Shown: positions 1 through 64,000 of the stretch, piece by piece | Position numbering within the stretch: position 1 is the first letter of the stretch | Layout of the letters: every line of letters starts with the position of its first letter | Assembly: GCA_964489835.1 (NCBI GenBank) | Contig: CAZBBC010000005.1 | Coordinates: 26,123 to 90,122 of the forward strand | DNA length: 64,000 nt | Reading direction: 5' to 3' | Origin: an uncultured Calditrichota bacterium | GTDB taxonomy: Bacteria > Calditrichota > Calditrichia > JAJRVZ01 | Made by a program: the position numbers and the translations under genes | Notes under the pieces: generated by a model | What the model was told of the DNA's origin: nothing | What the model saw: the letters and a program-made list of their open reading frames with translations, nothing else | Database searches by the model: none

Positions 1-357
1 TATAGCTAATGATCTCAATCGCTTTTTCCCATTGCGAAACATGTAAATCAAGATCGCGGGCAAAAGCATTACCGGTTCCTGTAGGCAGGACACCAATTGG
101 AATTTTTTTCTTTTGTTGATTCTTATAATAGCCATTAATTACTTCAAAAAGCGTACCGTCGCCTCCGGCGGAAACGAGTCCATCATATTTATCAAAATCA
201 GCATGACGGACAATTTCAGTGGCATGTTCCGGGTAGTCGGTTAAACAAAGATCGAAATCGATATGGTGATCAGTAAACATCGATTCTACCAACGGTAGTA
301 ATTTTTTTGCCCGTTTGTGGCCGGCTTGAGGATTATATATCAGGAGAATTTTCATTA
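1..357 (-). CDS. DAGK-catalytic-domain lipid kinase (YegS/BmrU-like); 3' end lies outside window
   Basis: Minus-strand ORF running off the window start; ATG at 355-357; N-terminus MKILLIYNPQAGHKRA...SAGGDGTLFEV...GVLPTGTGNAFARDL carries the GGDGT and PxGTGN lipid-kinase motifs. Confidence 0.6.
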
Positions 358-548
358 TTGATTGCTTTCATGATGGATGACCCGCTGCTTATTTAAGCTA
401 AAGATTTTTATTTTCGATATCAATTAACAAGATAAAAACAGAAAAATGCATAAATTATTATTTTACCGATTATGTCAATTACTTTCTAAAAATTGTATAG
501 ATTGCTTTCCCGACGTGTCGGGACTCACAATGACGACCACATATCATT

Positions 549-1943
549 TCAAACATCTAAAAGGGCTCCCCTCTGTGTTAAAATCTGACGTACTTTCTTA
601 AAATTCACGCTGCGAGGGTTACATTTCTGTTTAATCGCCAGGGCCGTGGTTATCCCTGCAGCCTGTCCCATCATCGATCCGGTGGTACTCACGCGTGCTG
701 ATGAGAGCGCCAGCTGATCGGCCGAAAAACAGCGTCCGGCCATCATTAAATTTTTTCCGTCTTTTGCAATCAATGAGCGTATCGGAATCTGGTATGGAGG
801 TACTTCTAATTGATCTTTTGGTAAAATATAGGTGCGTTTATCATCATCAGGTTTATGACCGTCCAGATAATAGGTTCCCCGGGCGACACCATCTTCAAAT
901 GCGCGTCCGGCACGCAGATCATCAACGGTGAGTACGTAATCACCCAGTATCCGGCAGCCTTCACGAATACCAATAATTGGAGAACAATGATCCAATAACC
1001 AGTTTTTTTTCTCTACTCTCTGGAAATAATCTAATACTTCCATCATTCGTCGGCGGGCGTGGATCTCCGCGGTTGTTAGACTTTCTGTGTTTGTTGAATC
1101 AAACATGGGTATTTTAATTTTAATCGCATTGGCACCGGGGCCATCCGGCCAGATACTGGTCATTGGCAGATCTTCCTTGGTTTCAATACGCTGAAACCAG
1201 CCTTCTGGGAGTTGAATCTTTGCATATTCCGGGTCAACATGACGAATAAAAAACATCAGTGACATAGGTAATTGCAGATTATCCGAAGGTCTGCCCTTTA
1301 TTGTCTGAAAACCGAGAGAGCGGGCGACATCAGCTTCCCCCGTACAATCAATAAATTGCTTCGCCCGGATGGCTTCTAATCCCGATTTACCACTGACCAA
1401 ACACTCGGTAATCTGACCATTTTTTATCTGAGCATCTACAAATCGGGTATGCAAAAGTAACTTAACCTTGCGCCGGTAAAGAAGCTCTTGCAGAATAATT
1501 GCCAGGATTTCATAATGAAAGACAGAATCACGTTTGGGACCTCCTAATGCCTGAAAATCTTTCAGATCGGTGAGAATGGAATCAAATACTTCACCCTGCC
1601 CATTCATCTGACCACAAAAATTAGCCACACCGCCGGTTGTTAACATTCCACCGGTTACAGCAAATCTTTCAATGAGTATAACCTTAGCACCGGATTTAGC
1701 GGCAGCGCAGGCAGCAGAGATTCCGGCAATTCCACCACCGACAACAACGATATCGGCTTCATAGCGGACGGGCACCTTACGTGTATATTGAATATCCTGA
1801 CTATCCGATGTTGTGCTGTCCGGTGACGAATCGGGAAGTTTTTTGTTTTTTGGTTGGAAAGCATGCGCAGAAAGAACAGATGCGCCTGCTGTTGCCCAGG
1901 CTGTCTTAGTTAAAAATATTCTTCTAGTCCAGTCTTTTATCAT
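549..1943 (-). CDS. FAD-dependent oxidoreductase (PF12831-like), secreted via TAT-type signal
   Basis: 464-aa ORF; N-terminal RRIFLTKTAWATAGASVLSAHA twin-arginine signal; dinucleotide fold VVVGGGIAGISAACAAAKSGAKVILIER. Confidence 0.7.
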   Translation of the reverse strand: MIKDWTRRIFLTKTAWATAGASVLSAHAFQPKNKKLPDSSPDSTTSDSQDIQYTRKVPVRYEADIVVVGGGIAGISAACAAAKSGAKVILIERFAVTGGMLTTGGVANFCGQMNGQGEVFDSILTDLKDFQALGGPKRDSVFHYEILAIILQELLYRRKVKLLLHTRFVDAQIKNGQITECLVSGKSGLEAIRAKQFIDCTGEADVARSLGFQTIKGRPSDNLQLPMSLMFFIRHVDPEYAKIQLPEGWFQRIETKEDLPMTSIWPDGPGANAIKIKIPMFDSTNTESLTTAEIHARRRMMEVLDYFQRVEKKNWLLDHCSPIIGIREGCRILGDYVLTVDDLRAGRAFEDGVARGTYYLDGHKPDDDKRTYILPKDQLEVPPYQIPIRSLIAKDGKNLMMAGRCFSADQLALSSARVSTTGSMMGQAAGITTALAIKQKCNPRSVNFKKVRQILTQRGALLDV

Positions 1944-1999
1944 TTATCCTCCTTTTTCTTTTCTTGTCATCCAATGCGGTTTATGTGGGTGATTTTTTT

Positions 2000-2066
2000 A
2001 CCACAGAGCACACGAAGTTTTTAAATATTTTTATTATCTTCGTGGGCTTCGCGCACTTCGTGGTTC
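2000..2066. repeat. heptamer inverted-repeat element (CACAGAG/CACGAAG arms flanking AT-rich loop)
   Basis: accacagagcacacgaag ... tttttaaatatttttattat ... cttcgtgggcttcgcgcacttcgtggtt; same architecture as elements at 17608, 34204, 42835, 50730, 57050. Confidence 0.6.
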
Positions 2067-2335
2067 AATAAATACTGACTTTCTTTGTGATCGGCGCCTG
2101 TCCTCAAGACTGATTGGTCGAAGGACGCCTTCTTGGTGTTTAATTTTTAATAACTTTTTTTACGGCTGGCTCTTCTTATCATTTACAATATTTTGAATAA
2201 TATATGTGATACCAGAGAACAATGCCACCATCATCCGGAGAAAAAAAAGTCATTGAGTTTTAAGCGTGATTGAAAAACCTGTAGAGTAATTCCAATTTAG
2301 TGGGTCTAAAGGAGAGTTTATTAACGATATAAAAT

Positions 2336-2364
2336 AAAAAAACCCCGGCTACAATTAGCCGGGG
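2336..2364 (-). terminator. rho-independent terminator downstream of cspA
   Basis: 8-bp GC stem ccccggct/agccgggg with 6-nt loop; on minus strand followed by a 7-nt U-tract (RC of aaaaaaa at 2336-2342); 23 nt after the csp stop. Confidence 0.75.
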
Positions 2365-2386
2365 TTTCTCATTTAACGTATAAAAA

Positions 2387-2587
2387 TTAAATTTTTGTTA
2401 CGTTAGTTGCCTGCAATCCTTTTGGACCCTGGCCAACCTCAAATTCAACTTTGTCGCCTTCTTCCAGTGATCTGTAACCATCACCTTGGATAGCGTTGTA
2501 GTGCACAAAGACGTCATCGCCTTCTTCTCTGGTGATGAAACCATAACCCTTAGCGCCATTGAACCACTTGACAGTTCCTTTTTCCAT
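2387..2587 (-). CDS. cspA: cold-shock protein (CspA family)
   Basis: 66 aa; [30 protein letters not shown] has canonical RNP1/RNP2 cold-shock domain motifs; long AT-rich 5' UTR region upstream. Confidence 0.95.
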
Positions 2588-2968
2588 TACATTTACCTCT
2601 TAAAAAAAATATGTGTTGCGTACATCTGTGTTTCCAGCCTGTTCCGGACAAAAAAAAATCGCTTTGAATAGTACTATGTACCATTCTCAACGAATTCCTT
2701 TTTTGTCTAACGAGCATCCAACATAAACAGTGTTATCACCAGATACAGAAAGGCGAAAAAAACAAGTACAATTAATTAGTGATATAATATACAACGAATA
2801 AAATGAAATCGCAACAATTAATTGTATCTCTTAATTTTTTATCATTGGGCCCTACTCACTTGAGATCTGTGTAAAACACTGATATTGCAGAGATTGTCAT
2901 ATATTTATATTGTATTATACCCCCTGGATACTTCATTTCTGCAATACTAATATTTATTCCTTTATACC

Positions 2969-3958
2969 TTATACCTTTACCCAATATCCGCTGACAGCAC
3001 TTTTTTTAATTGCTTCGATCACTTTCATGTTAGCTACCGAATCTTCAAGTGGAGTAGGAACAGGTATATTATTTTGAATTGTCCGGGAAAACAGATCGCC
3101 CTGAATGGAATATTGATCACAGCGGTCAAATATAATTTCTTTTACCTCTGACTCTGTCTGATGCCAGATTTTGCAAGCTATATCGGGAGGAGCAATAAAG
3201 GGGGTTTCAATTTCCACTCTTCCCCTGGTGCCAAAAATGTTAACATGTTGATATTCGCTCAACTGTGTTGCACAGGTGAAAGTTGAAATCTCATCGCCAA
3301 AATCCAGAATAGCTGACGCATGGCGATCCACATTGAATCGGGGGTCGTATTCGAGAACACCCAAAACACGTTCGGGTTCCCTTTCAAACAGAAATCGTGA
3401 AAGAGAAATATTATAACAACCAATATCCATCAGACTTCCACCGCCCAATTCAACTTTGTTCCCAATGCTGGCGGGATCATCGTCAAAATAAGAAAAGAAG
3501 GATTGAATACTTTTTAAGTCTCCAATTTTTCCGCTACGAACGATTTGTTTTGTTTTCTGCCACTGCGGATGAAAACGATACATAAAGGCTTCCATCACCT
3601 TTAAATTCGGGTAGTCAGAGGAAACCCTCAGAAGTTTCTGAGCTTCGGTGGCATCCATGCTTATCGGTTTTTCACAAAGCACATGTTTACCTGCCTCTAA
3701 TGATTTGATTGTCCAGTCAACATGCATGTGATTGGGTAAAGGAATATAAACCGCTTCTATCTCTTTATCATTTAACAACTCCTGATAAGAGCCATAAAAT
3801 TTTTGAATGTTTAATTTTGATGCTATTTTTTTTGCTTTTTCAATATTCCGCGAGGCGATGGCCTTGACTTCCGAATATTCCCCCTTTTGCATGGCCGGAA
3901 TTACTTTTTCTACAGCAATAGATGCTGTACTCAACACCCCCCAGGTAATTTGTTTCAT
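2969..3958 (-). CDS. Gfo/Idh/MocA family NAD(P)-dependent oxidoreductase
   Basis: Rossmann N-terminus MKQITWGVLSTASIAVEKVIPAMQ and EKP motif (HVLCEKP). Start moved to ATG at 3958 because the ORF-track N-terminal extension overlaps the upstream gene. Confidence 0.8.
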   Translation of the reverse strand: MKQITWGVLSTASIAVEKVIPAMQKGEYSEVKAIASRNIEKAKKIASKLNIQKFYGSYQELLNDKEIEAVYIPLPNHMHVDWTIKSLEAGKHVLCEKPISMDATEAQKLLRVSSDYPNLKVMEAFMYRFHPQWQKTKQIVRSGKIGDLKSIQSFFSYFDDDPASIGNKVELGGGSLMDIGCYNISLSRFLFEREPERVLGVLEYDPRFNVDRHASAILDFGDEISTFTCATQLSEYQHVNIFGTRGRVEIETPFIAPPDIACKIWHQTESEVKEIIFDRCDQYSIQGDLFSRTIQNNIPVPTPLEDSVANMKVIEAIKKSAVSGYWVKV

Positions 3959-4029
3959 CGCATCCTTCCCAATATCTTCAAACCGTCCATTTTCTTTGGG
4001 CTCTTTAAGAAAATTAACTCGATCGATAG

Positions 4030-5229
4030 TTATGACTGCTTTCGCGCTTTTCGATAAAACATTGTGAGTCCGACTCCAAGAATTAATACCAGTAAACAAA
4101 TGGTGACGATTATGGACATTTGCAGAGGAGATTCATTTACATTGGTGACAGATTTTTCGGTATCCGGATCCCCGCGACTGGCTGAAGAGGTAATATTACT
4201 GCTTTTTGTATGATCCGCCTGCTTATTTCCAGGAACAGAACCGGTATCAGCTTCTGCATTCTGGATTTTATTTAAGAGGGCGGGGTTGTAATAACCGGTT
4301 CTCATGATTCGACCTATTTCCATCTTTATCAGGGGATTTTCGGGATCAAATCCCAGATTCTTTACCAGGTGATCATGCCATTTTTTATTCCAGCGGATGG
4401 GCAACATCGTTCCCAGAATCCAGTTTTTATCAATATCGCATTCACAATCGGCGCCGACCATGAAAAGAATATCACTGAGATTATTTTTCGTTATTTCCTC
4501 ATTTTTGAATAAGGGGCCCATCCAGCGGGCTCTGCCATAAATAACAGCCGCATGGGGTTTGTCGATTTTATCGATATCCAGACCAAGACTCCAGAGCAGA
4601 ATTTTTTCACGGGCGAATGATGCCCTCTTTATTACCATCAAAACCGGCGGATGGTCGATAGGCTTAGGCATCATATCCATTTTTTTGCTGAGTCTTTCGA
4701 TAGCAGAGGTAGCCGCTTTATCGGCTCTGCTATTTTCTTTTTTATTATTTCCTTCGATTAATAGTACAACAGCATAGTGCTCGATCGTCTTCTGAAGGAT
4801 TTCATCACGTTTTGGTGAAAAAAGAAGCTCATTAAGTGACGAGCTTAAGGATTGTTTAAATCCAACATCAGTTTTCGTTAGTGAGAGAGCAATAAATTGT
4901 CCATCGGGGGACACGAGAATGGCCGAGGGAAATGAGTTGATCTGTAATGAATCCAGGTAATGAATCGCCGGATGGTCCTTTTGATCATCAATATTGATCA
5001 ATTCGAATATAATATTGCTGTCCTTTAAATAATCAGGGGCTAAGCTGGAAAAACTGGAGATAATATCGGCTCCTGTTTCGCTCTTGATGTAACCGAACAG
5101 ATAATATTGTTCTCTGCCCAGATCAGAGAAACCGACTTCACGTACATTATATTGACACGAATAGACCGGGTGAATATGAAAAAAACTCCACAAACCGAGG
5201 ATGAATATAAATTTATATCGTCTGATCAC
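4030..5229 (-). CDS. hypothetical bitopic membrane/secreted protein (N-terminal signal, Ser/Thr/Asp-rich linker, C-terminal TM anchor)
   Basis: 399 aa; signal MIRRYKFIFILGLWSFFHIHPVYSC; C-terminal hydrophobic IIVTICLLVLILGVGLTMFYRKARK; no recognisable family; operonic between the PQQ/PA14 giant protein and Gfo/Idh/MocA. Confidence 0.5.
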   Translation of the reverse strand: MIRRYKFIFILGLWSFFHIHPVYSCQYNVREVGFSDLGREQYYLFGYIKSETGADIISSFSSLAPDYLKDSNIIFELINIDDQKDHPAIHYLDSLQINSFPSAILVSPDGQFIALSLTKTDVGFKQSLSSSLNELLFSPKRDEILQKTIEHYAVVLLIEGNNKKENSRADKAATSAIERLSKKMDMMPKPIDHPPVLMVIKRASFAREKILLWSLGLDIDKIDKPHAAVIYGRARWMGPLFKNEEITKNNLSDILFMVGADCECDIDKNWILGTMLPIRWNKKWHDHLVKNLGFDPENPLIKMEIGRIMRTGYYNPALLNKIQNAEADTGSVPGNKQADHTKSSNITSSASRGDPDTEKSVTNVNESPLQMSIIVTICLLVLILGVGLTMFYRKARKQS

Positions 5230-5311
5230 TATTATCCTCCGGTATCAGGTAAACATAACAAATTGTACACTGAGGAGTAATTCTATCATAGTTTTCCTTT
5301 TCTACCGCTTT

Positions 5312-8300
5312 CTATTCTTTAGTTTTATGAAATAGTACACGGGCAGTAATTTCCTGCTTTTTTAGAGTGGTGCTTTCCCAGCTTACTTTCAAATCCTTAG
5401 ATCCTCCCATTTGAAAGTATTTTACTTTAATCGGATATTCTCCCGCTTTTAAGGCAATTTTTCCGGATTTTTCAATCGTGCCATGTCCGCCATCATTATC
5501 GATCAATTCCTCTTCATTCAGAAATAATTTGCTTCCATCATTCGATGCGAGGTAAAAAATATAGATATCATCCTCCGGAATAAGGATATATCCGTGATAA
5601 ATGTAACCAAATTCATTGACACCATTACGCGGTTTCATTTCAAACTGCGTCATGAGCCCGGACTTTACAGGCTTGGCTTTATCAAGATCGGCAACTGACC
5701 GATAGGAACCTTCAAAATAGTCGCACTGGAGTCCGACTTCAATGTTACCCGGATCTATCACCCTGGCATATTCTACCTTTTTAAAATTTTCCGTCACAAC
5801 AAAGCTTGTGGCCTGATTATTAGCAAAGGCGCGCATTTTAAGCGTTATCGGATTATTTAGCGGAAATGGTCTGGTATATAATTTCGATTGCAGTGTCGGT
5901 TCGGTCCCATCAACCGTATAACGAATACGTGCTCCTTTTGTATCACAAGCCAGAACGACTTTAGTTGTACCAACAAAGTATGTATTATTAGAGCTCACAT
6001 AAGGCGTAGGAACTGTTGAATTACCACCGAAACATCGAACAGACCCATCTTCCAAAGTAACAATAATCTTTCCATCACGACTTATCGCAAGTCCCCAGGG
6101 TACCGGCGAATATTCCAAAGGTTGCGACCAAAGCACTCTTCCATTACTGAGATCAAGAACAACGATATCTGTTTTTTCAGCGATAACGACAGCATTTTTA
6201 CAAGCTGCCAGGGCAACACTTCCCTCACAATTGTATTCCCAGTAGGGCTCGGAGGGAATATCGAGATTTGCCCAGATTGGAGCGAGATATCCTGTAAAAC
6301 TCTGTCCTCTAACACTATTATTTAAAACATTTTTATCAATAGGCGGATAGCATAAAACTTTTTTCTGGTTCACCCAAACGATATCCCGTTTGCCGACAGA
6401 TGTGTGCAACAATTTATTTTTAACCGTTTCGTCGTATACGGTATGTTTGGGGTGACTGTAAAATGGTTTACCGCTGGCGACGACATGATCTCCAACGAGA
6501 TAGAGTTCCCAACCGCGCGGGCTGAGTGATTCACAATTTTTAAGGAGTTCAGGATCGTTAAGGCACCGGCCATCGGTAACATCATAAACAGCTGGTGAGA
6601 GTGATGTACCACTTGCCATATAAAGTCTGTCTTTTTTAAGAAGTAAATGTCCCATGACGCTTGCCCCTGTGCGGGCCTCGGGATATAAATGGCCCGAGGT
6701 ATTGTTCTGCCATTTTATTTTCCCGGTTGCCGCGTCAAGTGCATAGACATGTGTTCCGTCATAATTAACGATTCCGGCAGCTGCATAGGCAATACCATCC
6801 TGAACCCGTACACCGCTGGCTACGGGCCAGGTCGAAATCAAAGATCCATAAACGGGAATCTTACGATCTATAGGAGCGGCCCGGAATCGCCAGATCATAT
6901 CACCTGTCCGTGCTTCCAGACAATATACATACCCATCCCCTGATCCAATCAGCAACCGGCCATTCCATACAGTTGGTGCCAGACGGACAGCGCCTCCGGT
7001 ATAGGCTTGCCAAACAAGCTGGCCGCTTATAACATCCACTGCCCGTACGACACCGTCAGAGCTTCCATAAAATACAAGGCCATCAACAGTAACCGGGGCT
7101 GTCAGTACCGTATAATGTTCATGTCCGAAAACATTTGTGGTCACAATATAGCCATCGTATTCCGGGAATCGCCAGAGCTCGTATCCCTTTTTAGAAATCA
7201 AGGCATTGCTCGTTACCCGGCATTGATTGTCCTTGCGAAAAGAGGGCCAATCGGCAGGAGTTTCGATCATGTTATTGATCATGGATAAATCGGCAGTGCC
7301 TTTTTCCAGCCGCTCTTCCTCTTTTGCCTTTATATTAAATCCAAAGTCACCGGCCGGACCCAGACAGTTAAAACCATAAATTGATAGTTGACAATCACAG
7401 ACAAATGGCCAAAAATAGAGCTGTCCATTGGCAATGGTGACACCGTCGAAACACGGCGGTCGCATTGGTGATATCCATTGAGGCATATAACTAGCAAGAT
7501 CGAAGCGAACCGTACCACCATTGGCTCTGAAAAATATAGCATCAGCGGTAGCACTGGGTCGGGTACAGGCCCTGCGGCCTGTGGGCAAATCTGCCAGGAT
7601 CTCACCGGTGAGAGGATCAAATTTTTTACTTACATTATTCCGCCAGGGACCACTGATACCAAATAAACCATCGTCTCGCAGAACAATTTGAAAATTATTG
7701 TAAGAATTTTTCCACAAAACACTACCGTCTTCAGTTGAAACGGCGAGTAGTTTGTCAATTTGTGGTCCTGCAAAATACAAGGCGTCGTCCGAACATAAAA
7801 TATAATTTCTGGTTCGCCAATTGGTTTCCCAGCTCTGCCGGGGAAGATATTCACCGAAGGCTTCAAATAGCTCCGGTGCGTTTTCTCTAGTTTTTCTCCA
7901 GATAATTTTACCGGATTTTGCGTTAAGGCAGGTCAAAAATGATCCGAATCGAAACAGGTAGATCCGACCGTTCTTCAAACCGGTACCGCGGCTGTCGATG
8001 GCTTCATCTTCCTGGTAATGCCACAGAACCTTGCCGGTTATGGGATTCATAGCCAGCATGTTCTTACCGAATCCCCATGAATGTTCAGATTGATTGAAGC
8101 CTTTTGATATGTCTGTCCAGGGCCACCCATGTTTTTGACGGCGCCATCGCATCACCGGATCCTTTTGCTCCTGATCTCCGATAAGCGCATAGAGAACATC
8201 GTCTTCCATTCCCATCCATTTCCAGAAAGTTCCTCCGGCAACTTCTAATGGGGGCTTGATCTCACCCTTTAGTTGACCCGTTTCTGTATCGATCAGCTTA

Positions 8301-9109
8301 CAGGATTTGTCATCACCCACAAATAGAGTTGTGGGTGTGGCGATCATCGTATTGCGGTGGAGCATTATGCCCGGAACCAAATCACGCTTCCATAGCATAG
8401 TACCATTATAACCATTAAAGGCCACTAAGGTATTTAGAAATGGTTCCTCCCGTTCATGGAAGGCGACATTTCCAAATCCCTTGAATACACGTCCTGCTGA
8501 TGCCACTGCTACCTGTGTCACCGGTCCATAATAAGGTTCAGCCAGGAATTGGGTCAGATAGGGTGCCAAGACAACCTTGTCTTTGGATTGTGTGTTGTTA
8601 TCCGGACCGTGATAAGGATGACTCCAGTCATCGACACCTTCAGGAAAAGGCTTAACCAGATCTTTGTTTTTAAATAGTGCTTTTCCCTCCGGCCGCAGAA
8701 TTCTGAGTACTTCATTTTCTGTAATGTGTAGCGTATCGCTTAAAGCGATAAGCACATCAGCAATGTTATCAGCAAGATTAATTGTTTGGGGGTCACTTTT
8801 CTCGACATAAATACGCGTCCCATAAAATCCGGCGGCATCAGCTGCCCGGCGTGCGGCCAATACCTGATCATCCTTTGACAAAGGGACATAAATTACCAAT
8901 TCACTTTTTTGGACCAGATCGAGGGAGAATTTGCAATTTTGATCACTCAACACAACGCAAATGCCCCGTGAAACACCTATCCTGTCAAGAATCTTATCAT
9001 CAACTGTACCTGTTTGTTGAAAATCACCTTTCTCTTCCTGACAGTTTAGACAAATCACCGCTAACAGAGTCACAGTCAGTATAAAAAATAGCCTCCGGAA
9101 GGATTTCAT
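5312..9109 (-). CDS. large lipoprotein with PQQ-like beta-propeller repeats, Fn3/chitobiase-like module and C-terminal PA14 domain
   Basis: 1265 aa from the Met 12 codons in (MKSFRRLFFILTVTLLAVICLNC lipobox); repeated G-x-(V/I)-(L/I)-W PQQ/BamB-type blades (GKVLWHYQ, SGKIIWRK, DGSVLWKN, SGQLVWQA, TGDMIWRF, TGKIKWQN, NGRVLWSQ); C-terminal GLQCDYFEGSY...YIFYLASNDGSKLFLN matches PA14. Confidence 0.75.
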   Translation of the reverse strand: MKSFRRLFFILTVTLLAVICLNCQEEKGDFQQTGTVDDKILDRIGVSRGICVVLSDQNCKFSLDLVQKSELVIYVPLSKDDQVLAARRAADAAGFYGTRIYVEKSDPQTINLADNIADVLIALSDTLHITENEVLRILRPEGKALFKNKDLVKPFPEGVDDWSHPYHGPDNNTQSKDKVVLAPYLTQFLAEPYYGPVTQVAVASAGRVFKGFGNVAFHEREEPFLNTLVAFNGYNGTMLWKRDLVPGIMLHRNTMIATPTTLFVGDDKSCKLIDTETGQLKGEIKPPLEVAGGTFWKWMGMEDDVLYALIGDQEQKDPVMRWRRQKHGWPWTDISKGFNQSEHSWGFGKNMLAMNPITGKVLWHYQEDEAIDSRGTGLKNGRIYLFRFGSFLTCLNAKSGKIIWRKTRENAPELFEAFGEYLPRQSWETNWRTRNYILCSDDALYFAGPQIDKLLAVSTEDGSVLWKNSYNNFQIVLRDDGLFGISGPWRNNVSKKFDPLTGEILADLPTGRRACTRPSATADAIFFRANGGTVRFDLASYMPQWISPMRPPCFDGVTIANGQLYFWPFVCDCQLSIYGFNCLGPAGDFGFNIKAKEEERLEKGTADLSMINNMIETPADWPSFRKDNQCRVTSNALISKKGYELWRFPEYDGYIVTTNVFGHEHYTVLTAPVTVDGLVFYGSSDGVVRAVDVISGQLVWQAYTGGAVRLAPTVWNGRLLIGSGDGYVYCLEARTGDMIWRFRAAPIDRKIPVYGSLISTWPVASGVRVQDGIAYAAAGIVNYDGTHVYALDAATGKIKWQNNTSGHLYPEARTGASVMGHLLLKKDRLYMASGTSLSPAVYDVTDGRCLNDPELLKNCESLSPRGWELYLVGDHVVASGKPFYSHPKHTVYDETVKNKLLHTSVGKRDIVWVNQKKVLCYPPIDKNVLNNSVRGQSFTGYLAPIWANLDIPSEPYWEYNCEGSVALAACKNAVVIAEKTDIVVLDLSNGRVLWSQPLEYSPVPWGLAISRDGKIIVTLEDGSVRCFGGNSTVPTPYVSSNNTYFVGTTKVVLACDTKGARIRYTVDGTEPTLQSKLYTRPFPLNNPITLKMRAFANNQATSFVVTENFKKVEYARVIDPGNIEVGLQCDYFEGSYRSVADLDKAKPVKSGLMTQFEMKPRNGVNEFGYIYHGYILIPEDDIYIFYLASNDGSKLFLNEEELIDNDGGHGTIEKSGKIALKAGEYPIKVKYFQMGGSKDLKVSWESTTLKKQEITARVLFHKTKE

Positions 9110-9243
9110 CGATTCCGGCTTGCCAATATCTTCTTTTGTGTCCATTTTTATCTTTCCTCCTGTTGAAATGATAAAAGTACTCGATCGGTAATTATATTTA
9201 GTAAGGTACCCAGTGGCTTAAATTGTTCACATTTTTTTTGAAC

Positions 9244-9897
9244 TCATTCGATCCGGCCGTTTCTTAAATGAATGATACGATCGGCAAATGAGTCGGCCAT
9301 TTTTCCGTGAGTGACAAGGATTACCGTTCCTTTTTGACGGTGAAATTCCACAAGATATCCGATCACTTCCGAGGCATTTTCAGGGTCAAGATTTCCGGTT
9401 GGTTCATCAGCAAGGATGATTTTTGGTTTTTTTAGCAGGGCTCGTGCAATAGCGGTACGCTGATGCTCTCCGACACTGAGAGCGGATGGTTTGTGATGAG
9501 CACGCTCTGATATCTGAAAACGCTTCATCAGTTTCATTGCTTCGGCTTGTGCTTCAGGTTTGAAGCCGGCATTGACCGAGAGTAATATATTTTCGATACT
9601 GTTCAAATAAGGAATCAGGTGAAACATTTGAAAAACAAAACCAATATTTTCTGCCCGGAACTTTGCTCTTTTTCTCTCATTCAGAGCATATATATTGCTT
9701 TTATCAGATATAACCGTACCACTTGTCGGTTGCATCATTCCACCAAGGGTTAATAACAACGTGGTTTTTCCACTACCGCTGGGTCCCTGTATAACCACAA
9801 ACTCGCCGTCCTTAACCTCCATGTTTATATTCTCCAGGGCAATAACCATCTCAGCGCCGCTTCCATAATGCTTGGATACCTGTTCAAGTTTCAACAT
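9244..9897 (-). CDS. ABC transporter ATP-binding protein (LolD/MacB/FtsE family)
   Basis: Walker A GPSGSGKTT, signature LSVGEHQR, Walker B ILADEPTGNLD; start set to MLKLEQ (ATG 9895-9897), 2 nt after the permease stop. Confidence 0.9.
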   Translation of the reverse strand: MLKLEQVSKHYGSGAEMVIALENINMEVKDGEFVVIQGPSGSGKTTLLLTLGGMMQPTSGTVISDKSNIYALNERKRAKFRAENIGFVFQMFHLIPYLNSIENILLSVNAGFKPEAQAEAMKLMKRFQISERAHHKPSALSVGEHQRTAIARALLKKPKIILADEPTGNLDPENASEVIGYLVEFHRQKGTVILVTHGKMADSFADRIIHLRNGRIE

Positions 9898-9899
9898 AG

Positions 9900-11045
9900 C
9901 TATTCCCCTCTTAATGTTTGGGCCGGGTCCTGCGTGATAGCTATCATTGTTGGTATGACAGCAGAAAATGCGGCAAGTGTTGTAGCAGCTACGAGAGACC
10001 ATACCAGCAGATTGTAAATGGGTTTGACAGAATTGGCCGTAACTTTGAATATGTCGGGTCCATATATTAACGATAGCGCGGTGCCAATACCGAATCCCAA
10101 AATCGCTCCCAAAACCCCGAATAATACCGCCCTTCCCAAAAATAAGCCGGCAATTTTTCCTGAGCGGTAGCCCAGTGCCCGCAGGATTCCGATTTCCTGA
10201 CGTCTGTCTCTAACATTCAATAAACTGATTACACCAATCCATACGGCACAGGTAATTACAATAAAGGGTATGATAAAAGCAAAGTAATTTTCAAGCATCA
10301 GTCTCTGTCTTTCACGGGCAACAGCAATGGTCCGATTCATTATTACCTTCGCCTCTGGCAATATCTCTGATAGTTGTTCGCGCAAGTTGTCGAGCGGGTC
10401 ATCCTCACCAGAAGTAAGGCACAGACAATTCAGAGCTTTGATCTCATTGATCATCCCTTTCATATCCAGTAGGTCCTGAACATCATGAAGTGTGGCATAA
10501 ATGCGAATATCGGCATCACTCCCAGTCTCGGAGAGGGTTCTTTCTATCGTAAATTTTTTTCCGAGGATATCAATTGTTTCACCCTCAATAAGATTTAAAC
10601 TGTTTGCGATTTCATAACCGACATAAACAGTTCCCGCTTTGATTGCATAAATCATTGGTGTTTTTTTTGCGCCCGAGGGTTCGATCTCTCCGGATATTCC
10701 CGTTAAAACCACTTCTTTATTACGCCAGGATACCTTTTGGTGTAATATGGCAGTCAAATGGGCATAAGATACATCTTTAAATGCCGTAAAACGAAGAACG
10801 TATTCCTCGGGCATTGTATCCTCTGAAAATCCGGTGGTCCAGAATCCATCCATATCCGTTTTTTGAGGGATTATCCGTAAATTGAATCCCATATCGCGGG
10901 TTAAGCGGATTGTTTCCCGTTTTGATGCTTCACTGGTCGTGAAAAAGAACACAAAAAAGGCCACGGCGATTATAATCGCCAGCATCCCCAGAAGAAAATT
11001 AAACTTTCTATGAATAATTTCTTTAATAATTAGACGAATCGTCAT
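9900..11045 (-). CDS. ABC transporter permease, FtsX/MacB/LolC-E type
   Basis: 381 aa; N-terminal TM, about 220-aa periplasmic domain, then 3 TM with FtsX-domain motif RRQEIGILRALGYRSG. Confidence 0.85.
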   Translation of the reverse strand: MTIRLIIKEIIHRKFNFLLGMLAIIIAVAFFVFFFTTSEASKRETIRLTRDMGFNLRIIPQKTDMDGFWTTGFSEDTMPEEYVLRFTAFKDVSYAHLTAILHQKVSWRNKEVVLTGISGEIEPSGAKKTPMIYAIKAGTVYVGYEIANSLNLIEGETIDILGKKFTIERTLSETGSDADIRIYATLHDVQDLLDMKGMINEIKALNCLCLTSGEDDPLDNLREQLSEILPEAKVIMNRTIAVARERQRLMLENYFAFIIPFIVITCAVWIGVISLLNVRDRRQEIGILRALGYRSGKIAGLFLGRAVLFGVLGAILGFGIGTALSLIYGPDIFKVTANSVKPIYNLLVWSLVAATTLAAFSAVIPTMIAITQDPAQTLRGE

Positions 11046-11086
11046 TAGTAATATCCCCTGAATATTCTTGTTTAAATTACCACCAT

Positions 11087-11929
11087 TTAAAGGACTTTTT
11101 TTATTAATTGAATACCGCCTGCCTCCACAGAAATAATTCTCTTTTTGTAAAGAGCACCAATTGCTTTTTTGAATGTTTTCTTACTCACTCCAAACCACTC
11201 ATAGACAATTTGTGGGGAGCTTTTGTCGGTGAGGGAAATATATCCCCCCTCTTTTTCTATTATTTGAACGATTTTTTTCGATAAATCATCTATTTTTTCA
11301 TAACCCGGTTTGTATAAACAAAGGTCTATTTTTTTGTCTTCTCTTACTTTATTAATAAATCCTTTTATTTTCTGTCCTCTTTTTAATGGTTGGAAAACCT
11401 CATTTTTATAAAGAATACCCCGGTGGGTATTATTAATAATCGCCTGAAAGCCGATGTCAGTCTGATTCTCGATCAACAGATCCACGGTTTGTCCTTTCTG
11501 ATACTCAACCACCTGCTTATCAAGAAATTTATCAAGTTTCGATGAAGCAGCAATTCGATTGCTTTTATGATCCAGATAGACAAAGACAATATAGGATTGG
11601 CCCTCTTTCATTTTTTGCTTCTGTTCGCGAAAGGGCACCAGCAGATCTTTTTGTAAACCCCAGTCAAGAAAGGCTCCGACAGAACTTTCCGAAACAACTT
11701 TTAGAAAAGCAAATTCGCCAACCAGGGCATAAGGTTTCTCGGTAGTGGCAATGATCAGGTCTTCGGAGTCAAAGTATATAAAAACCCGGATACGGTCATC
11801 TATGGTACATTTCTCAGGCACGTATCGGTTCGGTAGTAATATTTCACCAAGATCTTCTCCATCAAGATACACACCAAAGTCCACTTTTTTTAGTATCCTG
11901 AGGTTATTAAATTTTCCAATTTCTACCAT
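11087..11929 (-). CDS. S1 RNA-binding domain protein, CvfB/YitL family
   Basis: 280 aa; S1-like repeats plus C-terminal winged-helix region typical of CvfB (GEILLPNRYVPE, SESSVGAFLDWGLQKDLLVP). Confidence 0.7.
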   Translation of the reverse strand: MVEIGKFNNLRILKKVDFGVYLDGEDLGEILLPNRYVPEKCTIDDRIRVFIYFDSEDLIIATTEKPYALVGEFAFLKVVSESSVGAFLDWGLQKDLLVPFREQKQKMKEGQSYIVFVYLDHKSNRIAASSKLDKFLDKQVVEYQKGQTVDLLIENQTDIGFQAIINNTHRGILYKNEVFQPLKRGQKIKGFINKVREDKKIDLCLYKPGYEKIDDLSKKIVQIIEKEGGYISLTDKSSPQIVYEWFGVSKKTFKKAIGALYKKRIISVEAGGIQLIKKVL

Positions 11930-11982
11930 GTCTTAATAATCACCGGTTAGTATATAAATGCGATTGTATCAAAAAACTTTGT

Positions 11983-12627
11983 TTACAGAAGTCCCATAGA
12001 CACCAAAGACGATCTTAACATAGAGACACTTTGATAATGTATTGTATTCATACCTAATTGTTCTGCCGTATGTATATTTGCGGCTGTATCATCAATAAAT
12101 ACAATTCTTTCCGGATTTACCCCCTGTTTATTCAGAAAGTATTCAAAGATATCCCGATCCGGCTTCTTCATGCCGATCTCCCCGGATACGACAATATCAT
12201 CAAACAGCGATAAAAAATTATATTTATTTACGGCAATCGGAAATTTTTCTGCAGACCAATTCGTCAAGGCATATATGGAATATCCTTTTTCTTTTAATTC
12301 TTCGAGTACTCGAGTATTCTCAAAATATTCTTCTCCAAGCATTTCTTCCCAGCGCCGATCGTATGCCTCAATTAAACCTTCATAAGCGGGATAGATAGCT
12401 TTAAGAATTGCTTTTCCTTCATTGAAGGATCTACCGGCATCTTGTTCCAGATTCCATTCATGATTACATATCGATGATAAGAAATATTCAATGCCCGCCG
12501 GATCATCGGGTAAAATTTTACGATAAAGATGTCGGGGATCCCAATCGATTAAAACGCCCCCAATATCAAACACCACCGTATCTATTTTCAATGGTTCCAA
12601 CGGGTCATCCATGATTAATTTTTGCAC
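11983..12627 (-). CDS. HAD-superfamily hydrolase
   Basis: Motif I VVFDIGGVL (DxG), motif near C-terminus FIDDTAANI. Confidence 0.75.
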   Translation of the reverse strand: MQKLIMDDPLEPLKIDTVVFDIGGVLIDWDPRHLYRKILPDDPAGIEYFLSSICNHEWNLEQDAGRSFNEGKAILKAIYPAYEGLIEAYDRRWEEMLGEEYFENTRVLEELKEKGYSIYALTNWSAEKFPIAVNKYNFLSLFDDIVVSGEIGMKKPDRDIFEYFLNKQGVNPERIVFIDDTAANIHTAEQLGMNTIHYQSVSMLRSSLVSMGLL

Positions 12628-12660
12628 TTCAATTGTCTCTTCTGTCTCTGTTCTGAATTC

Positions 12661-13677
12661 TCATTTTATCCAGTACTCTCTGAGTCTGTAAAATTCTTTA
12701 AACATTACCTCAGCGATCGTCTCACTCACTCCGATACCTTCAGGATCTCCATAATTGAAAACAATAAAACCACCTTCCGGTGTAGACCAGTTCTCAATCA
12801 ACTCTCTGGCTTCGGCCCGCACCGCTTTGCTGTCCTCTTTCGGCAATGTGGCCTGGATGTCAACGGTGGTCAGAAAACAAATTCTCCCGGCAAAAGATTC
12901 CCCGATCTCCTTTATGCCGTAAGTTTGTGGTTGTCCCATATTCAGTACATCCGCACCCATATCTATAAAATAGGGTACAAAATCGTTCACCCGCCCGCAA
13001 CTATGCAAAATAACATGCCATCCATGTCCATGAATAACATTGAACAGCTGTGTGTACCTGTCAAAAAAATATTCCATAAAGACTTCCGACGAAACGATAG
13101 TACCGTTTTGGGTACCCCAATCATCGGTAAGAAAAAGGCCATGCACCCGGTTGCCAAATTGTTTGGCCGCTTCGTTAATATGATCGATCTTATGATTCAG
13201 GATCATATCAAGTACCTGGTGTGTTTTTTTGGGCTCCAGATAAAAATCTTCAAGGGTTTGGCGAAAACCATGCAGCATGTACAGCCGTTCGAAAAGAGTA
13301 AAATGACTGGTCAGAACAACATATCGATTAGCAGCATCCCGGATTTCTTTTTCAATTCTTTGGAAATAGAAGGGATTTCGCGGGTCCGGCGGGATGTAGG
13401 TTGACAGTTTACTCCATTCCTCGAGGGGATGACCGACGACTTGACCCATGTTTTTGACCGCGGTTCTTTTCCATTGACAACCCCAGTCATCTCCTGCAGG
13501 ATTATCAAAAAACCACCCGTTTTCCTGACGGTCCATTTCCCAGCAATCACAGACATCATTAGGAAAATTTTTTATTACAGAGGATAGTTTTTTACCCCAG
13601 GAGCCTCCCAGGAAGAAGGGCAAACGTGGTGGTCTGTCGAATTCTATGGCCCTTCGAACAATCTCAGTGCTTTCCAT
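12661..13677 (-). CDS. uroporphyrinogen decarboxylase (URO-D) family protein, MtaA/CmuA-like
   Basis: 338 aa with URO-D fold signature stretches (FDRPPRLPFF, LHSCGRVNDFVPYFIDMGADVLN); probably not a haem-pathway enzyme given the context. Confidence 0.65.
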   Translation of the reverse strand: MESTEIVRRAIEFDRPPRLPFFLGGSWGKKLSSVIKNFPNDVCDCWEMDRQENGWFFDNPAGDDWGCQWKRTAVKNMGQVVGHPLEEWSKLSTYIPPDPRNPFYFQRIEKEIRDAANRYVVLTSHFTLFERLYMLHGFRQTLEDFYLEPKKTHQVLDMILNHKIDHINEAAKQFGNRVHGLFLTDDWGTQNGTIVSSEVFMEYFFDRYTQLFNVIHGHGWHVILHSCGRVNDFVPYFIDMGADVLNMGQPQTYGIKEIGESFAGRICFLTTVDIQATLPKEDSKAVRAEARELIENWSTPEGGFIVFNYGDPEGIGVSETIAEVMFKEFYRLREYWIK

Positions 13678-13906
13678 TGAATTTTTTTTAAGGGTAACTT
13701 TTTCCGGACTAAAATTAATTACTCATCCGATATTTTTGCCTGTCGAATCTAAATAATTCACTAACCTGAATTATTCACCACGAAGATCATCCTTCGAGGT
13801 TTATGCTTTTATAGCCAAAAACTTTGTTGTTTTAACAAAATTTTTACAAACTGAATATATTCATTTAACGCAGAGACCGCAGAGATTTTTTTATAATACA
13901 TTTTTT

Positions 13907-14008
13907 AATTCGTGAAAATTCGTGTCAGTCTGCGCCTGATCCGGCTTCGACGGATAATTCGTGGACTTCTTTTTTGGATTGCAGCAATAGGCTGCGGCAT
14001 GAATAGAC
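13907..14008 (-). repeat. gene-end structured repeat, family A copy 1 (about 97% identical to 21437-21536)
   Basis: aattcgtgtcagtctgcgcctgatccggcttcgacggataattcgtggacttcttttttggattgcagcaataggctgcggcatgaatag; 3 mismatches in 91 nt against the reverse complement of 21437-21527; lies 88 nt 3' of the sialidase-like gene in the same relative orientation as the other copies. Confidence 0.8.
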
Positions 14009-14095
14009 CAGGCTAATTACCCAACCGTAATAAATCTAAAATAATATTTAATACAAACCAATCATTAATATAGGTCATTCGATTTATTGATGAGT

Positions 14096-15274
14096 TCAAG
14101 GAGCTGAAACCGGTGTCGTATCGGATGATCTATTTTTTTCGCGAAAGTTTTTTATTCGGTGAAACGTCAGATAATTTGCATCATGGGCATTATGTGCCCC
14201 GCCGAGGCCGTCCTCAAATGCTGTCCGTGAAACAGCAACAATATCATTACCTTCGAATAGCCAATCGACATATTGAAATCCTGATTTTTCGAAATCCTGC
14301 GAGCGTAATACAACAAAACGCACCGACCATTCCAACAAATCCTTTGACGAAATCAGTGCCAGGGTATTGCGGGTGCGCTCCGCGTTCCATTTACCAACAT
14401 CATCGGGATGAATCCAATTAGTGAGCGACCAGTAAAGATTGCTTTTGGTATCATGGTGAATACTAAATTTTTTGCATCCTCCCGGGAAATCGATAAAATC
14501 AGTTTTATCATCAAAAGATATGTATTTTCCATTGTTGGAGATCCGGACCAATGCTGCTTTACCACCTTTTGTCGGTTCATGCACACGCAGTATATTGACA
14601 AGTTTATCGTCCGGAGTGATGACAATATTACCCTCCAACCAGCCGCTGTAGGGTTCCCAGTCGCCCCACTGTAAATGATTGCTGATGGTCCAGTTCTCCG
14701 CAGAAAGGAGGTTGGCATCAGCGGGGGCACTCATCACAAACGGCTGGAAGCCGCTACCCCATCGTCCGGTAACTTTTTCCCAGGCCCGCCAGATGCGGTC
14801 ATTATGAATAACTACCGGTACCGGGGCACAATGGTATTGACCATCCCTCCGCAAAATACCCGATTGATTCGAAGGTTCCGTCCAGGTTAAACCACCATCG
14901 TCAGATCGACGAATGATCACATAACCATCTGCCTTACTGGTACCAATAAGATACAAATTGTCGGCATGAACAAATAATGAGGACCACCACTGACCATCAA
15001 TATCGGTCATCACTTCCCATGTTTCCCCTTTGTCACTTGATCTATGGATTCGTGTTCTGTTATTCGATGAACCGGGGCCAAAGAAATCATGAGAGGCGAT
15101 AAAGTCTCCATTCGGAAGAATGGCAATGCTGGGAGAGCCGATATATTGCATTGAAGAAGCGGGAGAATGATCGATAACGATTCCCGGAACTTTTGAATGA
15201 TCAACCGTGGATTTAGTCAAACATCCCACAACGCTTAAGGCAACAGTGAACATGATAAATTTAAATATATTCAT
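14096..15274 (-). CDS. BNR/Asp-box repeat glycoside hydrolase (sialidase-like), lipoprotein
   Basis: Signal MNIFKFIMFTVALSVVGC; two Asp-boxes SDKGETW and SDDGGLTW. Confidence 0.65.
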   Translation of the reverse strand: MNIFKFIMFTVALSVVGCLTKSTVDHSKVPGIVIDHSPASSMQYIGSPSIAILPNGDFIASHDFFGPGSSNNRTRIHRSSDKGETWEVMTDIDGQWWSSLFVHADNLYLIGTSKADGYVIIRRSDDGGLTWTEPSNQSGILRRDGQYHCAPVPVVIHNDRIWRAWEKVTGRWGSGFQPFVMSAPADANLLSAENWTISNHLQWGDWEPYSGWLEGNIVITPDDKLVNILRVHEPTKGGKAALVRISNNGKYISFDDKTDFIDFPGGCKKFSIHHDTKSNLYWSLTNWIHPDDVGKWNAERTRNTLALISSKDLLEWSVRFVVLRSQDFEKSGFQYVDWLFEGNDIVAVSRTAFEDGLGGAHNAHDANYLTFHRIKNFREKNRSSDTTPVSAP

Positions 15275-15329
15275 AAGTGTAACTCCAGGGATAAAAGGTT
15301 GTTTTGAAGATTTTAAAAAAACCGCACCA

Positions 15330-16205
15330 TTATTGGAGATGGGAAAAATCCTTCTTATATCGATTTAAGATATCCTCTTTAGAACCTTTGAACAGATAAA
15401 TCTTGCCCCGTATCGTTTTATTCTCTCCTCGTTTTAATGGACCCACACGAACAGATAAATGCATACATTTCCAGGGGTTGTGACCCTGAACCGAAAGATA
15501 CGATTCCCAGGCAATACCTGTTACCCATTTATTATCTTCGGACTCCCGAATGATTAGGCCGGCATGGGCATTTCTTTGGGAGGTGGGCCATTTAGCATTG
15601 AAGACGAATTGGCTGGCCTCACTCTCTTTATGCCAGGCCATCACGGATGATCGGTATTTATAATTAAAATGAATTTCCCGCGGATATTCTTCTCCTTTTA
15701 TTAATTCAAGACTACTTTTACCAAGAAAATAAGTGTTTGTATGGCTCTTGTCAAAAAACACAGGATTTGCTATGGCATCGGTAATCTTTCTTGAATCTGC
15801 GCCCGGATTGAAACAGGGAATGATTGCCGCGATTTCCGGCCAATCATGATCTGAAATATTGGTGATATCCAATACCATATCTGCGCCATCTGCGGTTGCC
15901 TCCAATTTCAATTTCAGCCACCCCGAATCCATTTGCGCTAACACTCCTGATGAATCAACCTGCCATTTCCAATTGGATGTTCCTGGTGTATGCTCTCCAC
16001 TTTTTACGGCATCAAATAAGTGCCACTCATAAAACCATAAATAGGCAAAACCTTCAGAATCGTGGCGGGATTCAACTTTTACACCGCGGTCCCACAGGCG
16101 CAACCTGATCAAATTTTCCGTTTTTTCATTTTCATTCAGGCAGGCGGATAGAAAGAAACATTGTATTACAATGATAGTCGATATAAGAATAATTTTATAC
16201 TTCAT
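15330..16205 (-). CDS. hypothetical lipoprotein
   Basis: 291 aa; lipobox FFLSAC; no family recognised. Confidence 0.5.
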   Translation of the reverse strand: MKYKIILISTIIVIQCFFLSACLNENEKTENLIRLRLWDRGVKVESRHDSEGFAYLWFYEWHLFDAVKSGEHTPGTSNWKWQVDSSGVLAQMDSGWLKLKLEATADGADMVLDITNISDHDWPEIAAIIPCFNPGADSRKITDAIANPVFFDKSHTNTYFLGKSSLELIKGEEYPREIHFNYKYRSSVMAWHKESEASQFVFNAKWPTSQRNAHAGLIIRESEDNKWVTGIAWESYLSVQGHNPWKCMHLSVRVGPLKRGENKTIRGKIYLFKGSKEDILNRYKKDFSHLQ

Positions 16206-16310
16206 CTCACCGCCTTTGTTTTGGTAAGGTAGTCAAAAATAACCACAGATTATGCCGAGTCTTTTATGAAACTTCTGCTTGTATCAAATATTTTTTTGTC
16301 GAGTAATCGC

Positions 16311-17570
16311 TCAATAAAGTTGCGGAACCTTGAGTAATTCCCCACCGCGTAGCGCAGACTCGTGGGCAACAATACCGGGAACGGTATAAGCCAATGCTTC
16401 GGTAATATCGATAGCAGGCCGACGATTATGAATGAGTGCATCAATAAATTCGTGAGTCAGGAATGTATGCGAGCCCTGATGACCGGAGTTATGACGTAAT
16501 GGTTCAGGCAATAAGTCCGTGTCCCACCAATCCGGTTGTTCGTAGGGTTCCAATTCTGGCAAGTAGCGTACAAAACCGGCGTCATCTTTTTCTGTGCGGT
16601 TACGATCGGGTCTGACAATAACGGGTCCAAGACCGTTGGGATGGGCTGCATAAAAACTCATATCACTACCGATCCATTGCGCTCTTTCACAACCACGATG
16701 TGCGCCCTTCCACCAGATATTAACCCGAAAAGCATGTCCGCGGTCAGTTCTGAACATCGCTGATTCATTCCAGAAAGGATTATTGTTATAGGCGTTTTTT
16801 TTGCAGATATCACTCTCATCTCCCCAACCGTGACAGACGACCTCTGTCAATTTTTCTCCGGTAACGCCTGTTAAATGCGCAATACAGTGGGTCGGATACA
16901 ACATTGGCGGAAAACCATGGCGCCAGGTCGGTTTACCGTTTTCAAAGAAAAGAACCTCCAGGCCCGAATGCTGATATTCTGACTCACAATAATAAATCTC
17001 ACCGAATTTTTTTTCCTGATAAAATTGGCGTGCAGAAATCGTATGTTGCTGATAGAAGCTTGTTTCTGCCATCATGTATGTCAAGCCACTTTCCTTTACA
17101 GCATCGAGAAGTCTCTGTGCTTCTTCCACCCCACTGCCGGCACAAGCCGGAACGGCGCAAATCGCATGTTTGCCATGTTTCAATACCTCAATCACATGCT
17201 TTGCATGATTCGGACCCTCTGTAAAGACGGCAACCGCATCAATGTTTTTATCTTTTACCAATTCTTCCAGACTGTTATAAGACTTGCTGCATTGATAAGT
17301 TTTCATTAGGTGATCACGACGAGCAGGTCTTAAATCACTCACGGCCTCAACAATACAATTCGGATGTTCATGCCAATAAAAATGCGATCCAAAATTACCG
17401 CCGACCACACCGATGTGTATTTTCCTGTCGACAGTATCCGCGGCAAGTAATCGGTTTCCGGATAATGATAAACCGGTAACGGCGATGCTTCCTATCTTAA
17501 GAAAATTTCTTCGGGTCAGGTTAGAACCACCGACCACAGTCCTGGCGGTGATTATAGATTTCTTTTTCAT
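16311..17570 (-). CDS. Gfo/Idh/MocA family oxidoreductase with TAT signal (GH109-like architecture)
   Basis: TAT motif TRRNFLKIGSIAVTG; Rossmann HIGVVGGNFGSHF; 419 aa. Confidence 0.8.
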   Translation of the reverse strand: MKKKSIITARTVVGGSNLTRRNFLKIGSIAVTGLSLSGNRLLAADTVDRKIHIGVVGGNFGSHFYWHEHPNCIVEAVSDLRPARRDHLMKTYQCSKSYNSLEELVKDKNIDAVAVFTEGPNHAKHVIEVLKHGKHAICAVPACAGSGVEEAQRLLDAVKESGLTYMMAETSFYQQHTISARQFYQEKKFGEIYYCESEYQHSGLEVLFFENGKPTWRHGFPPMLYPTHCIAHLTGVTGEKLTEVVCHGWGDESDICKKNAYNNNPFWNESAMFRTDRGHAFRVNIWWKGAHRGCERAQWIGSDMSFYAAHPNGLGPVIVRPDRNRTEKDDAGFVRYLPELEPYEQPDWWDTDLLPEPLRHNSGHQGSHTFLTHEFIDALIHNRRPAIDITEALAYTVPGIVAHESALRGGELLKVPQLY

Positions 17571-17607
17571 TTCTCAGTCCTTTGCTTTATACAGCAGTGT
17601 TAAAAGT

Positions 17608-17746
17608 AACCACGAAGCACACGAAGATATTATTATTGATTTTATAGAAAAAATGCAATACTAAAATTTGAACAGGAATTCCTTTATAGATTTACAATAA
17701 ATATTTTTTTTATGCTTTCGTGCTCTTCGTGCGCCTCGTGGTGATT
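17608..17746. repeat. heptamer inverted-repeat element (CACGAAG arms, 90-bp AT-rich core)
   Basis: left aaccacgaagcacacgaag; right ctttcgtgctcttcgtgcgcctcgtggtgatt (RC carries cacgagg/cacgaag/cacgaaa). Confidence 0.7.
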
Positions 17747-17809
17747 AAATTTGTCATAGAACTGTCCTAAATGAAGAATTACAGAGTGTTGAGCCTTGCA
17801 TTATGTCGT

Positions 17810-18760
17810 TCAATAGTTACCTTCGTTTCGCCATATATTAAGCATCAATTCATATCGTGACAGACGCATGCCCGTGTAAATACAATTACTGGTAGAGAAA
17901 ATGTATCCCCCTCCCGGCATTCCCTGACTGAGTGAATAGCGCGCCGATTCGATGACTTCCTGGTCGGTTCCGGTATCCAGTGCGCCGCAATTAACATTAC
18001 CGATCAGACAGACCCGGTTTCCATACAAACGTTTCACTTCAGCCATATCAATTCCGGCCTGGGGATCTAGGGAGTGCAATGCATGCGGCCCGGCTTCAAC
18101 TAACTGGTCGATGATGGGCATGATGTTTCCGTCGGTATGTTTTATGGTATAAAAACCCATATCACGGTAGCCCTGGATTAGTTGGGTAAGGTAGGGTGTT
18201 GTAAATTCGGCAAACTGATCCGGGCTCAGAAAAGGTCCGTTATTAAAGCAGTAATCCATACATAAGGCGAAACCATCTAATCCCCCATGTTTTTGATAAA
18301 GTTCCGCCTGCCTCAGAGCTGTTTCCACCATGGCCCTGGCTTCTGCTTTAACTTTATCGGGCTCTTCTGCCAGACGGCAAGAAAATGACATCATATCTTT
18401 CCCTTCCGGTATGCCGATCGTCGCATCTCCATGCCGCATTAAAAAATATTGGTCACCGGTTCGCTCACGAATCAGATCAATCTGCCGGATCGTCTCTTCT
18501 ACAGAATCAGGATTTAGATGCAGAAAAATGGCGCTGTGTTCAAATTTTCGGGCAGTCGCGATATAGAGATCTGCCATATCAACGCGGTGCAGTTCCCGTT
18601 CTTTTTCTTCCATTTGAAGCCATTGATCATACAACCGGTGGTTGGGATGTACTTTCCCGAAAGCTTCCATGGTTAAAAAGAAAACTAATTCAAAATGTGG
18701 GACTCTTCCCTTAAGTGGTTGAAGTTCCAGCGCCGCAATGAAACGTTCTCTTGGATTCAT
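17810..18760 (-). CDS. URO-D family protein (second paralog)
   Basis: 316 aa; URO-D-like stretches (GDATIGIPEG, YTIKHTDGNIMPIIDQLVEAG). Confidence 0.65.
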   Translation of the reverse strand: MNPRERFIAALELQPLKGRVPHFELVFFLTMEAFGKVHPNHRLYDQWLQMEEKERELHRVDMADLYIATARKFEHSAIFLHLNPDSVEETIRQIDLIRERTGDQYFLMRHGDATIGIPEGKDMMSFSCRLAEEPDKVKAEARAMVETALRQAELYQKHGGLDGFALCMDYCFNNGPFLSPDQFAEFTTPYLTQLIQGYRDMGFYTIKHTDGNIMPIIDQLVEAGPHALHSLDPQAGIDMAEVKRLYGNRVCLIGNVNCGALDTGTDQEVIESARYSLSQGMPGGGYIFSTSNCIYTGMRLSRYELMLNIWRNEGNY

Positions 18761-18944
18761 CTTATTCTTCTCTTAGTAATTCGAAATCATTGTTTTTTAA
18801 TATCATAGCACAGCCCAAGGCTGCAAATAAAGAACAAATAATCCGTGGATAAAAGTTTTTGACTGTAAAACAATAATGGTACAATATAATTTAAAAATAG
18901 CAGTTTTAAAATAGTATCATATGTTACGGTATCTGTTTATTTTT

Positions 18945-19000
18945 TGACAGGATAATCCCGACTGGGTCGGGATCCAAAAAACGGACAGGATTTACAGGAT
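18945..19000 (+). repeat. GACAGGAT-flanked hairpin motif, copy 1 (copy 2 at 51016-51074)
   Basis: ttttttgacaggataatcccgactgggtcgggatccaaaaaacggacaggat; 8-bp stem atcccgac/gtcgggat; about 88% identical to 51016-51074. Confidence 0.7.
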
Positions 19001-19347
19001 GATAAAAACAATGAATCATCAGTTATCAAAAAATATCAAGTTTCACCCGTTTATTGCTATTTATATCATGAATGTCTGGTTAAAAAAATCGATTCAATAG
19101 ATGTAACCGGATACTCCTGATGTTATATATTAATCTTTGTAGTGCATAACAGTCTCTGGAATGAGCTACTCGGTTGATTGAATTTGAATTTAATTGAAAT
19201 CGAAGGGTTGATTAACTAATTTGAAGAAAATAAATTAGTGCATCAGTGATTTTTTTAATAGATACTCACATAAATTTAAGCGAGTAAAATACCAGTGGAA
19301 AAATTGGTGCTTAAGAATAATCGAACATCAAAAAAATTGGAGTTTTA

Positions 19348-21435
19348 ATGGCCATCTTAAGCAAAGAAAAACAGCTTAAGAAAGAGCTGTCGTTATTCAA
19401 CATTTATACCATTGCCACTGGAGCCACCATTGCCTCTGGTTTCTTTCTGTTACCGGGTTTGGCCTATGCCCAGGCTGGTCCAGCCATGGTGCTTAGCTAT
19501 CTGATAGCGGCAATCCCGGTTATTCCGGCCTTGTTCAGCACATCTGAACTTTCGACAGCAATGCCGCGTGCCGGCGGCATTTATTTTTTCCTGGACCGCA
19601 GTATGGGGCCGCTAATGGGCACCATTGGTGGTATAGGAACCTGGCTGGCTCTGATACTGAAAACAGCTTTTGCATTGGTGGGTATTGGTGCCTATATGCG
19701 TTTGTTCTTACCTCAAATTCCAATGTTACCACTGGCTGCTTTTTTCGCCATTCTTTTTGGTATCGTCAATCTTTTAGGTGTAAAAAAAGCCGGTATCTTT
19801 CAGGGTATATTTGTTATAGGCCTGTTGCTGCTTCTGGGCCTATTTTCAGGAATCGGTTTAACATATTTGAATTTCCAGAATTTCAATGGTTTTTTTGACA
19901 AGGGATTCAATTCAATATTTGCTACCGCCGGTCTTGTTTATGTCAGTTATATCGGGCTTTCTAAGATCGCCAGTGTTTCTGAAGAAGTTAAAAATCCGGA
20001 TAAAACGATACCCTTGGCAATGTTTCTGGCACTGGGCACGGCGATTTTGGTATATACTATTGGTACTTTGGTTATGATCGAAGTGATACCGGCCGAAAAA
20101 TTAACCAACGATCTGACACCGGTAGCCTCCGCGGCCGAAATTATGATAGGAGAGTGGGGCGCGATCTTGATGACCACCGCTGCAATCTTGGCTTTTTTAT
20201 CAGTAGCAAATGCAGGAATTCTCAGTTGTTCACGCTATCCGCTGGCGATGAGCCGTGACCATCTAATGCCCCGTTTTTTGCGCTCTTTCAGTAAACAAAA
20301 AACGCCAAAATACGCTATCCTGATCACCGTAATATTTATTTTACTGATGCTCTTACTCCTTGATCCCGCAAAGATTGCTAAACTGGCCGGTGCCTTCCAG
20401 TTACTTCTTTTTGCACTGCTTTCACTTGCTGTTATTGTCATGAGGGAAAGCCGATTAGATTCTTATGATCCCGGATTCCGTTCCCCCTTATATCCATGGA
20501 TGCAAATTTTTGGGATGATTGCTCCCTGTTGGCTGATCATTGAAATGGGCTGGTTTCCGTCTATTTTTGCACTGGCATTGGTTGGATTGGGCACATTTTG
20601 GTATTTTTATTATGGAAAGAAAAGGGTCGTCAGGGACGGTGCCATTTACCATATTTTTGCCCGTCTTGGTCAGCGACAGTTCGAAGGTCTTGATATTGAA
20701 TTGAGAAGCATTTTAAAAGAAAAGGGTTTGCGTGATAAGGATCCGTTTGATGCTGTCGTTGCCAGTTCTGTATTTATTGATATTAATGAAAAAACTTCTT
20801 TTGAAGAAATCGTAAAAAAGGCCTCCTCAAGTTTATCAAAAAAATTTCACTGCGATGCCAAACTATTAGAAAGATCATTTATGGAGGGTACCCAAGTAGG
20901 GGCAACTCCGGTTTCACACGGTACCGCACTCCCGCACCTTCGTATTCAGGGAATGCCGCATTCTGAAATGATCATGGTTCGCACACAGATCGGCATCACG
21001 GTTGATTTTGATACAAATCTTTTAGGGGAGCAGGATGCGGATAATCCCATATATGCATTATTCTTTTTAGCCAGCCCGGAAGATAATCCGGGGCAGCATT
21101 TACGTATCCTGGCCCAGATTGCCAGCCATGTGGATAATGAAAATTTTATTAATCAATGGCTTGATGCCAATAATGAACAGGAATTAAAAGAGCTGCTTCT
21201 GCGGGAGGACCGGTATATCTCTTTGCAGCTGACAGCTGGTACAACAACCGAAACACTGATTAACTGTGAGATTCGAAACATTGAGCTGCCTGTGGGAAGT
21301 CTGATTGCGATCATTCACAGAAGGGGAGAAATGATAATTCCGAGAGGACAAACGGTTCTGCATGAGCATGACCGTTTAACCATTATCGGTTATCCCAAGG
21401 GTATTCAGGAATTGTACGATAAGTATTTAACCTGA
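19348..21435 (+). CDS. APC-superfamily amino-acid permease fused to PTS EIIA(Ntr/Fru-type) and TrkA_C regulatory domains
   Basis: 695 aa; roughly 12 TM permease domain (aa 1-430); EIIA-2 motif SHGTALPHLRIQG with conserved His; C-terminal TrkA_C-like GSLIAIIHRRGEMIIPRGQTVLHEHDRLTIIG. Confidence 0.8.
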   Translation: MAILSKEKQLKKELSLFNIYTIATGATIASGFFLLPGLAYAQAGPAMVLSYLIAAIPVIPALFSTSELSTAMPRAGGIYFFLDRSMGPLMGTIGGIGTWLALILKTAFALVGIGAYMRLFLPQIPMLPLAAFFAILFGIVNLLGVKKAGIFQGIFVIGLLLLLGLFSGIGLTYLNFQNFNGFFDKGFNSIFATAGLVYVSYIGLSKIASVSEEVKNPDKTIPLAMFLALGTAILVYTIGTLVMIEVIPAEKLTNDLTPVASAAEIMIGEWGAILMTTAAILAFLSVANAGILSCSRYPLAMSRDHLMPRFLRSFSKQKTPKYAILITVIFILLMLLLLDPAKIAKLAGAFQLLLFALLSLAVIVMRESRLDSYDPGFRSPLYPWMQIFGMIAPCWLIIEMGWFPSIFALALVGLGTFWYFYYGKKRVVRDGAIYHIFARLGQRQFEGLDIELRSILKEKGLRDKDPFDAVVASSVFIDINEKTSFEEIVKKASSSLSKKFHCDAKLLERSFMEGTQVGATPVSHGTALPHLRIQGMPHSEMIMVRTQIGITVDFDTNLLGEQDADNPIYALFFLASPEDNPGQHLRILAQIASHVDNENFINQWLDANNEQELKELLLREDRYISLQLTAGTTTETLINCEIRNIELPVGSLIAIIHRRGEMIIPRGQTVLHEHDRLTIIGYPKGIQELYDKYLT

Positions 21436-21436
21436 C

Positions 21437-21536
21437 CTATTCATACCGCAGCGTATTGCTGCAATCCAAAAAAGAAGTCCACGGATTATCCGTCGAAGCC
21501 GGATCAGGCGCAGACTGACACGAATTAACACGGATT
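21437..21536 (+). repeat. gene-end structured repeat, family A copy 2
   Basis: Starts 2 nt after the permease stop codon; reverse complement of copy 1. Confidence 0.8.
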
Positions 21537-21613
21537 AAAACTAAAATAATTATTAATAAATAATAACATCGCTGCGCCGCTGCGAGAAATGAAGAATTCG
21601 AGTACCAAAAATT

Positions 21614-21672
21614 TTGCTAAAAAACAAAGTTTTTGGAATAATAGCATAGCGTAGCGAGATGGGGTGGGGCAG
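21614..21672. repeat. repeat module M (ttgctaaaaaacaaagtttttggaataatagcatag) plus partial GC-rich hairpin-family fragment
   Basis: Module M about 92% identical to 50920-50958; agcgtagcgagatggggtggg is the RC of cccaccccRtctcgctacgct found at 47761, 55040 and 59668. Confidence 0.65.
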
Positions 21673-21699
21673 TAATCCACGAACTTCACGAAATTTATT

Positions 21700-22446
21700 C
21701 TATTTCCCCGGTATATTTCTATGCAGTTTCACCGGAACGACCAGTTTTTTACGCATTCGAATATTGAGCATCTCCACGCCAACCGAAAAAGCCATCGCAA
21801 AATATATATAGCCTTTTGGAACATGCACATCAAAACCTTCGACCATTAGAGTAACACCGACCAAAAGCAAAAATGAAAGTGCAAGAATCTTGATCGTTGG
21901 GTGTGTTTCAACAAATTCTCCTAATGATTTTGCCGCGGATAGCATGACCACAACCGCCAGAACGATAGCGACCGCCATTATAGAAACGTGTTCTACCAGA
22001 CCGATCGCTGTGATCACTGAATCCAGAGAAAAAACAATATCCAGAACGGTAATCTGTATCAATACCATTCCCACACTGGTTGCAGCAACTTTGGGGTGCC
22101 TATTTTCTTTACCTTCTAAACTATGGTGAATCTCATGGGTCGCTTTTGCCAGAAGAAAGAGACCGCCTCCGATCAGAATGATATCACGTCCTGAAATTGC
22201 CTGGCTAAATACCGAGAACCATGGTTTGGTTAACCCCATCACCCAGGAAATGGAAAACAACAGGGCCAGGCGGGCAATCATCGCAAGGCTGAGCCCAATT
22301 TTTCTCGCAGACGCCTGTTGATTTCGTGGGAGCCGGCCCACAAGAATTGAGATAAATATAATATTATCGATGCCCAAAACAATCTCTAAGGCAATTAATG
22401 TACCTAAAGCAATCCATCCCTCGGGGCTTGCTATCCATTCAAACAT
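21700..22446 (-). CDS. TerC family integral membrane protein
   Basis: EIVLGIDNIIFISIL and FSLDSVITAIGL TerC motifs. Confidence 0.85.
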   Translation of the reverse strand: MFEWIASPEGWIALGTLIALEIVLGIDNIIFISILVGRLPRNQQASARKIGLSLAMIARLALLFSISWVMGLTKPWFSVFSQAISGRDIILIGGGLFLLAKATHEIHHSLEGKENRHPKVAATSVGMVLIQITVLDIVFSLDSVITAIGLVEHVSIMAVAIVLAVVVMLSAAKSLGEFVETHPTIKILALSFLLLVGVTLMVEGFDVHVPKGYIYFAMAFSVGVEMLNIRMRKKLVVPVKLHRNIPGK

Positions 22447-22634
22447 TTAATACTCCGATTTTAAAGGTATAATAATTTTAATTATGAATTAACACATAAT
22501 CTTAATAAATTTATTACTCCTATATACAAAATATAATGAAAAATTTTAATGTTAGATAAAATCTGCTATAAGAAATATAAAAACTTTCTTTCCTGATTTT
22601 CGTAAGAACAGAAAAAATCGAAAACATCTTCAGT

Positions 22635-23714
22635 GTGAAAAAAATTCAACTGGTATTTCATACTTTTAGTATGATATGGTTATTTTCTGTCCAGGCCATT
22701 TCTGCAGAGAATCTAATTCAGGATACCTTGTTTGTATCCTTTTCTGAACAGAATGATATTAGTTTCCTAAATTCCCTTATCGATACGGTCATCGATGCCA
22801 GAAAACTGGATCCCCACTATCTTGGAAATTATGAGATTAACAAATACTGGATCATACCGGTTGACTTGCTCATTTATACCGAACATCCACTTTCTGAAAA
22901 CTTTAAAAATATTGCCGGTCAACTCAAATCCAAGAGCACAGAAAAATTAAAAATAGTCATTGAAAAATTTTGGTTATCGAAAATGACAAATAGCCTGATC
23001 TATCCTCATTATAGGATAGATGCATCGGTTCAACTATATGATATGAGCAGTCAACTTCAACCAGCAATGAAGGGCCAATTGTTATATGAAGTGATATATC
23101 GGGAACCTTTATTCAAAGATGACCTGAAGGAGGGATTTGAATCAGTTATACGAATCTGGGAAAATGACTTTGCAGACGATCTCGAAAAAGTAACACAGGA
23201 TAGTTTTTCATCCTCCGATCCAAATATGACAAATTTTCGTAAAGAGTTGAAAGAGATAAAATGGATCAACCTGATGGCAGGTATTGATTATATTTTTAGT
23301 TATCATGAAAGATTTATCGATGGGGAATTATTATTTTCACATCGAGAATCCAGAAGTGTATTATTCCGAAGTGGATATGGGCTTCGCTACCGCAGGTCAG
23401 AGAAATTTGAATCCATTGAATTTGGCAGTTCAGTGGATTACCTGTTTTATCGATTTAATAATAATTTCCAAATGCAATTCAAATCACAGATATTAATCGG
23501 AGTAAACCGTTGGAAAGATTATAAAACATACGATCATAAATTCTATGATGCGATCATTCTTGATTTTGCCTTTAATCAAAAAGTGACTTTTAATCCTCTG
23601 GACCGGAATTCTCTGCTGGTTGGATTCGGTTTATCCGAAGATATGTCTTATATATATTCACGGGGATTTAATATCCAGTTTGGATTTTTAATCTCTTTGG
23701 GACTGAAACTATGA
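22635..23714 (+). CDS. hypothetical secreted/outer-membrane protein, translationally coupled (ATGA) to downstream TonB-dependent receptor
   Basis: 359 aa; signal peptide; aromatic-rich C-terminal half suggestive of beta-strands; no family recognised. Confidence 0.45.
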   Translation: MKKIQLVFHTFSMIWLFSVQAISAENLIQDTLFVSFSEQNDISFLNSLIDTVIDARKLDPHYLGNYEINKYWIIPVDLLIYTEHPLSENFKNIAGQLKSKSTEKLKIVIEKFWLSKMTNSLIYPHYRIDASVQLYDMSSQLQPAMKGQLLYEVIYREPLFKDDLKEGFESVIRIWENDFADDLEKVTQDSFSSSDPNMTNFRKELKEIKWINLMAGIDYIFSYHERFIDGELLFSHRESRSVLFRSGYGLRYRRSEKFESIEFGSSVDYLFYRFNNNFQMQFKSQILIGVNRWKDYKTYDHKFYDAIILDFAFNQKVTFNPLDRNSLLVGFGLSEDMSYIYSRGFNIQFGFLISLGLKL

Positions 23715-26083
23715 AAATCTGTTTATACTTAACCTTACTGGTATTTCTACCGGCAGCTTTTCTTATGGCTCAGAGCTATACAGTCTCGGGGTATGTGATT
23801 GATGGTGAGACAGGAGAAACGCTCATCGGGGTGAATGTTGTTGCTCCGGGAGAAAAAAAAGGGGCAGCTTCAGATAATAATGGATATTTCTGGATATCAG
23901 ATCTCTTACCGGGTAACTATTCTCTGGAATTTTCATATATCGGATATGCGACTAAGAAAGTTGAGATTGTTGTTCAAAATCAGAGTATGATTTTGGACGA
24001 AATCGCCCTGGTACCGGAAGAACTTCTACTTGATGAAATCACCGTAACAGCCCAGAACTCAGAATTGGTTGATCCGGAAATTGAAACAAGCCCGATTCAG
24101 ATCACACAGGATGCTATTAGGAATATTCCGGCTGTGAATAAAGATCTGTTTAAATCGTTAAAATATTTTCCCGGTGTGGAGGGCCTTGATCCATTATCTC
24201 AACTTTACGCAGTACGCGGGAGCGATTCTGGTGAAAATCTGGTTCTGCTGGATGGAATTACAATTTATAATCCCTATCATTTTGTTACCGGCACTAGTCT
24301 TTTTAATGTGTATGCCCTGAAGAAAGCGGAAATGCTGGTGGGAGGTTTCGGTGCTGAATATGGCGGGCGGAATTCTTCCGTTCTCTATATTACATCACGT
24401 GAAGGAAATAGTAAAAGTCTGCATGGGGAGATTGAACCAACTACTACAATGACTAAAGCGGCTTTTGATTTTCCAATCGGGGAAAAACTCACCATGATGG
24501 TCTCCGGCCGATATTATTATAATTTAATCGCCCGTTTTCTGATGTCTACACCCAATTATTTTTATGATACGAATATCTCTTTAAATTGGAAAATTAATGC
24601 CTATAACCGGGTGAATTTACGGTATTTTCAATCGAGAGATTATATGGATTATAGCTTTTCCCGTTTGTCACATTATTTCAAGGCGATGCTTGATAATGAA
24701 GAGAGAGAGATTTTCGATAATTATGACATAATCTTCAATACAATTTGGAATAATCACGCCCTATCATTCTCACTTAAATCAATTATCAGTCCGGCAGTTT
24801 ATCTGGAGACACAATTATCGGGATCATTTTTTTCTGCGGAAAATCGCACGGCATTTGAATTTCAATACACCGATGACGAGGATAATAAAACCGTTGAGTT
24901 AAGGTATGATACAGATATTCAGAACAAAATCAGTGATCTGGGTGCAAATATTATATTAAATGTCAATTTGTATTCTGCCAATGCAATCAAACTCGGATTG
25001 AAATATAATCAATATCGATTTAACAATGATATACGGATTAATTCTCTGGAGGAGGGTCTGGTAACCCGCAAACCAGATTTAATTTCCACTTTTGTTGAAG
25101 ATAAAATTACACTTGGAAACTTTTCCATCCGCCCCGGTATACGTTTTTCAAAGTTTGGATATGCGGATCAGTGGTATCAGGAACCTCGCCTAAATGCGGT
25201 TGTAAAATTTAGGGATGATTATAAACTAAAATTTGCCTGGGGACAGTATTATCAGTACATCATTAGTATTAATTCTCAGGAATACGAATTAAGTCAGTTT
25301 TTAGATTACTATTACCCTTTAAGATTAAAAAGTCCAGGCGCATCCACCCATTATATTTTTGGTATGGAGAAAGCACTCTTAGAAGTGTTATATGTATCTG
25401 TGAATTGCTATTATAAGAATCTATCCCGTGTTTATACCTTCGATTATAACGCCAGTGAGCTCGACATATTTCATTTTTCGGACAAGCTAAAGGAAGGATC
25501 CGGAAAATCTTATGGGATCGAGCTGTTTGTAAGAGGCAGATGGAACAATTTGTCCGGCTGGTTGAGCTATGGTCTAAGCCGGTCCACCCGATCCTATCCG
25601 CATATTATGAAGGGAAAAGATTTTCTGTTTGATTATAACAGAACGCATTCTTTGAAAGCTTTTGGACATTACCAGGTCAATCCGTCTCTTTCGTTTAGTG
25701 CTACATGTTGTCTCCTGTCCGGCGTACCCAGGACCTTAGAATCCGGGATAAAATCTTATTTTTATTATGATCCTCAGAGTAATCAATACTCCTACTATTT
25801 CACCTATATTAATAATGTTAAGAATAATGGGAGAATGCCCTGTATATTAGATCTGGATCTGGGGATGAAGAAACATCTTCGTACCGGTTTCGGGGCAGAG
25901 TTAGCTGATTTTTTAGGTGCCAGCGAATCATATGTTAATATTGCTCTGGAAAATATTCTTTTCTTTTTGCATAGAAATGTCATTTATTATTTCCCAATCG
26001 AGATCGATAACTCGGTTGAGCTTTATGGATTAGGAACCAATTATTTCCCGATGATTAGTGCCGGATATACGGTTAAATTTTAA
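23711..26083 (+). CDS. TonB-dependent receptor with N-terminal carboxypeptidase-regulatory-like domain and plug
   Basis: 790 aa; SYTVSGYVIDGETGETLIGVNVV (CarbopepD_reg); plug-region EITVTAQ; C-terminal ...SAGYTVKF barrel terminus. Confidence 0.75.
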   Translation: MKICLYLTLLVFLPAAFLMAQSYTVSGYVIDGETGETLIGVNVVAPGEKKGAASDNNGYFWISDLLPGNYSLEFSYIGYATKKVEIVVQNQSMILDEIALVPEELLLDEITVTAQNSELVDPEIETSPIQITQDAIRNIPAVNKDLFKSLKYFPGVEGLDPLSQLYAVRGSDSGENLVLLDGITIYNPYHFVTGTSLFNVYALKKAEMLVGGFGAEYGGRNSSVLYITSREGNSKSLHGEIEPTTTMTKAAFDFPIGEKLTMMVSGRYYYNLIARFLMSTPNYFYDTNISLNWKINAYNRVNLRYFQSRDYMDYSFSRLSHYFKAMLDNEEREIFDNYDIIFNTIWNNHALSFSLKSIISPAVYLETQLSGSFFSAENRTAFEFQYTDDEDNKTVELRYDTDIQNKISDLGANIILNVNLYSANAIKLGLKYNQYRFNNDIRINSLEEGLVTRKPDLISTFVEDKITLGNFSIRPGIRFSKFGYADQWYQEPRLNAVVKFRDDYKLKFAWGQYYQYIISINSQEYELSQFLDYYYPLRLKSPGASTHYIFGMEKALLEVLYVSVNCYYKNLSRVYTFDYNASELDIFHFSDKLKEGSGKSYGIELFVRGRWNNLSGWLSYGLSRSTRSYPHIMKGKDFLFDYNRTHSLKAFGHYQVNPSLSFSATCCLLSGVPRTLESGIKSYFYYDPQSNQYSYYFTYINNVKNNGRMPCILDLDLGMKKHLRTGFGAELADFLGASESYVNIALENILFFLHRNVIYYFPIEIDNSVELYGLGTNYFPMISAGYTVKF

Positions 26084-26227
26084 ATGTATATTTATTATAA
26101 GATGGATTTAAAATGAAAAATATTACTTGTAAATAAAAACTCCAGACATAATTGATGAGATTTTACAAAGTAATAAGAGATATCCAAAATATATCTGAAG
26201 TGAAAAATAAAATACAATGACTAAAAG

Positions 26228-27040
26228 ATGAATAAATTAAACAGTAAATATTTCATTATTGTACCTTTTGTAACATTCCTAATGATTGCTTGCGATTTGC
26301 CGTGGAATCCCGGACCACAGCCCACTTACTTTGATACTCATGACTTTCAACCCGGTCTAAATGTATTGGGTATCATTCGACCAGGCACAACCAAGGGTCT
26401 ACCCCAATCTTTTGTTCATCTGGAAAAATCTCATGCCTATCTTGATTTCCCGGATTCGCTGGAGGTCAAAGATGCCAAAGTTCAATTATATCTTTATCAT
26501 GAAAGTACGATCATCGATAGTACTTTATTAATATATACGGACTTTGGAGGATTATTTTTAAAACATGAATATCGCCATTGGCAATTGGAATCGGCAAATT
26601 CCACACTTGGCGGACAAACTTATGGTATTTCCTGCAAGAAATCAGGGTATCCGGCATTGACCGCGATTACAACCGTTCCCCTGGTCCCAGTCATCCAAAA
26701 CGATAGCATATCTATTAATGCCGGCCAATGTGAATTTACCCTCCTGAGAGATACCAGAGTTGGTGCCTATGATATATATTTAATTTTTGGAAAAAAACAG
26801 TATTATAAGCGGTTGCTTCCATCTGGGGTCGGAAACACTGCGGTGAAGATTTATTTGGAAAACGATTCTGTCAAGGAAGGAAAATTGGTTATTTATGCCT
26901 ATGATCTAAAATTATCAGAGTATATCACATATAATATTGTTATTAAACCACAGACCTATCAATCAAACTACAGTACAGTTAATAACGGTTATGGTTGTTT
27001 TGGCTCATTGAATCTTCTTGAAAAAACACTGACATTTTAA
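26228..27040 (+). CDS. lipoprotein, DUF4249-like (receptor-associated)
   Basis: 270 aa; lipobox LMIAC; position and size match DUF4249 proteins that follow SusD-less TonB-dependent receptors. The family call rests on context. Confidence 0.4.
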   Translation: MNKLNSKYFIIVPFVTFLMIACDLPWNPGPQPTYFDTHDFQPGLNVLGIIRPGTTKGLPQSFVHLEKSHAYLDFPDSLEVKDAKVQLYLYHESTIIDSTLLIYTDFGGLFLKHEYRHWQLESANSTLGGQTYGISCKKSGYPALTAITTVPLVPVIQNDSISINAGQCEFTLLRDTRVGAYDIYLIFGKKQYYKRLLPSGVGNTAVKIYLENDSVKEGKLVIYAYDLKLSEYITYNIVIKPQTYQSNYSTVNNGYGCFGSLNLLEKTLTF

Positions 27041-27639
27041 ATTTAATTATCAGGGTAATGTTAAATAATATCCATAAGTATTTAATATTTGTTTTTATTG
27101 AATATTGAACAAGGATTAACAATTAACGAATTTTGAAGTAAAGTTGATTTAAAAATTTTTTGCTCATTTTTCCTGGAATACCATCGAAGGCTAACAAAGA
27201 AAAACCGATTTTTATTGTAATTCGAATTATAATTAATAAATTAAGCATATTCCTTTCATACCTGCCCAGATTTTTACTGTAACTAAATTATTTAGTAAAC
27301 TTCCGCTTTCGAGAATGATGACCAGCAGGTGATCGTATTTTTTAATACCCGGCATAAACAATTCTAGTATCAATATAAATCTGCCAATTGAATATTTAAT
27401 TGTAATACTATTTTGTACGCTAACCACGAAAAATATATGGGGAAAATGGTGGGGATAAGAAGAGATTATTAAAGATAAATGTCATGGGGCATAATGTGGA
27501 AAAATCGTAAAGGAAGAAAATATTTTATATATGGAATTATCTCAGCATAAAATTCTTTTGTCTTTTTTCTTTTGTCTTGGATTTGTTTGCAGCCTTGATC
27601 TGTGTTATGAATAGGTTAGGTTAATTAATTGAGGAGGAT

Positions 27640-30381
27640 TTGGCCATGAATCAGCAAAAAATATTAATCACTTTTTTATTGTGTTTATCGCTGGTTTATA
27701 TCCTACCGGCTCAGAGCTGGCATCCTGAAATCACTCACCGACCGCGACTGGTTTTGCTGGAATCGGAAATTGACACGATTCGTGCGCGACTTTCCGAAGG
27801 TGTTTATAATCAACTTTGGAGCAATGATTATACCAGCAGAAAAGGAGCTGCCGTTAATGGTATTTATCAAAAAGCAGGAGAAGAGCAGGATATAAGTCCC
27901 AATACGGAAGAAACGCCGCGAGCCTATGCCGATGTCCGGGCCTGGATCGCCAAACATGCTGCCTTTGTTTATACTATCAATAAAAGGGCAAACGGTATTG
28001 ATAGTCTTAATGCATTTACCGGAGAATCCGATCCCCATCCGCGGGACTGGTATAAAGATCATGCCCTGGAATATTTACAAACCATTGACCCGGGGGTGTT
28101 AGGACCCACAAATCCTTTTGACTTTGTAGACAAGGCTATCTTTGTGGACAACTGGCAATGGCGGGTCAAAGAATTGATCAATTACTGTCAGGCCTATGAC
28201 ATGCTATTGGGTGTCGGGGTGGCGGTCCCGGATACGGTTAAAACTCTTCTGGATCTATTTGCTCATAATCTGTTCCAGAAATATGCATTGGTCCAATCGA
28301 TCCCACAGCAGGTTGGTTTCGACTTCTATCTTATTAGTAAGAATAATCATCGTTTAATGCTCGCGGCTGCCCTGGGCCAGGCGGCGGTTACTTTAAACGA
28401 TTCTGAAAACGCCGGTGCTTGGATTCAACTGGCGATGAGTGTGATTCAGTACGTTCTATTTGAAGACGGTAATGAAGCTTATCAAAGTCTCCGGCAAGTG
28501 GATGCGGATGGCGGCTATGCGGAGGGTCCCTACTATTTAAAATATGTTTTAAAGCATCTGATCCCGTTCTTTATCGCCATGCGAAATTTTAACGGTGACT
28601 GGACAGAGGAATATACCTATGAAAATATTCCGCGCTCTATACAATCGCCCTGGTTTGATCCGGAATACCAGAAAATTTACGACTGGATAACCAAGATCCG
28701 TATGCCTGAGGGACGGTTACCTGCGTTGGAGGATTCATACCAGGATCATTACCTGCCTGATCTGGCGGTCTTTGGGGGATATTATTCCTGGCCTTATCAG
28801 TCATTCGATGATCAGCTTACTAAGGAGGCTTTATTAAACCAGCAACTAACCGATCCTTTTGATTTGAGGATCGAATATGTGGTCGCCGGAAATGCCGGAG
28901 AAACAGAGGTGCCACCGGGGTGGGAAAATGTTCAGGTTTTGCCGGAAGCCGGCAGTGCTGTCTTCCGGAGTGACTGGGGAACAGAGGCCCTATATCTCCA
29001 TTTATACGGTCAACACGATTCGGCCCGGGAATCAGGATCGACCCATGATCATGCCGATGTGACCAGTTTTATTCTGGGGTATATGGGACAGGTTTTGGCA
29101 CTGGATGCAGGATATATAAAATGGGATCAACATTATCGTGTCAATAAACCAGAAAATCATAATTTGATCCTGGTTGACGGCTATGGTCCCAGGCCACCCT
29201 CTGGTCCTATTGTGCGGGTCAATGGTTTTACTCTATCTATCAAAAATGCGCCCAGTCCCACCGATGGTTCCTTTACCACAACCTATATCGCCGACAATTT
29301 TTCATATGTGGATGTACAAACCGAATACGGTCAGCGGTATGAACTGGTCGATTCTCTGGACCAACAGGAAGCCTGGGAATATGTTGAGAGTGACACCACT
29401 GAATTTTCTATGAATAGAGGGGTTCTGTTTGTTGATAATCGTTATTTTGTTATCTGTGATGATCTGGATAATTTAGATAGTGATTTGAAAAATTATCAGT
29501 TTTTATTACATGGTAATGGTGGCGGTACAAGCGGCGGTACCTATGAATCAATCCTTAATGGTGCGGTTTGGACGAGGGACAATGTCAAATTGACGACCCA
29601 GATTACCGCCTTAAACGGAGGGGTAAACTTTAGTGATTCTTTATATACCCATGGAGACGGGTTCAATACCCCTAAGACGCACACCTGCCTCCGGGCCACA
29701 AAGGAGGCGGTGGATACAAAATATTTAAGTGTCTTATTTCCGGACGTAACTGACCGTACGGCGGATTTCTTTGAACAGAGTAACGATACATCGGCCGGTT
29801 TCCTGGTCAACCGTGATCCATTGGCATCTGAAGGACGTTATGACTTTATTTTTACTCAAAAAGACCAGGATTCTTTATATATTCCTGAACAAACGTTTGG
29901 GTCGATGACGATAAAATCTATCCATACCGATGCCGAGCTATTGGTCATGAGTTTTGATAAACAGGATCCGGATAATCCTGAATCAATGAAGATCTTTGGT
30001 AAGTCAATTTCATATTTGACCTATGATGACGGTTATTTTATTTTTAAACCGGATAGCAGTATTACCTCTAATTTTAGTATTATTACAGGAACGCCTGCCA
30101 ATGTCAGTCGTGTACCCACGAAATATACATTGGCCCAGAATCATCCCAATCCATTTAATCCGAAAACAGTTATCAGTTATCAGTTGGCAGGTGGCAGTGA
30201 CGTTGAATTGAGTATTTATAATCTGCTTGGGCAAAAGGTTGCAACACTGGTTTCGGAAAGACGGAAAGCCGGATATCATCAAGTGGAATGGGATGCATCG
30301 TTATATGCGAGCGGGATTTATTATTATAAAATTGTGGCTGGAGAATTTCGATCGGTTAAAAAAATGATACTGCTCAAATAA
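27640..30381 (+). CDS. secreted heparinase II/III-like polysaccharide lyase-family protein with T9SS C-terminal sorting domain
   Basis: 913 aa; signal peptide; GSTHDHADVTSFILGYMGQVLALDAGY resembles the Hepar_II_III HxHxDxxSF motif; C-terminal HPNPFNPKTVISYQL...IYNLLGQKV...YYYKIV is a type-A T9SS CTD. Confidence 0.55.
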   Translation: MAMNQQKILITFLLCLSLVYILPAQSWHPEITHRPRLVLLESEIDTIRARLSEGVYNQLWSNDYTSRKGAAVNGIYQKAGEEQDISPNTEETPRAYADVRAWIAKHAAFVYTINKRANGIDSLNAFTGESDPHPRDWYKDHALEYLQTIDPGVLGPTNPFDFVDKAIFVDNWQWRVKELINYCQAYDMLLGVGVAVPDTVKTLLDLFAHNLFQKYALVQSIPQQVGFDFYLISKNNHRLMLAAALGQAAVTLNDSENAGAWIQLAMSVIQYVLFEDGNEAYQSLRQVDADGGYAEGPYYLKYVLKHLIPFFIAMRNFNGDWTEEYTYENIPRSIQSPWFDPEYQKIYDWITKIRMPEGRLPALEDSYQDHYLPDLAVFGGYYSWPYQSFDDQLTKEALLNQQLTDPFDLRIEYVVAGNAGETEVPPGWENVQVLPEAGSAVFRSDWGTEALYLHLYGQHDSARESGSTHDHADVTSFILGYMGQVLALDAGYIKWDQHYRVNKPENHNLILVDGYGPRPPSGPIVRVNGFTLSIKNAPSPTDGSFTTTYIADNFSYVDVQTEYGQRYELVDSLDQQEAWEYVESDTTEFSMNRGVLFVDNRYFVICDDLDNLDSDLKNYQFLLHGNGGGTSGGTYESILNGAVWTRDNVKLTTQITALNGGVNFSDSLYTHGDGFNTPKTHTCLRATKEAVDTKYLSVLFPDVTDRTADFFEQSNDTSAGFLVNRDPLASEGRYDFIFTQKDQDSLYIPEQTFGSMTIKSIHTDAELLVMSFDKQDPDNPESMKIFGKSISYLTYDDGYFIFKPDSSITSNFSIITGTPANVSRVPTKYTLAQNHPNPFNPKTVISYQLAGGSDVELSIYNLLGQKVATLVSERRKAGYHQVEWDASLYASGIYYYKIVAGEFRSVKKMILLK

Positions 30382-30413
30382 TGCCAACCTAGGAATCAAC
30401 GCGACATAAATTC

Positions 30414-31238
30414 CTAATTACCAGCCAGGGTCACGGAAATCCAAATCTCCTCACCATCCATATCGGGCATGGAACGATTGCCACCTCTCATGCCACCGCC
30501 TCTCATTCCACCACCAGGCATACCAGCACCGGGACGGCCTCTGTCCATACCGCCACCGCGCATACCGGTACCTCTTCTCTCGGCCATTTGTTCCTCTATT
30601 TCTTTCTTTTTTTCTTCATTCAATCCGGAAATTTCCAAACCGATCATTATTTCATTCGCAGCGGATATTTTTAAATAACCGATAGATCCATTTGTCGGCG
30701 TGAGGGGTATACTAAATTCGAAACAATACAAACCGTCCTGATAACCGGCACTGGCATAGAAACCGGCTGTTTCTTTAATCGAAATACCGGTTAAAGAATC
30801 ATTTTTTGCCAGTGTGAATTGCCCCTTTGGTTCAGGGACTCGTGGGCGACTATTTCCACCACGATCTTTATCCGACTCTCCGTTAAACCTCCGGGACCTG
30901 ACCAGATCTTTTAGATTTTCATCTTTGTAGTGGATACCGAGGGTTTTTTCTTCCTGATCCTCAACATTAATCCAAACCGTAAAACCGCGCCTGGCAAACG
31001 TTTGAGCCAGTCTCTGATCATTGAAACGAACCATAAAGTCGATGGAGCGATCATCATTTACAACACCATAAACCAGATTCATATCTTCCTGATATTGCAA
31101 GGGAAGGCCGTCCCAGTCTTTACCGTTTCCATCGATGACTACCGGTTGCGTTTTCCATGTGCTTTCTATTTTTTCCCCGCAACTGACAAGTGCTGACATG
31201 ACCAAAACCCAGATTATATTTTTTTTAAATGCACCCAT
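30414..31238 (-). CDS. hypothetical lipoprotein with Met/Gly/Arg-rich C-terminal tail
   Basis: Lipobox LVSC; tail GTGMRGGGMDRGRPGAGMPGGGMRGGGMRGGNRSMPDMDG; start ambiguous (31259 or 31238). Confidence 0.55.
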   Translation of the reverse strand: MGAFKKNIIWVLVMSALVSCGEKIESTWKTQPVVIDGNGKDWDGLPLQYQEDMNLVYGVVNDDRSIDFMVRFNDQRLAQTFARRGFTVWINVEDQEEKTLGIHYKDENLKDLVRSRRFNGESDKDRGGNSRPRVPEPKGQFTLAKNDSLTGISIKETAGFYASAGYQDGLYCFEFSIPLTPTNGSIGYLKISAANEIMIGLEISGLNEEKKKEIEEQMAERRGTGMRGGGMDRGRPGAGMPGGGMRGGGMRGGNRSMPDMDGEEIWISVTLAGN

Positions 31239-31492
31239 ATTTACTTCTCCTATATTCATTTTTATTTTAGACTGGATAACAGGATAAACAAGATAAAAAT
31301 AATTTATTAATTGTATTAATGATGATTATCTTACATATGTAGAGACGTCCCGGCGGGACGTCTCTAAGCATATACAATTGCCAGTAATGAAATCCTGTTA
31401 TCCTGTTATGTTAAAAAACAAGCAAAAAATAAACATACATATTCGCCGCCTATGATACTAATTCATCAAGATCAATTGTTGGCTCGAGGATT

Positions 31493-32317
31493 CTATTTCT
31501 CTTCATGCTTCATATCAAATTCATCGGTCATTGTTTTAACGGCTTTGTGGATTTCCTCACGGGAAGCACCACTTGCCCGCATTTCCCCGATCCTTGTGCG
31601 TACCGCCTGACGTTGTTCATCGGTTAAAAATGGCCATTTCTCCCCGTGTCTGCCCGGCTTTTCCGGAATTTCAATGCCATAGCCTTTGAGCATTTCCGTG
31701 ACCGCCGCATGGATCTCTTCTCTGCCGGCCTTATTTTCCCTCATAGATTCAACTTTTTCCCGTATCGCCATCCGTTGCTCTTCGTTCAGGTCGATTCCCG
31801 GGAATCCGTGAGGGAAACCTTCCCCTCTCCCCATCCGCTGAAGAGAATCACTTGGCACATCAACCCCAAATTCTTTGAACATTTTCTGAACCTCTGCATG
31901 TATTTCCTTACGGGAAGCCCCTTGTTCATGTAATTGATCAACTTTCTCTTTCAGTGCGGATCTTTGTTCCTCATTAAGATCCTTAAAATGTCTTCCCATG
32001 AATCTGCCCGGTCTGTGTTCCCGCATTGGGGGAAATAGTGTCGCGTCATCCGGTACATCGAGGCCATACTCTTTTAACATTTCTTTGACTTTTTCATGGA
32101 TAATCTCCGGCGATTCCCCGCTGTCATGGAGATCCCTGACCGTGTTTTTAATGGTTTCCCTCTGCTCTGCTGTTAATTGATCCATGTAATTAAAACGCGG
32201 GCCTTTTTTTAAATGATCCGCAGCAATTAGATTAACAGGATTGAAAGTGATCGTTAATAAAAGAGCGATAAACAGCAAGCCTGAAAGAATTAATGATTTT
32301 TTCATTTTGTCCTCCAA
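31493..32317 (-). CDS. periplasmic LTXXQ-motif repeat protein (CpxP/Spy-like), four tandem repeats of about 60 aa
   Basis: LTAEQRETIKN..EIIHEKVKEM; LNEEQRSALKE..EIHAEVQKMF; LNEEQRMAIRE..EIHAAVTEML; LTDEQRQAVRT..EIHKAVKTMT; signal peptide. Confidence 0.7.
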   Translation of the reverse strand: MEDKMKKSLILSGLLFIALLLTITFNPVNLIAADHLKKGPRFNYMDQLTAEQRETIKNTVRDLHDSGESPEIIHEKVKEMLKEYGLDVPDDATLFPPMREHRPGRFMGRHFKDLNEEQRSALKEKVDQLHEQGASRKEIHAEVQKMFKEFGVDVPSDSLQRMGRGEGFPHGFPGIDLNEEQRMAIREKVESMRENKAGREEIHAAVTEMLKGYGIEIPEKPGRHGEKWPFLTDEQRQAVRTRIGEMRASGASREEIHKAVKTMTDEFDMKHEEK

Positions 32318-32599
32318 TCTTAAAATGGTTTTTTAATATTTCATTTTGTAAAACTCTGATGCGTTTTTCAAAAGGTTAGACAACCGGACGGGGATTTTAT
32401 TCCATTGAAGATATAAAAGGAAAAGAAGGGCAGGTAAGAGAAGGGAACCGGGAAATTCCAAATAACAAGCACCAAATAGCAAATAAATCCGAAATTCGAA
32501 TATCCAATTCCCTTCCATAGGCCGGCAGGCGAAACAAATATCAAATATAAATGACTTAAATTCAAAACCTGTCAATTTAACAGATAAGATTCAAAATTT

Positions 32600-32715
32600 T
32601 GGTTATTTGGAATTGGGAATTATTTGGGATTTGGGATTTGGTTCTTGGGATTTTTTTTCCTATTTCCTACTTCCCACGTCTTACTTCCTACTTACAGTTC
32701 CCAATTCCCAATTTT
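32600..32715. repeat. 115-bp imperfect long palindrome built from TTGGGA (left half) and TCCCAA/TTCCTA (right half) units
   Basis: ttggaattgggaattatttgggatttgggatttggttcttggga ttttttttcc tatttcctacttcccacgtcttacttcctacttacagttcccaattcccaatt; begins right after the CpxP-like gene stop; smaller relative at 53521-53560. Confidence 0.6.
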
Positions 32716-32719
32716 TTAA

Positions 32720-33127
32720 TCAATCTTTCGGTCTTCGCCTGTCAAATTTTTCTCTGGGCTTTCTGGGGAATGGCGGTCTTTCCATTAATCTCTTTTTTAA
32801 ACGTTCCAGCTGATCGGGCCTGAGTACCGGTTCCAGCTCTTTAAGCAGGGAATCGGCATGGTTTTTTATCCGCTCCATGCCCTCTTTTCCAAATTCAAGC
32901 ATTTTCTGGTGGTTTTTTATCAGAATGTCATTTATGGCTTCTCTCTGTTCCGGATCCGGCTGAATCACCTCAATCAGGCGTTGTGTAAAGCCTTCCGGTG
33001 TTCTAAACCGGGCAATCCGGTCTTCAAATAAATTACGTCTTACCATCGTGCTGCCCATGGCACCAATAATTATTCCTATTAAAAGGGCACCGATAATGAC
33101 AAGGATTGATTTTGTTTTTGTATTCAT
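32720..33127 (-). CDS. membrane-anchored periplasmic protein, CpxP/Spy-like helical domain
   Basis: 135 aa; N-terminal TM ILVIIGALLIGIIIGAMG; helical, charged C-terminal domain; in operon with the ECF sigma and anti-sigma. Confidence 0.45.
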   Translation of the reverse strand: MNTKTKSILVIIGALLIGIIIGAMGSTMVRRNLFEDRIARFRTPEGFTQRLIEVIQPDPEQREAINDILIKNHQKMLEFGKEGMERIKNHADSLLKELEPVLRPDQLERLKKRLMERPPFPRKPREKFDRRRPKD

Positions 33128-33129
33128 TT

Positions 33130-33555
33130 TTATTCCTCCATTGCAAGTGTTAGTGTCGGATCATAAACTTCATCCAGGGTTACCTCCGGGACAGCCAGTG
33201 CGCCTTCGAGAGAGATTTGTCCGCTCGAACCGATATTGTAGCCAATGGCAATGACAATTAAAACAGTGGCGGCAATAGCAACCGGTCTGAATAAAGCAAA
33301 TAACCTTTCAAAGAAAAGATCTTCTTCGTTTTCTTTATCAATATCATAAACTCTTCCCATGACCCGATCGGCGAAAAACGGTTCGAAGGACTGTTTTTTT
33401 CCGGAAGCAATATTGTCACGAAGGGCAGAGATTCTATCTTTTTCAATTTTTAAGTCTGATGATTGTCTCAGTGCTATATCGAGCTGTTTTTTTTCTTCCG
33501 GACTAAGATCAGTGTCGAAAGAGCGGTAAAGTAACTTTTTTAATTTTTCATCCAT
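33130..33555 (-). CDS. putative anti-sigma factor (single-pass membrane protein)
   Basis: 141 aa; overlaps the sigma factor stop by 8 nt; cytoplasmic N-domain then TM VAIAATVLIVIAIGY. Confidence 0.5.
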   Translation of the reverse strand: MDEKLKKLLYRSFDTDLSPEEKKQLDIALRQSSDLKIEKDRISALRDNIASGKKQSFEPFFADRVMGRVYDIDKENEEDLFFERLFALFRPVAIAATVLIVIAIGYNIGSSGQISLEGALAVPEVTLDEVYDPTLTLAMEE

Positions 33556-34108
33556 TGTTCACCTCCATGATAGGTGAAAGTATTTGTTTTAATTTTTGCT
33601 GGCCCCGGGCCAACCGGGATAAAACGGTACCGACGGGTAATTTTAGGATCTTGGCTGTTTCTTCCGTCGAATATCCATCAATTAAGCGCAGGACAATTAC
33701 CGACCGGAATTTAGGGGTCAGTTTTTCAATGGCCCGCCGGACAAATTCCTTATCTTCCTGTTCTCCCTTACCGTTGCCCGGATTAGCGATATCATCTAAT
33801 CCTTCCTCTGAGAAGGAATAAAAGTGATGCCGTCTCTGACGGCGTCTCAATTCGTTGATCGAAAGATTGATCGCAATACGGGTAAGATAAGTACCAACGG
33901 TGGACTCTCCGCGAAATTTATCTAATGCTTTGTAAAAACGGATAAAGACTTCCTGACCCACGTCATCGACTTCGGAACATTTGCCGAGCATACCGATCAC
34001 CGTCGCCGCTACCAGTGACTCATAGCGCTTAATCAGCTCTTTAAAAAGGGATGTGTTGCCCTTGCGAATTTTCTGGATAATCTGCAAATCGTCCATGGGA
34101 TCGGTCAA
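33548..34108 (-). CDS. RNA polymerase sigma-70 factor, ECF subfamily
   Basis: Region 2 VGQEVFIRFYKAL.KFRGESTVGTYLTRIAINLSINELRRR; region 4 EETAKILKLPVGTVLSRLARGQQKL. Confidence 0.9.
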   Translation of the reverse strand: MTDPMDDLQIIQKIRKGNTSLFKELIKRYESLVAATVIGMLGKCSEVDDVGQEVFIRFYKALDKFRGESTVGTYLTRIAINLSINELRRRQRRHHFYSFSEEGLDDIANPGNGKGEQEDKEFVRRAIEKLTPKFRSVIVLRLIDGYSTEETAKILKLPVGTVLSRLARGQQKLKQILSPIMEVNNG

Positions 34109-34203
34109 TGGGTCCTTGTTTATCGGTTAGACAATGTGAAATTAATAATATTCCAGGAATTATAAAATTTTTGTATATTATGCTATTATGACTAATAGCT
34201 TAT

Positions 34204-34283
34204 ATCCACGGATTACACGGATTAAAACTAAAATAATAATAATTTTTAGATGAAATCCGTGCTAATCCGTGTAATCCGTGGAC
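34204..34283. repeat. heptamer inverted-repeat element (CACGGAT arms)
   Basis: atccacggattacacggatt ... aatccgtgctaatccgtgtaatccgtggac; followed at 34297-34330 by a family-A fragment tttgcagcagtgggctgtggtatgaatagatc. Confidence 0.7.
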
Positions 34284-34343
34284 AAATTCTTTTATGTTTG
34301 CAGCAGTGGGCTGTGGTATGAATAGATCAAATTAAAAAGCAGA

Positions 34344-34595
34344 TTGGTACCAATGGAAAAAACGGTAAAGATATTTACACTCGAGAAAAAAGATGAAACA
34401 CTTATTCCGCTGATACGAGAAACCTTTGCAGAGGAAAATATTGCCATTGAAATTCGAAGTAAGTATGATACGGCTTATGATGGACTATTTATCGGTCAGA
34501 AAGGCCTGGCGGATATCTATGTAATGAAAAAGGACGCCAAACGATCTTTGGAAATACTTAACGATTTGCTGGTGGATCTTTCTTCCAGTCTTTAA
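34344..34595 (+). CDS. hypothetical small protein (possibly DUF2007-like). Doubtful call
   Basis: 83 aa; overlaps 38 nt of the convergent Cys-rich gene; lies where a 3' element of the cbb3 operon is expected. Confidence 0.25.
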   Translation: MVPMEKTVKIFTLEKKDETLIPLIRETFAEENIAIEIRSKYDTAYDGLFIGQKGLADIYVMKKDAKRSLEILNDLLVDLSSSL

Positions 34596-34938
34596 CTATC
34601 TGAATGATTTCCCGTACAAATACCCCCTCGCATTCTTCCGGGCAGGGTTCCAGTCTAAATTTAAACAAACAATATTCCGGGCATTTCTCATCGCCCATCA
34701 AATTCCTGGAATAAACCGGGCCATTATAGAGATCTCTGAATTCTCCACTGAGCACAGACATCGTCGATTTACAGTAAAGATGATTAAAGAGAAAAAGACC
34801 ACCATCGAGGTCCTGAAAATGGGCCTGGTAACCAACCAGTTTTATAGCCGGGTCGCTTAAAAACTTATCGCGCGACAGCCAGGAATGATTACAATTGGGA
34901 CATTTTTTAAAGTGCTTTTTTCCGGAATCTGATTTCAT
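34558..34938 (-). CDS. Cys-rich zinc-ribbon-like small protein, last gene of the cbb3 cluster
   Basis: 126 aa; CPNC...CPEYC...CPEEC; ATGA overlap with fixH. Confidence 0.5.
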   Translation of the reverse strand: MKSDSGKKHFKKCPNCNHSWLSRDKFLSDPAIKLVGYQAHFQDLDGGLFLFNHLYCKSTMSVLSGEFRDLYNGPVYSRNLMGDEKCPEYCLFKFRLEPCPEECEGVFVREIIQIVKDWKKDPPANR

Positions 34939-35390
34939 CTAATTACCACCGTACCTTCTTCATAATAATCGGTTTGATTTAGTTGCCAGAATATTTTTAA
35001 CTTCCATAAGCCCGGGGACAAATGTTTTGTACTAACGGTGTGGCTACCGTCCGATAGCAGTTTTATAGCGATCAGCCGGTCCATCCGCGCATCGGAGGGG
35101 CGGAATAATAAAACATTTCCACTGATTAATCCATATTCCAGATTGGCCGGAAAATTTATCGTAAGTAATTTATCATCACTGTCATATTTCCAGATAACCG
35201 GATCAGATAATGACTTTGATCGTTGGATGCGATCAATTTGATTTTGGTACATTATTTCCTGCGTATAATAATCCTTCGTCACCAGATCATTGTTCTGATA
35301 TTGTGAAAAAATGACAAATGCCACCAATAGCAGTATGAATAAAAGGTAAACAGAAGCAATAGCCAGCGGCCAGAGACTGGATTTTCTCAT
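34935..35390 (-). CDS. fixH: FixH family protein
   Basis: 151 aa; N-terminal TM then FixH-domain; position after ccoG. Confidence 0.8.
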   Translation of the reverse strand: MRKSSLWPLAIASVYLLFILLLVAFVIFSQYQNNDLVTKDYYTQEIMYQNQIDRIQRSKSLSDPVIWKYDSDDKLLTINFPANLEYGLISGNVLLFRPSDARMDRLIAIKLLSDGSHTVSTKHLSPGLWKLKIFWQLNQTDYYEEGTVVIR

Positions 35391-36808
35391 TTTCTGTCTT
35401 TCTTTTGGTTTGGATCGGGACCGATAAAGGATGTCCTGACCTCCTCGAATATCTCCTGCCCGGAATATACGTCGATATAAACCGGGATTCGTGAAAACCG
35501 GATATTTTTTTTAGGAATTTCCACAAAAAAAGCAGATTCGGAAAGACCACCTTCAGGAACAGACAGAATTCCTCCCACCATTCTGATTGTCCCCTTTGGA
35601 GATTTAATCTTTAATTCAATGAATTTTTTCTCATAGGTTTTATTAATAACTTTTAAATTATACAAATTCAGGATATCACCTTTTTCATTTTCATTATATA
35701 ATAATCCGGGTGTACGCAAAATTGTTATCTCGACCGATGGGCGGTTAAATAAAAAGATATTAGTGACAAGAAGTAACACGAGTAAAATAGCGGAGTAACC
35801 GGCGATCCGTGGTGTAAATTTTAATTTTATCCCTTCGAGAATACCATTGTATGACGCATAGCGAATCAATCCGGTCGGCCAGTCCAGTTTTTTCATAACC
35901 GTATTACAGGTGTCGATACAGGCGGTACAATTGATACATTCCAGCTGAGTACCGTTCCGGATATCAATGCCGGTCGGACATACTACCACACATTGCCGGC
36001 AATCGATACAATCACCATTCTTTTTTCTGTCCCGATTTTTTTTATACTTTCCTCTCAGTTCACCACGTTTAAAATCATAAGCAACCACCAGTGAATTAGG
36101 ATCAAGTAATACCCCTTGCAAGCGTCCGTAGGGACAAACCATTGTACATACCTGTTCTCTGAAGAAGGCAAACACCCAGTAAAAAACAGCACTGAAAAGG
36201 ATCATGATGGATAGACCAATAAAGTGATCAGAAGGGGGATCGTTAATGATTTTGAGTAGTTGATCAGAACCGATGATATAGGCAAGAAATATATTACCGA
36301 TCAGAAAAGCAATTAAATAAAAGATCACATGTTTAAGGATTTTCTTAAATATTTTATTACCAGTCCATGGGGCTTTTGCCAGGGCAATTTGTTTACGTGC
36401 ATCCCCTTCAATCCAGTATTCAATCTTTCGAAAGACCATTTCCATAAAAACGGTCTGGGGACAGGCCCAGCCACACCATAAACGACCCATAATGACCGTG
36501 AATAAGACAATAAAAACGACCAGGGATATGGTGGACAGTACAAAGAGATAAAAATCCTGAGGCCAGAAAACCAATCCGAATAATACAAATTTGCGATTAA
36601 GAATATCGAATAAAAGAAAAGGATGCCCCTTTACTTTGATAAAAGGAGCAATAAATAAAAAGGCAAGCAGAAAAATAGCCACGATTTCCCGGGCACGGGT
36701 AAACGAACCTTTCGGTTTCTTAGGATAAATCCAAATCCTTTTCCCTTTTTCGTCGATGGTCGATACTTTATCACGATAGGCTTCTGTATCTTTTTGTGTG
36801 GCAGGCAT
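35387..36808 (-). CDS. ccoG: cytochrome c oxidase accessory protein CcoG (4Fe-4S ferredoxin-type membrane protein)
   Basis: CIDCRQCVVVCPTGIDIRNG...CINCTACIDTCN ferredoxin motifs; multiple TM. Confidence 0.9.
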   Translation of the reverse strand: MPATQKDTEAYRDKVSTIDEKGKRIWIYPKKPKGSFTRAREIVAIFLLAFLFIAPFIKVKGHPFLLFDILNRKFVLFGLVFWPQDFYLFVLSTISLVVFIVLFTVIMGRLWCGWACPQTVFMEMVFRKIEYWIEGDARKQIALAKAPWTGNKIFKKILKHVIFYLIAFLIGNIFLAYIIGSDQLLKIINDPPSDHFIGLSIMILFSAVFYWVFAFFREQVCTMVCPYGRLQGVLLDPNSLVVAYDFKRGELRGKYKKNRDRKKNGDCIDCRQCVVVCPTGIDIRNGTQLECINCTACIDTCNTVMKKLDWPTGLIRYASYNGILEGIKLKFTPRIAGYSAILLVLLLVTNIFLFNRPSVEITILRTPGLLYNENEKGDILNLYNLKVINKTYEKKFIELKIKSPKGTIRMVGGILSVPEGGLSESAFFVEIPKKNIRFSRIPVYIDVYSGQEIFEEVRTSFIGPDPNQKKDRK

Positions 36809-36831
36809 ACATCATCCATGAAAAAAAATAA

Positions 36832-37692
36832 TTAATTCGAAAATATTTCCGCTTTCTCACCTTGTGGAGCCTTGGCATTAGGAGGATTTGAACCATGGAG
36901 GGTCAAAATATAACTGGCCACCTGGAGAATCTGCTCCTCTTTCAGAATGGATCGCCAGGAGATCATACCTTTGGCCGGGACGCCATTTAGGATAGTGGTA
37001 ATCATATTGCTTAGTGTGGGACCGTGGATAAAATATTCGTCGGTCAGGTTCGGCCCGATACCCCCTGCACCAAGTTTTCCGTGACAGGTTATACAATTGG
37101 TGATGTATATGGCTTCACCGGCCGATAAACTTCCGGTATCCGTTAATGGTTGAATAACTATTGCCGGTTCTTTTACCCCTATAATTTTTTCTTTTTCTAC
37201 GCTTTTCCCCTTCTGATACTCGGCCCAGATTTCGGGGAAATTGGTCTTCAGTTTATCCAGATCTTCACTACTGGCAACGCGCATCGCGGCAATCATAATT
37301 TCGTTGAAATTCAGATCCTGTATAGCAGAGCCGCCCCCCTCCTTCTCTTTTTGGGCAGCTAAAATTGCCGCTTCTTTTTCTTTCGCCAGGGCTGTTTGAA
37401 TACGGCTCAGCGGTGTAACCTCTTCAACAGATGTATAAAAAGGAGATTGATAGCCGATCGAAAATTTTGCGCCAGAAATTATTACTTCCTGTTGCGGATT
37501 CATTTCCTTCAAATATTCCACTTCCGATGAGTCACCGGTGCCCAAAACGTGAAAATAAATCAAATAAAAGATGCTCCAGATAATGGAAATGTAGAACAAC
37601 CACAACCACCAGGGCGGCAAATCATTGTCTAATTCCTTAATACCATCATAGTCTTGATCCAGCAAAACATCTTTTTCTTTCTTCTCAACCAT
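36832..37692 (-). CDS. ccoP: cbb3-type cytochrome c oxidase subunit III (CcoP), single CxxCH visible
   Basis: DGIKELDNDLPPWWLWLFYISIIW FixP N-terminus; CITCHG haem c site. Confidence 0.85.
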   Translation of the reverse strand: MVEKKEKDVLLDQDYDGIKELDNDLPPWWLWLFYISIIWSIFYLIYFHVLGTGDSSEVEYLKEMNPQQEVIISGAKFSIGYQSPFYTSVEEVTPLSRIQTALAKEKEAAILAAQKEKEGGGSAIQDLNFNEIMIAAMRVASSEDLDKLKTNFPEIWAEYQKGKSVEKEKIIGVKEPAIVIQPLTDTGSLSAGEAIYITNCITCHGKLGAGGIGPNLTDEYFIHGPTLSNMITTILNGVPAKGMISWRSILKEEQILQVASYILTLHGSNPPNAKAPQGEKAEIFSN

Positions 37693-37873
37693 GATTTAAA
37701 TCTCCGTTGCTATTGGATGAATCAAGCGGCAATTGTTTCATTTTGTTTAAATACTTTTTATCAACTTTAATACTCCAATATATCACACCCAGGAATATTA
37801 GAAAGAATAAGATCAGGGAGATTATACCATAGACTTCAATACCTGACATTGATTTAAATATATCTTTAAACAT
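37685..37873 (-). CDS. ccoQ: cbb3 oxidase small subunit CcoQ/FixQ-like
   Basis: 62 aa; single TM YGIISLILFFLIFLGVIYW; between ccoNO and ccoP. Confidence 0.6.
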   Translation of the reverse strand: MFKDIFKSMSGIEVYGIISLILFFLIFLGVIYWSIKVDKKYLNKMKQLPLDSSNSNGDLNHG

Positions 37874-37910
37874 TTTTCTCCCTAATCAGATAAATAATTT
37901 TATAAAAAAT

Positions 37911-38000
37911 AACCACCACGCCAGTAGGCGGATCCGCCCACTGGCGGGCTCAGAGTGATCCTCTGTGGGCTCTGCGTGCCCGCCTACTGGCGTGGTGGTT
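37911..38000 (-). terminator. intercistronic hairpin (21-bp perfect stem, 48-nt loop) with U-tract between ccoNO and ccoQ; candidate attenuator/partial terminator
   Basis: aaccaccacgccagtaggcgg (37911-37931) and ccgcctactggcgtggtggtt (37980-38000) are perfect reverse complements; on the minus strand the stem is followed by AUUUUUUAUAAAAUU; the stem begins at the ccoNO stop codon. Confidence 0.65.
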
Positions 38001-40126
38001 TAGTTCTTATTATCCCCTTTAATGTCTGTTCCTAGTCGTTGCAGATAGGCAATCAGAGCAATGATTTCCTTATCTGATTTGGTCTCAATACCGGCTTCCT
38101 TCAGCCTTGCCTTGATCTCTTCTGCCTGATGTTTAAGATCGGGTAGCGCTTTTTTATCATAATCGGTTGGATAAGGAACACCAAGACTTTGCATGATACG
38201 GATTTTCCGCTCTGTGGAAGACGTATTTAGTTGATTGGTAATCAACCAGGGAAAGGGCGGCATTATCGAACCCGGTGACATGAGTTCCGGTTCTAGCATA
38301 TGATTATAATGCCAGGCATCAGGATATCGGCCACCCTCACGGTGCAGATCAGGACCGGTCCGTTTTGAGCCCCATTGGAAAGGGTGATCGTAAACGAATT
38401 CTCCGGCTTTTGAATATTCACCGTATCGTTCCGTTTCTGATCGGAACGGACGGATCATTTGTGAGTGACAGTTATAACAACCTTCCCGCACATAAATATC
38501 CCGGCCTTCCAGTTCAAGAGGTGTATATGGTTTTACACTCATGATGGTTGGTATATTAGATTTAACCAGAAACGTTGGAATTACCTCAACCAGGCCACCG
38601 ATTAATATGGCAATAATGGCGGCGATAGAAAACTGTATCGGCCGGCTTTCCAGCCAGCGGTGGGCATATATCTTACCGGTTTCATGGATTTTCTGCACTT
38701 GGAGGGGAAGGGCTTTTGCCTTTTCATCGGCGACGATCGAGCCTCTTTTCACTGTTCTGGCCAGATTGACTATCATAAAGACAACACCGGTATAATAAAG
38801 TGTACCGCCTATGGCCCGCAGGATGTACATGGGAACAATCTGTAATACGGTTTCGAGAAAAAGTGGATATTGCAGATAACCCTCGGCAGTAAATTCTTTC
38901 CACATCAAACCCTGGGTAATACCGGCCCAATACAAAGGTATGACGTAGAAGATCATCCCCAGGGTGGCTATCCAGAAGTGAAAATTTGCCAGTTTTATAG
39001 AGAAAAGTTTCGTATTGTAAAGACGTGGAATCAGCCAGTAAAGAATGCCAAAGGTAAGTAAGCCATTCCAACCCAGGGTACCGACATGTACATGGGCGAT
39101 TGTCCAATCGGTATAATGCGAGAGCGCATTAATGCTTTTTATTGCCAGCATAGGACCTTCAAAGGTGGCCATGCCGTAGGCGGTAACTGCAACGACCATA
39201 AATTTGAGTATGGGATCTTCGCGCACGCGATCCCAGGCCCCACGAAGCGTAAGCAAACCATTCAACATCCCCCCCCAGGACGGAGCGATTAGCATGATAG
39301 AAAATACCGTGCCTAAGGATTGTGCCCAGTCGGGGAGAGCGGTATAGAGTAAATGATGTGGTCCGGCCCAGATATAGATAAAAATTAAGGACCAGAAATG
39401 GACAATTGACAAACGATAAGAATAAATCGGCCGGTTAGCCGCTTTTGGAAGAAAATAATACATCAAACCCAAATAAGGTGTGGTAAGAAAAAAAGCAACG
39501 GCATTATGACCATACCACCATTGAACAAGGGCGTCCTGCACGCCGGCATAAACCGGATAACTCTTAAGAAAGGTCACCGGAATTTCAATTGAATTCACCA
39601 CATGCAGAATTGTTATTGTAAAGAAAGTGGCAAGATAAAACCAGATGGCCACATACATATGTCTTTCTCGGCGTTTTATAATCGTACCGATCATATTGAT
39701 ACCAAAAGCCAGCCAAATAACAGCGATAGCAACATCGATCGGCCATTCCAGTTCCGCATATTCCTTGCTGGCGGTAATACCGAGGGGTAAGGTGATGGCG
39801 GCCGATAAAATGATCAGCTGCCAGCCCCAGAAGTGAAATTTACTCAGGAAATCATTGTACATCCTTGATTTGCACAAACGCTGCAAAGAATAATAGATAC
39901 CCATGAATATGCCGTTTCCAACAAAAGCAAAAATAACTGCATTGGTATGTAAGGGCCGGATTCGGCTGAACGTGGTGAAGGGAATACCGAGATTCCATGC
40001 AGGCAAGAACATCTGGAAAGCAATGATAAGGCCGACAAGCATGCCGACGGAACCCCACAGTATCGTAGCAAATGCAAAGTTCCGTACTATCCTGTTGTCA
40101 TAACTAAATGTCTCAAACCCAGCCAT
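38000..40126 (-). CDS. ccoNO: cbb3-type cytochrome c oxidase fused subunits I+II (CcoN-CcoO)
   Basis: 708 aa; 12+ TM haem-copper oxidase domain with conserved His; C-terminal CcoO part with CYNCHSQMIRP. Confidence 0.95.
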   Translation of the reverse strand: MAGFETFSYDNRIVRNFAFATILWGSVGMLVGLIIAFQMFLPAWNLGIPFTTFSRIRPLHTNAVIFAFVGNGIFMGIYYSLQRLCKSRMYNDFLSKFHFWGWQLIILSAAITLPLGITASKEYAELEWPIDVAIAVIWLAFGINMIGTIIKRRERHMYVAIWFYLATFFTITILHVVNSIEIPVTFLKSYPVYAGVQDALVQWWYGHNAVAFFLTTPYLGLMYYFLPKAANRPIYSYRLSIVHFWSLIFIYIWAGPHHLLYTALPDWAQSLGTVFSIMLIAPSWGGMLNGLLTLRGAWDRVREDPILKFMVVAVTAYGMATFEGPMLAIKSINALSHYTDWTIAHVHVGTLGWNGLLTFGILYWLIPRLYNTKLFSIKLANFHFWIATLGMIFYVIPLYWAGITQGLMWKEFTAEGYLQYPLFLETVLQIVPMYILRAIGGTLYYTGVVFMIVNLARTVKRGSIVADEKAKALPLQVQKIHETGKIYAHRWLESRPIQFSIAAIIAILIGGLVEVIPTFLVKSNIPTIMSVKPYTPLELEGRDIYVREGCYNCHSQMIRPFRSETERYGEYSKAGEFVYDHPFQWGSKRTGPDLHREGGRYPDAWHYNHMLEPELMSPGSIMPPFPWLITNQLNTSSTERKIRIMQSLGVPYPTDYDKKALPDLKHQAEEIKARLKEAGIETKSDKEIIALIAYLQRLGTDIKGDNKN

Positions 40127-40129
40127 AAA

Positions 40130-40318
40130 CTAGCTCTCCTTACTTTTACTATGATTCCCCGTATTTCCGGAATCACTCTTTTTATCCTCGAAGAGGATTC
40201 TGACTTTTGGTGTATATTTATCTTCAAACTGTCCGCTTTTAACCGCCCATAAAAAGGCAATTAGAAATCCTATGGCCACCAGTAAACTGGCTAATATCAG
40301 TAAAAACATAGCACTCAT
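40130..40318 (-). CDS. ccoS: cbb3 oxidase maturation protein CcoS
   Basis: 62 aa; TM then WAVKSGQFED CcoS motif. Confidence 0.8.
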   Translation of the reverse strand: MSAMFLLILASLLVAIGFLIAFLWAVKSGQFEDKYTPKVRILFEDKKSDSGNTGNHSKSKES

Positions 40319-42765
40319 AATCGAAAACCCAATTTTTTCCCGATAAAAGCAGTGGCACCGATAGTAAATAAAATAACCGTGAGTGAACTGGCGGGCATCA
40401 GAACGGCTGCAATCAGAGGCGAAAGAGTCCCCCTTACAGCAAAAAATAAACCAACAATATTATATATAAATGAAATTAAAAAACTAATAAAAATAATCCT
40501 AATACTAATCTTTGAAAATCTCAGAAATTGGGGTAAGTGCTTGAACTGACTGGCATCCAAAATACCATCGGAAGCCGGTGTAAAGGTGTTGACATCCTCA
40601 GAAATCGAAATGCCGGCATCGCTTTGCATGAGGGCCCCTGCATCATTGAGCCCATCCCCGATCATCAGAACTTTCCCGGATTTCTGTTGAATATTCTTAA
40701 TAAAATTCAATTTGTCATAGGGAGTCTGATTAAAGAACAAGTATTTACCGTTACCAAATACGCGGGCCAGATTTTCTTTTTCTCCATCGTTGTCACCGGA
40801 AAGCAAATAAACCCGGAAGCGATTGCCTAATCGCTCGATCATCCGTCTGATCCCTTTCCGGTAATTAAGAGGAAGACTGAAATATCCCCGATATTTCCCG
40901 TTGATCTCTACATGAACAATACTTGCCAGGGATTGATTTGAAAGATAGATTGCATTTGGAATTAACCGTTCGGATCCTAGTTTTACCCTATTACCGGAAA
41001 TATTTCCGGTCAGGCCCTGACCCGGATACTCCATGAAATCGGTTATGCTCGGCAATTGATCAGCCTTTATAGCCGAATAGAGACGTCTGCTCAGGGGATG
41101 CGTTGATTGTTTTACCAGTGACCGGACCCATTGAATTTCCTCCGGATTCAGACCGTGAGGACGATCTTTAGTTGGGTTGAAGGCGACAGATGATCCACCG
41201 GAATGGGTCAACGTTCCGGTTTTGTCAAATACAATCGTTTGTACTTTGGCGAGTATCTCAATTATGGATACATTTTTAAGATAAAAATTATTTTTGCCGA
41301 AAATTCGTAAGGTATTACCCAGTGTAAAAGGTGTTGAAAGAGCCAGAGCACAGGGACAGGCAACAATAAGTACGGCAGTAAAGGCATTAAGTGCCAGCGA
41401 TATATTTTCCGGCAGCCAATACATGGCCGATAAGGTGGCCACACTTAAAACAATAAAAGTAAAATACCTGCTAACGGTATTGGCCAGGGTGGTAATTTTG
41501 CTTTCATTCGTATGCTTGTTGAATGCATCATCGTTCCAAAGTTGGGTTAGGTAACTTTGGGAAACATCTTTTATCACCTCCATCTCAATCTGGCTGCCGA
41601 TATGCATCCCTCCGGCATATATGATATCCCCGGAAATTTTCTCAACCGGTGTAGACTCACCGGTGACAAAGCTGTAATCGACTAATGAGGGACCCTTGAT
41701 CAGGACGCCATCAGCGGGAATTAATTCTTTATTGGCAAGTATAATTCTGTCACCAATTTTAAGTTTAGCCAGGGGAATAATAACTTCTTTGTTTTTTTCT
41801 TTCCGGGTTACAGAAAGGGGAAAATAAGAACGATAATCACGATCAAAAGAAAGAGCATCATACGTTTTTTTCTGAAAGAGTTTTCCGACTAAAAGTAGAA
41901 ATACCAAACCAGCAAAAGAATCCAGATAACCACCTCCCTCGCCGGCAACAATATGCCAGATACTGCGGCTAAACAGAGTAATAATCCCAAGGGAAATTGG
42001 GACGTCCATATTGACAGATGCTTGTTTTAGGGATGTAAGGGCTGATTTGAAGTAGCCCATACTGCTATAGAATAAAACAGGTAGGGCAAGAAAAATACTT
42101 AAATAACCAAAGAAAGACCGGAATTCCAGATCAAGAGTTTCATTGACCGCCAGATATTCAGGGAAACTCAGGAGCATAATATTGCCGAAAGCAAAACCGG
42201 CGACTCCGATCTGCAGATAAAGTTCTTTATCCGTGCTTTTTTGCAACTGTTTCCGGATAGAGGCTAAATTAATCTCCGGTTCATATCCGAGGGAAGAGAG
42301 AACTTCAACGATTTTTCGCAGCGAGGTTTTGGTCTCAAGAAAAGCGAGAGATAATTCTTTTCGTAAAAAATTTACTTTTGATTCAATAATACCAGGATCA
42401 ACCCGGTAGAGATTTTCCAGCAACCAAATACAAGAACTGCAGTGGATCATGGGAATCTTGAAGGAGACTTTGTTGATATTGCCGTCGCTAAAATTCAGTA
42501 ATTGACGTTTAACAGTATTATCATCCAAATAACTATACTTAGAAGAAATACCTGATTCCAGTGGTGTGGTTCCCGGGGCCCGGGCCAGCGAATAATAAGC
42601 ACAGAGATCCTTCTCTTCTAATAATTCATACACCAATCGACAGCCATTACAGCAAAACACCTTTTCACCAATTTGGATATTGGTATTGGGGCATGAATCG
42701 CCACAGTGATAGCATTCAATTCGGGCATCTTTTGCCTTGATTTTCGATTTCTGAACAGTATTCAT
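40315..42765 (-). CDS. ccoI: copper-translocating P1B-type ATPase (CcoI/FixI)
   Basis: N-terminal CYHCGDSC metal site; CPC in ACPCALALSTP; DKTGTLT; GDGLNDAGAL. Confidence 0.9.
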   Translation of the reverse strand: MNTVQKSKIKAKDARIECYHCGDSCPNTNIQIGEKVFCCNGCRLVYELLEEKDLCAYYSLARAPGTTPLESGISSKYSYLDDNTVKRQLLNFSDGNINKVSFKIPMIHCSSCIWLLENLYRVDPGIIESKVNFLRKELSLAFLETKTSLRKIVEVLSSLGYEPEINLASIRKQLQKSTDKELYLQIGVAGFAFGNIMLLSFPEYLAVNETLDLEFRSFFGYLSIFLALPVLFYSSMGYFKSALTSLKQASVNMDVPISLGIITLFSRSIWHIVAGEGGGYLDSFAGLVFLLLVGKLFQKKTYDALSFDRDYRSYFPLSVTRKEKNKEVIIPLAKLKIGDRIILANKELIPADGVLIKGPSLVDYSFVTGESTPVEKISGDIIYAGGMHIGSQIEMEVIKDVSQSYLTQLWNDDAFNKHTNESKITTLANTVSRYFTFIVLSVATLSAMYWLPENISLALNAFTAVLIVACPCALALSTPFTLGNTLRIFGKNNFYLKNVSIIEILAKVQTIVFDKTGTLTHSGGSSVAFNPTKDRPHGLNPEEIQWVRSLVKQSTHPLSRRLYSAIKADQLPSITDFMEYPGQGLTGNISGNRVKLGSERLIPNAIYLSNQSLASIVHVEINGKYRGYFSLPLNYRKGIRRMIERLGNRFRVYLLSGDNDGEKENLARVFGNGKYLFFNQTPYDKLNFIKNIQQKSGKVLMIGDGLNDAGALMQSDAGISISEDVNTFTPASDGILDASQFKHLPQFLRFSKISIRIIFISFLISFIYNIVGLFFAVRGTLSPLIAAVLMPASSLTVILFTIGATAFIGKKLGFRL

Positions 42766-42834
42766 CGGTTTTGATCAATTTATAAATTTTTCTTGCATTT
42801 TTGGAGTCGCATACCGTGTTGATCTTAATATCAA

Positions 42835-42953
42835 CTTCGAAGAACACGAAGCACACGAAGTTTTTAATTATTAATATAATTTTTGTGTTAACTTCGATTT
42901 TGATAAAAAAATAGTCAATATAATATCTTTGTGACCTTCGTGGACTTCGTGGT
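42835..42953. repeat. heptamer inverted-repeat element (CACGAAG arms)
   Basis: cttcgaagaacacgaagcacacgaag ... ctttgtgaccttcgtggacttcgtggt. Confidence 0.7.
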
Positions 42954-43128
42954 AAAAGCTTTTTATATGTTCTAATTTGAACGGCCACAGGCCGTCGCTC
43001 ACCCAAGGGTGAGCCCTAGGATCTTTGCGTAATCTTTGTGGTCAAAAATTTACCCTGCTAGTTACTAATTTTGATTAGTTTTTATCTTCAGGGTAATCTG
43101 ATAATACATAAAATTTAGAAAAAGCCGT

Positions 43129-43839
43129 TTAGAAAAGCCAATAGAATCTCATCCAGCCAAGGGCATCAATACCGCGTAAGATCGTCACCAATGCCAGGAT
43201 CATGACCATAACGGCAGCCAGCCGGTATAGGCGATGCCGTATCTTAGCAGATATCAGATGTGCGGATAAACCGGTAATCAACATAGCTGGGAGGGTGCCC
43301 AGACCGAAGACAAGCATGGTCAGCATTCCACCGACAAAGCTCTGGGTGGCAGCTGCTTTGGCACCGGCTGCATATACCAAACCGCAGGGTAAAAATCCTA
43401 AAATCAGACCCAGGCCAAAAATATTTCTTCGATTGACACGGTTAAATAAAGAGGTGATCATACGTTTAAAAATATTGACACCGGGAAAAGAATCCGGGGT
43501 CAGAGAAGGAATCCAGCCGGCCAGTTCGATACCCATAAAGAGCATGATAACACCCGCGAATAGCTGTAAAGAACCTTGAAAATCCCGAATGGCAAAGATT
43601 ATACCCAGGGTACTGCCAATCAGGCCAAAAATTTCACCCAAAAAGGTATAGGTCAGTATCCTCCCGCCATTATAGAAAACATGTGGTTTGATCGTCTGCC
43701 ATTTTGAGGGTTTAAAGATCGGATCATTTTCCCCGACTTTTAAGGTATAGGTAAGTACAATACCACCACACATTCCGATGCAATGGCTGAATCCGCCGAG
43801 AAATCCTATCAGAAAAAGAGCTATAAAGTCAATATTCAT
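43129..43839 (-). CDS. DsbD_2/TauE-SafE-like membrane protein with HCxGMCGG motif
   Basis: 236 aa; LIGFLGGFSHCIGMCGGIVL in TM1; about 6 TM; adjacent to the cbb3 maturation genes. Confidence 0.6.
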   Translation of the reverse strand: MNIDFIALFLIGFLGGFSHCIGMCGGIVLTYTLKVGENDPIFKPSKWQTIKPHVFYNGGRILTYTFLGEIFGLIGSTLGIIFAIRDFQGSLQLFAGVIMLFMGIELAGWIPSLTPDSFPGVNIFKRMITSLFNRVNRRNIFGLGLILGFLPCGLVYAAGAKAAATQSFVGGMLTMLVFGLGTLPAMLITGLSAHLISAKIRHRLYRLAAVMVMILALVTILRGIDALGWMRFYWLF

Positions 43840-43868
43840 TATCCAAAACTTTTTTAAAATAGTACATA

Positions 43869-43883
43869 TTGATAATTTATCAA
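43869..43883. promoter_or_regulatory. perfect 7-1-7 palindrome TTGATAA-T-TTATCAA, 30-44 nt upstream of the DsbD_2-like start; candidate Fur-family-type operator
   Basis: ttgataatttatcaa; resembles Fur/Zur/PerR 7-1-7 boxes. Confidence 0.3.
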
Positions 43884-44044
43884 TAAAACATCATAAGTGT
43901 CTGGTTAGAAGGTAAATCATTGAAAATTTTTACCATAATTTCAAATGGTTTATAGATTTAAGAAACATAAAGATTTAATTAAAAGAACTCGCTCTAAATT
44001 TCCGCCAAAGGGCAGATCCGCCTACCGGTTCGACCTTTCTTTAG

Positions 44045-44160
44045 TATAGACTGGAGACATAGGTAACACTATATTTCCTTTTTACTTGGACAAAAACTCT
44101 CCCCCTATCCCCCTCTTTTGAAAAGAGAGGGGGAATTTTATTCATGAAACGTAATGAAAA
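44045..44160 (+). repeat. intergenic tandem-duplicated element, copy 1 (hairpin ccccctct/agaggggg + T-tract + atgaaacgtaatgaaaatgcaag)
   Basis: About 70-nt core near-identical to 44425-44510. Confidence 0.7.
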
Positions 44161-44394
44161 TGCAAGATTTCTTCTAAATGCAATAAAGAAAAGAATAGTA
44201 TTTGCAGTAAATATTAATCGGATTCTGCTCCCCTTCTCTTCTCAAGAGAAGGGGCTGGGGGATGAGTTTTTTAAATATAAAAAGAATAAACTTTATTTAA
44301 CCGGACACTAATGATATAAAATACTTAATAAGTAGGGATAATCAAAAAATAATAACTACCCCTCCATTGTTGTTTTGACCAGAGAGATGGATAA

Positions 44395-44525
44395 AAGGAT
44401 CCGGGGACATAGTTTACACTTTTTGTATCTTCTACTTGGATATAAACTCTCCCCCTGACCCCCTCTCTTGAAAAGAGAGGGGGAATTTTATTCATGAAAC
44501 GTAATGAAAATGCAAGAATTCTTTA
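44395..44525 (+). repeat. intergenic tandem-duplicated element, copy 2
   Basis: acttggatataaactctccccctgaccccctctcttgaaaagagagggggaattttattcatgaaacgtaatgaaaatgcaagaattc. Confidence 0.7.
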
Positions 44526-44632
44526 ATAGAAATCAAAATAATGGGTGGGAGAAGGAAATGCTTTGTTAAATTTTGAGGGTTTAATTAAATTCTTCAACAG
44601 ATACAAAGATTTATTAAAAATTGAGGTTGTGA

Positions 44633-45775
44633 ATGAAACGTAAAGATTTTTTGGAACTTTCTGGAAAATCTTTATTTGGACTGGCAATTATGAACCAGCT
44701 GCCGGCAAATTTATTATCAAAGTCTTCAGAAGTAAATAAACTAAGCAGTGGAGGAAACATGATCGAGGTGAAAACAAGACGCCTCTTCCTTGAAGATACC
44801 TGGACAATTGCACGTAATTCTAGTGATTATAAAGATAATGTTTTTGTAAAAATCGAAAAAGATGGTGTCGCAGGCTACGGAGAAGCGGCGCCAAACGTTC
44901 GCTATGGAGAAGATCACCATAAAACCCTGGATCGCATAAAAGATGTAAAAAACCTGGTTGAAAAACACGATCTCTGGCATTATGTGGATCTGAAAGATGA
45001 TATCTTTGCTGCCATAAGAGATCAAAATTGTGCCTGCTGTGCCCTGGATATTGCCATCATGGATTGGATCGGGAAAAAATTAAATATCCCACTTTTCCGG
45101 TTATGGGGACTTGATAAATCGAAAACACCCTTAACGTCTTATTCCATTGGTATGGATACACCGGAAGTTATTAAGAGAAAAGTCAAAGCGGCAGAAAAAT
45201 ACCCCCTTTTGAAAATAAAAGTAGGTAAGGATAATGATGAAGAAATAATTGAAACCGTTCGGAGTGTTACCGATAAACCGATCCGTGTTGATGCCAATGA
45301 AGGATGGAAATCAAAAGAGCTGGCCCTGGAAAAAATAAAATGGCTGCAGGAAATGGGAATTGAATTTATTGAGCAGCCGATGCCGTCAGAGATGCTTAAA
45401 GAAACCCAGTGGTTGCGGGATCGTATTGACATTCCCATCATAGCCGATGAAGCAGTAAAAACCTCTGCCGATATACCAAAACTGGCAGAAGCCTATGATG
45501 GGATTAATATCAAACTTATGAAAGCCGGTGGTGTGCAGGAAGCGATGCGAATGATAAACCTGGCAAAGTCATTAAATTTGAAGATCATGCTCGGTTGTAT
45601 GATTGAAAGTTCAATTGCCATTGCGGCTGCGGCACATTTGTCGCCCCTTGTGGACTGGGCTGACCTTGACGGAAATCTTCTGTTGCGCGAAGATCCTTTT
45701 TGTGGAGTGGAAGTTGACAATGGGAAATTGATCTTAAATGATAGGCCTGGTTTGGGTATTAGTGGGGAATTTTAG
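44633..45775 (+). CDS. dipeptide epimerase (enolase superfamily, L-Ala-D/L-Glu epimerase-like); N-terminal 42 aa signal-like extension
   Basis: KIKVGKDNDEEIIETVRSV, RVDANEGW, FIEQPMP, IADE catalytic-region motifs; alternative start at MIEVKTRRL (44759). Confidence 0.8.
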   Translation: MKRKDFLELSGKSLFGLAIMNQLPANLLSKSSEVNKLSSGGNMIEVKTRRLFLEDTWTIARNSSDYKDNVFVKIEKDGVAGYGEAAPNVRYGEDHHKTLDRIKDVKNLVEKHDLWHYVDLKDDIFAAIRDQNCACCALDIAIMDWIGKKLNIPLFRLWGLDKSKTPLTSYSIGMDTPEVIKRKVKAAEKYPLLKIKVGKDNDEEIIETVRSVTDKPIRVDANEGWKSKELALEKIKWLQEMGIEFIEQPMPSEMLKETQWLRDRIDIPIIADEAVKTSADIPKLAEAYDGINIKLMKAGGVQEAMRMINLAKSLNLKIMLGCMIESSIAIAAAAHLSPLVDWADLDGNLLLREDPFCGVEVDNGKLILNDRPGLGISGEF

Positions 45776-45880
45776 ATTGCTTCGCTAACGCTCGCAATGA
45801 CGGCCACATTATCGTCATTGCGAGTCACGAAGAATGAGTAGCCTGCCCGCCGACCGGCGGGACGAAGCAATCTAATGATT
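45776..45880. repeat. nested hairpin element between convergent genes
   Basis: gattgcttcg...cgaagcaatc outer arms; inner cgcaatgacg/cgtcattgcg and ccgccgaccggcgg palindromes. Confidence 0.6.
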
Positions 45881-45991
45881 CTATTAAATTCATCGATTAC
45901 TCTAATGAGTAAATCCTCTCATCAGTAATTTTAATCTAAATAATGTTATGATTCAACCTTCGTATTTTTCGTGGTAAATAAATGAATCAGG

Positions 45992-46915
45992 CTAAGCAAT
46001 TGGTGTGAGCCAGTCTGGCGGTACTTTTCTTTTTCCATTAAAGATATTAAAGAATTCGTTTTGTAGTTTTTCTGTGATCTCGCCCCGCTTGCCATTTCCG
46101 ATTTTTATCTTATCAATGCTTCGAATAGGGGTAATTTCTGCCGCTGTACCGGTAAAAAATACTTCGTCGGCAATATAAAGGAGCTCTCTCGGAATCTGTA
46201 CCTCTTTGACTTCATAATTTAATTCATTTAATATATGAATCACGGTGTTACGGGTTATTCCAGGCAACACAGAAGCACTTAACGGTGGGGTTAAAACAGT
46301 CCCATTTCTGATAACAAAAATATTTTCTCCACTGCCTTCAGAAACACATCCGGTATGATCAAGTGCGATTCCCTCGCTGTAACCATCGACGATAGCTTCC
46401 ATCTTGATTAATTGTGAGTTCATATAATTTGCCGCACATTTAGCCATTGCCGGTAATGTATTCGGTGAAAATCTGCTCCATGATGAAAAACAGACATCCA
46501 CACCGTTCTCCAGGGCGTCACTGCCAAGATAGGCTCCCCATTCCCAGACGGCAATATAGGTTTCAAGCGGATTTTTAAACGGATTAACGCCGAAAGAACC
46601 GAAGCCTCTAAATACAACAGGACGAATATAACAGGCACCGAGTCCATTTTTTCTGACCGTGTCCACACAAGCTTTGTTAATTTCCTTTACGGTCCAGGAT
46701 ACATCCATCCGGTATATTTTGGCCGATTCGTATAATCGCTGAATATGATCATTCAAGCGGTAAACGGCTGGTCCGAGATGCGTATCGTAAACCCGGATAC
46801 CCTCGAAAACAGATGATCCGTAATGGATTACGTGTGACATAATGTGAATTTTTGCATCTTCCCAATTTATATATTCACCATTATGCCAGATATATTTTCC
46901 GAATACATTTTCCAT
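45992..46915 (-). CDS. ilvE: branched-chain amino acid aminotransferase
   Basis: Class IV PLP fold; MENVFGKYIWHNGEYINWEDAKIH...; start set to the internal Met (ATG 46913-46915). Confidence 0.85.
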   Translation of the reverse strand: MENVFGKYIWHNGEYINWEDAKIHIMSHVIHYGSSVFEGIRVYDTHLGPAVYRLNDHIQRLYESAKIYRMDVSWTVKEINKACVDTVRKNGLGACYIRPVVFRGFGSFGVNPFKNPLETYIAVWEWGAYLGSDALENGVDVCFSSWSRFSPNTLPAMAKCAANYMNSQLIKMEAIVDGYSEGIALDHTGCVSEGSGENIFVIRNGTVLTPPLSASVLPGITRNTVIHILNELNYEVKEVQIPRELLYIADEVFFTGTAAEITPIRSIDKIKIGNGKRGEITEKLQNEFFNIFNGKRKVPPDWLTPIA

Positions 46916-47033
46916 TTTTACTCCCAAATATTTAAACGGTAGTGTCAAATAAACCACCTGGCGGAGCAAGAGCTGCGCGGGGTAGCTTTTCGAAACTACG
47001 GGTCCCCGAAAAGAAGATGACAAAGGGTGATCG

Positions 47034-47381
47034 TTACTTTTTCTTACGGATAAAATACGTTAAAAAAGTCTGCAAACCTCTGAATAATCCGGCCAGAGTG
47101 GCGAACGCTTCCAATGCAGGTTCTCTGATTTCTTCAGAAATTCTTTGTTCAAATTCTACAATATCACCGACCACATGATTTACTTTTTTGGTGGCCCTTG
47201 AGGTATGGTCAGTTATTTCATCGATATTTTCGAGAATCTGTGGTAATCCCCGGTTAACCTCATCCAATGTTTTCGATAACTTTGTAAGTGTTTTAAAAAG
47301 ACTGACGACTGTAGGAATCAGCAAAATTATCAAAACAGTAAAAACCAGCAAAAAAATAACGAGAGCAACTTCCCATACCAT
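47034..47381 (-). CDS. DUF948 family membrane protein
   Basis: 115 aa; N-terminal TM plus coiled-coil; typical partner of YtxH. Confidence 0.6.
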   Translation of the reverse strand: MVWEVALVIFLLVFTVLIILLIPTVVSLFKTLTKLSKTLDEVNRGLPQILENIDEITDHTSRATKKVNHVVGDIVEFEQRISEEIREPALEAFATLAGLFRGLQTFLTYFIRKKK

Positions 47382-47409
47382 AGACGACTCCTTAAGGTCT
47401 TGTCATTAA

Positions 47410-47724
47410 TTATTCACTTTTTGATTTAGGGGTAGGGGTCCGGGTCTTCCTTTTCGGCTTTTCTTCCTCATTTTCGTCGGCATCATCCTTTTCTTTGGTC
47501 AGTTTCTCAATTATTTTATCCCGGCCTTCTTCAAAAGATTTCATTGCCGCTTTACGGGCATGTTCAAAATCAGTTTTGCCATGCGCGTAAATTTTTTCCG
47601 CCTCTTCACCTAATTCTTCACGCATTTCGCGTCCGCTTTTAGGGGCAAGAAGAACACCTAAAACGGCACCGAAAATGCCGCCCAAAATAAACCCTTTGAA
47701 AAAACTATCACCACTATCGGCCAT
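47410..47724 (-). CDS. YtxH domain protein
   Basis: GFILGGIFGAVLGVLLAPKSGREMREEL N-terminus. Confidence 0.65.
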   Translation of the reverse strand: MADSGDSFFKGFILGGIFGAVLGVLLAPKSGREMREELGEEAEKIYAHGKTDFEHARKAAMKSFEEGRDKIIEKLTKEKDDADENEEEKPKRKTRTPTPKSKSE

Positions 47725-47760
47725 GATTATTCTCCTAAAAGATGTTTTTTATTGATGAAA

Positions 47761-47836
47761 ACCCACCCCGTCTCGCTACGCTCGACACCCCTCCCTATCC
47801 GGCAAAGCCGGACAGAGAGGGGATGGGTGATGGTCA
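47761..47836 (+). repeat. GC-rich nested-hairpin element, copy 1
   Basis: acccaccccgtctcgctacgctcgacacccctccctatccggcaaagccggacagagaggggatgggtg. Confidence 0.75.
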
Positions 47837-48034
47837 CTTATGAATTATTTGTTTGCAGCCCTGGGCCGCGTTATAAATAGTTCAGGTTAATAATTCGGGC
47901 AAAAATATTCTTAAAATAAATTAATTTACATTTAAAAACAAATTGAATTAAATTTTGAAAACGATAAAAAATAAATATCGGAAAACAATCTTTACAATTT
48001 CTGCATCGTTAAGGATATAATCAGTCTTGTTATT

Positions 48035-49144
48035 ATGACTTTTGGTAAACGAATAGAACATTTTATTAAGGATATGACTGCGGCTTTTCTACGGAAAATT
48101 CTGGAACAACCGTCACAAACTCTCCAGCCACCTTTCCATCGCATTCTTTTTCTGCGTTTCGATGTTTTAGGAGATATGATCCTCTCAATTCCCGTGTTCA
48201 AAACAACGCGTTCTGTTTTGCCCAACGCAGAGATCGATGTCCTCTGCAGTCAAAAAAATTATATTTTGCTGAAAGGGACAACCCTGGCCGATCATCTGCA
48301 TATCTATCAAAAAAATCCTTTGTGTCTGTTAACGCTGATATGGCGGATCCGAAAAAAAAAATATGATCTGATCATAAACCTGGTCACCCGTGCTTCGTTT
48401 ACTTTTGGCCTTGTGGCCCGTTTGGGTGGACCGCACGCCGTCCGTTTAGCCGCTGATCAGGAACAATTCTCATATTTTTATAATCACATCGTTGAGTTAC
48501 CTCCTAAAAGCGAAATCCACATGTTGAGGCGTAAGTTTTTGCTATGTGCTGAAATCATACAGGATCAAATCAGACATACGGATATTCCCTGGGTCGATTT
48601 TGATACTGCGGTTAAACACAGCGCCGGGCAGATTTACCGGAAAGTCCTGACGGATTTAAAAATCGACGGGGATACAGCAAAGGTGACAGCGATCAATCTT
48701 TCTGCAGGATTGGTGAGGCGTGAGTGGCCATTGGAGAAGAACGTGCACTTTTTGAAAGAGGCTATCAATAAATATCAGGATAAGATAGAGGCATGGGTTG
48801 TTTTTACTGATCCGGCAAAGCCGCATGAGGCCACTGAGTTAATACGTCTTGTCAATAATCCGCGAGTCAGGGCGATCCCGGCCCAATCCGATTTCAGGGT
48901 AATCATTGAATTCCTGCAGCTTGTTACCGTGCTGGTTACACCGGATACCTCTATCATGCATGCCGCTTCCGCAACTGGTACACCGGTGTTGGCATTGATG
49001 ATCGGAGAAAACATTAAAATCTGGGATCCGGTAGGTGTTGTTAATAAAATTGTTCTATCCGATGATCCCTTTACATTGAAAAACTTATCAGTGCAGAAGG
49101 TCCTGGCGGGATTTGACCAACTGATGCAGCAGATCGGGATTTAA
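48035..49144 (+). CDS. glycosyltransferase family 9 (LPS heptosyltransferase-like)
   Basis: RILFLRFDVLGDMILSIPVF N-terminus; C-terminal GTPVLAL region. Confidence 0.8.
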   Translation: MTFGKRIEHFIKDMTAAFLRKILEQPSQTLQPPFHRILFLRFDVLGDMILSIPVFKTTRSVLPNAEIDVLCSQKNYILLKGTTLADHLHIYQKNPLCLLTLIWRIRKKKYDLIINLVTRASFTFGLVARLGGPHAVRLAADQEQFSYFYNHIVELPPKSEIHMLRRKFLLCAEIIQDQIRHTDIPWVDFDTAVKHSAGQIYRKVLTDLKIDGDTAKVTAINLSAGLVRREWPLEKNVHFLKEAINKYQDKIEAWVVFTDPAKPHEATELIRLVNNPRVRAIPAQSDFRVIIEFLQLVTVLVTPDTSIMHAASATGTPVLALMIGENIKIWDPVGVVNKIVLSDDPFTLKNLSVQKVLAGFDQLMQQIGI

Positions 49145-49164
49145 TAATCAATAAAACCATTGGC

Positions 49165-50661
49165 ATGAACAGAAAAATCATAGGTATTGGTATTATCATA
49201 CACCTTATCGCGGCTGTATTCAGTGTGGGATATTATCATGTCGATGAGCATTTTCAAATTTTGGAATTTACGAGTCTGAAACTGGAACTGGCCCAGGCAG
49301 ACGACTTGCCCTGGGAATATCAAGCCCGGTTACGACCAGCATTACAACCCACGGTAGCCTATCTCCTGATAAAAATCATGCAAACATTTTCCCTGGATAA
49401 TCCATTTTATCAGGCCATGAATTTGCGAATCATCTCGGCATTATTATCGTTGTGGTGTATGTATTTACTGTTTTTAACATTTGATGAAAAAATCAGAGAT
49501 GCCTTTCTTAAACGATGGTTTGTGTTTTTTTCAGTATTGATCTGGTTTATGCCTTATTTACATGTCCGGTTTTCCTCAGAAAACTGGGCCGGTTTTGTAT
49601 TCTGGATTGGTTTTGCTCTACTGTATATTAAAAACCCGGGATATCAATTATTTAAAAAAATATATGTAAAAGATCTGCTGATTGGCATGATCCTGGGTTT
49701 ATCTTTTGTGTTAAGATTCCAGATGGGCCTGATGATCGCCGGGTTATTCCTATGGCTTTTCTTTATCAAAAAAGAAAAACATTCCCGCCTGCTTTTGTTA
49801 ATCCTGGGCATGCTTATCCCGGTACTGATGGGTGTGATCATTGATTACTGGTTTTATGGGGAATGGACGTTTACCGCCTGGAATTATCTAACAGCTAATA
49901 TCATCGAGAACCGGACGGCAGATTTTGGAGTTGAACCGTGGTGGTATTACCTGGTGGAAATCATTGTTAAAGGAATTCCTCCTTTCAGCATTGTCATCCT
50001 TATCAGTACCCTGCTCATTTGGTTTTATTATCCCAAACATGTATTAACCTGGATTACCGTACCCTATCTTGCCATCCATTTACTTATTGGTCATAAAGAA
50101 TTACGTTTTTTATTTCCCCTGGTTAATATTTTACCCTTTATACTGGTTCTTTCATTTCAAGTAATAAAAGAGGATGTAAGATTTTATCGGGTCAAGACAT
50201 GGGTGAAGAATTATAAAAAGCTCATTGTGTATACCTTTTTAACTATTAATACCGTTTTATTAATGATCGTTTGCTTCAAACCGGCAGACATGCATATCTA
50301 TCTGTACCAATACATTTATAATCATTATGATCCCGAAGAAACGGAATTATTATATGTTAATAAAAGTCCCTTTCATGCAAGAGCAGTCCCGGTGAATTTT
50401 TATCGAAAGAAGAATATGAAGTTGATAAAGTTTAAAAATACAAAAGCGCTTGTCAATTATACCCGGCAAACGGAGAAAATACACTTATTTACAACAGAAA
50501 AACCGGCGCTTGATCCTATAATGAAAACGCTCGGGTGTATTAATGTGTTTCAGACACTTCCGCAAGCGGCTAATTATATTAACATCAACCATTGGGTTGA
50601 AAGAACACCGAAATGGATCCTGTATGAATGCCGGGGCCTGGAAGGAAAGTCAGATCATTGA
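49165..50661 (+). CDS. integral-membrane glycosyltransferase, GT22-like (ALG9/PIG-B-type mannosyltransferase motif HxDEHFQ)
   Basis: 498 aa, about 11 TM; YYHVDEHFQILEF near N-terminus. Confidence 0.55.
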   Translation: MNRKIIGIGIIIHLIAAVFSVGYYHVDEHFQILEFTSLKLELAQADDLPWEYQARLRPALQPTVAYLLIKIMQTFSLDNPFYQAMNLRIISALLSLWCMYLLFLTFDEKIRDAFLKRWFVFFSVLIWFMPYLHVRFSSENWAGFVFWIGFALLYIKNPGYQLFKKIYVKDLLIGMILGLSFVLRFQMGLMIAGLFLWLFFIKKEKHSRLLLLILGMLIPVLMGVIIDYWFYGEWTFTAWNYLTANIIENRTADFGVEPWWYYLVEIIVKGIPPFSIVILISTLLIWFYYPKHVLTWITVPYLAIHLLIGHKELRFLFPLVNILPFILVLSFQVIKEDVRFYRVKTWVKNYKKLIVYTFLTINTVLLMIVCFKPADMHIYLYQYIYNHYDPEETELLYVNKSPFHARAVPVNFYRKKNMKLIKFKNTKALVNYTRQTEKIHLFTTEKPALDPIMKTLGCINVFQTLPQAANYININHWVERTPKWILYECRGLEGKSDH

Positions 50662-50666
50662 AGAAA

Positions 50667-50744
50667 TCAGCTAATTAGCCTGATCTATTCATAGCGCAGC
50701 GATGCTGCAAACAAAAAAAAATAGTCCACGGATTCCACGGATTT
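50667..50744 (+). repeat. gene-end structured repeat, family A copy 3 (diverged), starts 6 nt after the GT22-like stop
   Basis: gctaattagcctgatctattcatagcgcagcgatgctgcaaacaaaaaaaaatagtccacggattccacggatt. Confidence 0.65.
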
Positions 50745-50919
50745 TATTTAAAAATTATTATTATTTTATTTTTTAATCCGTGCAAATCAGTTTCCGCCAT
50801 GTTGTATATCCCGTTTCACGGGATAGGAGGATCCGCTGTGGCGGATAATCTGCGTCATCCGTGTTCTATTAATATCGCTGCGGCGCTGTGAGAAATTAAT
50901 TATTCCGCTTTGTACAAAT

Positions 50920-50958
50920 TTTGCTAAAAAAACAAAGTTTTTTGGTATAATAGCATAG
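50920..50958 (+). repeat. repeat module M copy 2
   Basis: gctaaaaaaacaaagttttttggtataatagcatag. Confidence 0.65.
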
Positions 50959-51015
50959 ACGAGCCCATGGCTATAAAAAAGAAATAAATCAATCACTCCC
51001 GATGGAGGAATTTTT

Positions 51016-51074
51016 TAGACAAGATAATCCCGACAAAGTCGGGATCCAAAAAACGGACAGGATGGCAGGATAAA
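51016..51074 (+). repeat. GACAGGAT-flanked hairpin motif, copy 2
   Basis: ttttttagacaagataatcccgacaaagtcgggatccaaaaaacggacaggat. Confidence 0.7.
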
Positions 51075-51190
51075 AATTTTTTTTTAATATCTTGTTCACC
51101 TTTTTTATGTAGAATAATAATATCAGATAAATCCAGAACTTCTGACTTATCGTGATTTAATCTGTTGCTAATAAAAAAAACGCCTAATCC

Positions 51191-51440
51191 AATAATCGTA
51201 TCCTCGTAGAGGATAAATTATTGTAATAAAATATGTATAAACCAATACCACATCCTCGTAGAGGATGCATTATTGGTGGTATTTGTAGATTTAGTGAAAA
51301 ATATTTAATTGAATATTTTGATTAAATTCCTCAAAACATGTTGACGGTTCTATAATATCCTCAATTATAAATCCTCTACGAGGATTATATATTTTTGGGT
51401 TACGCTTTATTTTCTACAATAATGAAACCTCTACGAGGTT
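51191..51440. promoter_or_regulatory. array of four ATCCTC-GTA-GAGGAT-type palindromes upstream of the M1 aminopeptidase gene
   Basis: Sites 51200-51214, 51252-51266 (atcctcgtagaggat), 51371-51385 (atcctctacgaggat), 51426-51440 (aacctctacgaggtt); sites 1-2 sit in longer hairpins (aataat.../...attatt; ccaata.../...tattgg). Confidence 0.4.
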
Positions 51441-51551
51441 AATAATCTAATTTATTCAAATGGTATAAAAGGGAAACTTACACTTATCTAAAGAACATAA
51501 TATTTATGTTATAAACTATAAAGGCATCCATATTTATAAATCAATCGTTTT

Positions 51552-53477
51552 ATGAAAATCTTAGTTAAATCATTTATTTTACTTCTCATTACCGGTTTTT
51601 CAGCAGCGCAGGACATGCCGCTTGATAACCGGCATTTTAAAAAATTTTTATTTTCAGCGAATGATGAAAATAAACAAATCCAAAATAATCTGCGGGTCGA
51701 TTCACATCCGGAATATGATGTATTAAAATATGATATCAACATCTCTCTCCTGCCGGATGAGCAAATAATCAATGCCCGGGTCACCATAGATTTTGTCGCC
51801 GTAGAAGATATCGATGATAAACTGGTGTTTGATTTTGCCGGCTTGCCCATTGATTCGGTATTTTGGGAAAATCGTGTCGTATCGGCAAGAATACAGAATG
51901 AAACATTGCAGATCCCGGTCCCTATATCCATCATGGCCGGTGATACCCACTTTGTGCAAATTTATTACCAGGGAAAGCCGCAAAAAGGACTGTACTTCAG
52001 AAGTAACGGACAGGGGGATCCCGTAATTTATACGCACAATGAGCCCTATGATGCCCACTTCTGGTTCCCTTGCAAAGATGATCCCTCGGACAAGGCAAAA
52101 CTGGAGATGAAAATAACCGTTCCCGGACCATTGATTGTATTGAGTAATGGTAAGTTGATCGGTCAGAGTTTTAGCGGACCCGGATATACGCTGTTCTCCT
52201 GGAAAGAAGATTATCCGATTGCCACCTATCTGGTATCATTAGCGGTCGGTCACTTTACGGTAGTAGACAAAATTTTCCCATGGAACACCGTTGATTTACT
52301 CCTGCAATACTATGTATACCCTGAGGATGTTGAAAGGGGAGAATCCGCCCTGGAGTCAACAGCAGAAATGATGGATTTTTATAGTGATTATATCGGTGAA
52401 TATCCTTTTATTTCCGAGAAATATTCGATGGTGGAGGTCCCGATGAGGGAAGCAGCGGCAATGGAAAATCAAACGGCGACGACAATGGGTGATTTTGTTA
52501 TGGATAATCAGGGGGTGATCGCTCATGAATTGGCGCATCAGTGGTGGGGGGATGCTCTAACACCGTCTTTCTTTAAAGATATCTGGCTCAATGAGGGTTT
52601 TGCCAGTTATTTCGATGCCCTGTTTACGGAATTCAAAGACGGTAAAGAATCATTAATGACTAAAATGGATAATTTTCGTAACCGTATAACAACAGACGGT
52701 TCACTACTCTACCCGATATATGATCCGCCTCTCCGATATCTATTCGGAAATGCCGTATATTATAAAGGGGCCTGGGTATTGCATATGCTACGCGCGAAAA
52801 TAGGAGATGAAACGTTCAGGAAAATTTGCCACCGGTATTATGAGGACTTCCGGTATAAAAATGTAACTACAGCTGATTTTATCCATACGGCAGAGCTAAT
52901 ATCCGGGTATTCTTTATCGGATTTTTTTAATCAATGGCTGGAATATGGAGGTCTTCCGGTAATCATTGGAACCTGGAATCAGATCAACGGGACGGTTGAG
53001 CTGTCACTGCAACAGGATCAAGAAGAACCTGTTTACTGCTTTGATCTTGACGTATTGATTAAAGGCGCATCCACAGACACATTGCTGGAAATACCGGTTA
53101 CTGAAAGTTTTGTCTGCCAGCGCATTTCCTTTGCGGAGCCGGTGGCAGGAATAGTCATCGATCCCGATAAAAAAATATTAAACACCAATAACAGTCCCCT
53201 CTATCTGATACCCAAACGATCCCGGTTGGTGCGTGTATATCCAAATCCCTTTAATGAAAGAGTTACGATTTCCTATCAGCTGAGCAGACGGGAGAAGATA
53301 TCGATAACCATTTATAATTTATTAGGTGAAAAAGTGGCATCATTAGTCGATGATGAAAAGAATATCGGCATCTACACGATCGACTGGTCGGGAATTTCTG
53401 TTGCCACAGGCGCTTATTATTGTGTCATGAAAACAAATAAGGATCTTGATATCCGGAAAATGGTTCTTTTGAAATAA
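51552..53477 (+). CDS. M1 family zinc aminopeptidase with T9SS C-terminal sorting domain
   Basis: HELAHQWWGD...WLNEGFASY zinc motif; GAMEN-like AMEN; C-terminal YPNPFNERVTISYQL...IYNLLGEKV...YYCVMK. Confidence 0.9.
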   Translation: MKILVKSFILLLITGFSAAQDMPLDNRHFKKFLFSANDENKQIQNNLRVDSHPEYDVLKYDINISLLPDEQIINARVTIDFVAVEDIDDKLVFDFAGLPIDSVFWENRVVSARIQNETLQIPVPISIMAGDTHFVQIYYQGKPQKGLYFRSNGQGDPVIYTHNEPYDAHFWFPCKDDPSDKAKLEMKITVPGPLIVLSNGKLIGQSFSGPGYTLFSWKEDYPIATYLVSLAVGHFTVVDKIFPWNTVDLLLQYYVYPEDVERGESALESTAEMMDFYSDYIGEYPFISEKYSMVEVPMREAAAMENQTATTMGDFVMDNQGVIAHELAHQWWGDALTPSFFKDIWLNEGFASYFDALFTEFKDGKESLMTKMDNFRNRITTDGSLLYPIYDPPLRYLFGNAVYYKGAWVLHMLRAKIGDETFRKICHRYYEDFRYKNVTTADFIHTAELISGYSLSDFFNQWLEYGGLPVIIGTWNQINGTVELSLQQDQEEPVYCFDLDVLIKGASTDTLLEIPVTESFVCQRISFAEPVAGIVIDPDKKILNTNNSPLYLIPKRSRLVRVYPNPFNERVTISYQLSRREKISITIYNLLGEKVASLVDDEKNIGIYTIDWSGISVATGAYYCVMKTNKDLDIRKMVLLK

Positions 53478-53674
53478 ACCGGAGAACGGAAACCGGAGGC
53501 AGGAGACCGGATAAATAAAAAATTTGGAAATAGGAATTGGGAACTTGGAATTTCCCAACGGGCGGGAGGACGATATATTTTATCGGGGAGATTTGATTTG
53601 ACATTAAAACGTCGTGTTCTTCGTGCGCTCGGTGGTAAATATTTATGATCAAGTTAGTCGAGAAAACAGGTCGT

Positions 53675-54202
53675 ATGATGGAAAATATTGAAATAAAAGC
53701 ACGGGTCGGTGGCCTTGATAGCATTCGCAACCGGGTATTGAAAATGAAGCATAAATTTCTTGGGAGTGATCATCAGGTAGACACCTATTTTAAAACCAAC
53801 AATGGCCGGATGAAATTACGGGAGTCTTCTCTTTCCGGACCCTATCTAATTCTTTATCTGCGGAATGATTGGGGTGGTCCAAAGTGTTCTATCTATGAAA
53901 CCTTAGCAGTAGAGAATGCACTGGGAGTAAAAAATCTTTTGAGTCAGATGTTAGGGATACATACTATCGTTGAAAAAGAACGGGAGATCTATATTTATGA
54001 AAATGTCCGTATCCACCTTGACCGGGTGAAGGATCTTGGTACCTTCCTTGAATTTGAAGCGGTTTTAAATGAGGAGTACCATGACCGGACGGCAGAAAAA
54101 ATGAAAGTCTATCAGTTGATGGAAACATTTGGGATTACAGAAGATAATCTCATAGCAAATTCTTATCAAAATTTAATTCTTCGACAGAACGGCCAGGCTT
54201 AA
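53675..54202 (+). CDS. CYTH-domain protein (class IV adenylyl cyclase CyaB / triphosphate tunnel metalloenzyme family)
   Basis: MENIEIKARV...EIYIYENVRIHLDRVKDLGTFLEFE; start ambiguous (53645, 53675 or 53678). Confidence 0.7.
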   Translation: MMENIEIKARVGGLDSIRNRVLKMKHKFLGSDHQVDTYFKTNNGRMKLRESSLSGPYLILYLRNDWGGPKCSIYETLAVENALGVKNLLSQMLGIHTIVEKEREIYIYENVRIHLDRVKDLGTFLEFEAVLNEEYHDRTAEKMKVYQLMETFGITEDNLIANSYQNLILRQNGQA

Positions 54203-54252
54203 GACGGAGAAGCAAAGTCTCATAGTTTCTCTGTGGCTCCGCGGTATAAAAT

Positions 54253-55026
54253 ATGGGGGTAGAATTGAAAATTTACAGCTGGAATGTGAACGGCATCCGG
54301 GCAGCAGCTCAAAAGGGTCTTACCGACTGGTTGGGTGAAACCTCACCGGATATTCTTTGTCTGCAGGAAACCAAGGCCCAGCGGGAACAACTGGATAACC
54401 ACCTGGCCCAACCTGACGGTTATATGGCTTTCTGGAATTCGGCAGAAAAAAAGGGATATAGCGGTGTGGTCACCTATTCCAAAGCGGAACCGCTTGCGGT
54501 AAAATATGGATTAGGACTGGAAGAATATGATGGTGAGGGACGGGTGATTGAGACAGAATATGAGGAGTTTATTCTGTTTAATATTTATTTTCCTAATGGC
54601 AAGCGTGATCTCAGCCGGGTAGGATATAAACTGGCATTTAGCGATGCCGTCCTTGATCGCTGTGAAAAACTTAAGGCACAGGGAAAAAATCTGATCATTT
54701 GTGGTGACTATAATACGGCACACAAAGAGATCGATTTGCGTTATCCGAAGGCCAATCAGAAGACCACAGGATTTTTACCGGAAGAGCGGGCCTGGATCGA
54801 CAAATTTATCGCCCATGGATATGTGGATACTTTACGGCAGTTTAACCAGGAAGCGGGTCAGTATACCTGGTGGACGTATCGGCTCGATGCCCGGAATAGA
54901 AATATCGGCTGGCGGATCGATTATTTCTTTGTCAATGAAAGTTTTATGCCGCGGGTAAAAGATGCTTTTATTTTACCGGAGATTTTGGGTTCTGATCATT
55001 GCCCGCTGGGGATTGAGATAATCTGA
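54253..55026 (+). CDS. xth: exodeoxyribonuclease III
   Basis: IYSWNVNGIRA...LCLQETK...SDHCP. Confidence 0.9.
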   Translation: MGVELKIYSWNVNGIRAAAQKGLTDWLGETSPDILCLQETKAQREQLDNHLAQPDGYMAFWNSAEKKGYSGVVTYSKAEPLAVKYGLGLEEYDGEGRVIETEYEEFILFNIYFPNGKRDLSRVGYKLAFSDAVLDRCEKLKAQGKNLIICGDYNTAHKEIDLRYPKANQKTTGFLPEERAWIDKFIAHGYVDTLRQFNQEAGQYTWWTYRLDARNRNIGWRIDYFFVNESFMPRVKDAFILPEILGSDHCPLGIEII

Positions 55027-55039
55027 TGAATCGACTTTG

Positions 55040-55110
55040 ACCCACCCCGTCTCGCTACGCTCGACGCCCCTCCCTGTCAGGCTTTGCCAGACAGGGAGGG
55101 GTGACCTTTA
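55040..55110 (+). repeat. GC-rich nested-hairpin element, copy 2
   Basis: gacccaccccgtctcgctacgctcgacgcccctccctgtcaggctttgccagacagggaggggtgac; 14 nt after the xth stop. Confidence 0.75.
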
Positions 55111-55132
55111 GGTCGGGAAGGATCAAATATAA

Positions 55133-57001
55133 TCACACCGCAAACTGCAGTTCATATAAATATTTATATCTCTGACATCGTTTGAGGAGCTCGTCGTGGG
55201 AGCCTTCGTCTAAAATCTGCCCGTTCTCTAATACGAGGATGGTGTCAGAATTCATGATCGTGGATAAACGGTGGGCGATCAGAAAAACGGTGCGGTCTTT
55301 CAATAGATTCTCGATCGCTTCCTGAATGAGTCTTTCGGATTCGGAATCGAGGGAGGACGTCGCTTCGTCAAAGATCAGGATCGGAGGATTTTTCAAAATA
55401 GCCCTAGCGATTGAGATACGCTGTCTCTGCCCCCCGGAAAGACGGATACCTCTCTCTCCGATCATCGTGTCAAAACCTTCGGACATATCTTGGATAAATT
55501 CATGGGCATTGGCCAAATGAGATGCCCGGATGATTTCATCTTTTGAATAATCGGGCAGGCCGTAGGCAATATTATTGGCCACCGTGTCATTGAATAAGAT
55601 CACATCCTGAGTGACGATACCCATCAGACGGCGCAGACTATCCATGGTCATATCACGAATATCCAGATCATCAATTTTTATTGATCCACTTTCTACTTCA
55701 TAAAAACGGGGCAGCAGATTGACCAGAGTCGTTTTACCGGCACCACTTCCACCGACAATAGCGAATTTCCTGTTTTTTTCCACTTCCAGATTAATGTCAT
55801 TGAGTACCAGAGCCCCTTTTGGTGAGTAACGAAACGTCACATTCTCAAAGCGAATGCTCGTTTTAAACTCGGTTTTTGTCAAAGCTCCGGGGTGATCGGT
55901 AATTTCTGCCGGAGTATCCAGGATCTTAAAGACGCGGCGACCGGAAGCCAGTGAAATCTGTATATCATTGTTAAATTGTCCCAATTTTTTGATCGGATCC
56001 ATCAAAGAAAATAAAACGACTATAAAACGTATAAAATCTTCGGAGTTGAGTAACTCACCGGAAAGCACCAGCTGACCACCATACCATAATACACAGACCA
56101 TAATGCCGATTCCCATGGTTTCGGAGAGCGGTCCGGAAAGGCGATTCAGCCGGACCTGTCTGACTACCGCACGGAAATGTTCGAAGGTTTTATGATTAAA
56201 TTTGTCGCTTTCATACTTTTCCATCGAGAATGCTTTAACCACTTTAACCCCGGAAAAAGTCTCCTGCAAAACGGTAGTGACATCGGCCAGGCGTTCCTGT
56301 ACGCGACGGCTTTTTCTTTTCAGACTTTGTCCGATTTTGGTGATCAGAATTCCCGTCAAAGGGAAAACAATAGAAGCGATCAAACTCAATTGCCAGCTGA
56401 TACTGACCAGAAGGGTCACAAAAATGATGATCATAAAGGGATCGCGGATAATCTTGGTAAAGTTGTTCTTCAGAGATTCATTCAAAACATTGATGTCATT
56501 GGTGATTCGTGACATCAGGTTTCCGGTTTGATACTTGCTGAAAAAACTGAGCGGCTGCCAGAGAATATGCTCATAGGTCTGATCGCGCAGATCTTTGATA
56601 AATCCCTGCTCCACCCGGGCAACCCACCACGATTCCAGATAAGCAAAGGTGTTCTTAATCAGAAATGAAAAAAATAAAAAGATACAGAGTATCTTTAATG
56701 TGTCGACTTTACTGTCTCGTTTAAAAAATTTATCGATGCGCAGTTTTAACCACTGATTTAAATCGAATATACTGGTCTCAACTTTTACCGGTTCGGATTC
56801 CACTCGTTGGTTGTTAACGGATTCCTCCGATTCAAAAATCGTATTGATCAAAGGAGCAACCATCCATATCGAGATTGTATTGGAGATAACGAACAGAAAA
56901 TTAAATAACAGCACTAAAAAAATCGTGCGGATATAGGGCCGAAAATAGGATAAAATCCGAAAATATAACCGCCAGCTATTATCATCGGGAATTTTTTTCA
57001 T
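55133..57001 (-). CDS. ABC transporter ATP-binding/permease protein (MsbA-like exporter)
   Basis: 6-TM domain + GGSGAGKTT, LSGGQRQR, ILIFDEATSSLD. Confidence 0.85.
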   Translation of the reverse strand: MKKIPDDNSWRLYFRILSYFRPYIRTIFLVLLFNFLFVISNTISIWMVAPLINTIFESEESVNNQRVESEPVKVETSIFDLNQWLKLRIDKFFKRDSKVDTLKILCIFLFFSFLIKNTFAYLESWWVARVEQGFIKDLRDQTYEHILWQPLSFFSKYQTGNLMSRITNDINVLNESLKNNFTKIIRDPFMIIIFVTLLVSISWQLSLIASIVFPLTGILITKIGQSLKRKSRRVQERLADVTTVLQETFSGVKVVKAFSMEKYESDKFNHKTFEHFRAVVRQVRLNRLSGPLSETMGIGIMVCVLWYGGQLVLSGELLNSEDFIRFIVVLFSLMDPIKKLGQFNNDIQISLASGRRVFKILDTPAEITDHPGALTKTEFKTSIRFENVTFRYSPKGALVLNDINLEVEKNRKFAIVGGSGAGKTTLVNLLPRFYEVESGSIKIDDLDIRDMTMDSLRRLMGIVTQDVILFNDTVANNIAYGLPDYSKDEIIRASHLANAHEFIQDMSEGFDTMIGERGIRLSGGQRQRISIARAILKNPPILIFDEATSSLDSESERLIQEAIENLLKDRTVFLIAHRLSTIMNSDTILVLENGQILDEGSHDELLKRCQRYKYLYELQFAV

Positions 57002-57049
57002 TGAATGCTCACCAGCTTAAAATGGGTAGTTTAAAAAAATAACCACAGA

Positions 57050-57130
57050 GTAAACAGAGTAAATATTTAATATTTATTGAATTAAAGAATTTATTTTTTA
57101 CCCCTCTCTGTGGCCTCTGTGGTTGTGTTT
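57050..57130. repeat. heptamer inverted-repeat element (CACAGAG arms)
   Basis: aaccacagagtaaacagagtaaa ... ccctctctgtggcctctgtggtt. Confidence 0.7.
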
Positions 57131-57285
57131 TTATTATCATTCGGAGAATTTTGGTATTATTTAAAGCTGTTAGTTTTATAATATCTATAATCAAGTTAGT
57201 TTATTTTTTTTATTTATTACAACAAAATTTGATAATTATTTCGTATTTTAGGGCTATAAAATAAAATAGATACAGGTGATCGAAT

Positions 57286-58065
57286 ATGAAAATCTCTATC
57301 TTCCATGTTGATGCATTTGCAAACCAGGCATTTTCCGGCAATCCGGCGGCTGTCTGTCCCCTTGATTACTGGCTGAGCGATGATGATATGCAGAAAATAG
57401 CTGCTGAGAATAATCTTTCGGAAACCGCCTTTTTTGTAAATCGCGGAGACTACTATCAGATACGCTGGTTCACACCGCAGACGGAAGTTGAGTTATGCGG
57501 ACATGCAACATTGGCCAGTGCCTGGGTGATCATGAATAAAATAGAACCCAATAATGCTAAAGTCACCTTCGGAAGCCCCGGTGGAGAATTGATCGTACGC
57601 CGGGAGGCTGATATCTATTTATTGGATTTTCCGGCTCATAAGCCGGGCAAGTGCGAGGTACCTGAGAATTTTGTAAAAGCATTGGGAGCCAAACCGGTGG
57701 AAATTCTAGCTTCAAATTATTACCTGGCCGTCTACAATTCTGAAGAGGAGGTCCACAATTTACGGCCTTATATGAAGCTTCTTAAGGAACTGGACCGCAT
57801 AGGAGTAGTCGTCACTGCACCAGGGAAAGATGTTGATTTTATTTCCCGGTTTTTTGCACCGGCAGTCGGCATTCCGGAAGATCCTGTCACCGGCTCTGCG
57901 CATTGTACGTTAATCCCCTATTGGGCGGAAAAATTGAATAAGAAAAAGATGATCGCCAGACAAATATCCTGCCGCGGTGGTGAACTCCATTGTGAAGACA
58001 AAAACAACCGTGTGATTATTGGTGGAGAGGCAAAACTTTTCCTGGAAGGGCATATTACCTTTTAG
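57286..58065 (+). CDS. PhzF family phenazine-biosynthesis-like isomerase
   Basis: FHVDAFANQAFSGNPAAVC...SETAFF. Confidence 0.85.
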   Translation: MKISIFHVDAFANQAFSGNPAAVCPLDYWLSDDDMQKIAAENNLSETAFFVNRGDYYQIRWFTPQTEVELCGHATLASAWVIMNKIEPNNAKVTFGSPGGELIVRREADIYLLDFPAHKPGKCEVPENFVKALGAKPVEILASNYYLAVYNSEEEVHNLRPYMKLLKELDRIGVVVTAPGKDVDFISRFFAPAVGIPEDPVTGSAHCTLIPYWAEKLNKKKMIARQISCRGGELHCEDKNNRVIIGGEAKLFLEGHITF

Positions 58066-58148
58066 TCCTTTTTTACTTTGTCCGTGATGTCACTCTCTAT
58101 ATATCGTCATTCCTTATTTTGTAGTAACTGAAATCTCCGGATGTTGAA

Positions 58149-58769
58149 ATGAAAATCGAAACCATTACCGTTAGTGCTTTTTCCATGAATTGCTACCTGG
58201 TCATAGATGAGAAAAGCAGGGAAGCCATCTATATAGATCCGGGTGCTGAAGCGGATCTGTTGATCGAGAAAATATCAGACTTTGGCGTTAATCTAACATA
58301 TATTATAAATACCCATGGTCATATTGATCATACCGCGGAAGTTTCCAGAGTAAAAAAGTACTTTAATATACCTTTTTATATGCATCAGGGTGATCAGTCA
58401 TTATTAGAAGCACTACCTGCGCAGGGGGAATTTTTTGGTATAGCTGTGCAGGAGATTCCGGAAGTAACAGACTTTGTTCATGACGGTGATATACTTGAAT
58501 TTGGTAATATCAAGCCGACGATCATTCACACCCCGGGACATTCACCCGGTGGAATTTCTATAAAAATTGATAACCATGTTTTTGTTGGCGACTGTTTGTT
58601 CCTGGATTCGATTGGGCGGACGGATTTGCCGGGAGGGGATTACCAGCAACTCATTCAGTCGATACGGGAGAAATTATTAACACTGCCCGATCTAACCATT
58701 GTATACCCTGGCCATGGCCCTTCGACTACCATCGGCCGGGAACGTCTGCATAATCCATTTTTACAGTAG
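58149..58769 (+). CDS. MBL-fold metallo-hydrolase (glyoxalase II-like)
   Basis: THGHIDH metal-binding motif. Confidence 0.85.
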   Translation: MKIETITVSAFSMNCYLVIDEKSREAIYIDPGAEADLLIEKISDFGVNLTYIINTHGHIDHTAEVSRVKKYFNIPFYMHQGDQSLLEALPAQGEFFGIAVQEIPEVTDFVHDGDILEFGNIKPTIIHTPGHSPGGISIKIDNHVFVGDCLFLDSIGRTDLPGGDYQQLIQSIREKLLTLPDLTIVYPGHGPSTTIGRERLHNPFLQ

Positions 58770-58836
58770 CCGCTAACCTGGATAATTTATTTCTCGCGAG
58801 TGATTATTCAAACATTTAACTTCCAGTGGAGATTAT

Positions 58837-59559
58837 TTGCATCTAAAAAATAAAGTGATATTGATAACCGGTGGTGCTGTTAGGATAGGCAGGGTGATTA
58901 CCCTGGAGATGGTATCTGCCGGTGCAAAGGTATTCTGTCATTATTATAAGAGCGAGCAAGAAGCGGAAGCATTAAAAAATATGGTTCCCGATATACTGTT
59001 AATAAAGGGAGATCTCCGGCAGGTCAGCACCACGAAGTCACTCATCGATGAAGTTGTTCAAATTGCCGGTACCATCGATGTTCTGATTAATAATGCGGCT
59101 GTGTTTATAAAAACTCCATTGGGGACTGTGACAGAAGAAACCTGGGACACATTATTTTCTCTAAATCTGAAAGCCGGTTTTTTCCTGGCACAGGAAGCTG
59201 GCCGGATTATGGTTAAAAACAACAGTGGGAAGATTATCAATATTGCCGATACCAGTGGTTATCGCCCGTTTCCATCTTACATTCCCTATGCTTTAACAAA
59301 GAGCGGCATGATCAGTATGACAAAAGGATTGGCGAAAGCATTGGCACCGTATGTGCAGGTCAATGGTATCAATCCCGGACCGGTGCTTATACCGGAGTCT
59401 TATACAGATGAAGAAAGAAGAAAGGCAGTAGATAAAACATTATTAAAGCGTGAGGGCCGGGCGGAAGATGTGGCTGCCGCGGTAAGATTTTTATTAGAAG
59501 ACGGAGATTATATCACCGGTATTGTTCTGGCGGTCGACGGTGGGCGCAGTCTGAATTAG
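58837..59559 (+). CDS. SDR family oxidoreductase
   Basis: ITGGAVRIGR; NNAA; YxxxK (YALTK). Confidence 0.85.
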   Translation: MHLKNKVILITGGAVRIGRVITLEMVSAGAKVFCHYYKSEQEAEALKNMVPDILLIKGDLRQVSTTKSLIDEVVQIAGTIDVLINNAAVFIKTPLGTVTEETWDTLFSLNLKAGFFLAQEAGRIMVKNNSGKIINIADTSGYRPFPSYIPYALTKSGMISMTKGLAKALAPYVQVNGINPGPVLIPESYTDEERRKAVDKTLLKREGRAEDVAAAVRFLLEDGDYITGIVLAVDGGRSLN

Positions 59560-59667
59560 AAACTTACCTTTGATTTTTGATAATTCTTTTGCTAAAATCT
59601 CAATCTTTATATTAATTACCATATTAGCATTACGCAGCCTATGGCTGCAAACAAAATAAATATTTCT

Positions 59668-59740
59668 AACCCTCCCCCAGCCCCTCCCTGCTTGCAGGGA
59701 GGGGTGTCGACCCGCCTCAGGCGGGGAGACGGGGTGGGTA
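59668..59740 (-). repeat. GC-rich nested-hairpin element, copy 3 (inverted)
   Basis: cccctccctgcttgcagggagggg ... gagacggggtgggt (RC of acccaccccgtctc). Confidence 0.7.
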
Positions 59741-59796
59741 ATAAATCAAATTAGATATCGCAACAAACAATCAAAAAAATACTAGGAAAGAAATAT

Positions 59797-62349
59797 ATGC
59801 CAATACAATTTCAATTACCCCCCTCTTTGGAAAAATTGGGGGAACTGGCTACTAATCTTTGGTTTAGCTGGAATCCGGATGTCCGTGATTTATTTAGGGA
59901 GATCGATCTGGTTTCTTGGAGAAATTGCGGGAGGAATCCCGTTAAATTTCTTTTGGAAATTGATCCATCCAAACTAGAAAAAATATCAACCGATTCTTCT
60001 TTTTTAGAAAAGTTAAACAGCAGCTGGGAAAGGTATAATCAATATATTGAAGAGAAGCAAACAGCCTACGCCAGGAATTATCCAAAAATGCTGGACCATT
60101 CGATTGCCTATTTCTCAACAGAATATGGTATTCACGAATCTCTGCCAAATTATGCCGGTGGTCTTGGGATACTCGCCGGCGATCATACCAAATCTGCCAG
60201 TGATCTGGGACTTCCATTTATTGCTGTCGGTTTGATGTATAAACATGCATACTTTCATCAGCAAATCGATGCACAGGGTAATCAGGTTGAGTTTTATCAG
60301 GAACTTGATTTTGAGCAAATGCCCACGGATCTTGTAGTAACCGCAAATGGTAAACCACTGCTGGTCGCCGTACCACTATTAGATCGTGAAGTATATATCA
60401 AAGTATGGGAAGTTAAAGTCGGGCGGGTTTCCATCTTTCTACTGGATTCGACCGTTGATAAAAATAATGATGAAGATAAAAATATCATTCATAGTCTTTA
60501 TGGTGGTTCCCGGGATACACGGATTCAACAGGAGATTATTCTTGGGATCGGCGGGATGCGTGCGATACGGAAAATGGGTTATCAACCAAGCGTTTTCCAT
60601 ATGAATGAAGGACATTCCGCATTTCTTGGCCTGGAACGTATTTACGAATTGATGAATATTGGCATGGATTACAAAACAGCCCTGGATTACGTCCGCTCGA
60701 CCACTGTTTTTACCACCCATACACCCATACCGGCCGGTAATGAGGCCTTTGAATTTGATATGATTAGTAAATATTTTCAAAATTTATGGCCACAGCTGGA
60801 GATCTCTCATGAGACCTTTTTTGATTTAGGAAGAAATACGAATATTCATCAGCATGAAAATTTTTCACTGACCATCCTCGCCCTTAATCTTTCCAATCAA
60901 TGCAATGGTGTCAGTCGGTTACACGGAGAGGTTTCCCGGAATATGTGGCAAAAGATCTTTCCAGGTGTTCCCACGCCGGAGATACCCATCGGGCATGTAA
61001 CCAATGGTGTTCATCCTTTCACCTGGCTTCACCGGTTTATGATCACCCTCTTTGATCAGTCTTTGGGCCCGGAATGGCGACAGGAAGTACGGAATCAAAA
61101 TTATTGGGATAATATTTATGATATCCCTAACGACGTATTCTGGCGTGTTATGCAGCAAATGAAGGGGGAGATGATTCGACATATCCGGCTGACCTATCAG
61201 GATCGCATCGATCGTTACGGTGACGGTTATGCCGGATATCCGCGGTCAGAAGAGATTTTACAATCTAATATTTTGACCATCGGTTTTGCCCGCAGGTTTG
61301 CCCCTTATAAACGCTCATTGCTGTTTTTTAATGACATTGAGCGGTTAAAGCAAATAATGAATCATTCGGAAAGGCCGGTCCAGATTCTGTTCTCCGGAAA
61401 AGCGCATCCGGCTAATGAAGCGGGCAAAGATCTGATAAGAAGAATCAATGAGCTCTCAAAAGAAGCGGGACTGCGCGGCAATGTAGTCTTTGTAGAAGAC
61501 TATACCATGAATAAAGCCCGGGCCTTGATTTCTGGTGTTGATGTCTGGATGAATACACCACGACGCCCGTTGGAGGCGAGTGGGACCTCCGGACAGAAGG
61601 TACCCATTAATGGAGGGATTAATTTTAGTGTTCTTGATGGATGGTGGTTGGAAGGCTACAACGGACAAAACGGCTGGGCGATCGGTCAGGACAGGCACTA
61701 TGATGACAATGAATTGCAGGATAAAGAAGATGCAGATTCACTGTATGAAATACTGGAAAAAGAAATTGTACCTCTGTTTTATAGAGTAGATGCGAAAGGA
61801 ATTCCCAATGAATGGATTGAGAAAGCAAAACATTCTTTTCATTCGACGATCACAAATTTTAGCGCTCACCGTATGGTTTGGGATTATCTGCAAAAATACT
61901 ATCTGCCGGCAATGAAACGCGCTGAAAAATATTCTCAGGAGGAATATAAAGAGCTGCATCGTTTCTCAACCTGGAAAAAGCGGCTTGAGCGTTTGTGGGG
62001 AAAAATTGAACTGCAGATTAAAAATGGTTCCGGTATGGATGAGGATCGGCGTATTCTATCCGCCGGTGAAGAGCGTGAAATTTCCCTACAGGTTTATTCT
62101 GCTGGGCTCGATCCAAATGATCTTTTGGTGGAAATTGTTCTGGAAAGACAGGATGCCTATCGTGGCCATCAGTCGATGAAAATCATTCCCATGGGGCTGG
62201 TAGCAAGAAATGGTGATAACCAGCTGACATATCATGCGCATGTAATTACTGATAGCGATGGTTCGTACCGGTTTAATTGCCGAATTCTACCGAAACACCC
62301 GGATCTCTACCATAAATACGAAACCAGATTAGTCAAATGGCTGGATTAA
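59797..62349 (+). CDS. glgP: alpha-glucan (glycogen) phosphorylase, GT35
   Basis: N-terminal DUF3417 region (LWFSWNPDVRDLF), PLP region FSGKAHPANEAGKDLI. Confidence 0.9.
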   Translation: MPIQFQLPPSLEKLGELATNLWFSWNPDVRDLFREIDLVSWRNCGRNPVKFLLEIDPSKLEKISTDSSFLEKLNSSWERYNQYIEEKQTAYARNYPKMLDHSIAYFSTEYGIHESLPNYAGGLGILAGDHTKSASDLGLPFIAVGLMYKHAYFHQQIDAQGNQVEFYQELDFEQMPTDLVVTANGKPLLVAVPLLDREVYIKVWEVKVGRVSIFLLDSTVDKNNDEDKNIIHSLYGGSRDTRIQQEIILGIGGMRAIRKMGYQPSVFHMNEGHSAFLGLERIYELMNIGMDYKTALDYVRSTTVFTTHTPIPAGNEAFEFDMISKYFQNLWPQLEISHETFFDLGRNTNIHQHENFSLTILALNLSNQCNGVSRLHGEVSRNMWQKIFPGVPTPEIPIGHVTNGVHPFTWLHRFMITLFDQSLGPEWRQEVRNQNYWDNIYDIPNDVFWRVMQQMKGEMIRHIRLTYQDRIDRYGDGYAGYPRSEEILQSNILTIGFARRFAPYKRSLLFFNDIERLKQIMNHSERPVQILFSGKAHPANEAGKDLIRRINELSKEAGLRGNVVFVEDYTMNKARALISGVDVWMNTPRRPLEASGTSGQKVPINGGINFSVLDGWWLEGYNGQNGWAIGQDRHYDDNELQDKEDADSLYEILEKEIVPLFYRVDAKGIPNEWIEKAKHSFHSTITNFSAHRMVWDYLQKYYLPAMKRAEKYSQEEYKELHRFSTWKKRLERLWGKIELQIKNGSGMDEDRRILSAGEEREISLQVYSAGLDPNDLLVEIVLERQDAYRGHQSMKIIPMGLVARNGDNQLTYHAHVITDSDGSYRFNCRILPKHPDLYHKYETRLVKWLD

Positions 62350-62363
62350 TTCAGGGATTTTAA

Positions 62364-64000
62364 TCACTCTGTCAATTCCGGTTGTGCAAAATACCAGTTC
62401 ATTTCCGGGTAGGTGTGATAAGATCGTCTTTTGGAAAGATCATAGTCAATTTTAAAAGTCGAATTTTTATCATCCAGTTTAAATTGTATCACATCATATC
62501 CGGGGAACTGAAGTAAAATATTGACAGAAATTCTTCCACTGATCCTGGAAAATTCAAACCGGTTATATTTTTCACCCGCCGTATACTCAACACCGATTTT
62601 GCCGGATGTGAAGGGCAGGATAGTGGAAACGAATGCCACTTCCTTAGGAAAATTAGGATGAAAATAAATTTGGTTATTCAGGGCATCCGGCTGATAACCG
62701 ATAAAATCCTGATAAAGATTCCGGATAAATTCAGCCAGGCTCCGGGCCTGGGAAACGGAACCTGATAGGGAAAAATTTCCATTTTCTTTTCCCGGAAGCA
62801 AACCGTGTAACTGCGAATAATTTCCGATGGCATCATCATATAGAATTTGTATTGCTTCATTATAATAAAGGCTAAAGGCTAATTCTTCCTGATTAAAACC
62901 AAGCAGACTGCTGATCTGCGGTCCGGCGAGCCAGTTCCAGACGGTGCCGTTGTGAAATGCCTCCTGCGGAATATAGAATTTTGGTGGGTGATACCAGGGA
63001 TGAAAATCTTTATCTTCCTGTGAAAGAGAAGCAACGCCGTAGCGATAAGTCAGTTGATGGAGCACATTGCTGGTAACGAAAGCCCTTATATTTTCCGGAA
63101 TCAGTGGTTGAATCCCGGGCATACGGGGAATATAAACCGCCAGTATCTGATTTGGCCTCACTTTCCGGTCAGCCGATCCGTCCGCATTAAGGTGGTCATA
63201 CATCTTGTTCTTAAAATCATTCCAAAAGTCGCGGATAAAATTCTCTTTTAACGTCTGAGAAATAGCCAGCCAGTATTCCTTTAATGACTGATCATTATGC
63301 CGCCCGGCAAATATTGATCCGATTTGAAGAGCTGTATACCACAATGCTTGTATTTCGACGGCCCGGTTACCACGCGGAGACAAAGCACCGTCCGGTCCCA
63401 CAGCATCCATCCAGGTTTCAGTCTCCCCATGGATTAAGTAAAAATTTTCATCAATACGGTGGCGAATGGCACCGGTTAGCGCCCGATTTATCACTGGGTA
63501 TATTTGTCGTGAAAATGTTGTATCTCCACTAAATAAGAAATACTCGTAGGCTGAACGAATAAACAACCAGGTCACATCGCTTGTATTATAGTAGACTTCT
63601 TTATCGGTGGTCCTGTTGGGAATACGGCCATACCAGTAGTCATCTTCTATCTGTAACTGAAGGCGGCTGACTGATTCCAAAACCTCTCTGGCTTGTTCAA
63701 ATTTTCCATTGATCAGCAAAGCAGCGGTTAATGAAGTAAAAGTATCTCTTCCCCGGTAATGATTGAATTCAGGCAAACCGGTATGAATTCCACTACTTTT
63801 TGATGTGGTTACCAGAGCATTCAATGATAATTGTGCCCAGGAAATAGCGTCGGTCAACTCCGGTATATTGGTATGGGTGTCGTTGAGTTTAAGAAAGGTA
63901 GCCATACCTCTGATTCTACGCTGTACACAATCTTTATAATTTTCTGTTAAATGGTTGAGCAAACGATCCAGCTTCTCTTCATTTTCATCCACGGCGCCAA
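62364..64000 (-). CDS. amylo-alpha-1,6-glucosidase (GDE_C) family protein; 5' end probably outside window
   Basis: HYRGRDTFTSL GDE_C motif; in-window start would be GTG at 63990-63992; the frame stays open to the window edge. Confidence 0.65.
   Translation of the reverse strand, partial: GAVDENEEKLDRLLNHLTENYKDCVQRRIRGMATFLKLNDTHTNIPELTDAISWAQLSLNALVTTSKSSGIHTGLPEFNHYRGRDTFTSLTAALLINGKFEQAREVLESVSRLQLQIEDDYWYGRIPNRTTDKEVYYNTSDVTWLFIRSAYEYFLFSGDTTFSRQIYPVINRALTGAIRHRIDENFYLIHGETETWMDAVGPDGALSPRGNRAVEIQALWYTALQIGSIFAGRHNDQSLKEYWLAISQTLKENFIRDFWNDFKNKMYDHLNADGSADRKVRPNQILAVYIPRMPGIQPLIPENIRAFVTSNVLHQLTYRYGVASLSQEDKDFHPWYHPPKFYIPQEAFHNGTVWNWLAGPQISSLLGFNQEELAFSLYYNEAIQILYDDAIGNYSQLHGLLPGKENGNFSLSGSVSQARSLAEFIRNLYQDFIGYQPDALNNQIYFHPNFPKEVAFVSTILPFTSGKIGVEYTAGEKYNRFEFSRISGRISVNILLQFPGYDVIQFKLDDKNSTFKIDYDLSKRRSYHTYPEMNWYFAQPELTE

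Follow-up and report, generated by a model that had tools for sequence, protein, structure and literature searches.

The two intergenic stretches at 21427-21669 (region 1) and 50675-50957 (region 2) of the window, meaning the whole 64,000-nucleotide stretch of DNA analysed here, are probably (we would put this at about 70%) copies of a family of mosaic interspersed repeats that is specific to Calditrichia, does not code for protein, folds strongly, and is spread and reshuffled by copying between its members. In kind, the family belongs with the BIME, NIME and BOX elements known from other bacteria, and a literature search returned neither a description of it nor a paper with these sequences.

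Both regions present the blocks A, CACGGATT repeats, X and M in an identical order, which confirmed, at both places, the original prediction that they are assembled from the same modules. In the window, a pattern describing family A was matched six times and one describing the M core twice, against 0.00 matches expected by chance in each case, meaning that the shared blocks cannot be attributed to chance; region 1 falls outside the M-core pattern solely through a 1-nt deletion. Block X is identical at 21 of 23 positions, and alignment of the 36/38-nt M core, which revealed one substitution and two single-base homopolymer indels, bore out the previously claimed identity of about 92%. The flanking genes (AA permease, TerC, GT22 and M1 peptidase) are housekeeping genes in mixed orientations. 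The components of the two regions are the following:

21427-21445, plus strand: A5 of region 1, the conserved 19-nt left end TTAACCTGACCTATTCATA, holding the permease stop codon (TGA, 21433-21435)
21446-21478, plus strand: Ahp of region 1, with the A-rich tract AATCCAAAAAAGAAGT coming after a short GC hairpin (GCAGC gtatt GCTGC); base-paired in the MFE fold (family A as a whole, 21427-21478)
21479-21536, plus strand: degenerate H cassette of region 1, made of CACGGATT (21480-21487 and 21529-21536) and CACGAATT units with a small inserted hairpin ATCCGtcgaagCCGGAT; nearly identical to 13907-13964 on the minus strand
21537-21567, no strand assigned: AT-rich core aaaactaaaataattattaataaataataac of region 1 (family D12), found in other copies as a loop in both orientations relative to A
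21568-21606, plus strand: block X ATCGCTGCGCCGCTGCGAGAAAT of region 1 (21568-21590), which with the degenerate inverted A5-like foot after it makes up an inverted and diverged copy of A
21607-21648, plus strand: M of region 1, short form, with TTGCTA (21614-21619), a 17-nt spacer, AATAAT (21637-21642) and the end ...GCATA
21649-21669, plus strand: truncated distal D4 of region 1, GCGTAGCGAGATGGGGTGGGG, complete in the orthologous spacers L144 and L145
21677-21694, plus strand: tandem CCACGAAC / TTCACGAAA units beside the TerC stop, conserved in the orthologues L144 and L145
50675-50725, plus strand: A of region 2, with A5 (50675-50693), Ahp GCAGC gat GCTGC (50694-50712) and an A tract
50726-50782, plus strand: H cassette of region 2, with two CACGGATT copies (50727-50734 and 50736-50743), a 31-nt AT-rich loop and AATCCGTG; on the minus strand a hairpin followed by a T run, terminator-like by scan
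50783-50863, plus strand: extra small hairpins of region 2 (ATCCCGTttcACGGGAT; GGATCCGCtgtgGCGGATaatC) and another CATCCGTG unit
50874-50915, plus strand: block X of region 2 (50874-50896) and a degenerate inverted A5-like foot
50916-50957, plus strand: M of region 2, with TTGCTA (50921-50926), a 19-nt spacer, TATAAT (50946-50951) and the end GCATA
51018-51071, plus strand: the GACAGGAT hairpin, module D6, which also follows an M-like block at 18946-19000

Several details of the earlier description required revision. The first element begins at 21427 and not at 21437, so that the permease stop codon lies inside it. The presumed heptamer CACGGATT is an 8-mer, and its arrangement as an inverted repeat around a core holds for region 2, where the copy at 50775-50782 is inverted, but not for region 1, where both full copies have the same orientation, a 6-nt ATCCGT abutting the first of them is the sole inverted partner, and the right flank of the AT-rich core is X instead of AATCCGTG. 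The partial GC-rich hairpin placed at 21648-21672 does exist as a truncated copy of the nested hairpin D4 (20 of 21 positions identical), with its limits moved to 21649-21669, complete D4 copies occurring at 47761-47822 and 55040-55101. Likewise, the GACAGGAT hairpin is present, its extent being 51018-51071 and not 51016-51074, and it has a second copy in the window at 18940-18991 that is 90% identical.

Only two such regions had been recognized; both are real, but a third full composite and at least four partial copies had been missed. Overall, nine intergenic segments of the window match composites of other genomes, and all window segments related to composites lie between Pfam-annotated genes. 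The segments other than regions 1 and 2 are these:

13761-14016, minus strand: third full composite, with A5 (13998-14016), Ahp (13976-13997), H (13907-13964), X and foot (13844-13886), M (13802-13843) and a small hairpin (13778-13799)
13761-13777, minus strand: right inverted end TGAATAATTCAGGTTAG of the third composite, both ends of which pair in the MFE fold (z = -3.6)
34178-34335, minus strand: partial composite separating two divergent genes, with A (34296-34335), H (34206-34281; three CACGGATT, an AT loop and two AATCCGTG) and an M-like end (34178-34205) some 70 nt upstream of an ECF sigma gene
18802-19000, plus strand: partial composite, with Ahp (18802-18828), a right H arm and diverged M-like, promoter-like block (18840-18890), and D6 (18946-19000)
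27585-27624, minus strand: solo A (A5 and Ahp), with its outer edge 15 nt from the start of the plus-strand gene at 27640
47761-47890, minus strand: A (47851-47890) followed by a complete D4 (47761-47822), in the same A-to-D4 order as in L144, the region 1 orthologue
59587-59739, plus strand: degenerate M (59587-59632) fused directly to Ahp (59633-59652), then a D4 variant (59681-59739)
55040-55101, minus strand: solo complete D4, a GC-rich nested hairpin

The closest relative of region 1 is not region 2, with 76% identity, but the third composite, with 87%. Region 1 and this third composite have 94 of their first 100 nt in common in spite of unrelated flanking genes, which speaks for copying between loci. 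The two explanations initially offered for the conserved order, a duplicated composite or a modular grammar, are each partly true, the interior corresponding to exchangeable hairpin cassettes and not to a diverged duplicate. Hairpin modules also stand alone in the window, for example at 2000-2067, 17609-17747, 42843-42956 and 57045-57125.

The suggested search for additional composite copies was also productive in public genomes and metagenomes, yielding at least 61 distinct A-to-M composites with lengths of 129-450 nt. For the order count, M copies were taken from metagenomes independently of A, this set including orthologous copies from related strains, so that the counts are not fully independent. 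Among the 88 M copies listed, 43 had the 5' block of A upstream in the same orientation, 105-430 nt away, with A being found upstream but inverted in two cases and downstream in one. Taking A as the starting point, 9 of 23 copies had M downstream in the same orientation and none displayed any of the remaining three arrangements. Independent shuffling of the modules with no preferred order is contradicted by these figures (43 versus 3 from M, 9 versus 0 from A).

The complete unit has two conserved ends. Its left end consists of A5 TTAACCTGATCTATTCATA (consensus TTAaCCTGATCTATTCATA, derived from 76 copies), the short GC hairpin Ahp and an A tract, while the right end is formed by X and the inverted A5-like foot, that is, a degenerate inverted copy of A, followed by M. 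The variable interior carries one or more hairpin cassettes, among them GC-rich nested hairpins and arrays of tandem 9-10-mers that are inverted about an AT-rich loop. M may also replace A5 in front of the next Ahp, giving rise to head-to-tail chains. The composites are short, AT-rich and highly structured, occur in either orientation and are extragenic, none of 77 A5 copies being located inside an ORF. In a scan of public genomes, 20 of the 21 family A matches were to Calditrichota MAGs; M-bearing composites are present in several species-level MAGs, and one orthologous contig is named Calditrichia_1. A phage or plasmid origin was discarded, as the A and M patterns had no matches in viral contigs.

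Strong folding is a property of the family. The z-scores of the three window copies against dinucleotide shuffles were -4.7, -3.6 and -3.6, and 84% of 74 A copies, compared with 13.5% of shuffles, had a stem of at least 5 bp at the Ahp position. In several copies a wholly different GC hairpin occupies this position, which is bordered 5' by CATA-N and 3' by AAWCAAA. Rfam searches at gathering score gave no matches in the window or in 18 loci; at an E-value threshold there were none in region 1 and only chance-level matches around region 2. No tRNA or tmRNA genes were found. Three other interpretations of these structures were rejected: A is not an intrinsic terminator of the upstream gene, for its sense-strand hairpin is followed by an A run instead of a T run; an integron attC site does not fit, because RYYYAAC agrees with one copy by chance and not with the consensus, the context is of housekeeping genes and the window has no integrase; and a DnaA-box reading of TTATCCACG applies to some copies only, the arm sequences varying widely.

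The comparison of orthologous spacers indicates how the units change. Where flanking proteins are 89-96% identical, the A end is retained and the interiors differ. In relatives with a 94-96% identical TerC, the TerC-permease spacer carries A and then a complete D4, without the H-X-M stretch, and the window D4 at this site is truncated exactly at ...GCATAGCG|TAGCGAGA. In the URO-D spacer of a strain with a 96% identical protein (L148), there is a different H, a long-form M and an X identical to that of region 1. An all-against-all BLAST of the fetched loci for empty and filled sites returned only two pairs, both corresponding to module replacement and not to clean insertion. No target-site duplication was detected among the 61 composites listed, whose left and right flanks share no bases, so the flanking direct repeats that the original prediction proposed to look for did not materialize. 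Spread and reshuffling would be achieved mainly by the copying of contiguous stretches between family copies, presumably by gene conversion or by template switching, with shared modules or short microhomologies such as AGCGCAGCG serving as anchors. Copying of this type would keep the module order, exchange the interiors and generate no target-site duplication.

These observations also bear on the possibility that the family is a classical MITE. As such it would be a non-autonomous transposon that has TTAACCTGATCTATTCAT ... ATGAATWATYCAGGTTAA as its terminal inverted repeats and is moved in trans by the transposase of an insertion sequence located at another place in the genome. The size, AT-richness, structure, intergenic location and variable orientation of the copies would suit such an element, as would the fact that contigs frequently end inside the repeats. 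In addition, the 13.8-kb copy has terminal inverted repeats, with TTAGCCTGGTCTATTCA pairing with TGAATAATTCAGGTTAG in the fold, and right ends of the latter type are also present in L003, L004, L005 and L017. Nevertheless, these repeats are degenerate in regions 1 and 2, the majority of copies have M beyond the inner inverted end, target-site duplications are missing, and orthologous sites exchange interiors with retention of the A end instead of gaining or losing the whole unit. Moreover, no transposase, integrase or Y1 domain was found by Pfam among the 46 ORFs of the window, and inspection by eye of the 15 largest ORF families, drawn from about 0.9 Mb of loci, revealed no conspicuous recurrent family of transposase type. 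A MITE nature is thus unlikely.

A single-strand element of the REP/RAYT or IS200/IS605 type, tagged by a hairpin, would in turn account for the absence of target-site duplications, as expected for this class. According to this hypothesis, the unit would start at Ahp and be inserted or cut directly 3' of CATA by a hairpin-recognising Y1 (HUH) transposase. The left neighbours of Ahp are suggestive: A5 precedes 61 of the 95 distinct copies and M precedes 19, both of these modules ending in CATA-N, and most of the other 15 are still preceded by (T)TCATA-N, even with the remainder of A5 unrecognisable. Furthermore, a rearrangement breakpoint in L145 falls exactly at the CATA|Ahp junction, and the hairpin is conserved as a structure, its stems having been replaced outright in some copies. 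However, A5 is conserved over 19 nt, far beyond a 4-5-nt target, and the CATA flank may be merely its best-conserved part. No Y1 transposase was found in the 64 kb examined, and Ahp bears neither GTAG nor CGTC, which PMC3733652 reports as the two tags sorting most REPs. These arguments render this mechanism distinctly unlikely. A related proposal is that the CATA|hairpin junction, with Ahp after A5 or M, could be a dedicated recombination site at which an enzyme, either site-specific or of the single-strand HUH or integron-like type, would exchange non-coding hairpin cassettes between loci. This is a long shot, but it would, if true, turn the family into a mobile regulatory-cassette system with promoter-like outward ends instead of a passively recombining repeat.

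Against the favoured reading of a mosaic repeat spread by inter-copy copying stand, besides the MITE-like paired inverted repeats of some copies, data suggesting that selection acts on the ends, and hence a function instead of passive repeat behaviour. A5 and its hairpin persist at the same site in strains whose flanking proteins have diverged by about 10%, the metagenome copies collected show hardly any variation in the M core and in those flanks not forced by the search pattern, and composites with M are present in several species-level MAGs. The form of M, TTGCTA-N17-TATAAT, resembles a sigma-70 promoter (a consensus that may not be that of Calditrichota), with a hexamer spacer of 17 nt in region 1 and in the short-form copies and of 19 nt in region 2. 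Both ends of the unit may be outward-facing and promoter-like, and at gene boundaries the hairpins between A and T tracts could terminate transcription or stabilise RNA.

In a rival reading, the family would be a functional boundary cassette, kept as a bidirectional terminator (the H hairpin between A and T tracts) joined to portable outward promoters, with M at one end and A, read as its reverse complement (TTGWTT, hairpin spacer, TATGAAT), at the other. The promoter match of M includes a TG immediately preceding the -10-like hexamer, and 6 nt past this hexamer the conservation of M breaks off abruptly, about where transcription would start. On the minus strand, H hairpins are followed by T runs with terminator-like scores. 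The outer edge of A is often 4-60 nt from the start of a divergent gene (40 divergent starts against 23 co-oriented stops, which makes the earlier label of A as a gene-end element a misnomer), and the two ends of the 34-kb copy face two divergent genes. In addition, pneumococcal boxA and boxC have been reported to stimulate downstream gene expression (PMC3049150). On the other hand, about one third of M copies are of a long form in which an insert of ~27 nt between the -35-like and -10-like hexamers destroys their spacing, and the spacer of region 2, 19 nt against the 16-18 nt of a sigma-70 promoter, is a further difficulty. M shows no preference of orientation relative to the next gene (46 co-oriented against 45 convergent copies), which led to rejection of M as the promoter of that gene, and the region 1 copy is directed into the 3' end of TerC. 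Short-form copies do lean towards co-orientation (27 against 16 convergent), but the split is not significant. Such a cassette is conceivable but doubtful.

The same elements could be read as a family of small-RNA genes, with M as promoter, Ahp as 5' hairpin, the A-rich tract single-stranded and the H hairpin plus T run as terminator, the copies with A5 in place of M being 3'-UTR-derived versions. The order of the parts is right for this, with a promoter-like element, then one hairpin and then another that has a T tract behind it, and in about 20 copies M is fused directly to Ahp. Yet a promoter-like element precedes only a minority of the Ahp copies, the presumed body varies more than any other part of the unit, and the window and the 18 loci had no Rfam match, as mentioned above. 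This reading is highly improbable.

The interpretation as a mosaic repeat family is best appreciated in the light of known systems. The BIMEs of E. coli, the subject of work by Gilson and Hofnung, are reportedly bacterial interspersed mosaic elements built from REP/PU palindromes. Like them, the Calditrichia units are extragenic mosaics that combine short palindromes with other motifs in a fixed order, fold strongly and lack target-site duplications; the palindromes alternate in orientation (here A versus the degenerate inverted copy formed by X and the foot) and are often at gene 3' ends. Unlike BIMEs, which are mentioned in PMC3049150 and PMC5317091, they have unrelated sequences, a CATA hairpin tag instead of GTAG/CGTC, no RAYT partner found in the window, an interior with long AT-looped arrays of tandem 9-10-mers, and one promoter-like end.

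In Neisseria, NIME repeat units are variable and delimited by short inverted dRS3 repeats. To our knowledge, no phage or recombinase is associated with the Calditrichia family. The two systems share the chaining of variable cassettes via a short conserved hairpin-forming junction repeat (here ...M-Ahp-cassette-M-Ahp...), an intergenic and lineage-specific distribution, and recombination breakpoints, and differ in phylum and in the junction, which here is composite (M plus Ahp, ~60-90 nt). The existence and size of NIMEs (neisserial intergenic mosaic elements) are documented in PMC3049150, which also describes the BOX elements of Streptococcus pneumoniae, with structure boxA - boxB(n) - boxC. 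These are equally intergenic, with conserved end modules that may stimulate expression of neighbours, a variable middle and extensive secondary structure. However, the BOX middle is a tandem array of the single module boxB, whereas that of the Calditrichia repeats derives from several unrelated hairpin cassettes, and BOX ends resemble ISSpn2, no comparable insertion sequence having been found in the window or, by eye, in the ~0.9 Mb of loci. With Correia elements and other bacterial MITEs (PMC3049150), the family has in common some terminal inverted repeats, AT-richness, extensive base-pairing and possible outward promoters, but not target-site duplications, and cassettes are exchanged at orthologous sites in place of insertion or excision of whole units.

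The family fills a noticeable share of the intergenic DNA, with nine segments in this 64-kb window, of a poorly studied uncultured lineage whose phylum is reported to be abundant in marine sediments. It breaks metagenomic assemblies, as many contigs end inside it, marks rearrangement breakpoints and supplies stop codons to genes that run into it. With ends conserved across species and interiors already exchanged at a 4% difference between flanking proteins, it offers a natural experiment on the origin and maintenance of mosaic repeats such as BIMEs and NIMEs; if its ends are promoters, it would also constitute a mobile source of transcription signals. The only repeat that we found reported for the phylum is the 18-nt palindrome aAACCGTTgaAACGGTTt of Caldithrix abyssi, with about 38 exact copies, which its authors likened to REPs (PMC5317091). 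It differs from the Calditrichia family in sequence and in being a single, non-mosaic palindrome with no conservation outside it, and the two have in common their intergenic location.

Region 1 (the spacer between the convergent APC permease and TerC genes) and region 2 (the spacer after the GT22-like gene), both read and aligned, share the same blocks in identical order: family A, CACGGATT repeats, a block X (ATCGCTGCGCCGCTGCGAGAAAT) that the original prediction had left unnamed, and module M. The two same-order mosaics noted originally were in this way confirmed, and the observation could be extended to a third full composite (A-to-M unit) that had been missed, to partial copies and to other genomes. 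The interpretation as a composite element or modular order is supported. Some details needed correction: CACGGATT is an 8-mer, not a heptamer, its two full copies in region 1 are in direct, not inverted, orientation, and the region 1 element begins at 21427, not 21437, taking in the permease stop codon. The copies in the window are the following.

21427-21478 and 50675-50725: family A in regions 1 and 2 (alignment of both regions)
21568-21590 and 50874-50896: block X
21607-21648 and 50916-50957: module M
13761-14016, minus strand: third full composite, the 13.8-kb copy (intergenic survey and four-way alignment)
34178-34335, minus strand: partial composite with A, H (hairpin cassette) and an M-like block
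18802-19000, plus strand: partial composite with Ahp (the hairpin of A), right H arm, an M-like block and hairpin D6
47761-47890, minus strand: A, then D4
59587-59739, plus strand: degenerate M joined to Ahp, then D4
27585-27624, minus strand: solo A

A degenerate family-A pattern matched the window six times, where shuffles gave an expectation of 0.00, and the M-core pattern matched twice, again with 0.00 expected. Over aligned positions, identity to region 1 is 87% for the third composite, with agreement at 94 of the first 100 nt, and only 76% for region 2. The segment 21649-21669 is a truncated D4, a GC-rich nested hairpin found complete at 47761-47822 and 55040-55101, and the GACAGGAT hairpin has a second, 90% identical copy at 18940-18991. 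All window copies lie between ordinary housekeeping genes, their neighbours including AA permease (with EIIA and TrkA_C domains), TerC, GT22, M1 peptidase, ECF sigma factor and cbb3 oxidase genes; no transposase or integrase was found in the window.

The left end of the composite is formed by A5 (TTAaCCTGATCTATTCATA), whose TAA, TGA and TAG triplets often supply the stop codon of the gene running into it, followed 3' by the short GC hairpin Ahp and AAWCAAA. In 84% of 74 Ahp copies, versus 13.5% of shuffles, the stem reaches 5 bp or more, the sixth pair being either C-G or A-T; several copies carry a wholly different GC hairpin at this position. The interior is variable in modules, with these cassette types:

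CACGGATT/CACGAATT arrays around an AT loop
nested hairpin GTCATTCC...GGATGAC
AGCAGAG/CTCTGCG arrays
AGTGACTAAAG arrays
GC-rich hairpins, D4 among them

Relative to A, the AT-rich loop inside the CACGGATT hairpin can read either way, as TCATCTAAAAATTATTATTATTTTAGTTTT or as the reverse complement of that sequence (locus L006 and window 34206-34281 versus loci L003 and L014 and window 21537-21567), and judging from these sequences it looks as if it had been flipped between the inverted arms. The right end consists of X and a foot of type AAATGAATATATCCAGTTTG, which read in reverse are a diverged copy of A5 and Ahp. M comes next, in a short form (TTGCTA, 17 nt, TATAAT) or in a long form with an insert of about 27 nt separating the two hexamers, its conservation stopping abruptly at ...GCATA. 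In about 20 copies Ahp directly follows M, meaning that M replaces A5 and that units form chains. A5 precedes 61 and M precedes 19 of the 95 distinct Ahp copies, and in most of the remaining 15 the left flank still ends in (T)TCATA-N. Folding of the three window composites is much stronger than that of dinucleotide shuffles (z = -4.7, -3.6 and -3.6), and in the predicted fold of the 13.8-kb copy its two ends pair together.

In loci from metagenome-assembled genomes (MAGs), the recurring arrangement downstream of A is a tandem 9-10-mer hairpin around an AT-rich loop, then AAATTTTGCTAAAAnAACAAAGTTTTTGGCTATAATAGCATA. A metagenome scan that used only the M core, so that A played no part in the selection, returned at least 120 loci. 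Among the matches listed, 88 copies had at least 350 nt upstream; in 43 of them A5 (19 nt, up to 4 mismatches) lay 105-430 nt upstream and pointed the same way, in 2 it was upstream but inverted, and in 1 it was downstream. Starting from A, M was found downstream in the same orientation in 9 of 23 cases and in the other three arrangements in none. These counts (43 versus 3 from M, 9 versus 0 from A), not fully independent given that related strains contributed orthologous copies of some loci, thus argue against modules shuffled independently with no preferred order. In total, at least 61 distinct A-to-M composites of 129-450 nt were recovered.

Scanned across prokaryotes at one genome per species, the family-A pattern hit 21 loci, 20 of them in Calditrichota/Calditrichia MAGs (four assemblies); the remaining one, in Flavobacterium and apparently within a coding sequence, is probably a chance match. 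A JGI metagenome contig encoding the exact window TerC protein carries region 1 unchanged, and one orthologous contig is labelled Calditrichia_1. No family match was found in viral contigs, and searches of the window and of 18 loci against Rfam gave no hits. Many MAG and metagenome contigs, at L009, L011, L013, L148 and elsewhere, terminate within these repeats, which suggests that the family causes breaks in short-read assemblies.

The TerC-permease spacer was compared across four relatives (TerC 89-96% identical), all of which retain A5 and a hairpin at the permease stop. In the relatives with 94% and 96% TerC identity, Ahp is immediately followed by a complete D4 and the H-X-M stretch is missing; in those at 89-90%, half of an H cassette is present and the hairpin stem differs. 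The window has H-X-M with D4 truncated exactly at the junction ...GCATAGCG/TAGCGAGA. Region 1 looks like the 13.8-kb copy, and unlike its own orthologues, in the Ahp loop and tract; in the outer part of A5 it looks like the orthologues. The simplest reading of the region 1 interior, as far as sequence comparison goes, would be that a donor similar to the 13.8-kb copy supplied a contiguous stretch, which was copied into the A already resident there. The composite upstream of a URO-D-like gene contains, in a strain whose protein is 96% identical, region-2-like H, X identical to that of region 1, long-form M and an extra D6 insertion, and an 89% relative has different modules again. In two more orthologous pairs among the fetched loci, modules were replaced, not cleanly inserted. 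Between L081:345-820 and L014:3059-3339, from two strains with flanks about 91% identical, there is a 230-nt deletion within a gene, and the adjacent intergenic hairpin modules are completely replaced. At L145, synteny breaks exactly at the CATA/Ahp junction. It is unlikely that the CATA/hairpin junction serves a non-coding cassette system as its dedicated site of recombination.

The object is best read as a mosaic intergenic repeat specific to Calditrichia, in which the ends are conserved and the hairpin cassettes exchangeable, of a kind that is itself well known. Mosaic or interspersed repeats include the BIMEs built from REPs in E. coli, BOX in pneumococci and, as related examples, the NIMEs and Correia elements of Neisseria (PMC3049150), and the family has every feature of this kind that was tested. 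Its tag is CATA, unlike the GTAG or CGTC that one description of REPs gives (PMC3733652), and it differs from MITEs in target-site duplication, none being visible in 61 composites. The family's sequences were not found in the published literature, the sole report found for the phylum being an unrelated 18-nt palindrome in Caldithrix abyssi (PMC5317091).

On the strand opposite A, T runs follow the H hairpins, which a scan calls terminator-like, and an A tract lies ahead of the hairpins on the A strand itself, a combination that would correspond to a bidirectional terminator layout. M matches a sigma-70 promoter, its conservation ending about where the start site would fall. Relative to the next gene, M is co-oriented in 46 cases and convergent in 45 (27 to 16 for the short form alone, not significant). 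The outer edge of A adjoins a divergent gene start in 40 cases, often 4-60 nt away, and a co-oriented stop, often overlapped, in 23; the reverse complement of A (TTGWTT, hairpin, TATGAAT) is weakly promoter-like. These observations keep alive, rather than establish, the reading that the family may be functional.

Solo hairpins of the H-cassette design occur at 2000-2067, 17609-17747, 42843-42956 and 57045-57125, built from a tandem pair of 9-mers (CACGAAG or CACAGAG), an AT-rich loop 20-100 nt long and then the inverted 9-mers. Their arms match within a copy and differ among copies, and one arm of each lies about 40-80 nt upstream of a minus-strand gene start. A 121-nt direct repeat (44053-44173 and 44403-44523; 87% identical, 350 nt apart) lies in the 793-nt spacer 43840-44632, each copy with a GC-rich hairpin (ctccccct...agagggggaa), and a long GC-rich nested palindrome (accaccacgccagtaggcgg...ccgcctactggcgtggtggt) occupies 37915-37995, just downstream of the cbb3 oxidase gene 38000-40126. 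In the long spacer from region 2 to the M1 peptidase gene, a small perfect palindrome (ATCCTCGTAGAGGAT or its complement), terminator-like in the scan, is present in four copies within 250 nt (51199-51444). A cold-shock-protein-like gene, identified by eye only (2337-2600, minus strand), has a canonical terminator with a GC hairpin and T-run (aaaaaaaccccggctacaattagccggggtttctc), so ordinary intrinsic terminators also exist in this genome.

Follow-up and report, generated by a model that had tools for sequence, protein, structure and literature searches.

A putative REPIN/MITE-like palindromic repeat at the ccoNO-ccoQ junction of a Calditrichota cbb3-oxidase cluster

The ccoNO-ccoQ junction and its hairpin

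The window, that is the whole 64-kb stretch of Calditrichota DNA analysed here, carries a cbb3-oxidase cluster on its minus strand between 34.5 and 43.8 kb (Table 1). The spacer between the fused ccoNO gene and the following 62-aa open reading frame is 126 nt long, and 90 of these nucleotides form the hairpin that is the subject of this work. The 62-aa frame had been labelled ccoQ by the first-pass annotation. This label follows from its position; neither Pfam nor NCBIfam supports it, although the frame is conserved in relatives, and we use the name for the position only.

Table 1. Genes, parts of the hairpin and repeat copies in the window, with their positions.
Feature	Position	Strand	Description
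DsbD_2-like gene	43129-43839	-	head of the cco cluster
ccoI	40315-42765	-	
ccoS	40130-40318	-	62 aa
ccoNO	38000-40126	-	fused CcoN and CcoO, 708 aa; Pfam COX1 9.5e-120, FixO 1.8e-100; C-terminus KGDNKN*
62-aa ORF, CcoQ position	37685-37873	-	conserved in relatives; GGGAG Shine-Dalgarno-like motif at 37878-37882
ccoP	36832-37692	-	separated from the hairpin by the 62-aa ORF (second gene downstream)
ccoG	35387-36808	-	
fixH	34935-35390	-	
Arm A, 5' arm in the mRNA	37980-38000	-	AACCACCACGCCAGUAGGCGG; starts on the last A of the ccoNO stop codon; contains GCCA-GUAG-GCGG
Interior, 48 nt	37932-37979	-	three small hairpins predicted, multi-branch junction
CACAGAG-unit core	37949-37974	-	CAGAGCCCACAGAGGAUCACUCUGAG; homologue of the left end of the element in L004 (same junction)
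Copy B of the 12-mer	37934-37945	-	GCCAGUGGGCGG; local pairing with arm C possible in place of A:C
REP-like palindrome, 28 nt	37919-37946		CGCCAGTAGGCGGATCCGCCCACTGGCG, i.e. GT(A/G)G + GCGGATCCGC + C(C/T)AC
Arm C, 3' arm in the mRNA	37911-37931	-	CCGCCUACUGGCGUGGUGGUU; perfect complement of arm A
U tract	37902-37910	-	AUUUUUUAU; immediately 3' of the stem
Family member	2000-2066		ACCACAGAGCACACGAAG...CTTCGTGGTT
Family member	17608-17743		AACCACGAAGCACACGAAG...CCTCGTGGT; between two co-directional genes
Family member	42843-42953		DsbD_2-to-ccoI spacer; absent from the 95%-identical L001
Family member	57041-57124		AACCACAGAGTAAACAGAG, AT-rich centre, CTCTGTGGCCTCTGTGGTT; between divergent genes
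Decayed copy of the 30-nt palindrome	44002-44031		23/30 matches (best in shuffles, 19); upstream of the DsbD_2-like gene

The hairpin is a perfect 21-bp inverted repeat. Its arms, which read AACCACCACGCCAGTAGGCGG (37911-37931) and CCGCCTACTGGCGTGGTGGTT (37980-38000) on the plus strand, are 100% complementary over 21 nt and enclose 48 nt, exactly as the first-pass annotation had described, and the arm 21-mer is confined to this one site in the window and found no match in 100 shuffles. The placement of the stem at the ccoNO stop codon also holds, with TAA at 38002-38000 and its last A as the first base of the stem, as does the U tract that had been reported to follow it on the transcribed strand. 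Beyond the stem this strand continues with AUUUUUUAUAAAAUUAUUUAUCUGAUUAGGGAGAAAAAUG, in which 6 of the first 8 nt are U, and it reaches the next ATG, at 37873, after 37 nt. An A-rich stretch lies upstream of the stem.

On the mRNA strand the element reads AACCAC-CACGCCAGUAGGCGG-GCACGC-AGAGCCCACAGAGGAUCACUCUGAG-CCCGCCAGUGGGCGG-AU-CCGCCUACUGGCGUG-GUGGUU. One 12-mer is present three times, as copy A (GCCAGUAGGCGG), copy B (GCCAGUGGGCGG) and copy C, the complement of A. The local pairing of B with C corresponds to the 28-nt palindrome at 37919-37946, which is centred on GGATCC, and each 14-mer of the form CCGCC-NNNN-GGCGG is a mini-hairpin by itself. On the transcribed strand, GTAG (copy A) or GTGG (copy B) stands directly 5' of GCGG; for arm C, GTAG is found in the same place on the opposite strand. 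These GT(A/G)G tetranucleotides are base-paired with the CTAC or CCAC of the other arm.

According to the folding calculations, the 141-nt RNA reaches -67.9 kcal/mol, compared with -35.7 +/- 3.7 kcal/mol in shuffled sequences (z = -8.6). In the minimum-energy fold, 19 of the 21 stem pairs form an outer helix and the interior holds three hairpins (GGGC/GCCC, CAGAG/CUCUG and CCGCC/GGCGG), which bears out the GC-rich sub-palindromes that had been noticed in the loop. Arm C has two mutually exclusive partners, arm A (21 bp) and copy B (12 bp with a GAUC loop). When successive prefixes of the transcript are folded, the B:C hairpin has the lowest energy at prefix 108, at which only the first part of C is out, and the A:C helix takes its place from prefix 111 on, ahead of synthesis of the U tract; such prefix folding yields energies and not kinetics.

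The structure has the G+C-rich stem and the adjoining U tract of an intrinsic terminator (19-21 bp, then AUUUUUUAU), but its 48-nt interior with three sub-hairpins takes the place of the short loop of about 3-8 nt. A consensus terminator scan did not call the hairpin because this interior is long. Between the hairpin and the next ATG no sigma-70-like promoter was called, and the nearest match on the minus strand lies inside the 62-aa ORF.

The same junction in related Calditrichia

CcoNO homologues place the window in Calditrichia, and we recovered the orthologous junctions from relatives and read them one by one (those of L009, L108 and L109 were seen in part or by spacer length only). Over seven related Calditrichia loci the junction is hypervariable. 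In L005/L006, whose ccoNO is 75% identical to that of the window at the nucleotide level, the stop codon of ccoNO overlaps the next start as TAATG, without any spacer (GAATAATG), and the protein ends in KGE*. The same overlap without a spacer and the same KGE* end are found in L106, which is 88-90% identical over the 3' part of ccoNO, ccoQP and ccoG, and the CcoQ of which is identical to that of the window. L007 (74%) has about 30 nt without a hairpin and ends in KGESASGM*.

The remaining relatives carry inserts. A group made up of L001-L003, L009, L103-L105 and L108-L109 (95% identity, measured for L001 and L009) has a 234-nt spacer with a different palindromic repeat (GATTGCTTCGC...CGCAATGACG / CGTCATTGCGAG...GAAGCAATC) and the C-terminus KGDNPSGF*, read in L001, L003 and L009. 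L008 (89.5%) contains another insert, with ACGCAGAGTACGCTGAGAACGCAAAG units, after KGDNPSGY*. L004 (88%) is the only locus with a related element, which is 287 nt long, sits at the same nucleotide and follows the same KGDNKN* as in the window. The L004 junction runs CTAA|ACCACAGAGCCCACAGAGAATCACTCTGTG, about 230 nt of AT-rich sequence, ...GCTCTGTGGTGGTT and then TTATTTTTTA, a tail that also follows the hairpin in the window.

The hairpin itself is thus absent from L001-L003, L005-L009 and L103-L106, and the related element in L004 is a different one. Comparison of this junction in related genomes had been proposed as a check on the attenuation reading of the first-pass annotation, and its outcome is that the hairpin is not conserved, which leaves an attenuator with a kept structure unsupported. 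A conserved regulator at the junction is rejected on these comparative data.

The aligned junctions show the ancestral arrangement to have been a translationally coupled overlap (TAATG) or a short spacer, and in the near clade they show the junction to be a hot spot in which nearly every lineage has a repeat of its own. The spacer between the DsbD_2-like gene and ccoI is hypervariable as well: it measures 363 nt in the window and 7 nt in L005, and in L001 and L004 it has about 125 nt with a different GC-rich repeat.

CcoNO of the window and of L004 ends in KN* in place of PSGF*, and AACCAC... follows directly. Alignment of the two elements leaves 21 extra nucleotides at the left end of the window's element, which are the exact complement of its right arm, while the AT-rich interior of the L004 element is missing from the window. 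The element is common to two loci of 88% nucleotide identity and absent from closer relatives at 95%. This patchy distribution would need either two insertions at the same site or transfer of the junction by recombination. Over the last 40 nt of ccoNO the window matches L004 at 36 of 40 positions and L001 at 33 of 40, as opposed to 88% and 95% over the whole gene; this closeness to L004 is a weak hint, and the sole one, that may favour recombination.

Repeat families represented in the hairpin

The ends of the element (AACCAC...GTGGTT) and its CACAGAG units belong to a family of hairpins with tandem 9-nt units of the form CAC[AG][AG]AG. This tandem motif occurs 6 times in the window, compared with 0.01 times in shuffles, and always in intergenic sequence. 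The four other family copies in the window (Table 1) put the family at lengths of 65-135 nt, next to 90 nt for the element described here and 287 nt for that of L004. Family members occupy divergent, co-directional and convergent spacers alike, and for this reason they are not simply the terminators of this organism. The arms of the other members are 81-89% complementary, whereas those of the element at 37911 are perfect. Terminal inverted repeats and a size of 50-500 bp, as in MITEs, are found in the element and its family, together with copies at unrelated sites that are present in some relatives and absent in others; the copies at 37911 and 42843 are both missing from L001. No clear target-site duplication flanks any family copy in the window.

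A second, GC-rich and REP-like module tagged by GT(A/G)G contributes three copies to the element. As in REPs, which are extragenic palindromes of 20-50 nt, the palindrome at 37919-37946 (28 nt) lies outside genes, in the ccoNO-ccoQ spacer, and as in REPINs two inverted copies surround a variable spacer, here with arms of 21 nt and a spacer of 48 nt. One intact and one decayed copy of this REP-like element are present in the 64-kb window; a REP family has tens to hundreds of copies per genome. The first-pass annotation had reported that the core recurs at 44014-44032 and 50828-50846. The exact string GGATCCGCC is absent at both places; of the two recurrences, the first survives as the decayed copy at 44002-44031, and the second turns out to be just a 14-nt mini-hairpin, TCCGC-TGTG-GCGGA, at 50832-50845. 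Together, the data show the element to be a mosaic of AACCAC...GTGGTT ends and a CACAGAG core, with three GT(A/G)G-tagged modules in its arms and interior.

Copies outside this lineage were sought in several collections. A genome-collection scan for the palindrome arms returned 66 loci, mostly ordinary hairpins of high-GC genomes, with no Calditrichota and without the source genome among the matches. Most of the other matches of the two large scans were likewise ordinary hairpins in high-GC genomes and were treated as background. A metagenome scan for the CACAGAG core GCCCACAGAGRATCACTCTG gave 0 matches, not even that of L004, which indicates that the collection lacks relevant samples. Scans of viral collections with three patterns gave two generic hairpins only, and a BLAST search of the element against plasmids and phages gave only chance matches (26-32 nt, E about 0.3). 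In Rfam no family reached its gathering score in the window, local matches being far below it with E-values of about 0.06 to 8, and a full-text literature search for the four 14-mers found no paper that contains these strings. Neither a RAYT nor an IS or other transposase was found among the 52 window ORFs of at least 70 aa and the 62-aa ORFs at the ccoS and ccoQ positions. A RAYT is typically a single-copy gene and can lie anywhere in a genome.

Near-identical 28-30-nt palindromes are shared by the Calditrichia MAG, a Paceibacterota MAG and other metagenome contigs, and in each case they are set in mosaic arrays of other small hairpins. TTTTTTCCGCCAGTAGGCGGATCCGCCTACTGGCGGAAAA was found in the Paceibacterota MAG, which has 30% GC (L070, on the same contig as L082), and CCGCCAGTGGGCGGATCCGCCTACTGGCGG in a metagenome contig of 40% GC (L078); the palindrome is near-identical in L070/L082 and L078. 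Variants of the form ATCCGCCAGTAGGCGGAC-N-GTCCGCCTACTGGCGGAT are present in L089, L094 and L099 amid other small hairpin "words", which include units of the CACGA[A/G/C] type and ATTCGTG units similar to those in the window. The module is present in Calditrichota and Paceibacterota and in further metagenome lineages of low GC. REP-like families are generally regarded as lineage-specific. The identity of the palindrome across phyla may reflect either horizontal spread or convergence. A wider reading would take the module (CCGCCAGTRGGCGG plus the 30-nt palindrome) as part of a "vocabulary" of hairpin modules that spreads across distant phyla, its mosaics as ready-made units of stop codon, hairpin and U tract, and the ccoNO copy as a switch set by the ribosome; we consider this reading rather improbable.

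Origin of the hairpin and comparison with known systems

We propose, with a probability of roughly 0.7, that a small non-coding palindromic repeat of the REPIN/MITE kind inserted into the last codons of ccoNO in this lineage and that the hairpin is one copy of it. The insertion is taken to be lineage-specific because the junction is variable in the relatives and only L004 has a related element. On this view the hairpin, a real structure, would be a new REPIN/MITE-like palindromic repeat in Calditrichota, ordinary in kind. The insertion would have changed the end of the protein from KGDNPSGF* to KGDNKN*, with the A-rich left flank of the insert (AAGAACTAA) supplying two codons and the stop; the stem would then start at the stop codon because this flank brought the new stop with it. 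A tight or overlapping ccoNO-ccoQ junction would have been disrupted in the process and translational coupling lost. The perfect stem probably marks a young element, since other family members are only 81-89% complementary. It may have arisen by template switching, in which 21 nt complementary to the right arm were copied into the left end, or alternatively by recent transposition.

What would such an insert do as RNA? It would probably act as a leaky terminator, as a 3' stabiliser and as an obstacle to the terminating ribosome. The helix of 19-21 bp next to UUAUUUUUU may end part of transcription, or it may bar 3' exonucleases so that the ccoNO message outlasts the distal part. The terminating ribosome would have to melt the stem because the stem starts at the stop codon. 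These effects would be tolerated by-products of the insertion, with no conserved regulatory design behind them.

It is also conceivable that the insert is a passive passenger with no measurable effect, RNA polymerase reading through it and the ribosome melting the stem, so that the operon is expressed as in the relatives. Several very different inserts are indeed tolerated at the ccoNO-ccoQ and DsbD_2-to-ccoI junctions, the Shine-Dalgarno-like GGGAG is retained ahead of the 62-aa ORF, and closure of the stem across 48 nt would be slow, with the local B:C hairpin forming first (prefix 108). However, the A:C helix already has the minimum energy from prefix 111, before the U tract (again as an energy and not a rate), the structure is very stable (-67.9 kcal/mol, z = -8.6), and E. 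coli REPs in comparable positions alter expression (PMC12306157, PMC8049555). We regard a wholly silent passenger as unlikely.

The first-pass annotation had seen in the hairpin a terminator inside the operon, which would let the catalytic subunit be made in excess. The form it described is there, a long G+C-rich stem that abuts UUAUUUUUU within a run of co-directional genes, but the evolved device is unsupported. A dedicated attenuator or terminator, selected for an excess of CcoNO over CcoQ, CcoP, CcoG and FixH, could draw on this form, on the TTATTTTTTA tail that is kept in the window and in L004, and on the roles of ccoG and fixH further downstream, whose products are assembly factors for which lower levels plausibly suffice. 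It is nevertheless a rather improbable explanation. The hairpin is missing in the closest relatives, two of which have the TAATG overlap, and it is built of repeat modules that are also present in unrelated places and genomes; its 48-nt interior is non-canonical and the terminator scan passes over it. CcoP is a core cbb3 subunit that is required 1:1 with CcoN and CcoO, and a lower level of ccoP relative to ccoNO has no obvious rationale for a stoichiometric subunit of this kind.

A further possibility is a switch set by the position of the ribosome. A ribosome on the ccoNO stop would cover arm A and leave the B:C hairpin, which would not terminate because it ends 9 nt ahead of the U tract, while a free arm A would allow the A:C terminator, and read-through into ccoQP would depend on tight coupling of transcription and translation. 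The arrangement invites this model: A and B, among the three copies of the 12-mer, are each complementary to C, B:C and A:C are successive minimum-energy folds, and arm A begins on the stop codon. We find it very unlikely, however, as the arrangement is not conserved, the triple repeat has a simpler explanation in the mosaic origin of the element, and the dwell time of a ribosome at a stop codon is short. Finally, an assembly artefact, that is a spurious inverted duplication in the MAG, was considered because 21, the length of the stem, is a common minimum k-mer size and the left arm resembles a 21-nt insertion relative to L004, but it is highly improbable given the mid-contig position in a long contig with orthologous flanks on both sides, the independent L004 assembly with a related element at the same nucleotide, and the presence of the palindrome module in several independent assemblies.

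If the hairpin is a repeat insertion, it serves as a warning for annotation, as a striking hairpin within an operon need not be an evolved attenuator. Over seven related loci, a recent repeat insertion appears to have replaced a coupled gene overlap and to have rewritten the last codons of a catalytic subunit. Between them the loci offer a natural allelic series for one junction of a respiratory operon, with an empty site, the present hairpin and three other inserts. What palindromic repeats do there to termination, to the stability of the mRNA and to translational coupling could be measured with it. This series and the module shared across phyla are the parts that merit follow-up.

Among known systems, the MITEs that fold as RNA hairpins, such as Correia/NEMIS of Neisseria, ERIC of enterobacteria and RPE of Rickettsia, have terminal inverted repeats and lengths of 80-300 nt, are patchy in close relatives, lie in gene ends and operon spacers and occasionally donate codons and stop codons. 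The element resembles Correia/NEMIS, ERIC and RPE in its inverted-repeat ends, its size, its patchy presence, its insertion at a gene end and between operon genes, and the putative donation of codons and a stop. It differs from them in that no sequence similarity to them was found and no target-site duplication can be defined, and it is not known to have an autonomous partner element.

In E. coli, a REP reportedly forms a palindrome between two genes of an operon in the malE-malF spacer, a case for which PMC5317091 cites Newbury 1987. The malE-malF REP and the stop-proximal REPs of nrdAB share with the element the placement of a stable palindrome between operon genes near the upstream stop. 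The present structure is much larger (90 nt, multi-branch) and has its own U tract. A stable palindrome so placed should shield the upstream message from 3' exonucleases and get in the way of the terminating ribosome (PMC12306157).

The element has the architecture of the REP, BIME and REPIN elements of Proteobacteria. In a REP, GTAG stands ahead of a palindrome, and the elements come in inverted pairs (PMC8266576); a GTAG/GTGG tag also defines the REP superfamily in PMC3733652. The element has the short GC-rich extragenic palindromes of the REP/BIME/REPIN group, with GT(A/G)G directly 5' of the core (GTAG-GCGGATCCGC-CTAC). In a REPIN a diverse spacer separates two inverted REPs, with singlets as decaying remnants (PMC8049555); correspondingly, two inverted copies with a diverse spacer make up a hairpin of roughly 90 nt here, with a decayed copy nearby. 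As in BIMEs, mosaic arrays combine the element with other motifs, and as with REPs it lies just past a stop codon (PMC12306157). REPs influence termination and mRNA half-life (PMC12306157, PMC8049555), and those within 15 nt of a stop codon stall ribosomes and lower expression, according to the account of Liang et al. 2015 that is cited in PMC12306157. There are also differences. The GT(A/G)G of the element is paired with its complement, whereas in classical REPs it is an unpaired 5' tag. REPs and REPINs are mobilised by RAYT/TnpA-REP, whereas there is no RAYT within the 64-kb window, and the element is hosted by a member of the Calditrichota. A REP family usually stays within one species or genus, whereas the same module is also present in a Paceibacterota MAG.

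Intrinsic terminators are similar in having a G+C-rich stem directly before a U-rich tract and an A-rich stretch upstream, but the 48-nt "loop" (usually 3-8 nt), the position inside an operon and the lack of conservation set the element apart from them. Within the phylum, a REP-like 18-nt palindrome, aAACCGTTgaAACGGTTt, has already been noted in Caldithrix abyssi (PMC5317091). Unrelated in sequence, and much shorter and simpler, it too is an intergenic palindromic repeat that prefers sites downstream of genes.

The spacer between DsbD_2 and ccoI

The spacer that separates the DsbD_2-like gene from ccoI equals the ccoNO-ccoQ spacer in its hypervariability. Among the window and four Calditrichia cco loci recovered from relatives (L001, L004, L005 and L007), its shortest form measures 7 nt and its longest 363 nt, and the repeat modules it contains differ lineage by lineage. 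In L001 (~255-330) and L004 (~205-275) it is occupied by the family of a GC-rich 62-nt repeat, of which the window holds two copies that are 87% identical to each other; unlike in these two relatives, the spacer of the window itself is not filled by this family.

The relatives also vary in ccoG. In the 95%-identical sister lineage the gene is deleted, with ccoP followed directly by fixH (L002, L003, L103 and L105), or disrupted, being broken into 266 + 64 aa (L001 and L104), whereas the window (35387-36808) and the relative L106 keep it whole at 473 aa.

Repeat families in the window

At least eight copies of a ~45-nt repeat with the consensus TTTGTTTGCAGC-N-GCTGyG-yTATGAATAG-TCAGGyTAAT are present in the window. 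Most lie just beyond gene 3' ends and most enclose a short GCAGC/GCTGC hairpin; the repeat matched no Rfam family at gathering score. Other hairpins are made of tandem 9-nt units, CACGGATT / AATCCGTG (or ATTCGTG), and one of them is located immediately 3' of the cco operon. A 52-nt repeat, with two copies that are 90% identical, includes a hairpin, ATCCCGAC-NNN(N)-GTCGGGAT, and CCAAAAAACGGACAGGAT comes after it.

The 793-nt divergent spacer at 43840-44632 is dense with repeats, including a 121-nt direct repeat and CCCCCTCT...AGAGGGGG hairpins. A stretch of 1.86 kb (1944-3806) is without any ORF of at least 70 aa, and an AACCAC-type hairpin stands at its start.

Coordinates of repeats and spacers
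Feature	Location	Orientation
~45-nt repeat	13973-14017, 27581-27625, 34292-34336, 47847-47891	+
~45-nt repeat	18803-18831, 21421-21472, 50665-50700, 59628-59690	inverted
62-nt repeat, ACCCACCCCGTC...CCCTCCCT...AGGGAGGGG	47761-47822, 55040-55101	
DsbD_2-to-ccoI spacer	window 42766-43128; L001 236-361; L004 171-274; L005 321-327; L007 247-337	
121-nt direct repeat	44053-44173 / 44403-44523	
9-nt-unit hairpins	34193-34294, 50714-50790, 21517-21557, 13909-13926	
52-nt repeat	18940-18991, 51012-51063	
Alcaligenaceae CAYUHJ01 hairpins	L014, L017, L020, L022, L032, L050, L051, L057, L069, L073	

Similar palindromes outside the window

Perfect 30-nt palindromes nearly identical to the palindrome module of the window (37919-37946) were found in a Paceibacterota MAG of 30% GC (L070 7549-7578, the same as L082) and in a contig of 40% GC (L078 3904-3933). 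In both, a flanking T run and A run lengthen the palindrome. L078 (4027-4055) also has the word CCCCTTCTCT...AGAGAAGGGGCTG in common with the divergent spacer, and on the metagenome contig L099 the module is bordered by units resembling the 9-nt units of the window. The Alcaligenaceae MAG CAYUHJ01 carries, at 10 loci, a REP-like family of ~60-nt hairpins (GCCGCCCACGCCAGTGGGCGGG-loop-CCCGCCCACTGGCGTGGGCGGC); the string CACGCCAGTrGGCGGG is common to this family and to the arm of the hairpin in the window.

Follow-up and report, generated by a model that had tools for sequence, protein, structure and literature searches.

The 64-kb window, by which we mean the whole stretch of DNA that was analysed, contains three full copies and one head fragment of a GC-rich palindromic repeat, none of which would be expected by chance. 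They lie where the initial annotation had placed them and are built as follows:

47761-47834, plus strand: copy 1, a full repeat copy, with head ACCCACCCC (47761-47769), GTCTC, hairpin A GCTACGC (47775-47781), TCGAC-A, pyrimidine arm CCCCTCCCT (47788-47796), insert ATCCGGCAAAGCCGGAC, purine arm AGAGAGGGG (47814-47822) and a degenerate tail, ATG-GGTGATGGT
55040-55123, plus strand: copy 2, a symmetric form of the repeat, with head, GCTACGC, TCGAC-G, CCCCTCCCT (55067-55075), insert GTCAGGCTTTGCCAGAC, AGGGAGGGG (55093-55101), T, a second small hairpin GACCTTTAGGTC (55103-55114) and tail GGGAAGGAT (55115-55123)
59669-59739, minus strand: copy 3, the canonical form of the repeat, reading on that strand ACCCACCCC-GTCTC-CCCGCCTGAGGCGGG-TCGAC-A-CCCCTCCCT-GCAAGC-AGGGAGGGG-CTG-GGGGAGGGT
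21648-21669, minus strand: head fragment CCCCACCCCATCTCGCTACGCT

Copy 1 separates two divergent genes, one YtxH-like (start 47724, minus strand) and one of the Glyco_transf_9 family (48035, plus strand), while copy 2 sits between the convergent ends of an exonuclease III-like gene (55026) and an ABC transporter gene (55133), and the fragment also has convergent neighbours. The statement that the copies occupy convergent or divergent spacers thus holds for these three but not for copy 3, whose neighbours are co-directional (an SDR gene, which ends at 59559, and a glucan phosphorylase-like gene, which starts at 59797). The fragment breaks directly after the GCTACGC(T) module and continues into another repeat module (TATGCTATTATTCCAAAAACTTTG...), and L116, a relative, has the same break point at its ortholog of the copy 3 locus.

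Across the family, the anatomy comprises the head ACCCACCCC, a swappable hairpin A, the block CCCCTCCCT, a variable palindromic insert, the block AGGGAGGGG, CTG and the mirror tail GGGGAGGGT. As annotated initially, the inner inserts differ in every copy and are palindromic in each. The core described as common to all copies is present in copies 1 and 2, but copy 3 has no GCTACGC and shares only ACCCACCCCGTCTC and TCGAC around the hairpin CCCGCCTGAGGCGGG; the right arm of copy 1, AGAGAGGGG, departs from the consensus by one mismatch. Copy 2 had been ended too early, at 55110, and in fact runs through T-GACCTTTAGGTC-GGGAAGGAT to 55123. The copies had also been called the only strongly GC-rich tracts, which is incorrect, as 37912-38000 is an intergenic GC-rich palindrome of another family and 30508-30585 also has at least 68% GC.

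Matches to the patterns of the repeat stand above those in shuffled sequence. Within the window, CCCACCCCGTCTCGCTACGCT with at most 3 mismatches was matched 3 times against 0.00 in shuffles, CCCACCCCGTCTC with at most 2 mismatches 5 times against 0.68 expected, and the paired blocks CCCCTCCCT-N4-30-AGGGAGGGG twice against 0.00 expected. RNA structure prediction, which the initial annotation had suggested, gave strong folds: the three full copies fold on both strands far better than shuffles (z -3.3 to -6.1), the ViennaRNA output for the element consisting of hairpins only.

Genomic spread, context and turnover of the family

Searches located the family at 83 metagenome loci and at 4 loci of one Calditrichia MAG, so that its similarity extends well beyond this contig. 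Of 84 unique copies, 2 lie inside long ORFs, and the copies for which both neighbours are known comprise 14 sense and 8 antisense placements between tandem genes, 6 convergent and 4 divergent ones. They occupy intergenic DNA, show no bias in orientation, and none of them is a terminator.

The core is conserved across lineages, including the GC-rich outliers L015, L024, L053 and L058. At orthologous sites of genomes that are 95-97% related, small hairpins have been exchanged as modules and whole copies have been gained, lost or truncated. The orthologous spacers of the relatives L116 and L117 differ as rearranged mosaics and not by simple insertions, and the polymorphic sites compared in these two include no clean empty/filled pair. 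A comparison of the flanks of about 80 copies revealed no target-site duplication; the one tendency, a loose one, is towards ..AAT(G/A) ahead of the head and (C/T/A)AG behind the tail. An A/A mismatch is retained between head and tail, each of which remains compatible with the A:T pair in the central stem. Viral contigs gave 0 matches to the pattern and hence no phage link, and a REP-like palindrome of Caldithrix abyssi (AACCGTTnnAACGGTT) was considered as a relative and rejected as unrelated.

Two copies in the window are followed by a further module, which we call D2:

47847-47891, plus strand: D2 module (TTTGTTTGCAGCC..GGCCGCGTTATAAATAGTTCAGGTTAAT), just downstream of copy 1
59628-59659, minus strand: hairpin part of a D2 module, immediately downstream when copy 3 is read in the direction of the element

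D2 occurs within 210 nt downstream of 14 of 65 copies, compared with 1.5% of random windows, and close relatives differ in whether they carry a 57-nt D2-like module. As a candidate sigma-70 promoter, D2 has a suitable spacing in one variant (TTGTTT-17-TATGAA) and not in the others, and 4 of the 6 best-matching motif copies in the window face the 3' ends of convergent genes.

The D2 modules bear on whether the element is a MITE, that is, an internally deleted IS with terminal inverted repeats which is moved by a DDE transposase encoded elsewhere, either as the GC hairpin itself or as the core of a larger MITE with D2-type ends (TTAACCTGATCTATTCAT ... ATGAATAGATCAGGTTAA). The near-complementarity of head and tail, the loci with a reverse-complement D2 upstream and a D2 downstream of the element, the variable presence of the 57-nt module and the location of many copies at contig ends, which is expected for mobile repeats, would all agree with this origin. 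However, a reverse-complement D2 lies upstream in only 4 of 80 copies, the conserved A/A mismatch is odd for terminal inverted repeats, target-site duplications are missing as described above, and no transposase with these ends was found, the sole IS encountered (IS481-like, L072) having other ends and being merely inserted into a loop. We thus regard a MITE as improbable.

A pyrimidine-purine-purine layout

Repeats of the BoxC/PIT/TM class have reportedly been known in E. coli since 1992 (Bergler 1992; Hoyne and Maher 2000, 2002; Holder et al. 2015, PMC4666352), and we know of no function, origin or mobilising activity found for them so far. This intrastrand-triplex class is the better match for the element, whose sequence has the pyrimidine-purine-purine layout expected of a member. 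All 9 of 9 triads are allowed in 34 of 52 copies and at least 8 in 40 of 52, with a second loop of 3 nt in 39 of these 40 copies; random 20-mers reach at least 8 triads in 16 of 5000 cases. The hairpin is also maintained: three pairs of the inner stem carry changes in both partners (6 cells), a value that none of 500 shuffles attained, and orthologous copies have GCAAGCTTGC in one case and GCCAGCTGGC in the other. In copy 3, 9/9 triads are allowed on both strands, as the head complement GGGGTGGGT, which follows the hairpin A linker on the opposite strand, would take the same third-strand role there behind a small swappable hairpin, and copies 1 and 2 reach 7/9 triads on the tail side and 9/9 on the head side. 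Also in agreement with the class, the element is multi-copy and intergenic, with no strand or gene-class preference. Strict identity with TMECO was rejected: its consensus, CCCTCNCCC-N3-6-GGGNGAGGG-N3-GGGNGAGGG, differs from the window blocks CCCCTCCCT/AGGGAGGGG/GGGGAGGGT, which therefore place the element in the same class only.

For an E. coli sequence of this class, triplex formation has been shown and the repeats mark unstable loci (Holder 2015, PMC4666352). The same work describes TM loci as rearrangement hot spots in E. coli, with copy number and presence differing greatly among close relatives, and its authors state that mobility genes were never seen near TM repeats (PMC4666352). Hoyne and Maher (summarised in PMC4666352) found that the E. 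coli relatives act neither as promoters nor as terminators and do not affect replication in vivo; by analogy with them, the element may serve no purpose in the cell at all.

These results also weigh on the reading of the element as a structured RNA in transcripts, be it a terminator, an mRNA 3'-end stabiliser, a small RNA or a cis-regulator, which we consider very improbable. Its strong predicted folds on both strands would suit such a role, as would the position of several copies just after stop codons and the compensatory changes of the inner stem described above. Nevertheless, template switching can give palindromes apparent compensatory changes without selection on RNA, no T-run follows the stems in any copy and the terminator scan flags none, and the unbiased orientation includes copies, such as copy 1, in divergent promoter regions. 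Searches of Rfam 15 gave no match at the gathering score or at E up to 1, and hence no known RNA family. In addition, RNA is reported to be unable to form purine-motif triplexes, and the lack of promoter and terminator activity in the E. coli relatives argues in the same direction (PMC4666352).

The initial annotation had called the family REP/BIME-like. What stands of this label is an interspersed intergenic palindromic family arranged in BIME-like mosaics with other modules; the tag architecture that defines REPs does not apply. Classical REPs and REPINs are palindromes that form ssDNA hairpins and are mobilised in trans by a single-copy Y1 (RAYT) transposase, and a REP carries an unpaired GTAG or CGTC tag at the end of a single short-looped stem of 8-13 bp (PMC3733652; 5-13 bp allowed in our test). 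Other mobile elements do insert into the loops of our element, as known for REPs, and the reverse strand of the variant hairpin A, GCGTAGC, contains GTAG, but such strings occur only inside the element and never as an unpaired tag beside a single stem, and the three-block mirror layout is not a REP feature. Moreover, no transposase lies beside the copies inspected by eye or with Pfam, and the only bracketed gene found is that of a DUF559 protein, a predicted PD-(D/E)XK nuclease. Membership in the REP/REPIN group is thus unlikely, and the BoxC/PIT/TM class remains our preferred assignment.

DUF559 nuclease genes between repeats

The repeats are associated with DUF559 genes. All DUF559 genes inspected, from Calditrichota, another FCB genome, Saprospiraceae and E. 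coli (ycjD), are flanked by such repeats, the loci sampled being one clade (at least 46% identity to one query) and the YcjD group. At L036 and L072, the DUF559 gene lies between two inverted half-elements, and further flanked loci are L089, L090 and L091 (two genes in each of the latter two), L095, L096, L097-106, L108, L109-111 and L112-115. Repeats bracket the gene on both sides at L036, L072, L089, L090, L091, L095-L097, L108, L109, L112 and E. coli ycjD. Pyrimidine-purine hairpins reach 2.17 per kb within 250 nt of DUF559 genes versus 0.10 per kb elsewhere, which corresponds to 24 observed against 1.1 expected, a 22-fold enrichment (P ~6e-24). A profile built from copies of the window type matches the DUF559-flanking elements with E values of 1e-3 to 1e-9, and the spacing of the flanking repeats is fixed in one orthologous group. 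The searchable literature yielded no earlier account of this link.

No DUF559 gene was found in the 64-kb window; its copies are therefore solo and connected to DUF559 by family membership only. L089 contains, at 8301-8562, two half-elements around a decayed DUF559 N-terminus, an intermediate between a gene-bearing unit and a solo element. The canonical solo form, with CTG and the GGGGAGGGT tail, is not the simple deletion product of a gene-bearing unit; that product would be the symmetric form, as in copy 2, L082 and L038. A second, related type of triplex-type repeat in the window also recalls a gene-bearing arrangement:

44097-44134, minus strand: type 2 repeat CTCTCCCCCTA + TCCCCCTCTTTTGAAAAGAGAGGGGGA, with the purine-motif order on the minus strand
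44230-44266, plus strand: type 2 repeat CCCCTTCTCTTCTCAAGAGAAGGGG-CT-GGGGGATGAG
44447-44483, minus strand: type 2 repeat CTCTCCCCCTGA + CCCCCTCTCTTGAAAAGAGAGGGGG, part of a 121-nt direct repeat (44053-44173 / 44403-44523)

The second and third of these reproduce the pair that brackets a DUF559 gene of L090 (7330-7728), with no gene between them here. Metagenome assemblies can be chimeric at repeats, which is a caveat for the DUF559 link. Upstream flanks of the Saprospiraceae DUF559 units differ, but these may be assembly chimeras at tandem arrays, and we therefore did not count the difference as evidence of mobility.

The DUF559 protein matches PF04480 (E 2.7e-26). A sequence search of the PDB returned 3HRL alone (E 3.5e-27), so that a fold search was needed to reveal nuclease relatives. 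With the AlphaFold model (pLDDT 87.7) as query, Foldseek ranked 3HRL first, followed by the catalytic domain of the homing endonuclease I-Bth0305I (probability 1.0) and by PvuRts1I/AbaSI, the matches including 3R3P (I-Bth0305I; TM-score 0.75 on target) and 4OQ2. D60, E71, D73 and H77 are invariant in the alignment (D, E-x-D, H). Pfam family, modelled fold and these residues concur in predicting a PD-(D/E)XK / Vsr-like nuclease.

In E. coli, the DUF559 gene ycjD adjoins a TM repeat with a median of 18 occurrences per genome, at what we take to be the locus where BoxC was first described. Among full-length YcjD homologs, 72 of 112 (64%) have tails of the ..PSPRPSP type that run into the TM, with the stop codon inside the repeat, compared with 0 of 120 control proteins. 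The 120-nt spacer beside ycjD occurs at most twice per genome, and we therefore rejected the idea that TM copies generally carry DUF559 remnants. The named homologs include those of Escherichia, Shigella and Enterobacter, among others, but none of Salmonella, a range that agrees with the reported distribution of TMECO (PMC4666352). Holder et al. listed ycjD only as a neighbouring gene (PMC4666352).

Proximity to DUF559 genes could also arise through rearrangement-prone spacers if the element were a DNA site useful to the host, such as a nucleoid-protein or topoisomerase site, a replication pause or a G-quadruplex. The tail AGGGAGGGGCTGGGGGAGGG is a canonical four-run G-quadruplex motif, the core is conserved even in the GC-rich outliers, and TM loci are the rearrangement hot spots mentioned above (PMC4666352). 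We nevertheless give this explanation little credence: copy number and presence vary greatly between close relatives, which argues against an essential chromosomal role, and the DUF559 flanks are too regular for chance, with both sides occupied, spacing fixed in one orthologous group, a 22-fold enrichment and stops inside the repeat in 64% of YcjD homologs.

A possible origin from DUF559 units and comparison with known systems

Taking these lines together, we consider it probable that the copies in the window carry no gene and belong to a dispersed, non-coding family of DNA-level repeats in Calditrichia, a family that falls in the BoxC/PIT/TM class and is linked to DUF559. When single-stranded, for instance during replication or under supercoiling, either strand of the element would fold into a hairpin and then into a purine-motif triplex. 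The family may have been generated or propagated from gene-bearing DUF559 units, the nuclease contributing to the spread of the repeats either through nuclease-initiated copying or conversion or, by a second route, through deletions between the two central hairpins, which are self-complementary. The copies in the window would then be non-autonomous products of such units and would make their intergenic regions prone to rearrangement. More tentatively, BoxC/TM-type repeats from Enterobacteriaceae to Calditrichota/Bacteroidota might be non-autonomous partners or remnants of repeat-flanked DUF559 genes. If so, they would represent a REPIN/RAYT-like symbiosis built on a PD-(D/E)XK nuclease and on DNA that forms triplexes or hairpins, which would account for where BoxC/TM repeats come from, why their distribution is patchy and why they are locally unstable.

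The window element takes the BoxC/PIT/TM class into a distant phylum and has a richer modular anatomy, and DUF559 as a consistent neighbour, E. coli YcjD included, turns an old descriptive puzzle into one that is now testable in E. coli. Several annotation artefacts also find an explanation, namely GC-rich islands in AT-rich spacers, contig breaks at repeats and spurious proline- or glycine-rich extensions on DUF559 gene calls.

Cyanobacterial small dispersed repeats and nested MITEs, like the mobile GC clusters of yeast mitochondria, consist of small GC-rich palindromes that substitute for each other within a constant hairpin framework, in comparatively AT-rich surroundings, a likeness to our element in description only; the proteins associated with the cyanobacterial repeats and yeast GC clusters, where known, differ from DUF559. 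Free-standing homing endonucleases of the Vsr-like (EDxHD) family, such as I-Bth0305I, have the catalytic-domain fold matched by the DUF559 model, and the DUF559 genes, too, are small and stand-alone, occurring in several copies and sometimes in tandem arrays. However, I-Bth0305I homes into a protein-coding target in an intron or intein context, whereas the DUF559 genes here, predicted nucleases known from sequence and model, lie in intergenic spacers between structured repeats.

With REP/BIME and REPIN-RAYT systems (Stern 1984; Bertels and Rainey 2011; Di Nocera 2013, PMC3733652), the family shares short multi-copy intergenic palindromes arranged in mosaics and targeted by IS insertion and, with REPtrons, a protein gene placed between inverted copies, most copies being solo. 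It differs from them in lacking the GTAG/CGTC tag architecture and in its gene, which is DUF559 and not a Y1 HUH transposase.

TMECO has been reported in Proteobacteria, whereas our element occurs in a Calditrichia lineage and has blocks of CCCCTCCCT/AGGGAGGGG/GGGGAGGGT in place of CCCTCNCCC/GGGNGAGGG/GGGNGAGGG. The element here also has an extra 5' part, made up of the head ACCCACCCC and a swappable hairpin that GTCTC and TCGAC enclose, and through this part the opposite strand gains a third block of its own; its first loop can carry long nested palindromes and other mobile elements, and it is regularly joined to repeat modules such as D2. What it has in common with the BoxC/PIT/TM class is the succession of three 9-nt blocks (pyrimidine, complementary purine and mirror purine) with a short first and a 3-nt second loop, a GC-rich, multi-copy and intergenic nature without strand or gene-class bias, occasional inverted pairs, and loci rearranged among close relatives, with no transposase seen beside the copies of our element that were inspected by eye or with Pfam. 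As in our family, the E. coli representative of this class also adjoins a DUF559 gene.

Anatomy and spread of the GC-rich repeat

The repeat sequences recorded in the initial annotation were present in the window as follows:

47761-47834, plus strand, copy 1 of the element
55040-55123, plus strand, copy 2
59669-59739, minus strand, copy 3
21648-21669, minus strand, fragment of the element head

Matches to CCCACCCCGTCTCGCTACGCT (up to 3 mismatches) numbered 3 versus 0.00 in shuffles, those to CCCACCCCGTCTC (up to 2 mismatches) 5 versus 0.68, and CCCCTCCCT-N4-30-AGGGAGGGG was matched 2 times versus 0.00. RNA structure prediction showed that all 3 copies fold far better than shuffled controls on both strands (z -3.3 to -6.1). 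The sequence described as shared holds for copies 1 and 2, which carry GCTACGC, but copy 3 has another small hairpin, CCCGCCTGAGGCGGG, at this point; the described stem is there, with one mismatch in the right arm of copy 1, and copy 2, whose end had been placed at 55110, extends to 55123. A location between convergent or divergent genes was correct for copy 1 (divergent) and for copy 2 and the fragment (convergent), but not for copy 3 (co-directional), and the flanking genes are ordinary chromosomal ones (YtxH, glycosyltransferases, exonuclease III-like, ABC transporter, SDR, phosphorylase). Nor are these the only strongly GC-rich tracts, since others lie at 30508-30585 and 37912-38000. The latter, from a different family, is a long palindrome, CCACCACGCCAGTAGGCGGATCCGCCCACTGGCGGGC ... 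GCCCGCCTACTGGCGTGGTGG, which holds GTAG and then a short palindrome and looks like a REP dimer; a sequence much like it sits inside loop B of the element in loci L003 and L004.

Similarity extends beyond this contig, to 4 MAG loci and 83 metagenome loci. The strict pattern found the 4 loci, all in one Calditrichia MAG, among 185,579 species representatives, and a somewhat looser one the 83 metagenome loci; this is a genuine repeat family, common across Calditrichia. One window protein has an exact match in JGI metagenome 3300031585, and the SDR protein shares 100% identity with an NCBI contig protein and 97% with one on contig Calditrichia_1; the window originates from a Calditrichia-like lineage. 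A core of CCCACCCCGTCTCGCTnCGCTCGAC and a CCCCTC...GAGGGG hairpin is common to L015, L021, L023, L024, L053 (two inverted copies) and L058, from other organisms that are often GC-rich, and this core reaches lineages far outside Calditrichia.

Alignment of about 90 copies revealed a fixed frame with variable slots:

Parts of the element, 5' to 3'
Frame, 5' part: head ACCCACCCC, then GTCTC
Slot, hairpin A: GCTACGC and point variants, or TCCCGCAGGTGCGGGA, CCCGCCTGAGGCGGG, CCCCCCGAnnnnGTCGGGGG
Frame, middle part: TCGAC-N, then CCCCTCCCT
Slot, insert B: GCAAGC, GCAAGCTTGC, ATCCGGCAAAGCCGGAY, or long nested palindromes
Frame, 3' part: AGGGAGGGG, then CTG, then GGGGAGGGT

Symmetric forms, with a second small hairpin ahead of a GGGGTGGGT-type tail, are found in window copy 2, L082 and L038 (3765-3820).

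No Rfam family matches the element, no viral matches to it were found, and no copy carries a terminator-like T-run. Contig edges account for 48 of the 84 unique copies and long open frames for 2; the remainder are found between tandem genes (14 sense, 8 antisense) or in convergent (6) or divergent (4) settings. The definitions of REP sequences in PMC3733652, which call for a single stem with a GTAG or CGTC tag, do not fit the element, no Y1 or DDE transposase with its ends was seen beside the copies inspected by eye or with Pfam, and no target-site duplication is visible at its copies. The inner stem shows changes on both sides at three pairs, which 0 of 500 shuffles reach; in a DNA palindrome, template switching as well as selection can produce such changes. 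The element is an intergenic, DNA-level, fast-changing module.

Turnover and module swapping in the spacers

Orthologous copies differ in the hairpin of insert B between L052 and L085, whose flanks share 86% identity, L036 has GCAAGCTTGC versus GCCAGCTGGC in L072, and loci with 96% identical flanks differ in neighbouring modules and tails. The copy 3 spacer contains the same element in L117 (a 95% relative), with GCTAGGC as hairpin A, and in L116 (97%) the head fragment only, broken at the same point as window 21648-21669; L116 and L117 each have one full copy where the window has none. Site 58770-58826, between lactamase-B-like and SDR genes, exists in three states: empty in L117, with a 57-nt D2-like module (CCGCTAACCTGGATAATTTATTTCTCGCGAGTGATTATTCAAACATTTAACTTCCAG) in the window, and with module plus full element in L116. 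The element thus behaves like a single building block of a mosaic that is rapidly rearranged. Loop B has also taken up an IS481-like element and a miniature form derived from it: the transposase gene (MSQRFEFIMLALQEGINFSELCRRFDIS..., end TGTCCCCGAACACCTGTAACCCATGTCTCCGGTCTATACAG) at L072 700-900 (minus), upstream of a DUF559 gene, and the miniature with the same ends in copies of L026 and L003.

The partner module D2 (TTTG-hairpin-TATGAATAGATCAGGTTAAT) follows 14 of 65 element copies, versus a 1.5% background. This second intergenic family, TTTGTTT-hairpin(GCAGCC..GGCTGC)-GGTATGAATAGATCAGGTTAAT, has a hairpin that is swapped in related loci (GCGCCTTTGCGC, TCCCGATACATCGGGA), and in some loci an RBS and ATG come after it. 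Of the six window sequences that fit its 3' motif best, four face the 3' ends of convergent genes; D2 could be a promoter-like module, a MITE end or something else.

D2 copies and short motifs in the window
13973-14017, 27581-27625, 34292-34336, 47847-47891: D2, plus strand
21426-21472, 50665-50700, 59628-59659, 18803-18831: D2, minus strand
2000-2064, 17609-17742, 42843-42953, 34193-34294, 50714-50794: 8-9-nt motifs

The 8-9-nt motifs, CACGAAG / CTTCGTG and CACGGATTA / TAATCCGTG, recur in tandem and as inverted pairs, flank the AT-rich cores of many spacers and adjoin the GC element in related loci. A 118-nt inverted repeat (13903-14020 / 21423-21540, 92% complementary, arms 7.4 kb apart) is in each arm a composite of TTCGTG repeats, TCAGTCTGCGCCTGATCCGGCTTCGACGGATA and D2; whole spacers here consist of shared modules. 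At 51199-51444, at least 5 small hairpins (AATCCTCTACGAGGATT / ATCCTCGTAGAGGAT, GTAG/CTAC in the loop) alternate in orientation, a BIME-like cluster. A 52-nt repeat (18940-18991 / 51012-51063, 90% identity) consists of hairpin ATCCCGAC..GTCGGGAT followed by CCAAAAAACGGACAGGAT, and its minus-strand reading at 51046-51026 was flagged as terminator-like.

DUF559 nuclease genes flanked by repeats of this family and its relatives across several phyla

In L036, a 131-aa gene of the Vsr-like nuclease family DUF559 (Pfam, E 2.7e-26) lies between two inverted half-elements, each with a complete central hairpin, the left one reaching to within 14 nt of the start codon and the right one beginning 9 nt past the stop; its L072 ortholog is arranged alike. 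Hairpins of this kind flank all DUF559 genes inspected on the contigs of homologs looked up: in L089 and L090, syntenic with L036; at a second L090 gene, by a second repeat type; in L091 (a T9SS-bearing genome), where complete elements stand before, between and after two tandem genes; in Caldithrix abyssi and Calditrichota LG25 (L095, L096), amid several copies of a longer relative; in Saprospiraceae (L097-106), with a 150-nt relative on either side; and in L108, L109-111 and L112-115. The conserved GCCTGAGCTAGCGAAGGC-GGGGTGAGT of the Saprospiraceae element corresponds to GTCGAGCGTAGCGAGAC-GGGGTGGGT of the window, with the outer pairs of the small hairpin changing in concert. Pyrimidine-purine hairpins reach 2.17/kb within 250 nt of DUF559 genes versus 0.10/kb in the rest of these loci (24 hairpins where 1.1 are expected; Poisson P about 6e-24), and a profile built solely from window-type copies detects the flanking elements in five of these lineages. 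Many DUF559 gene calls (P0001, P0031, P0042, P0098, P0100, P0113 and others) carry spurious proline- or glycine-rich N- or C-terminal extensions (NPPPSPPLSLQGRGAEGGES, LLAPSPNFWEKGLGMRA), an annotation artefact of translated flanking repeats.

D, E-x-D and H are invariant in the family. The AlphaFold model is confident (pLDDT 87.7) and in structure most resembles 3HRL, itself a DUF559 protein, the catalytic domain of the homing endonuclease I-Bth0305I (probability 1.0) and the PvuRts1I and AbaSI nuclease domains, TnsA being a weaker match. The protein may act on the repeats, and solo copies may descend from, or be spread by, gene-bearing units. L089 8301-8562, with a decayed DUF559 N-terminus between two half-elements, is an intermediate. 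Against this simple story, plain deletion within the gene-bearing unit does not yield the canonical solo form, the window lacks a DUF559 gene, neither a clean insertion site nor a duplication was found for the element, and the DUF559 genes sampled represent one clade plus the YcjD group.

Window repeats of the second type (type 2) at 44230-44266 and 44447-44483 are arranged as in the pair bracketing a DUF559 gene in L090, with no gene between them. They belong to an 800-nt spacer with a 121-nt direct repeat (44053-44173 / 44403-44523, 87% identity, 350 nt apart), in which either copy has a type 2 triplex-like repeat at its end and one more, in the opposite orientation, lies between the copies; the 44053-44523 layout resembles an emptied DUF559 unit.

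Triplex geometry and the E. coli repeats

In the right half of the element, a pyrimidine block is followed by the complementary purine block and, 3 nt further on, by a mirroring purine block. Scoring G*G:C, A*A:T and T*A:T as allowed purine-motif triads, all nine were allowed in 34 of 52 copies and at least 8 in 40 of 52, compared with 16 of 5000 random 20-mers drawn from these loci; 39 of these 40 copies have a second loop of 3 nt. Read on the other strand, the head complement GGGGTGGGT, which lies behind the hairpin A linker, reaches 9/9 triads. Head and canonical tail keep an A/A mismatch with each other, though each fits the A:T pair of the central stem, for which a third-strand role is a better explanation than plain end-to-end pairing. 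The geometry is that of the triplex-type BoxC/TM repeats, and we infer that the strands form triplexes in this organism.

The E. coli TM pattern is CCCTCNCCC-N3-6-GGGNGAGGG-N3-GGGNGAGGG, with 23 copies in MG1655 and 3610 in 262 proteobacterial genomes, and triplex formation in vitro has been reported (Holder et al. 2015, PMC4666352). TMs are intergenic without strand bias, occur also as inverted pairs, show excess rearrangement between strains and have no mobility genes nearby; earlier work summarised there found no promoter or terminator activity, and RNA is noted there to be unable to form triplexes of the purine motif (PMC4666352).

The K-12 DUF559 gene, ycjD, adjoins fabI (envM), the first-described BoxC locus; the searchable literature yielded no link of DUF559 or ycjD with these repeats. 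The ycjD reading frame terminates within a CCCTCTCCC...GAGGGGG hairpin, with CCCCTCGCCCCTCTGGGGAGAGGGTTAGGGTGAGGGG 167 nt downstream, a 50-nt sequence found at a median of 18 places per genome in 5,426 complete genomes. Among full-length YcjD homologs, 72 of 112 end in ..PSPRPSP or ..SPSPQPSP (0 of 120 control proteins), which is how a TM reads when its C-rich side is translated. Downstream of ycjD, L107 (K-12 NC_000913) 5246-5365 holds a duplicate of its last ~12 codons (ETVLENIRQGLN) and then a TM; just 3378 of the 5426 complete E. coli genomes have this 120-nt segment, and the BoxC type locus is therefore polymorphic for its presence. The best 120 homologs, where named, come from Escherichia, Shigella, Enterobacter, Kluyvera, Klebsiella and relatives, none from Salmonella; TMECO is reported to be most abundant in Enterobacter asburiae, to occur in E. 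coli and Shigella and to be missing from Salmonella (PMC4666352), a phyletic match that, from a top-120 list, is suggestive only.

The element shares its architecture of pyrimidine, purine and mirror purine blocks with BoxC/PIT/TM, but its block sequences differ from those of TMECO, and we therefore file it in the BoxC/PIT/TM class and not in the TMECO family.
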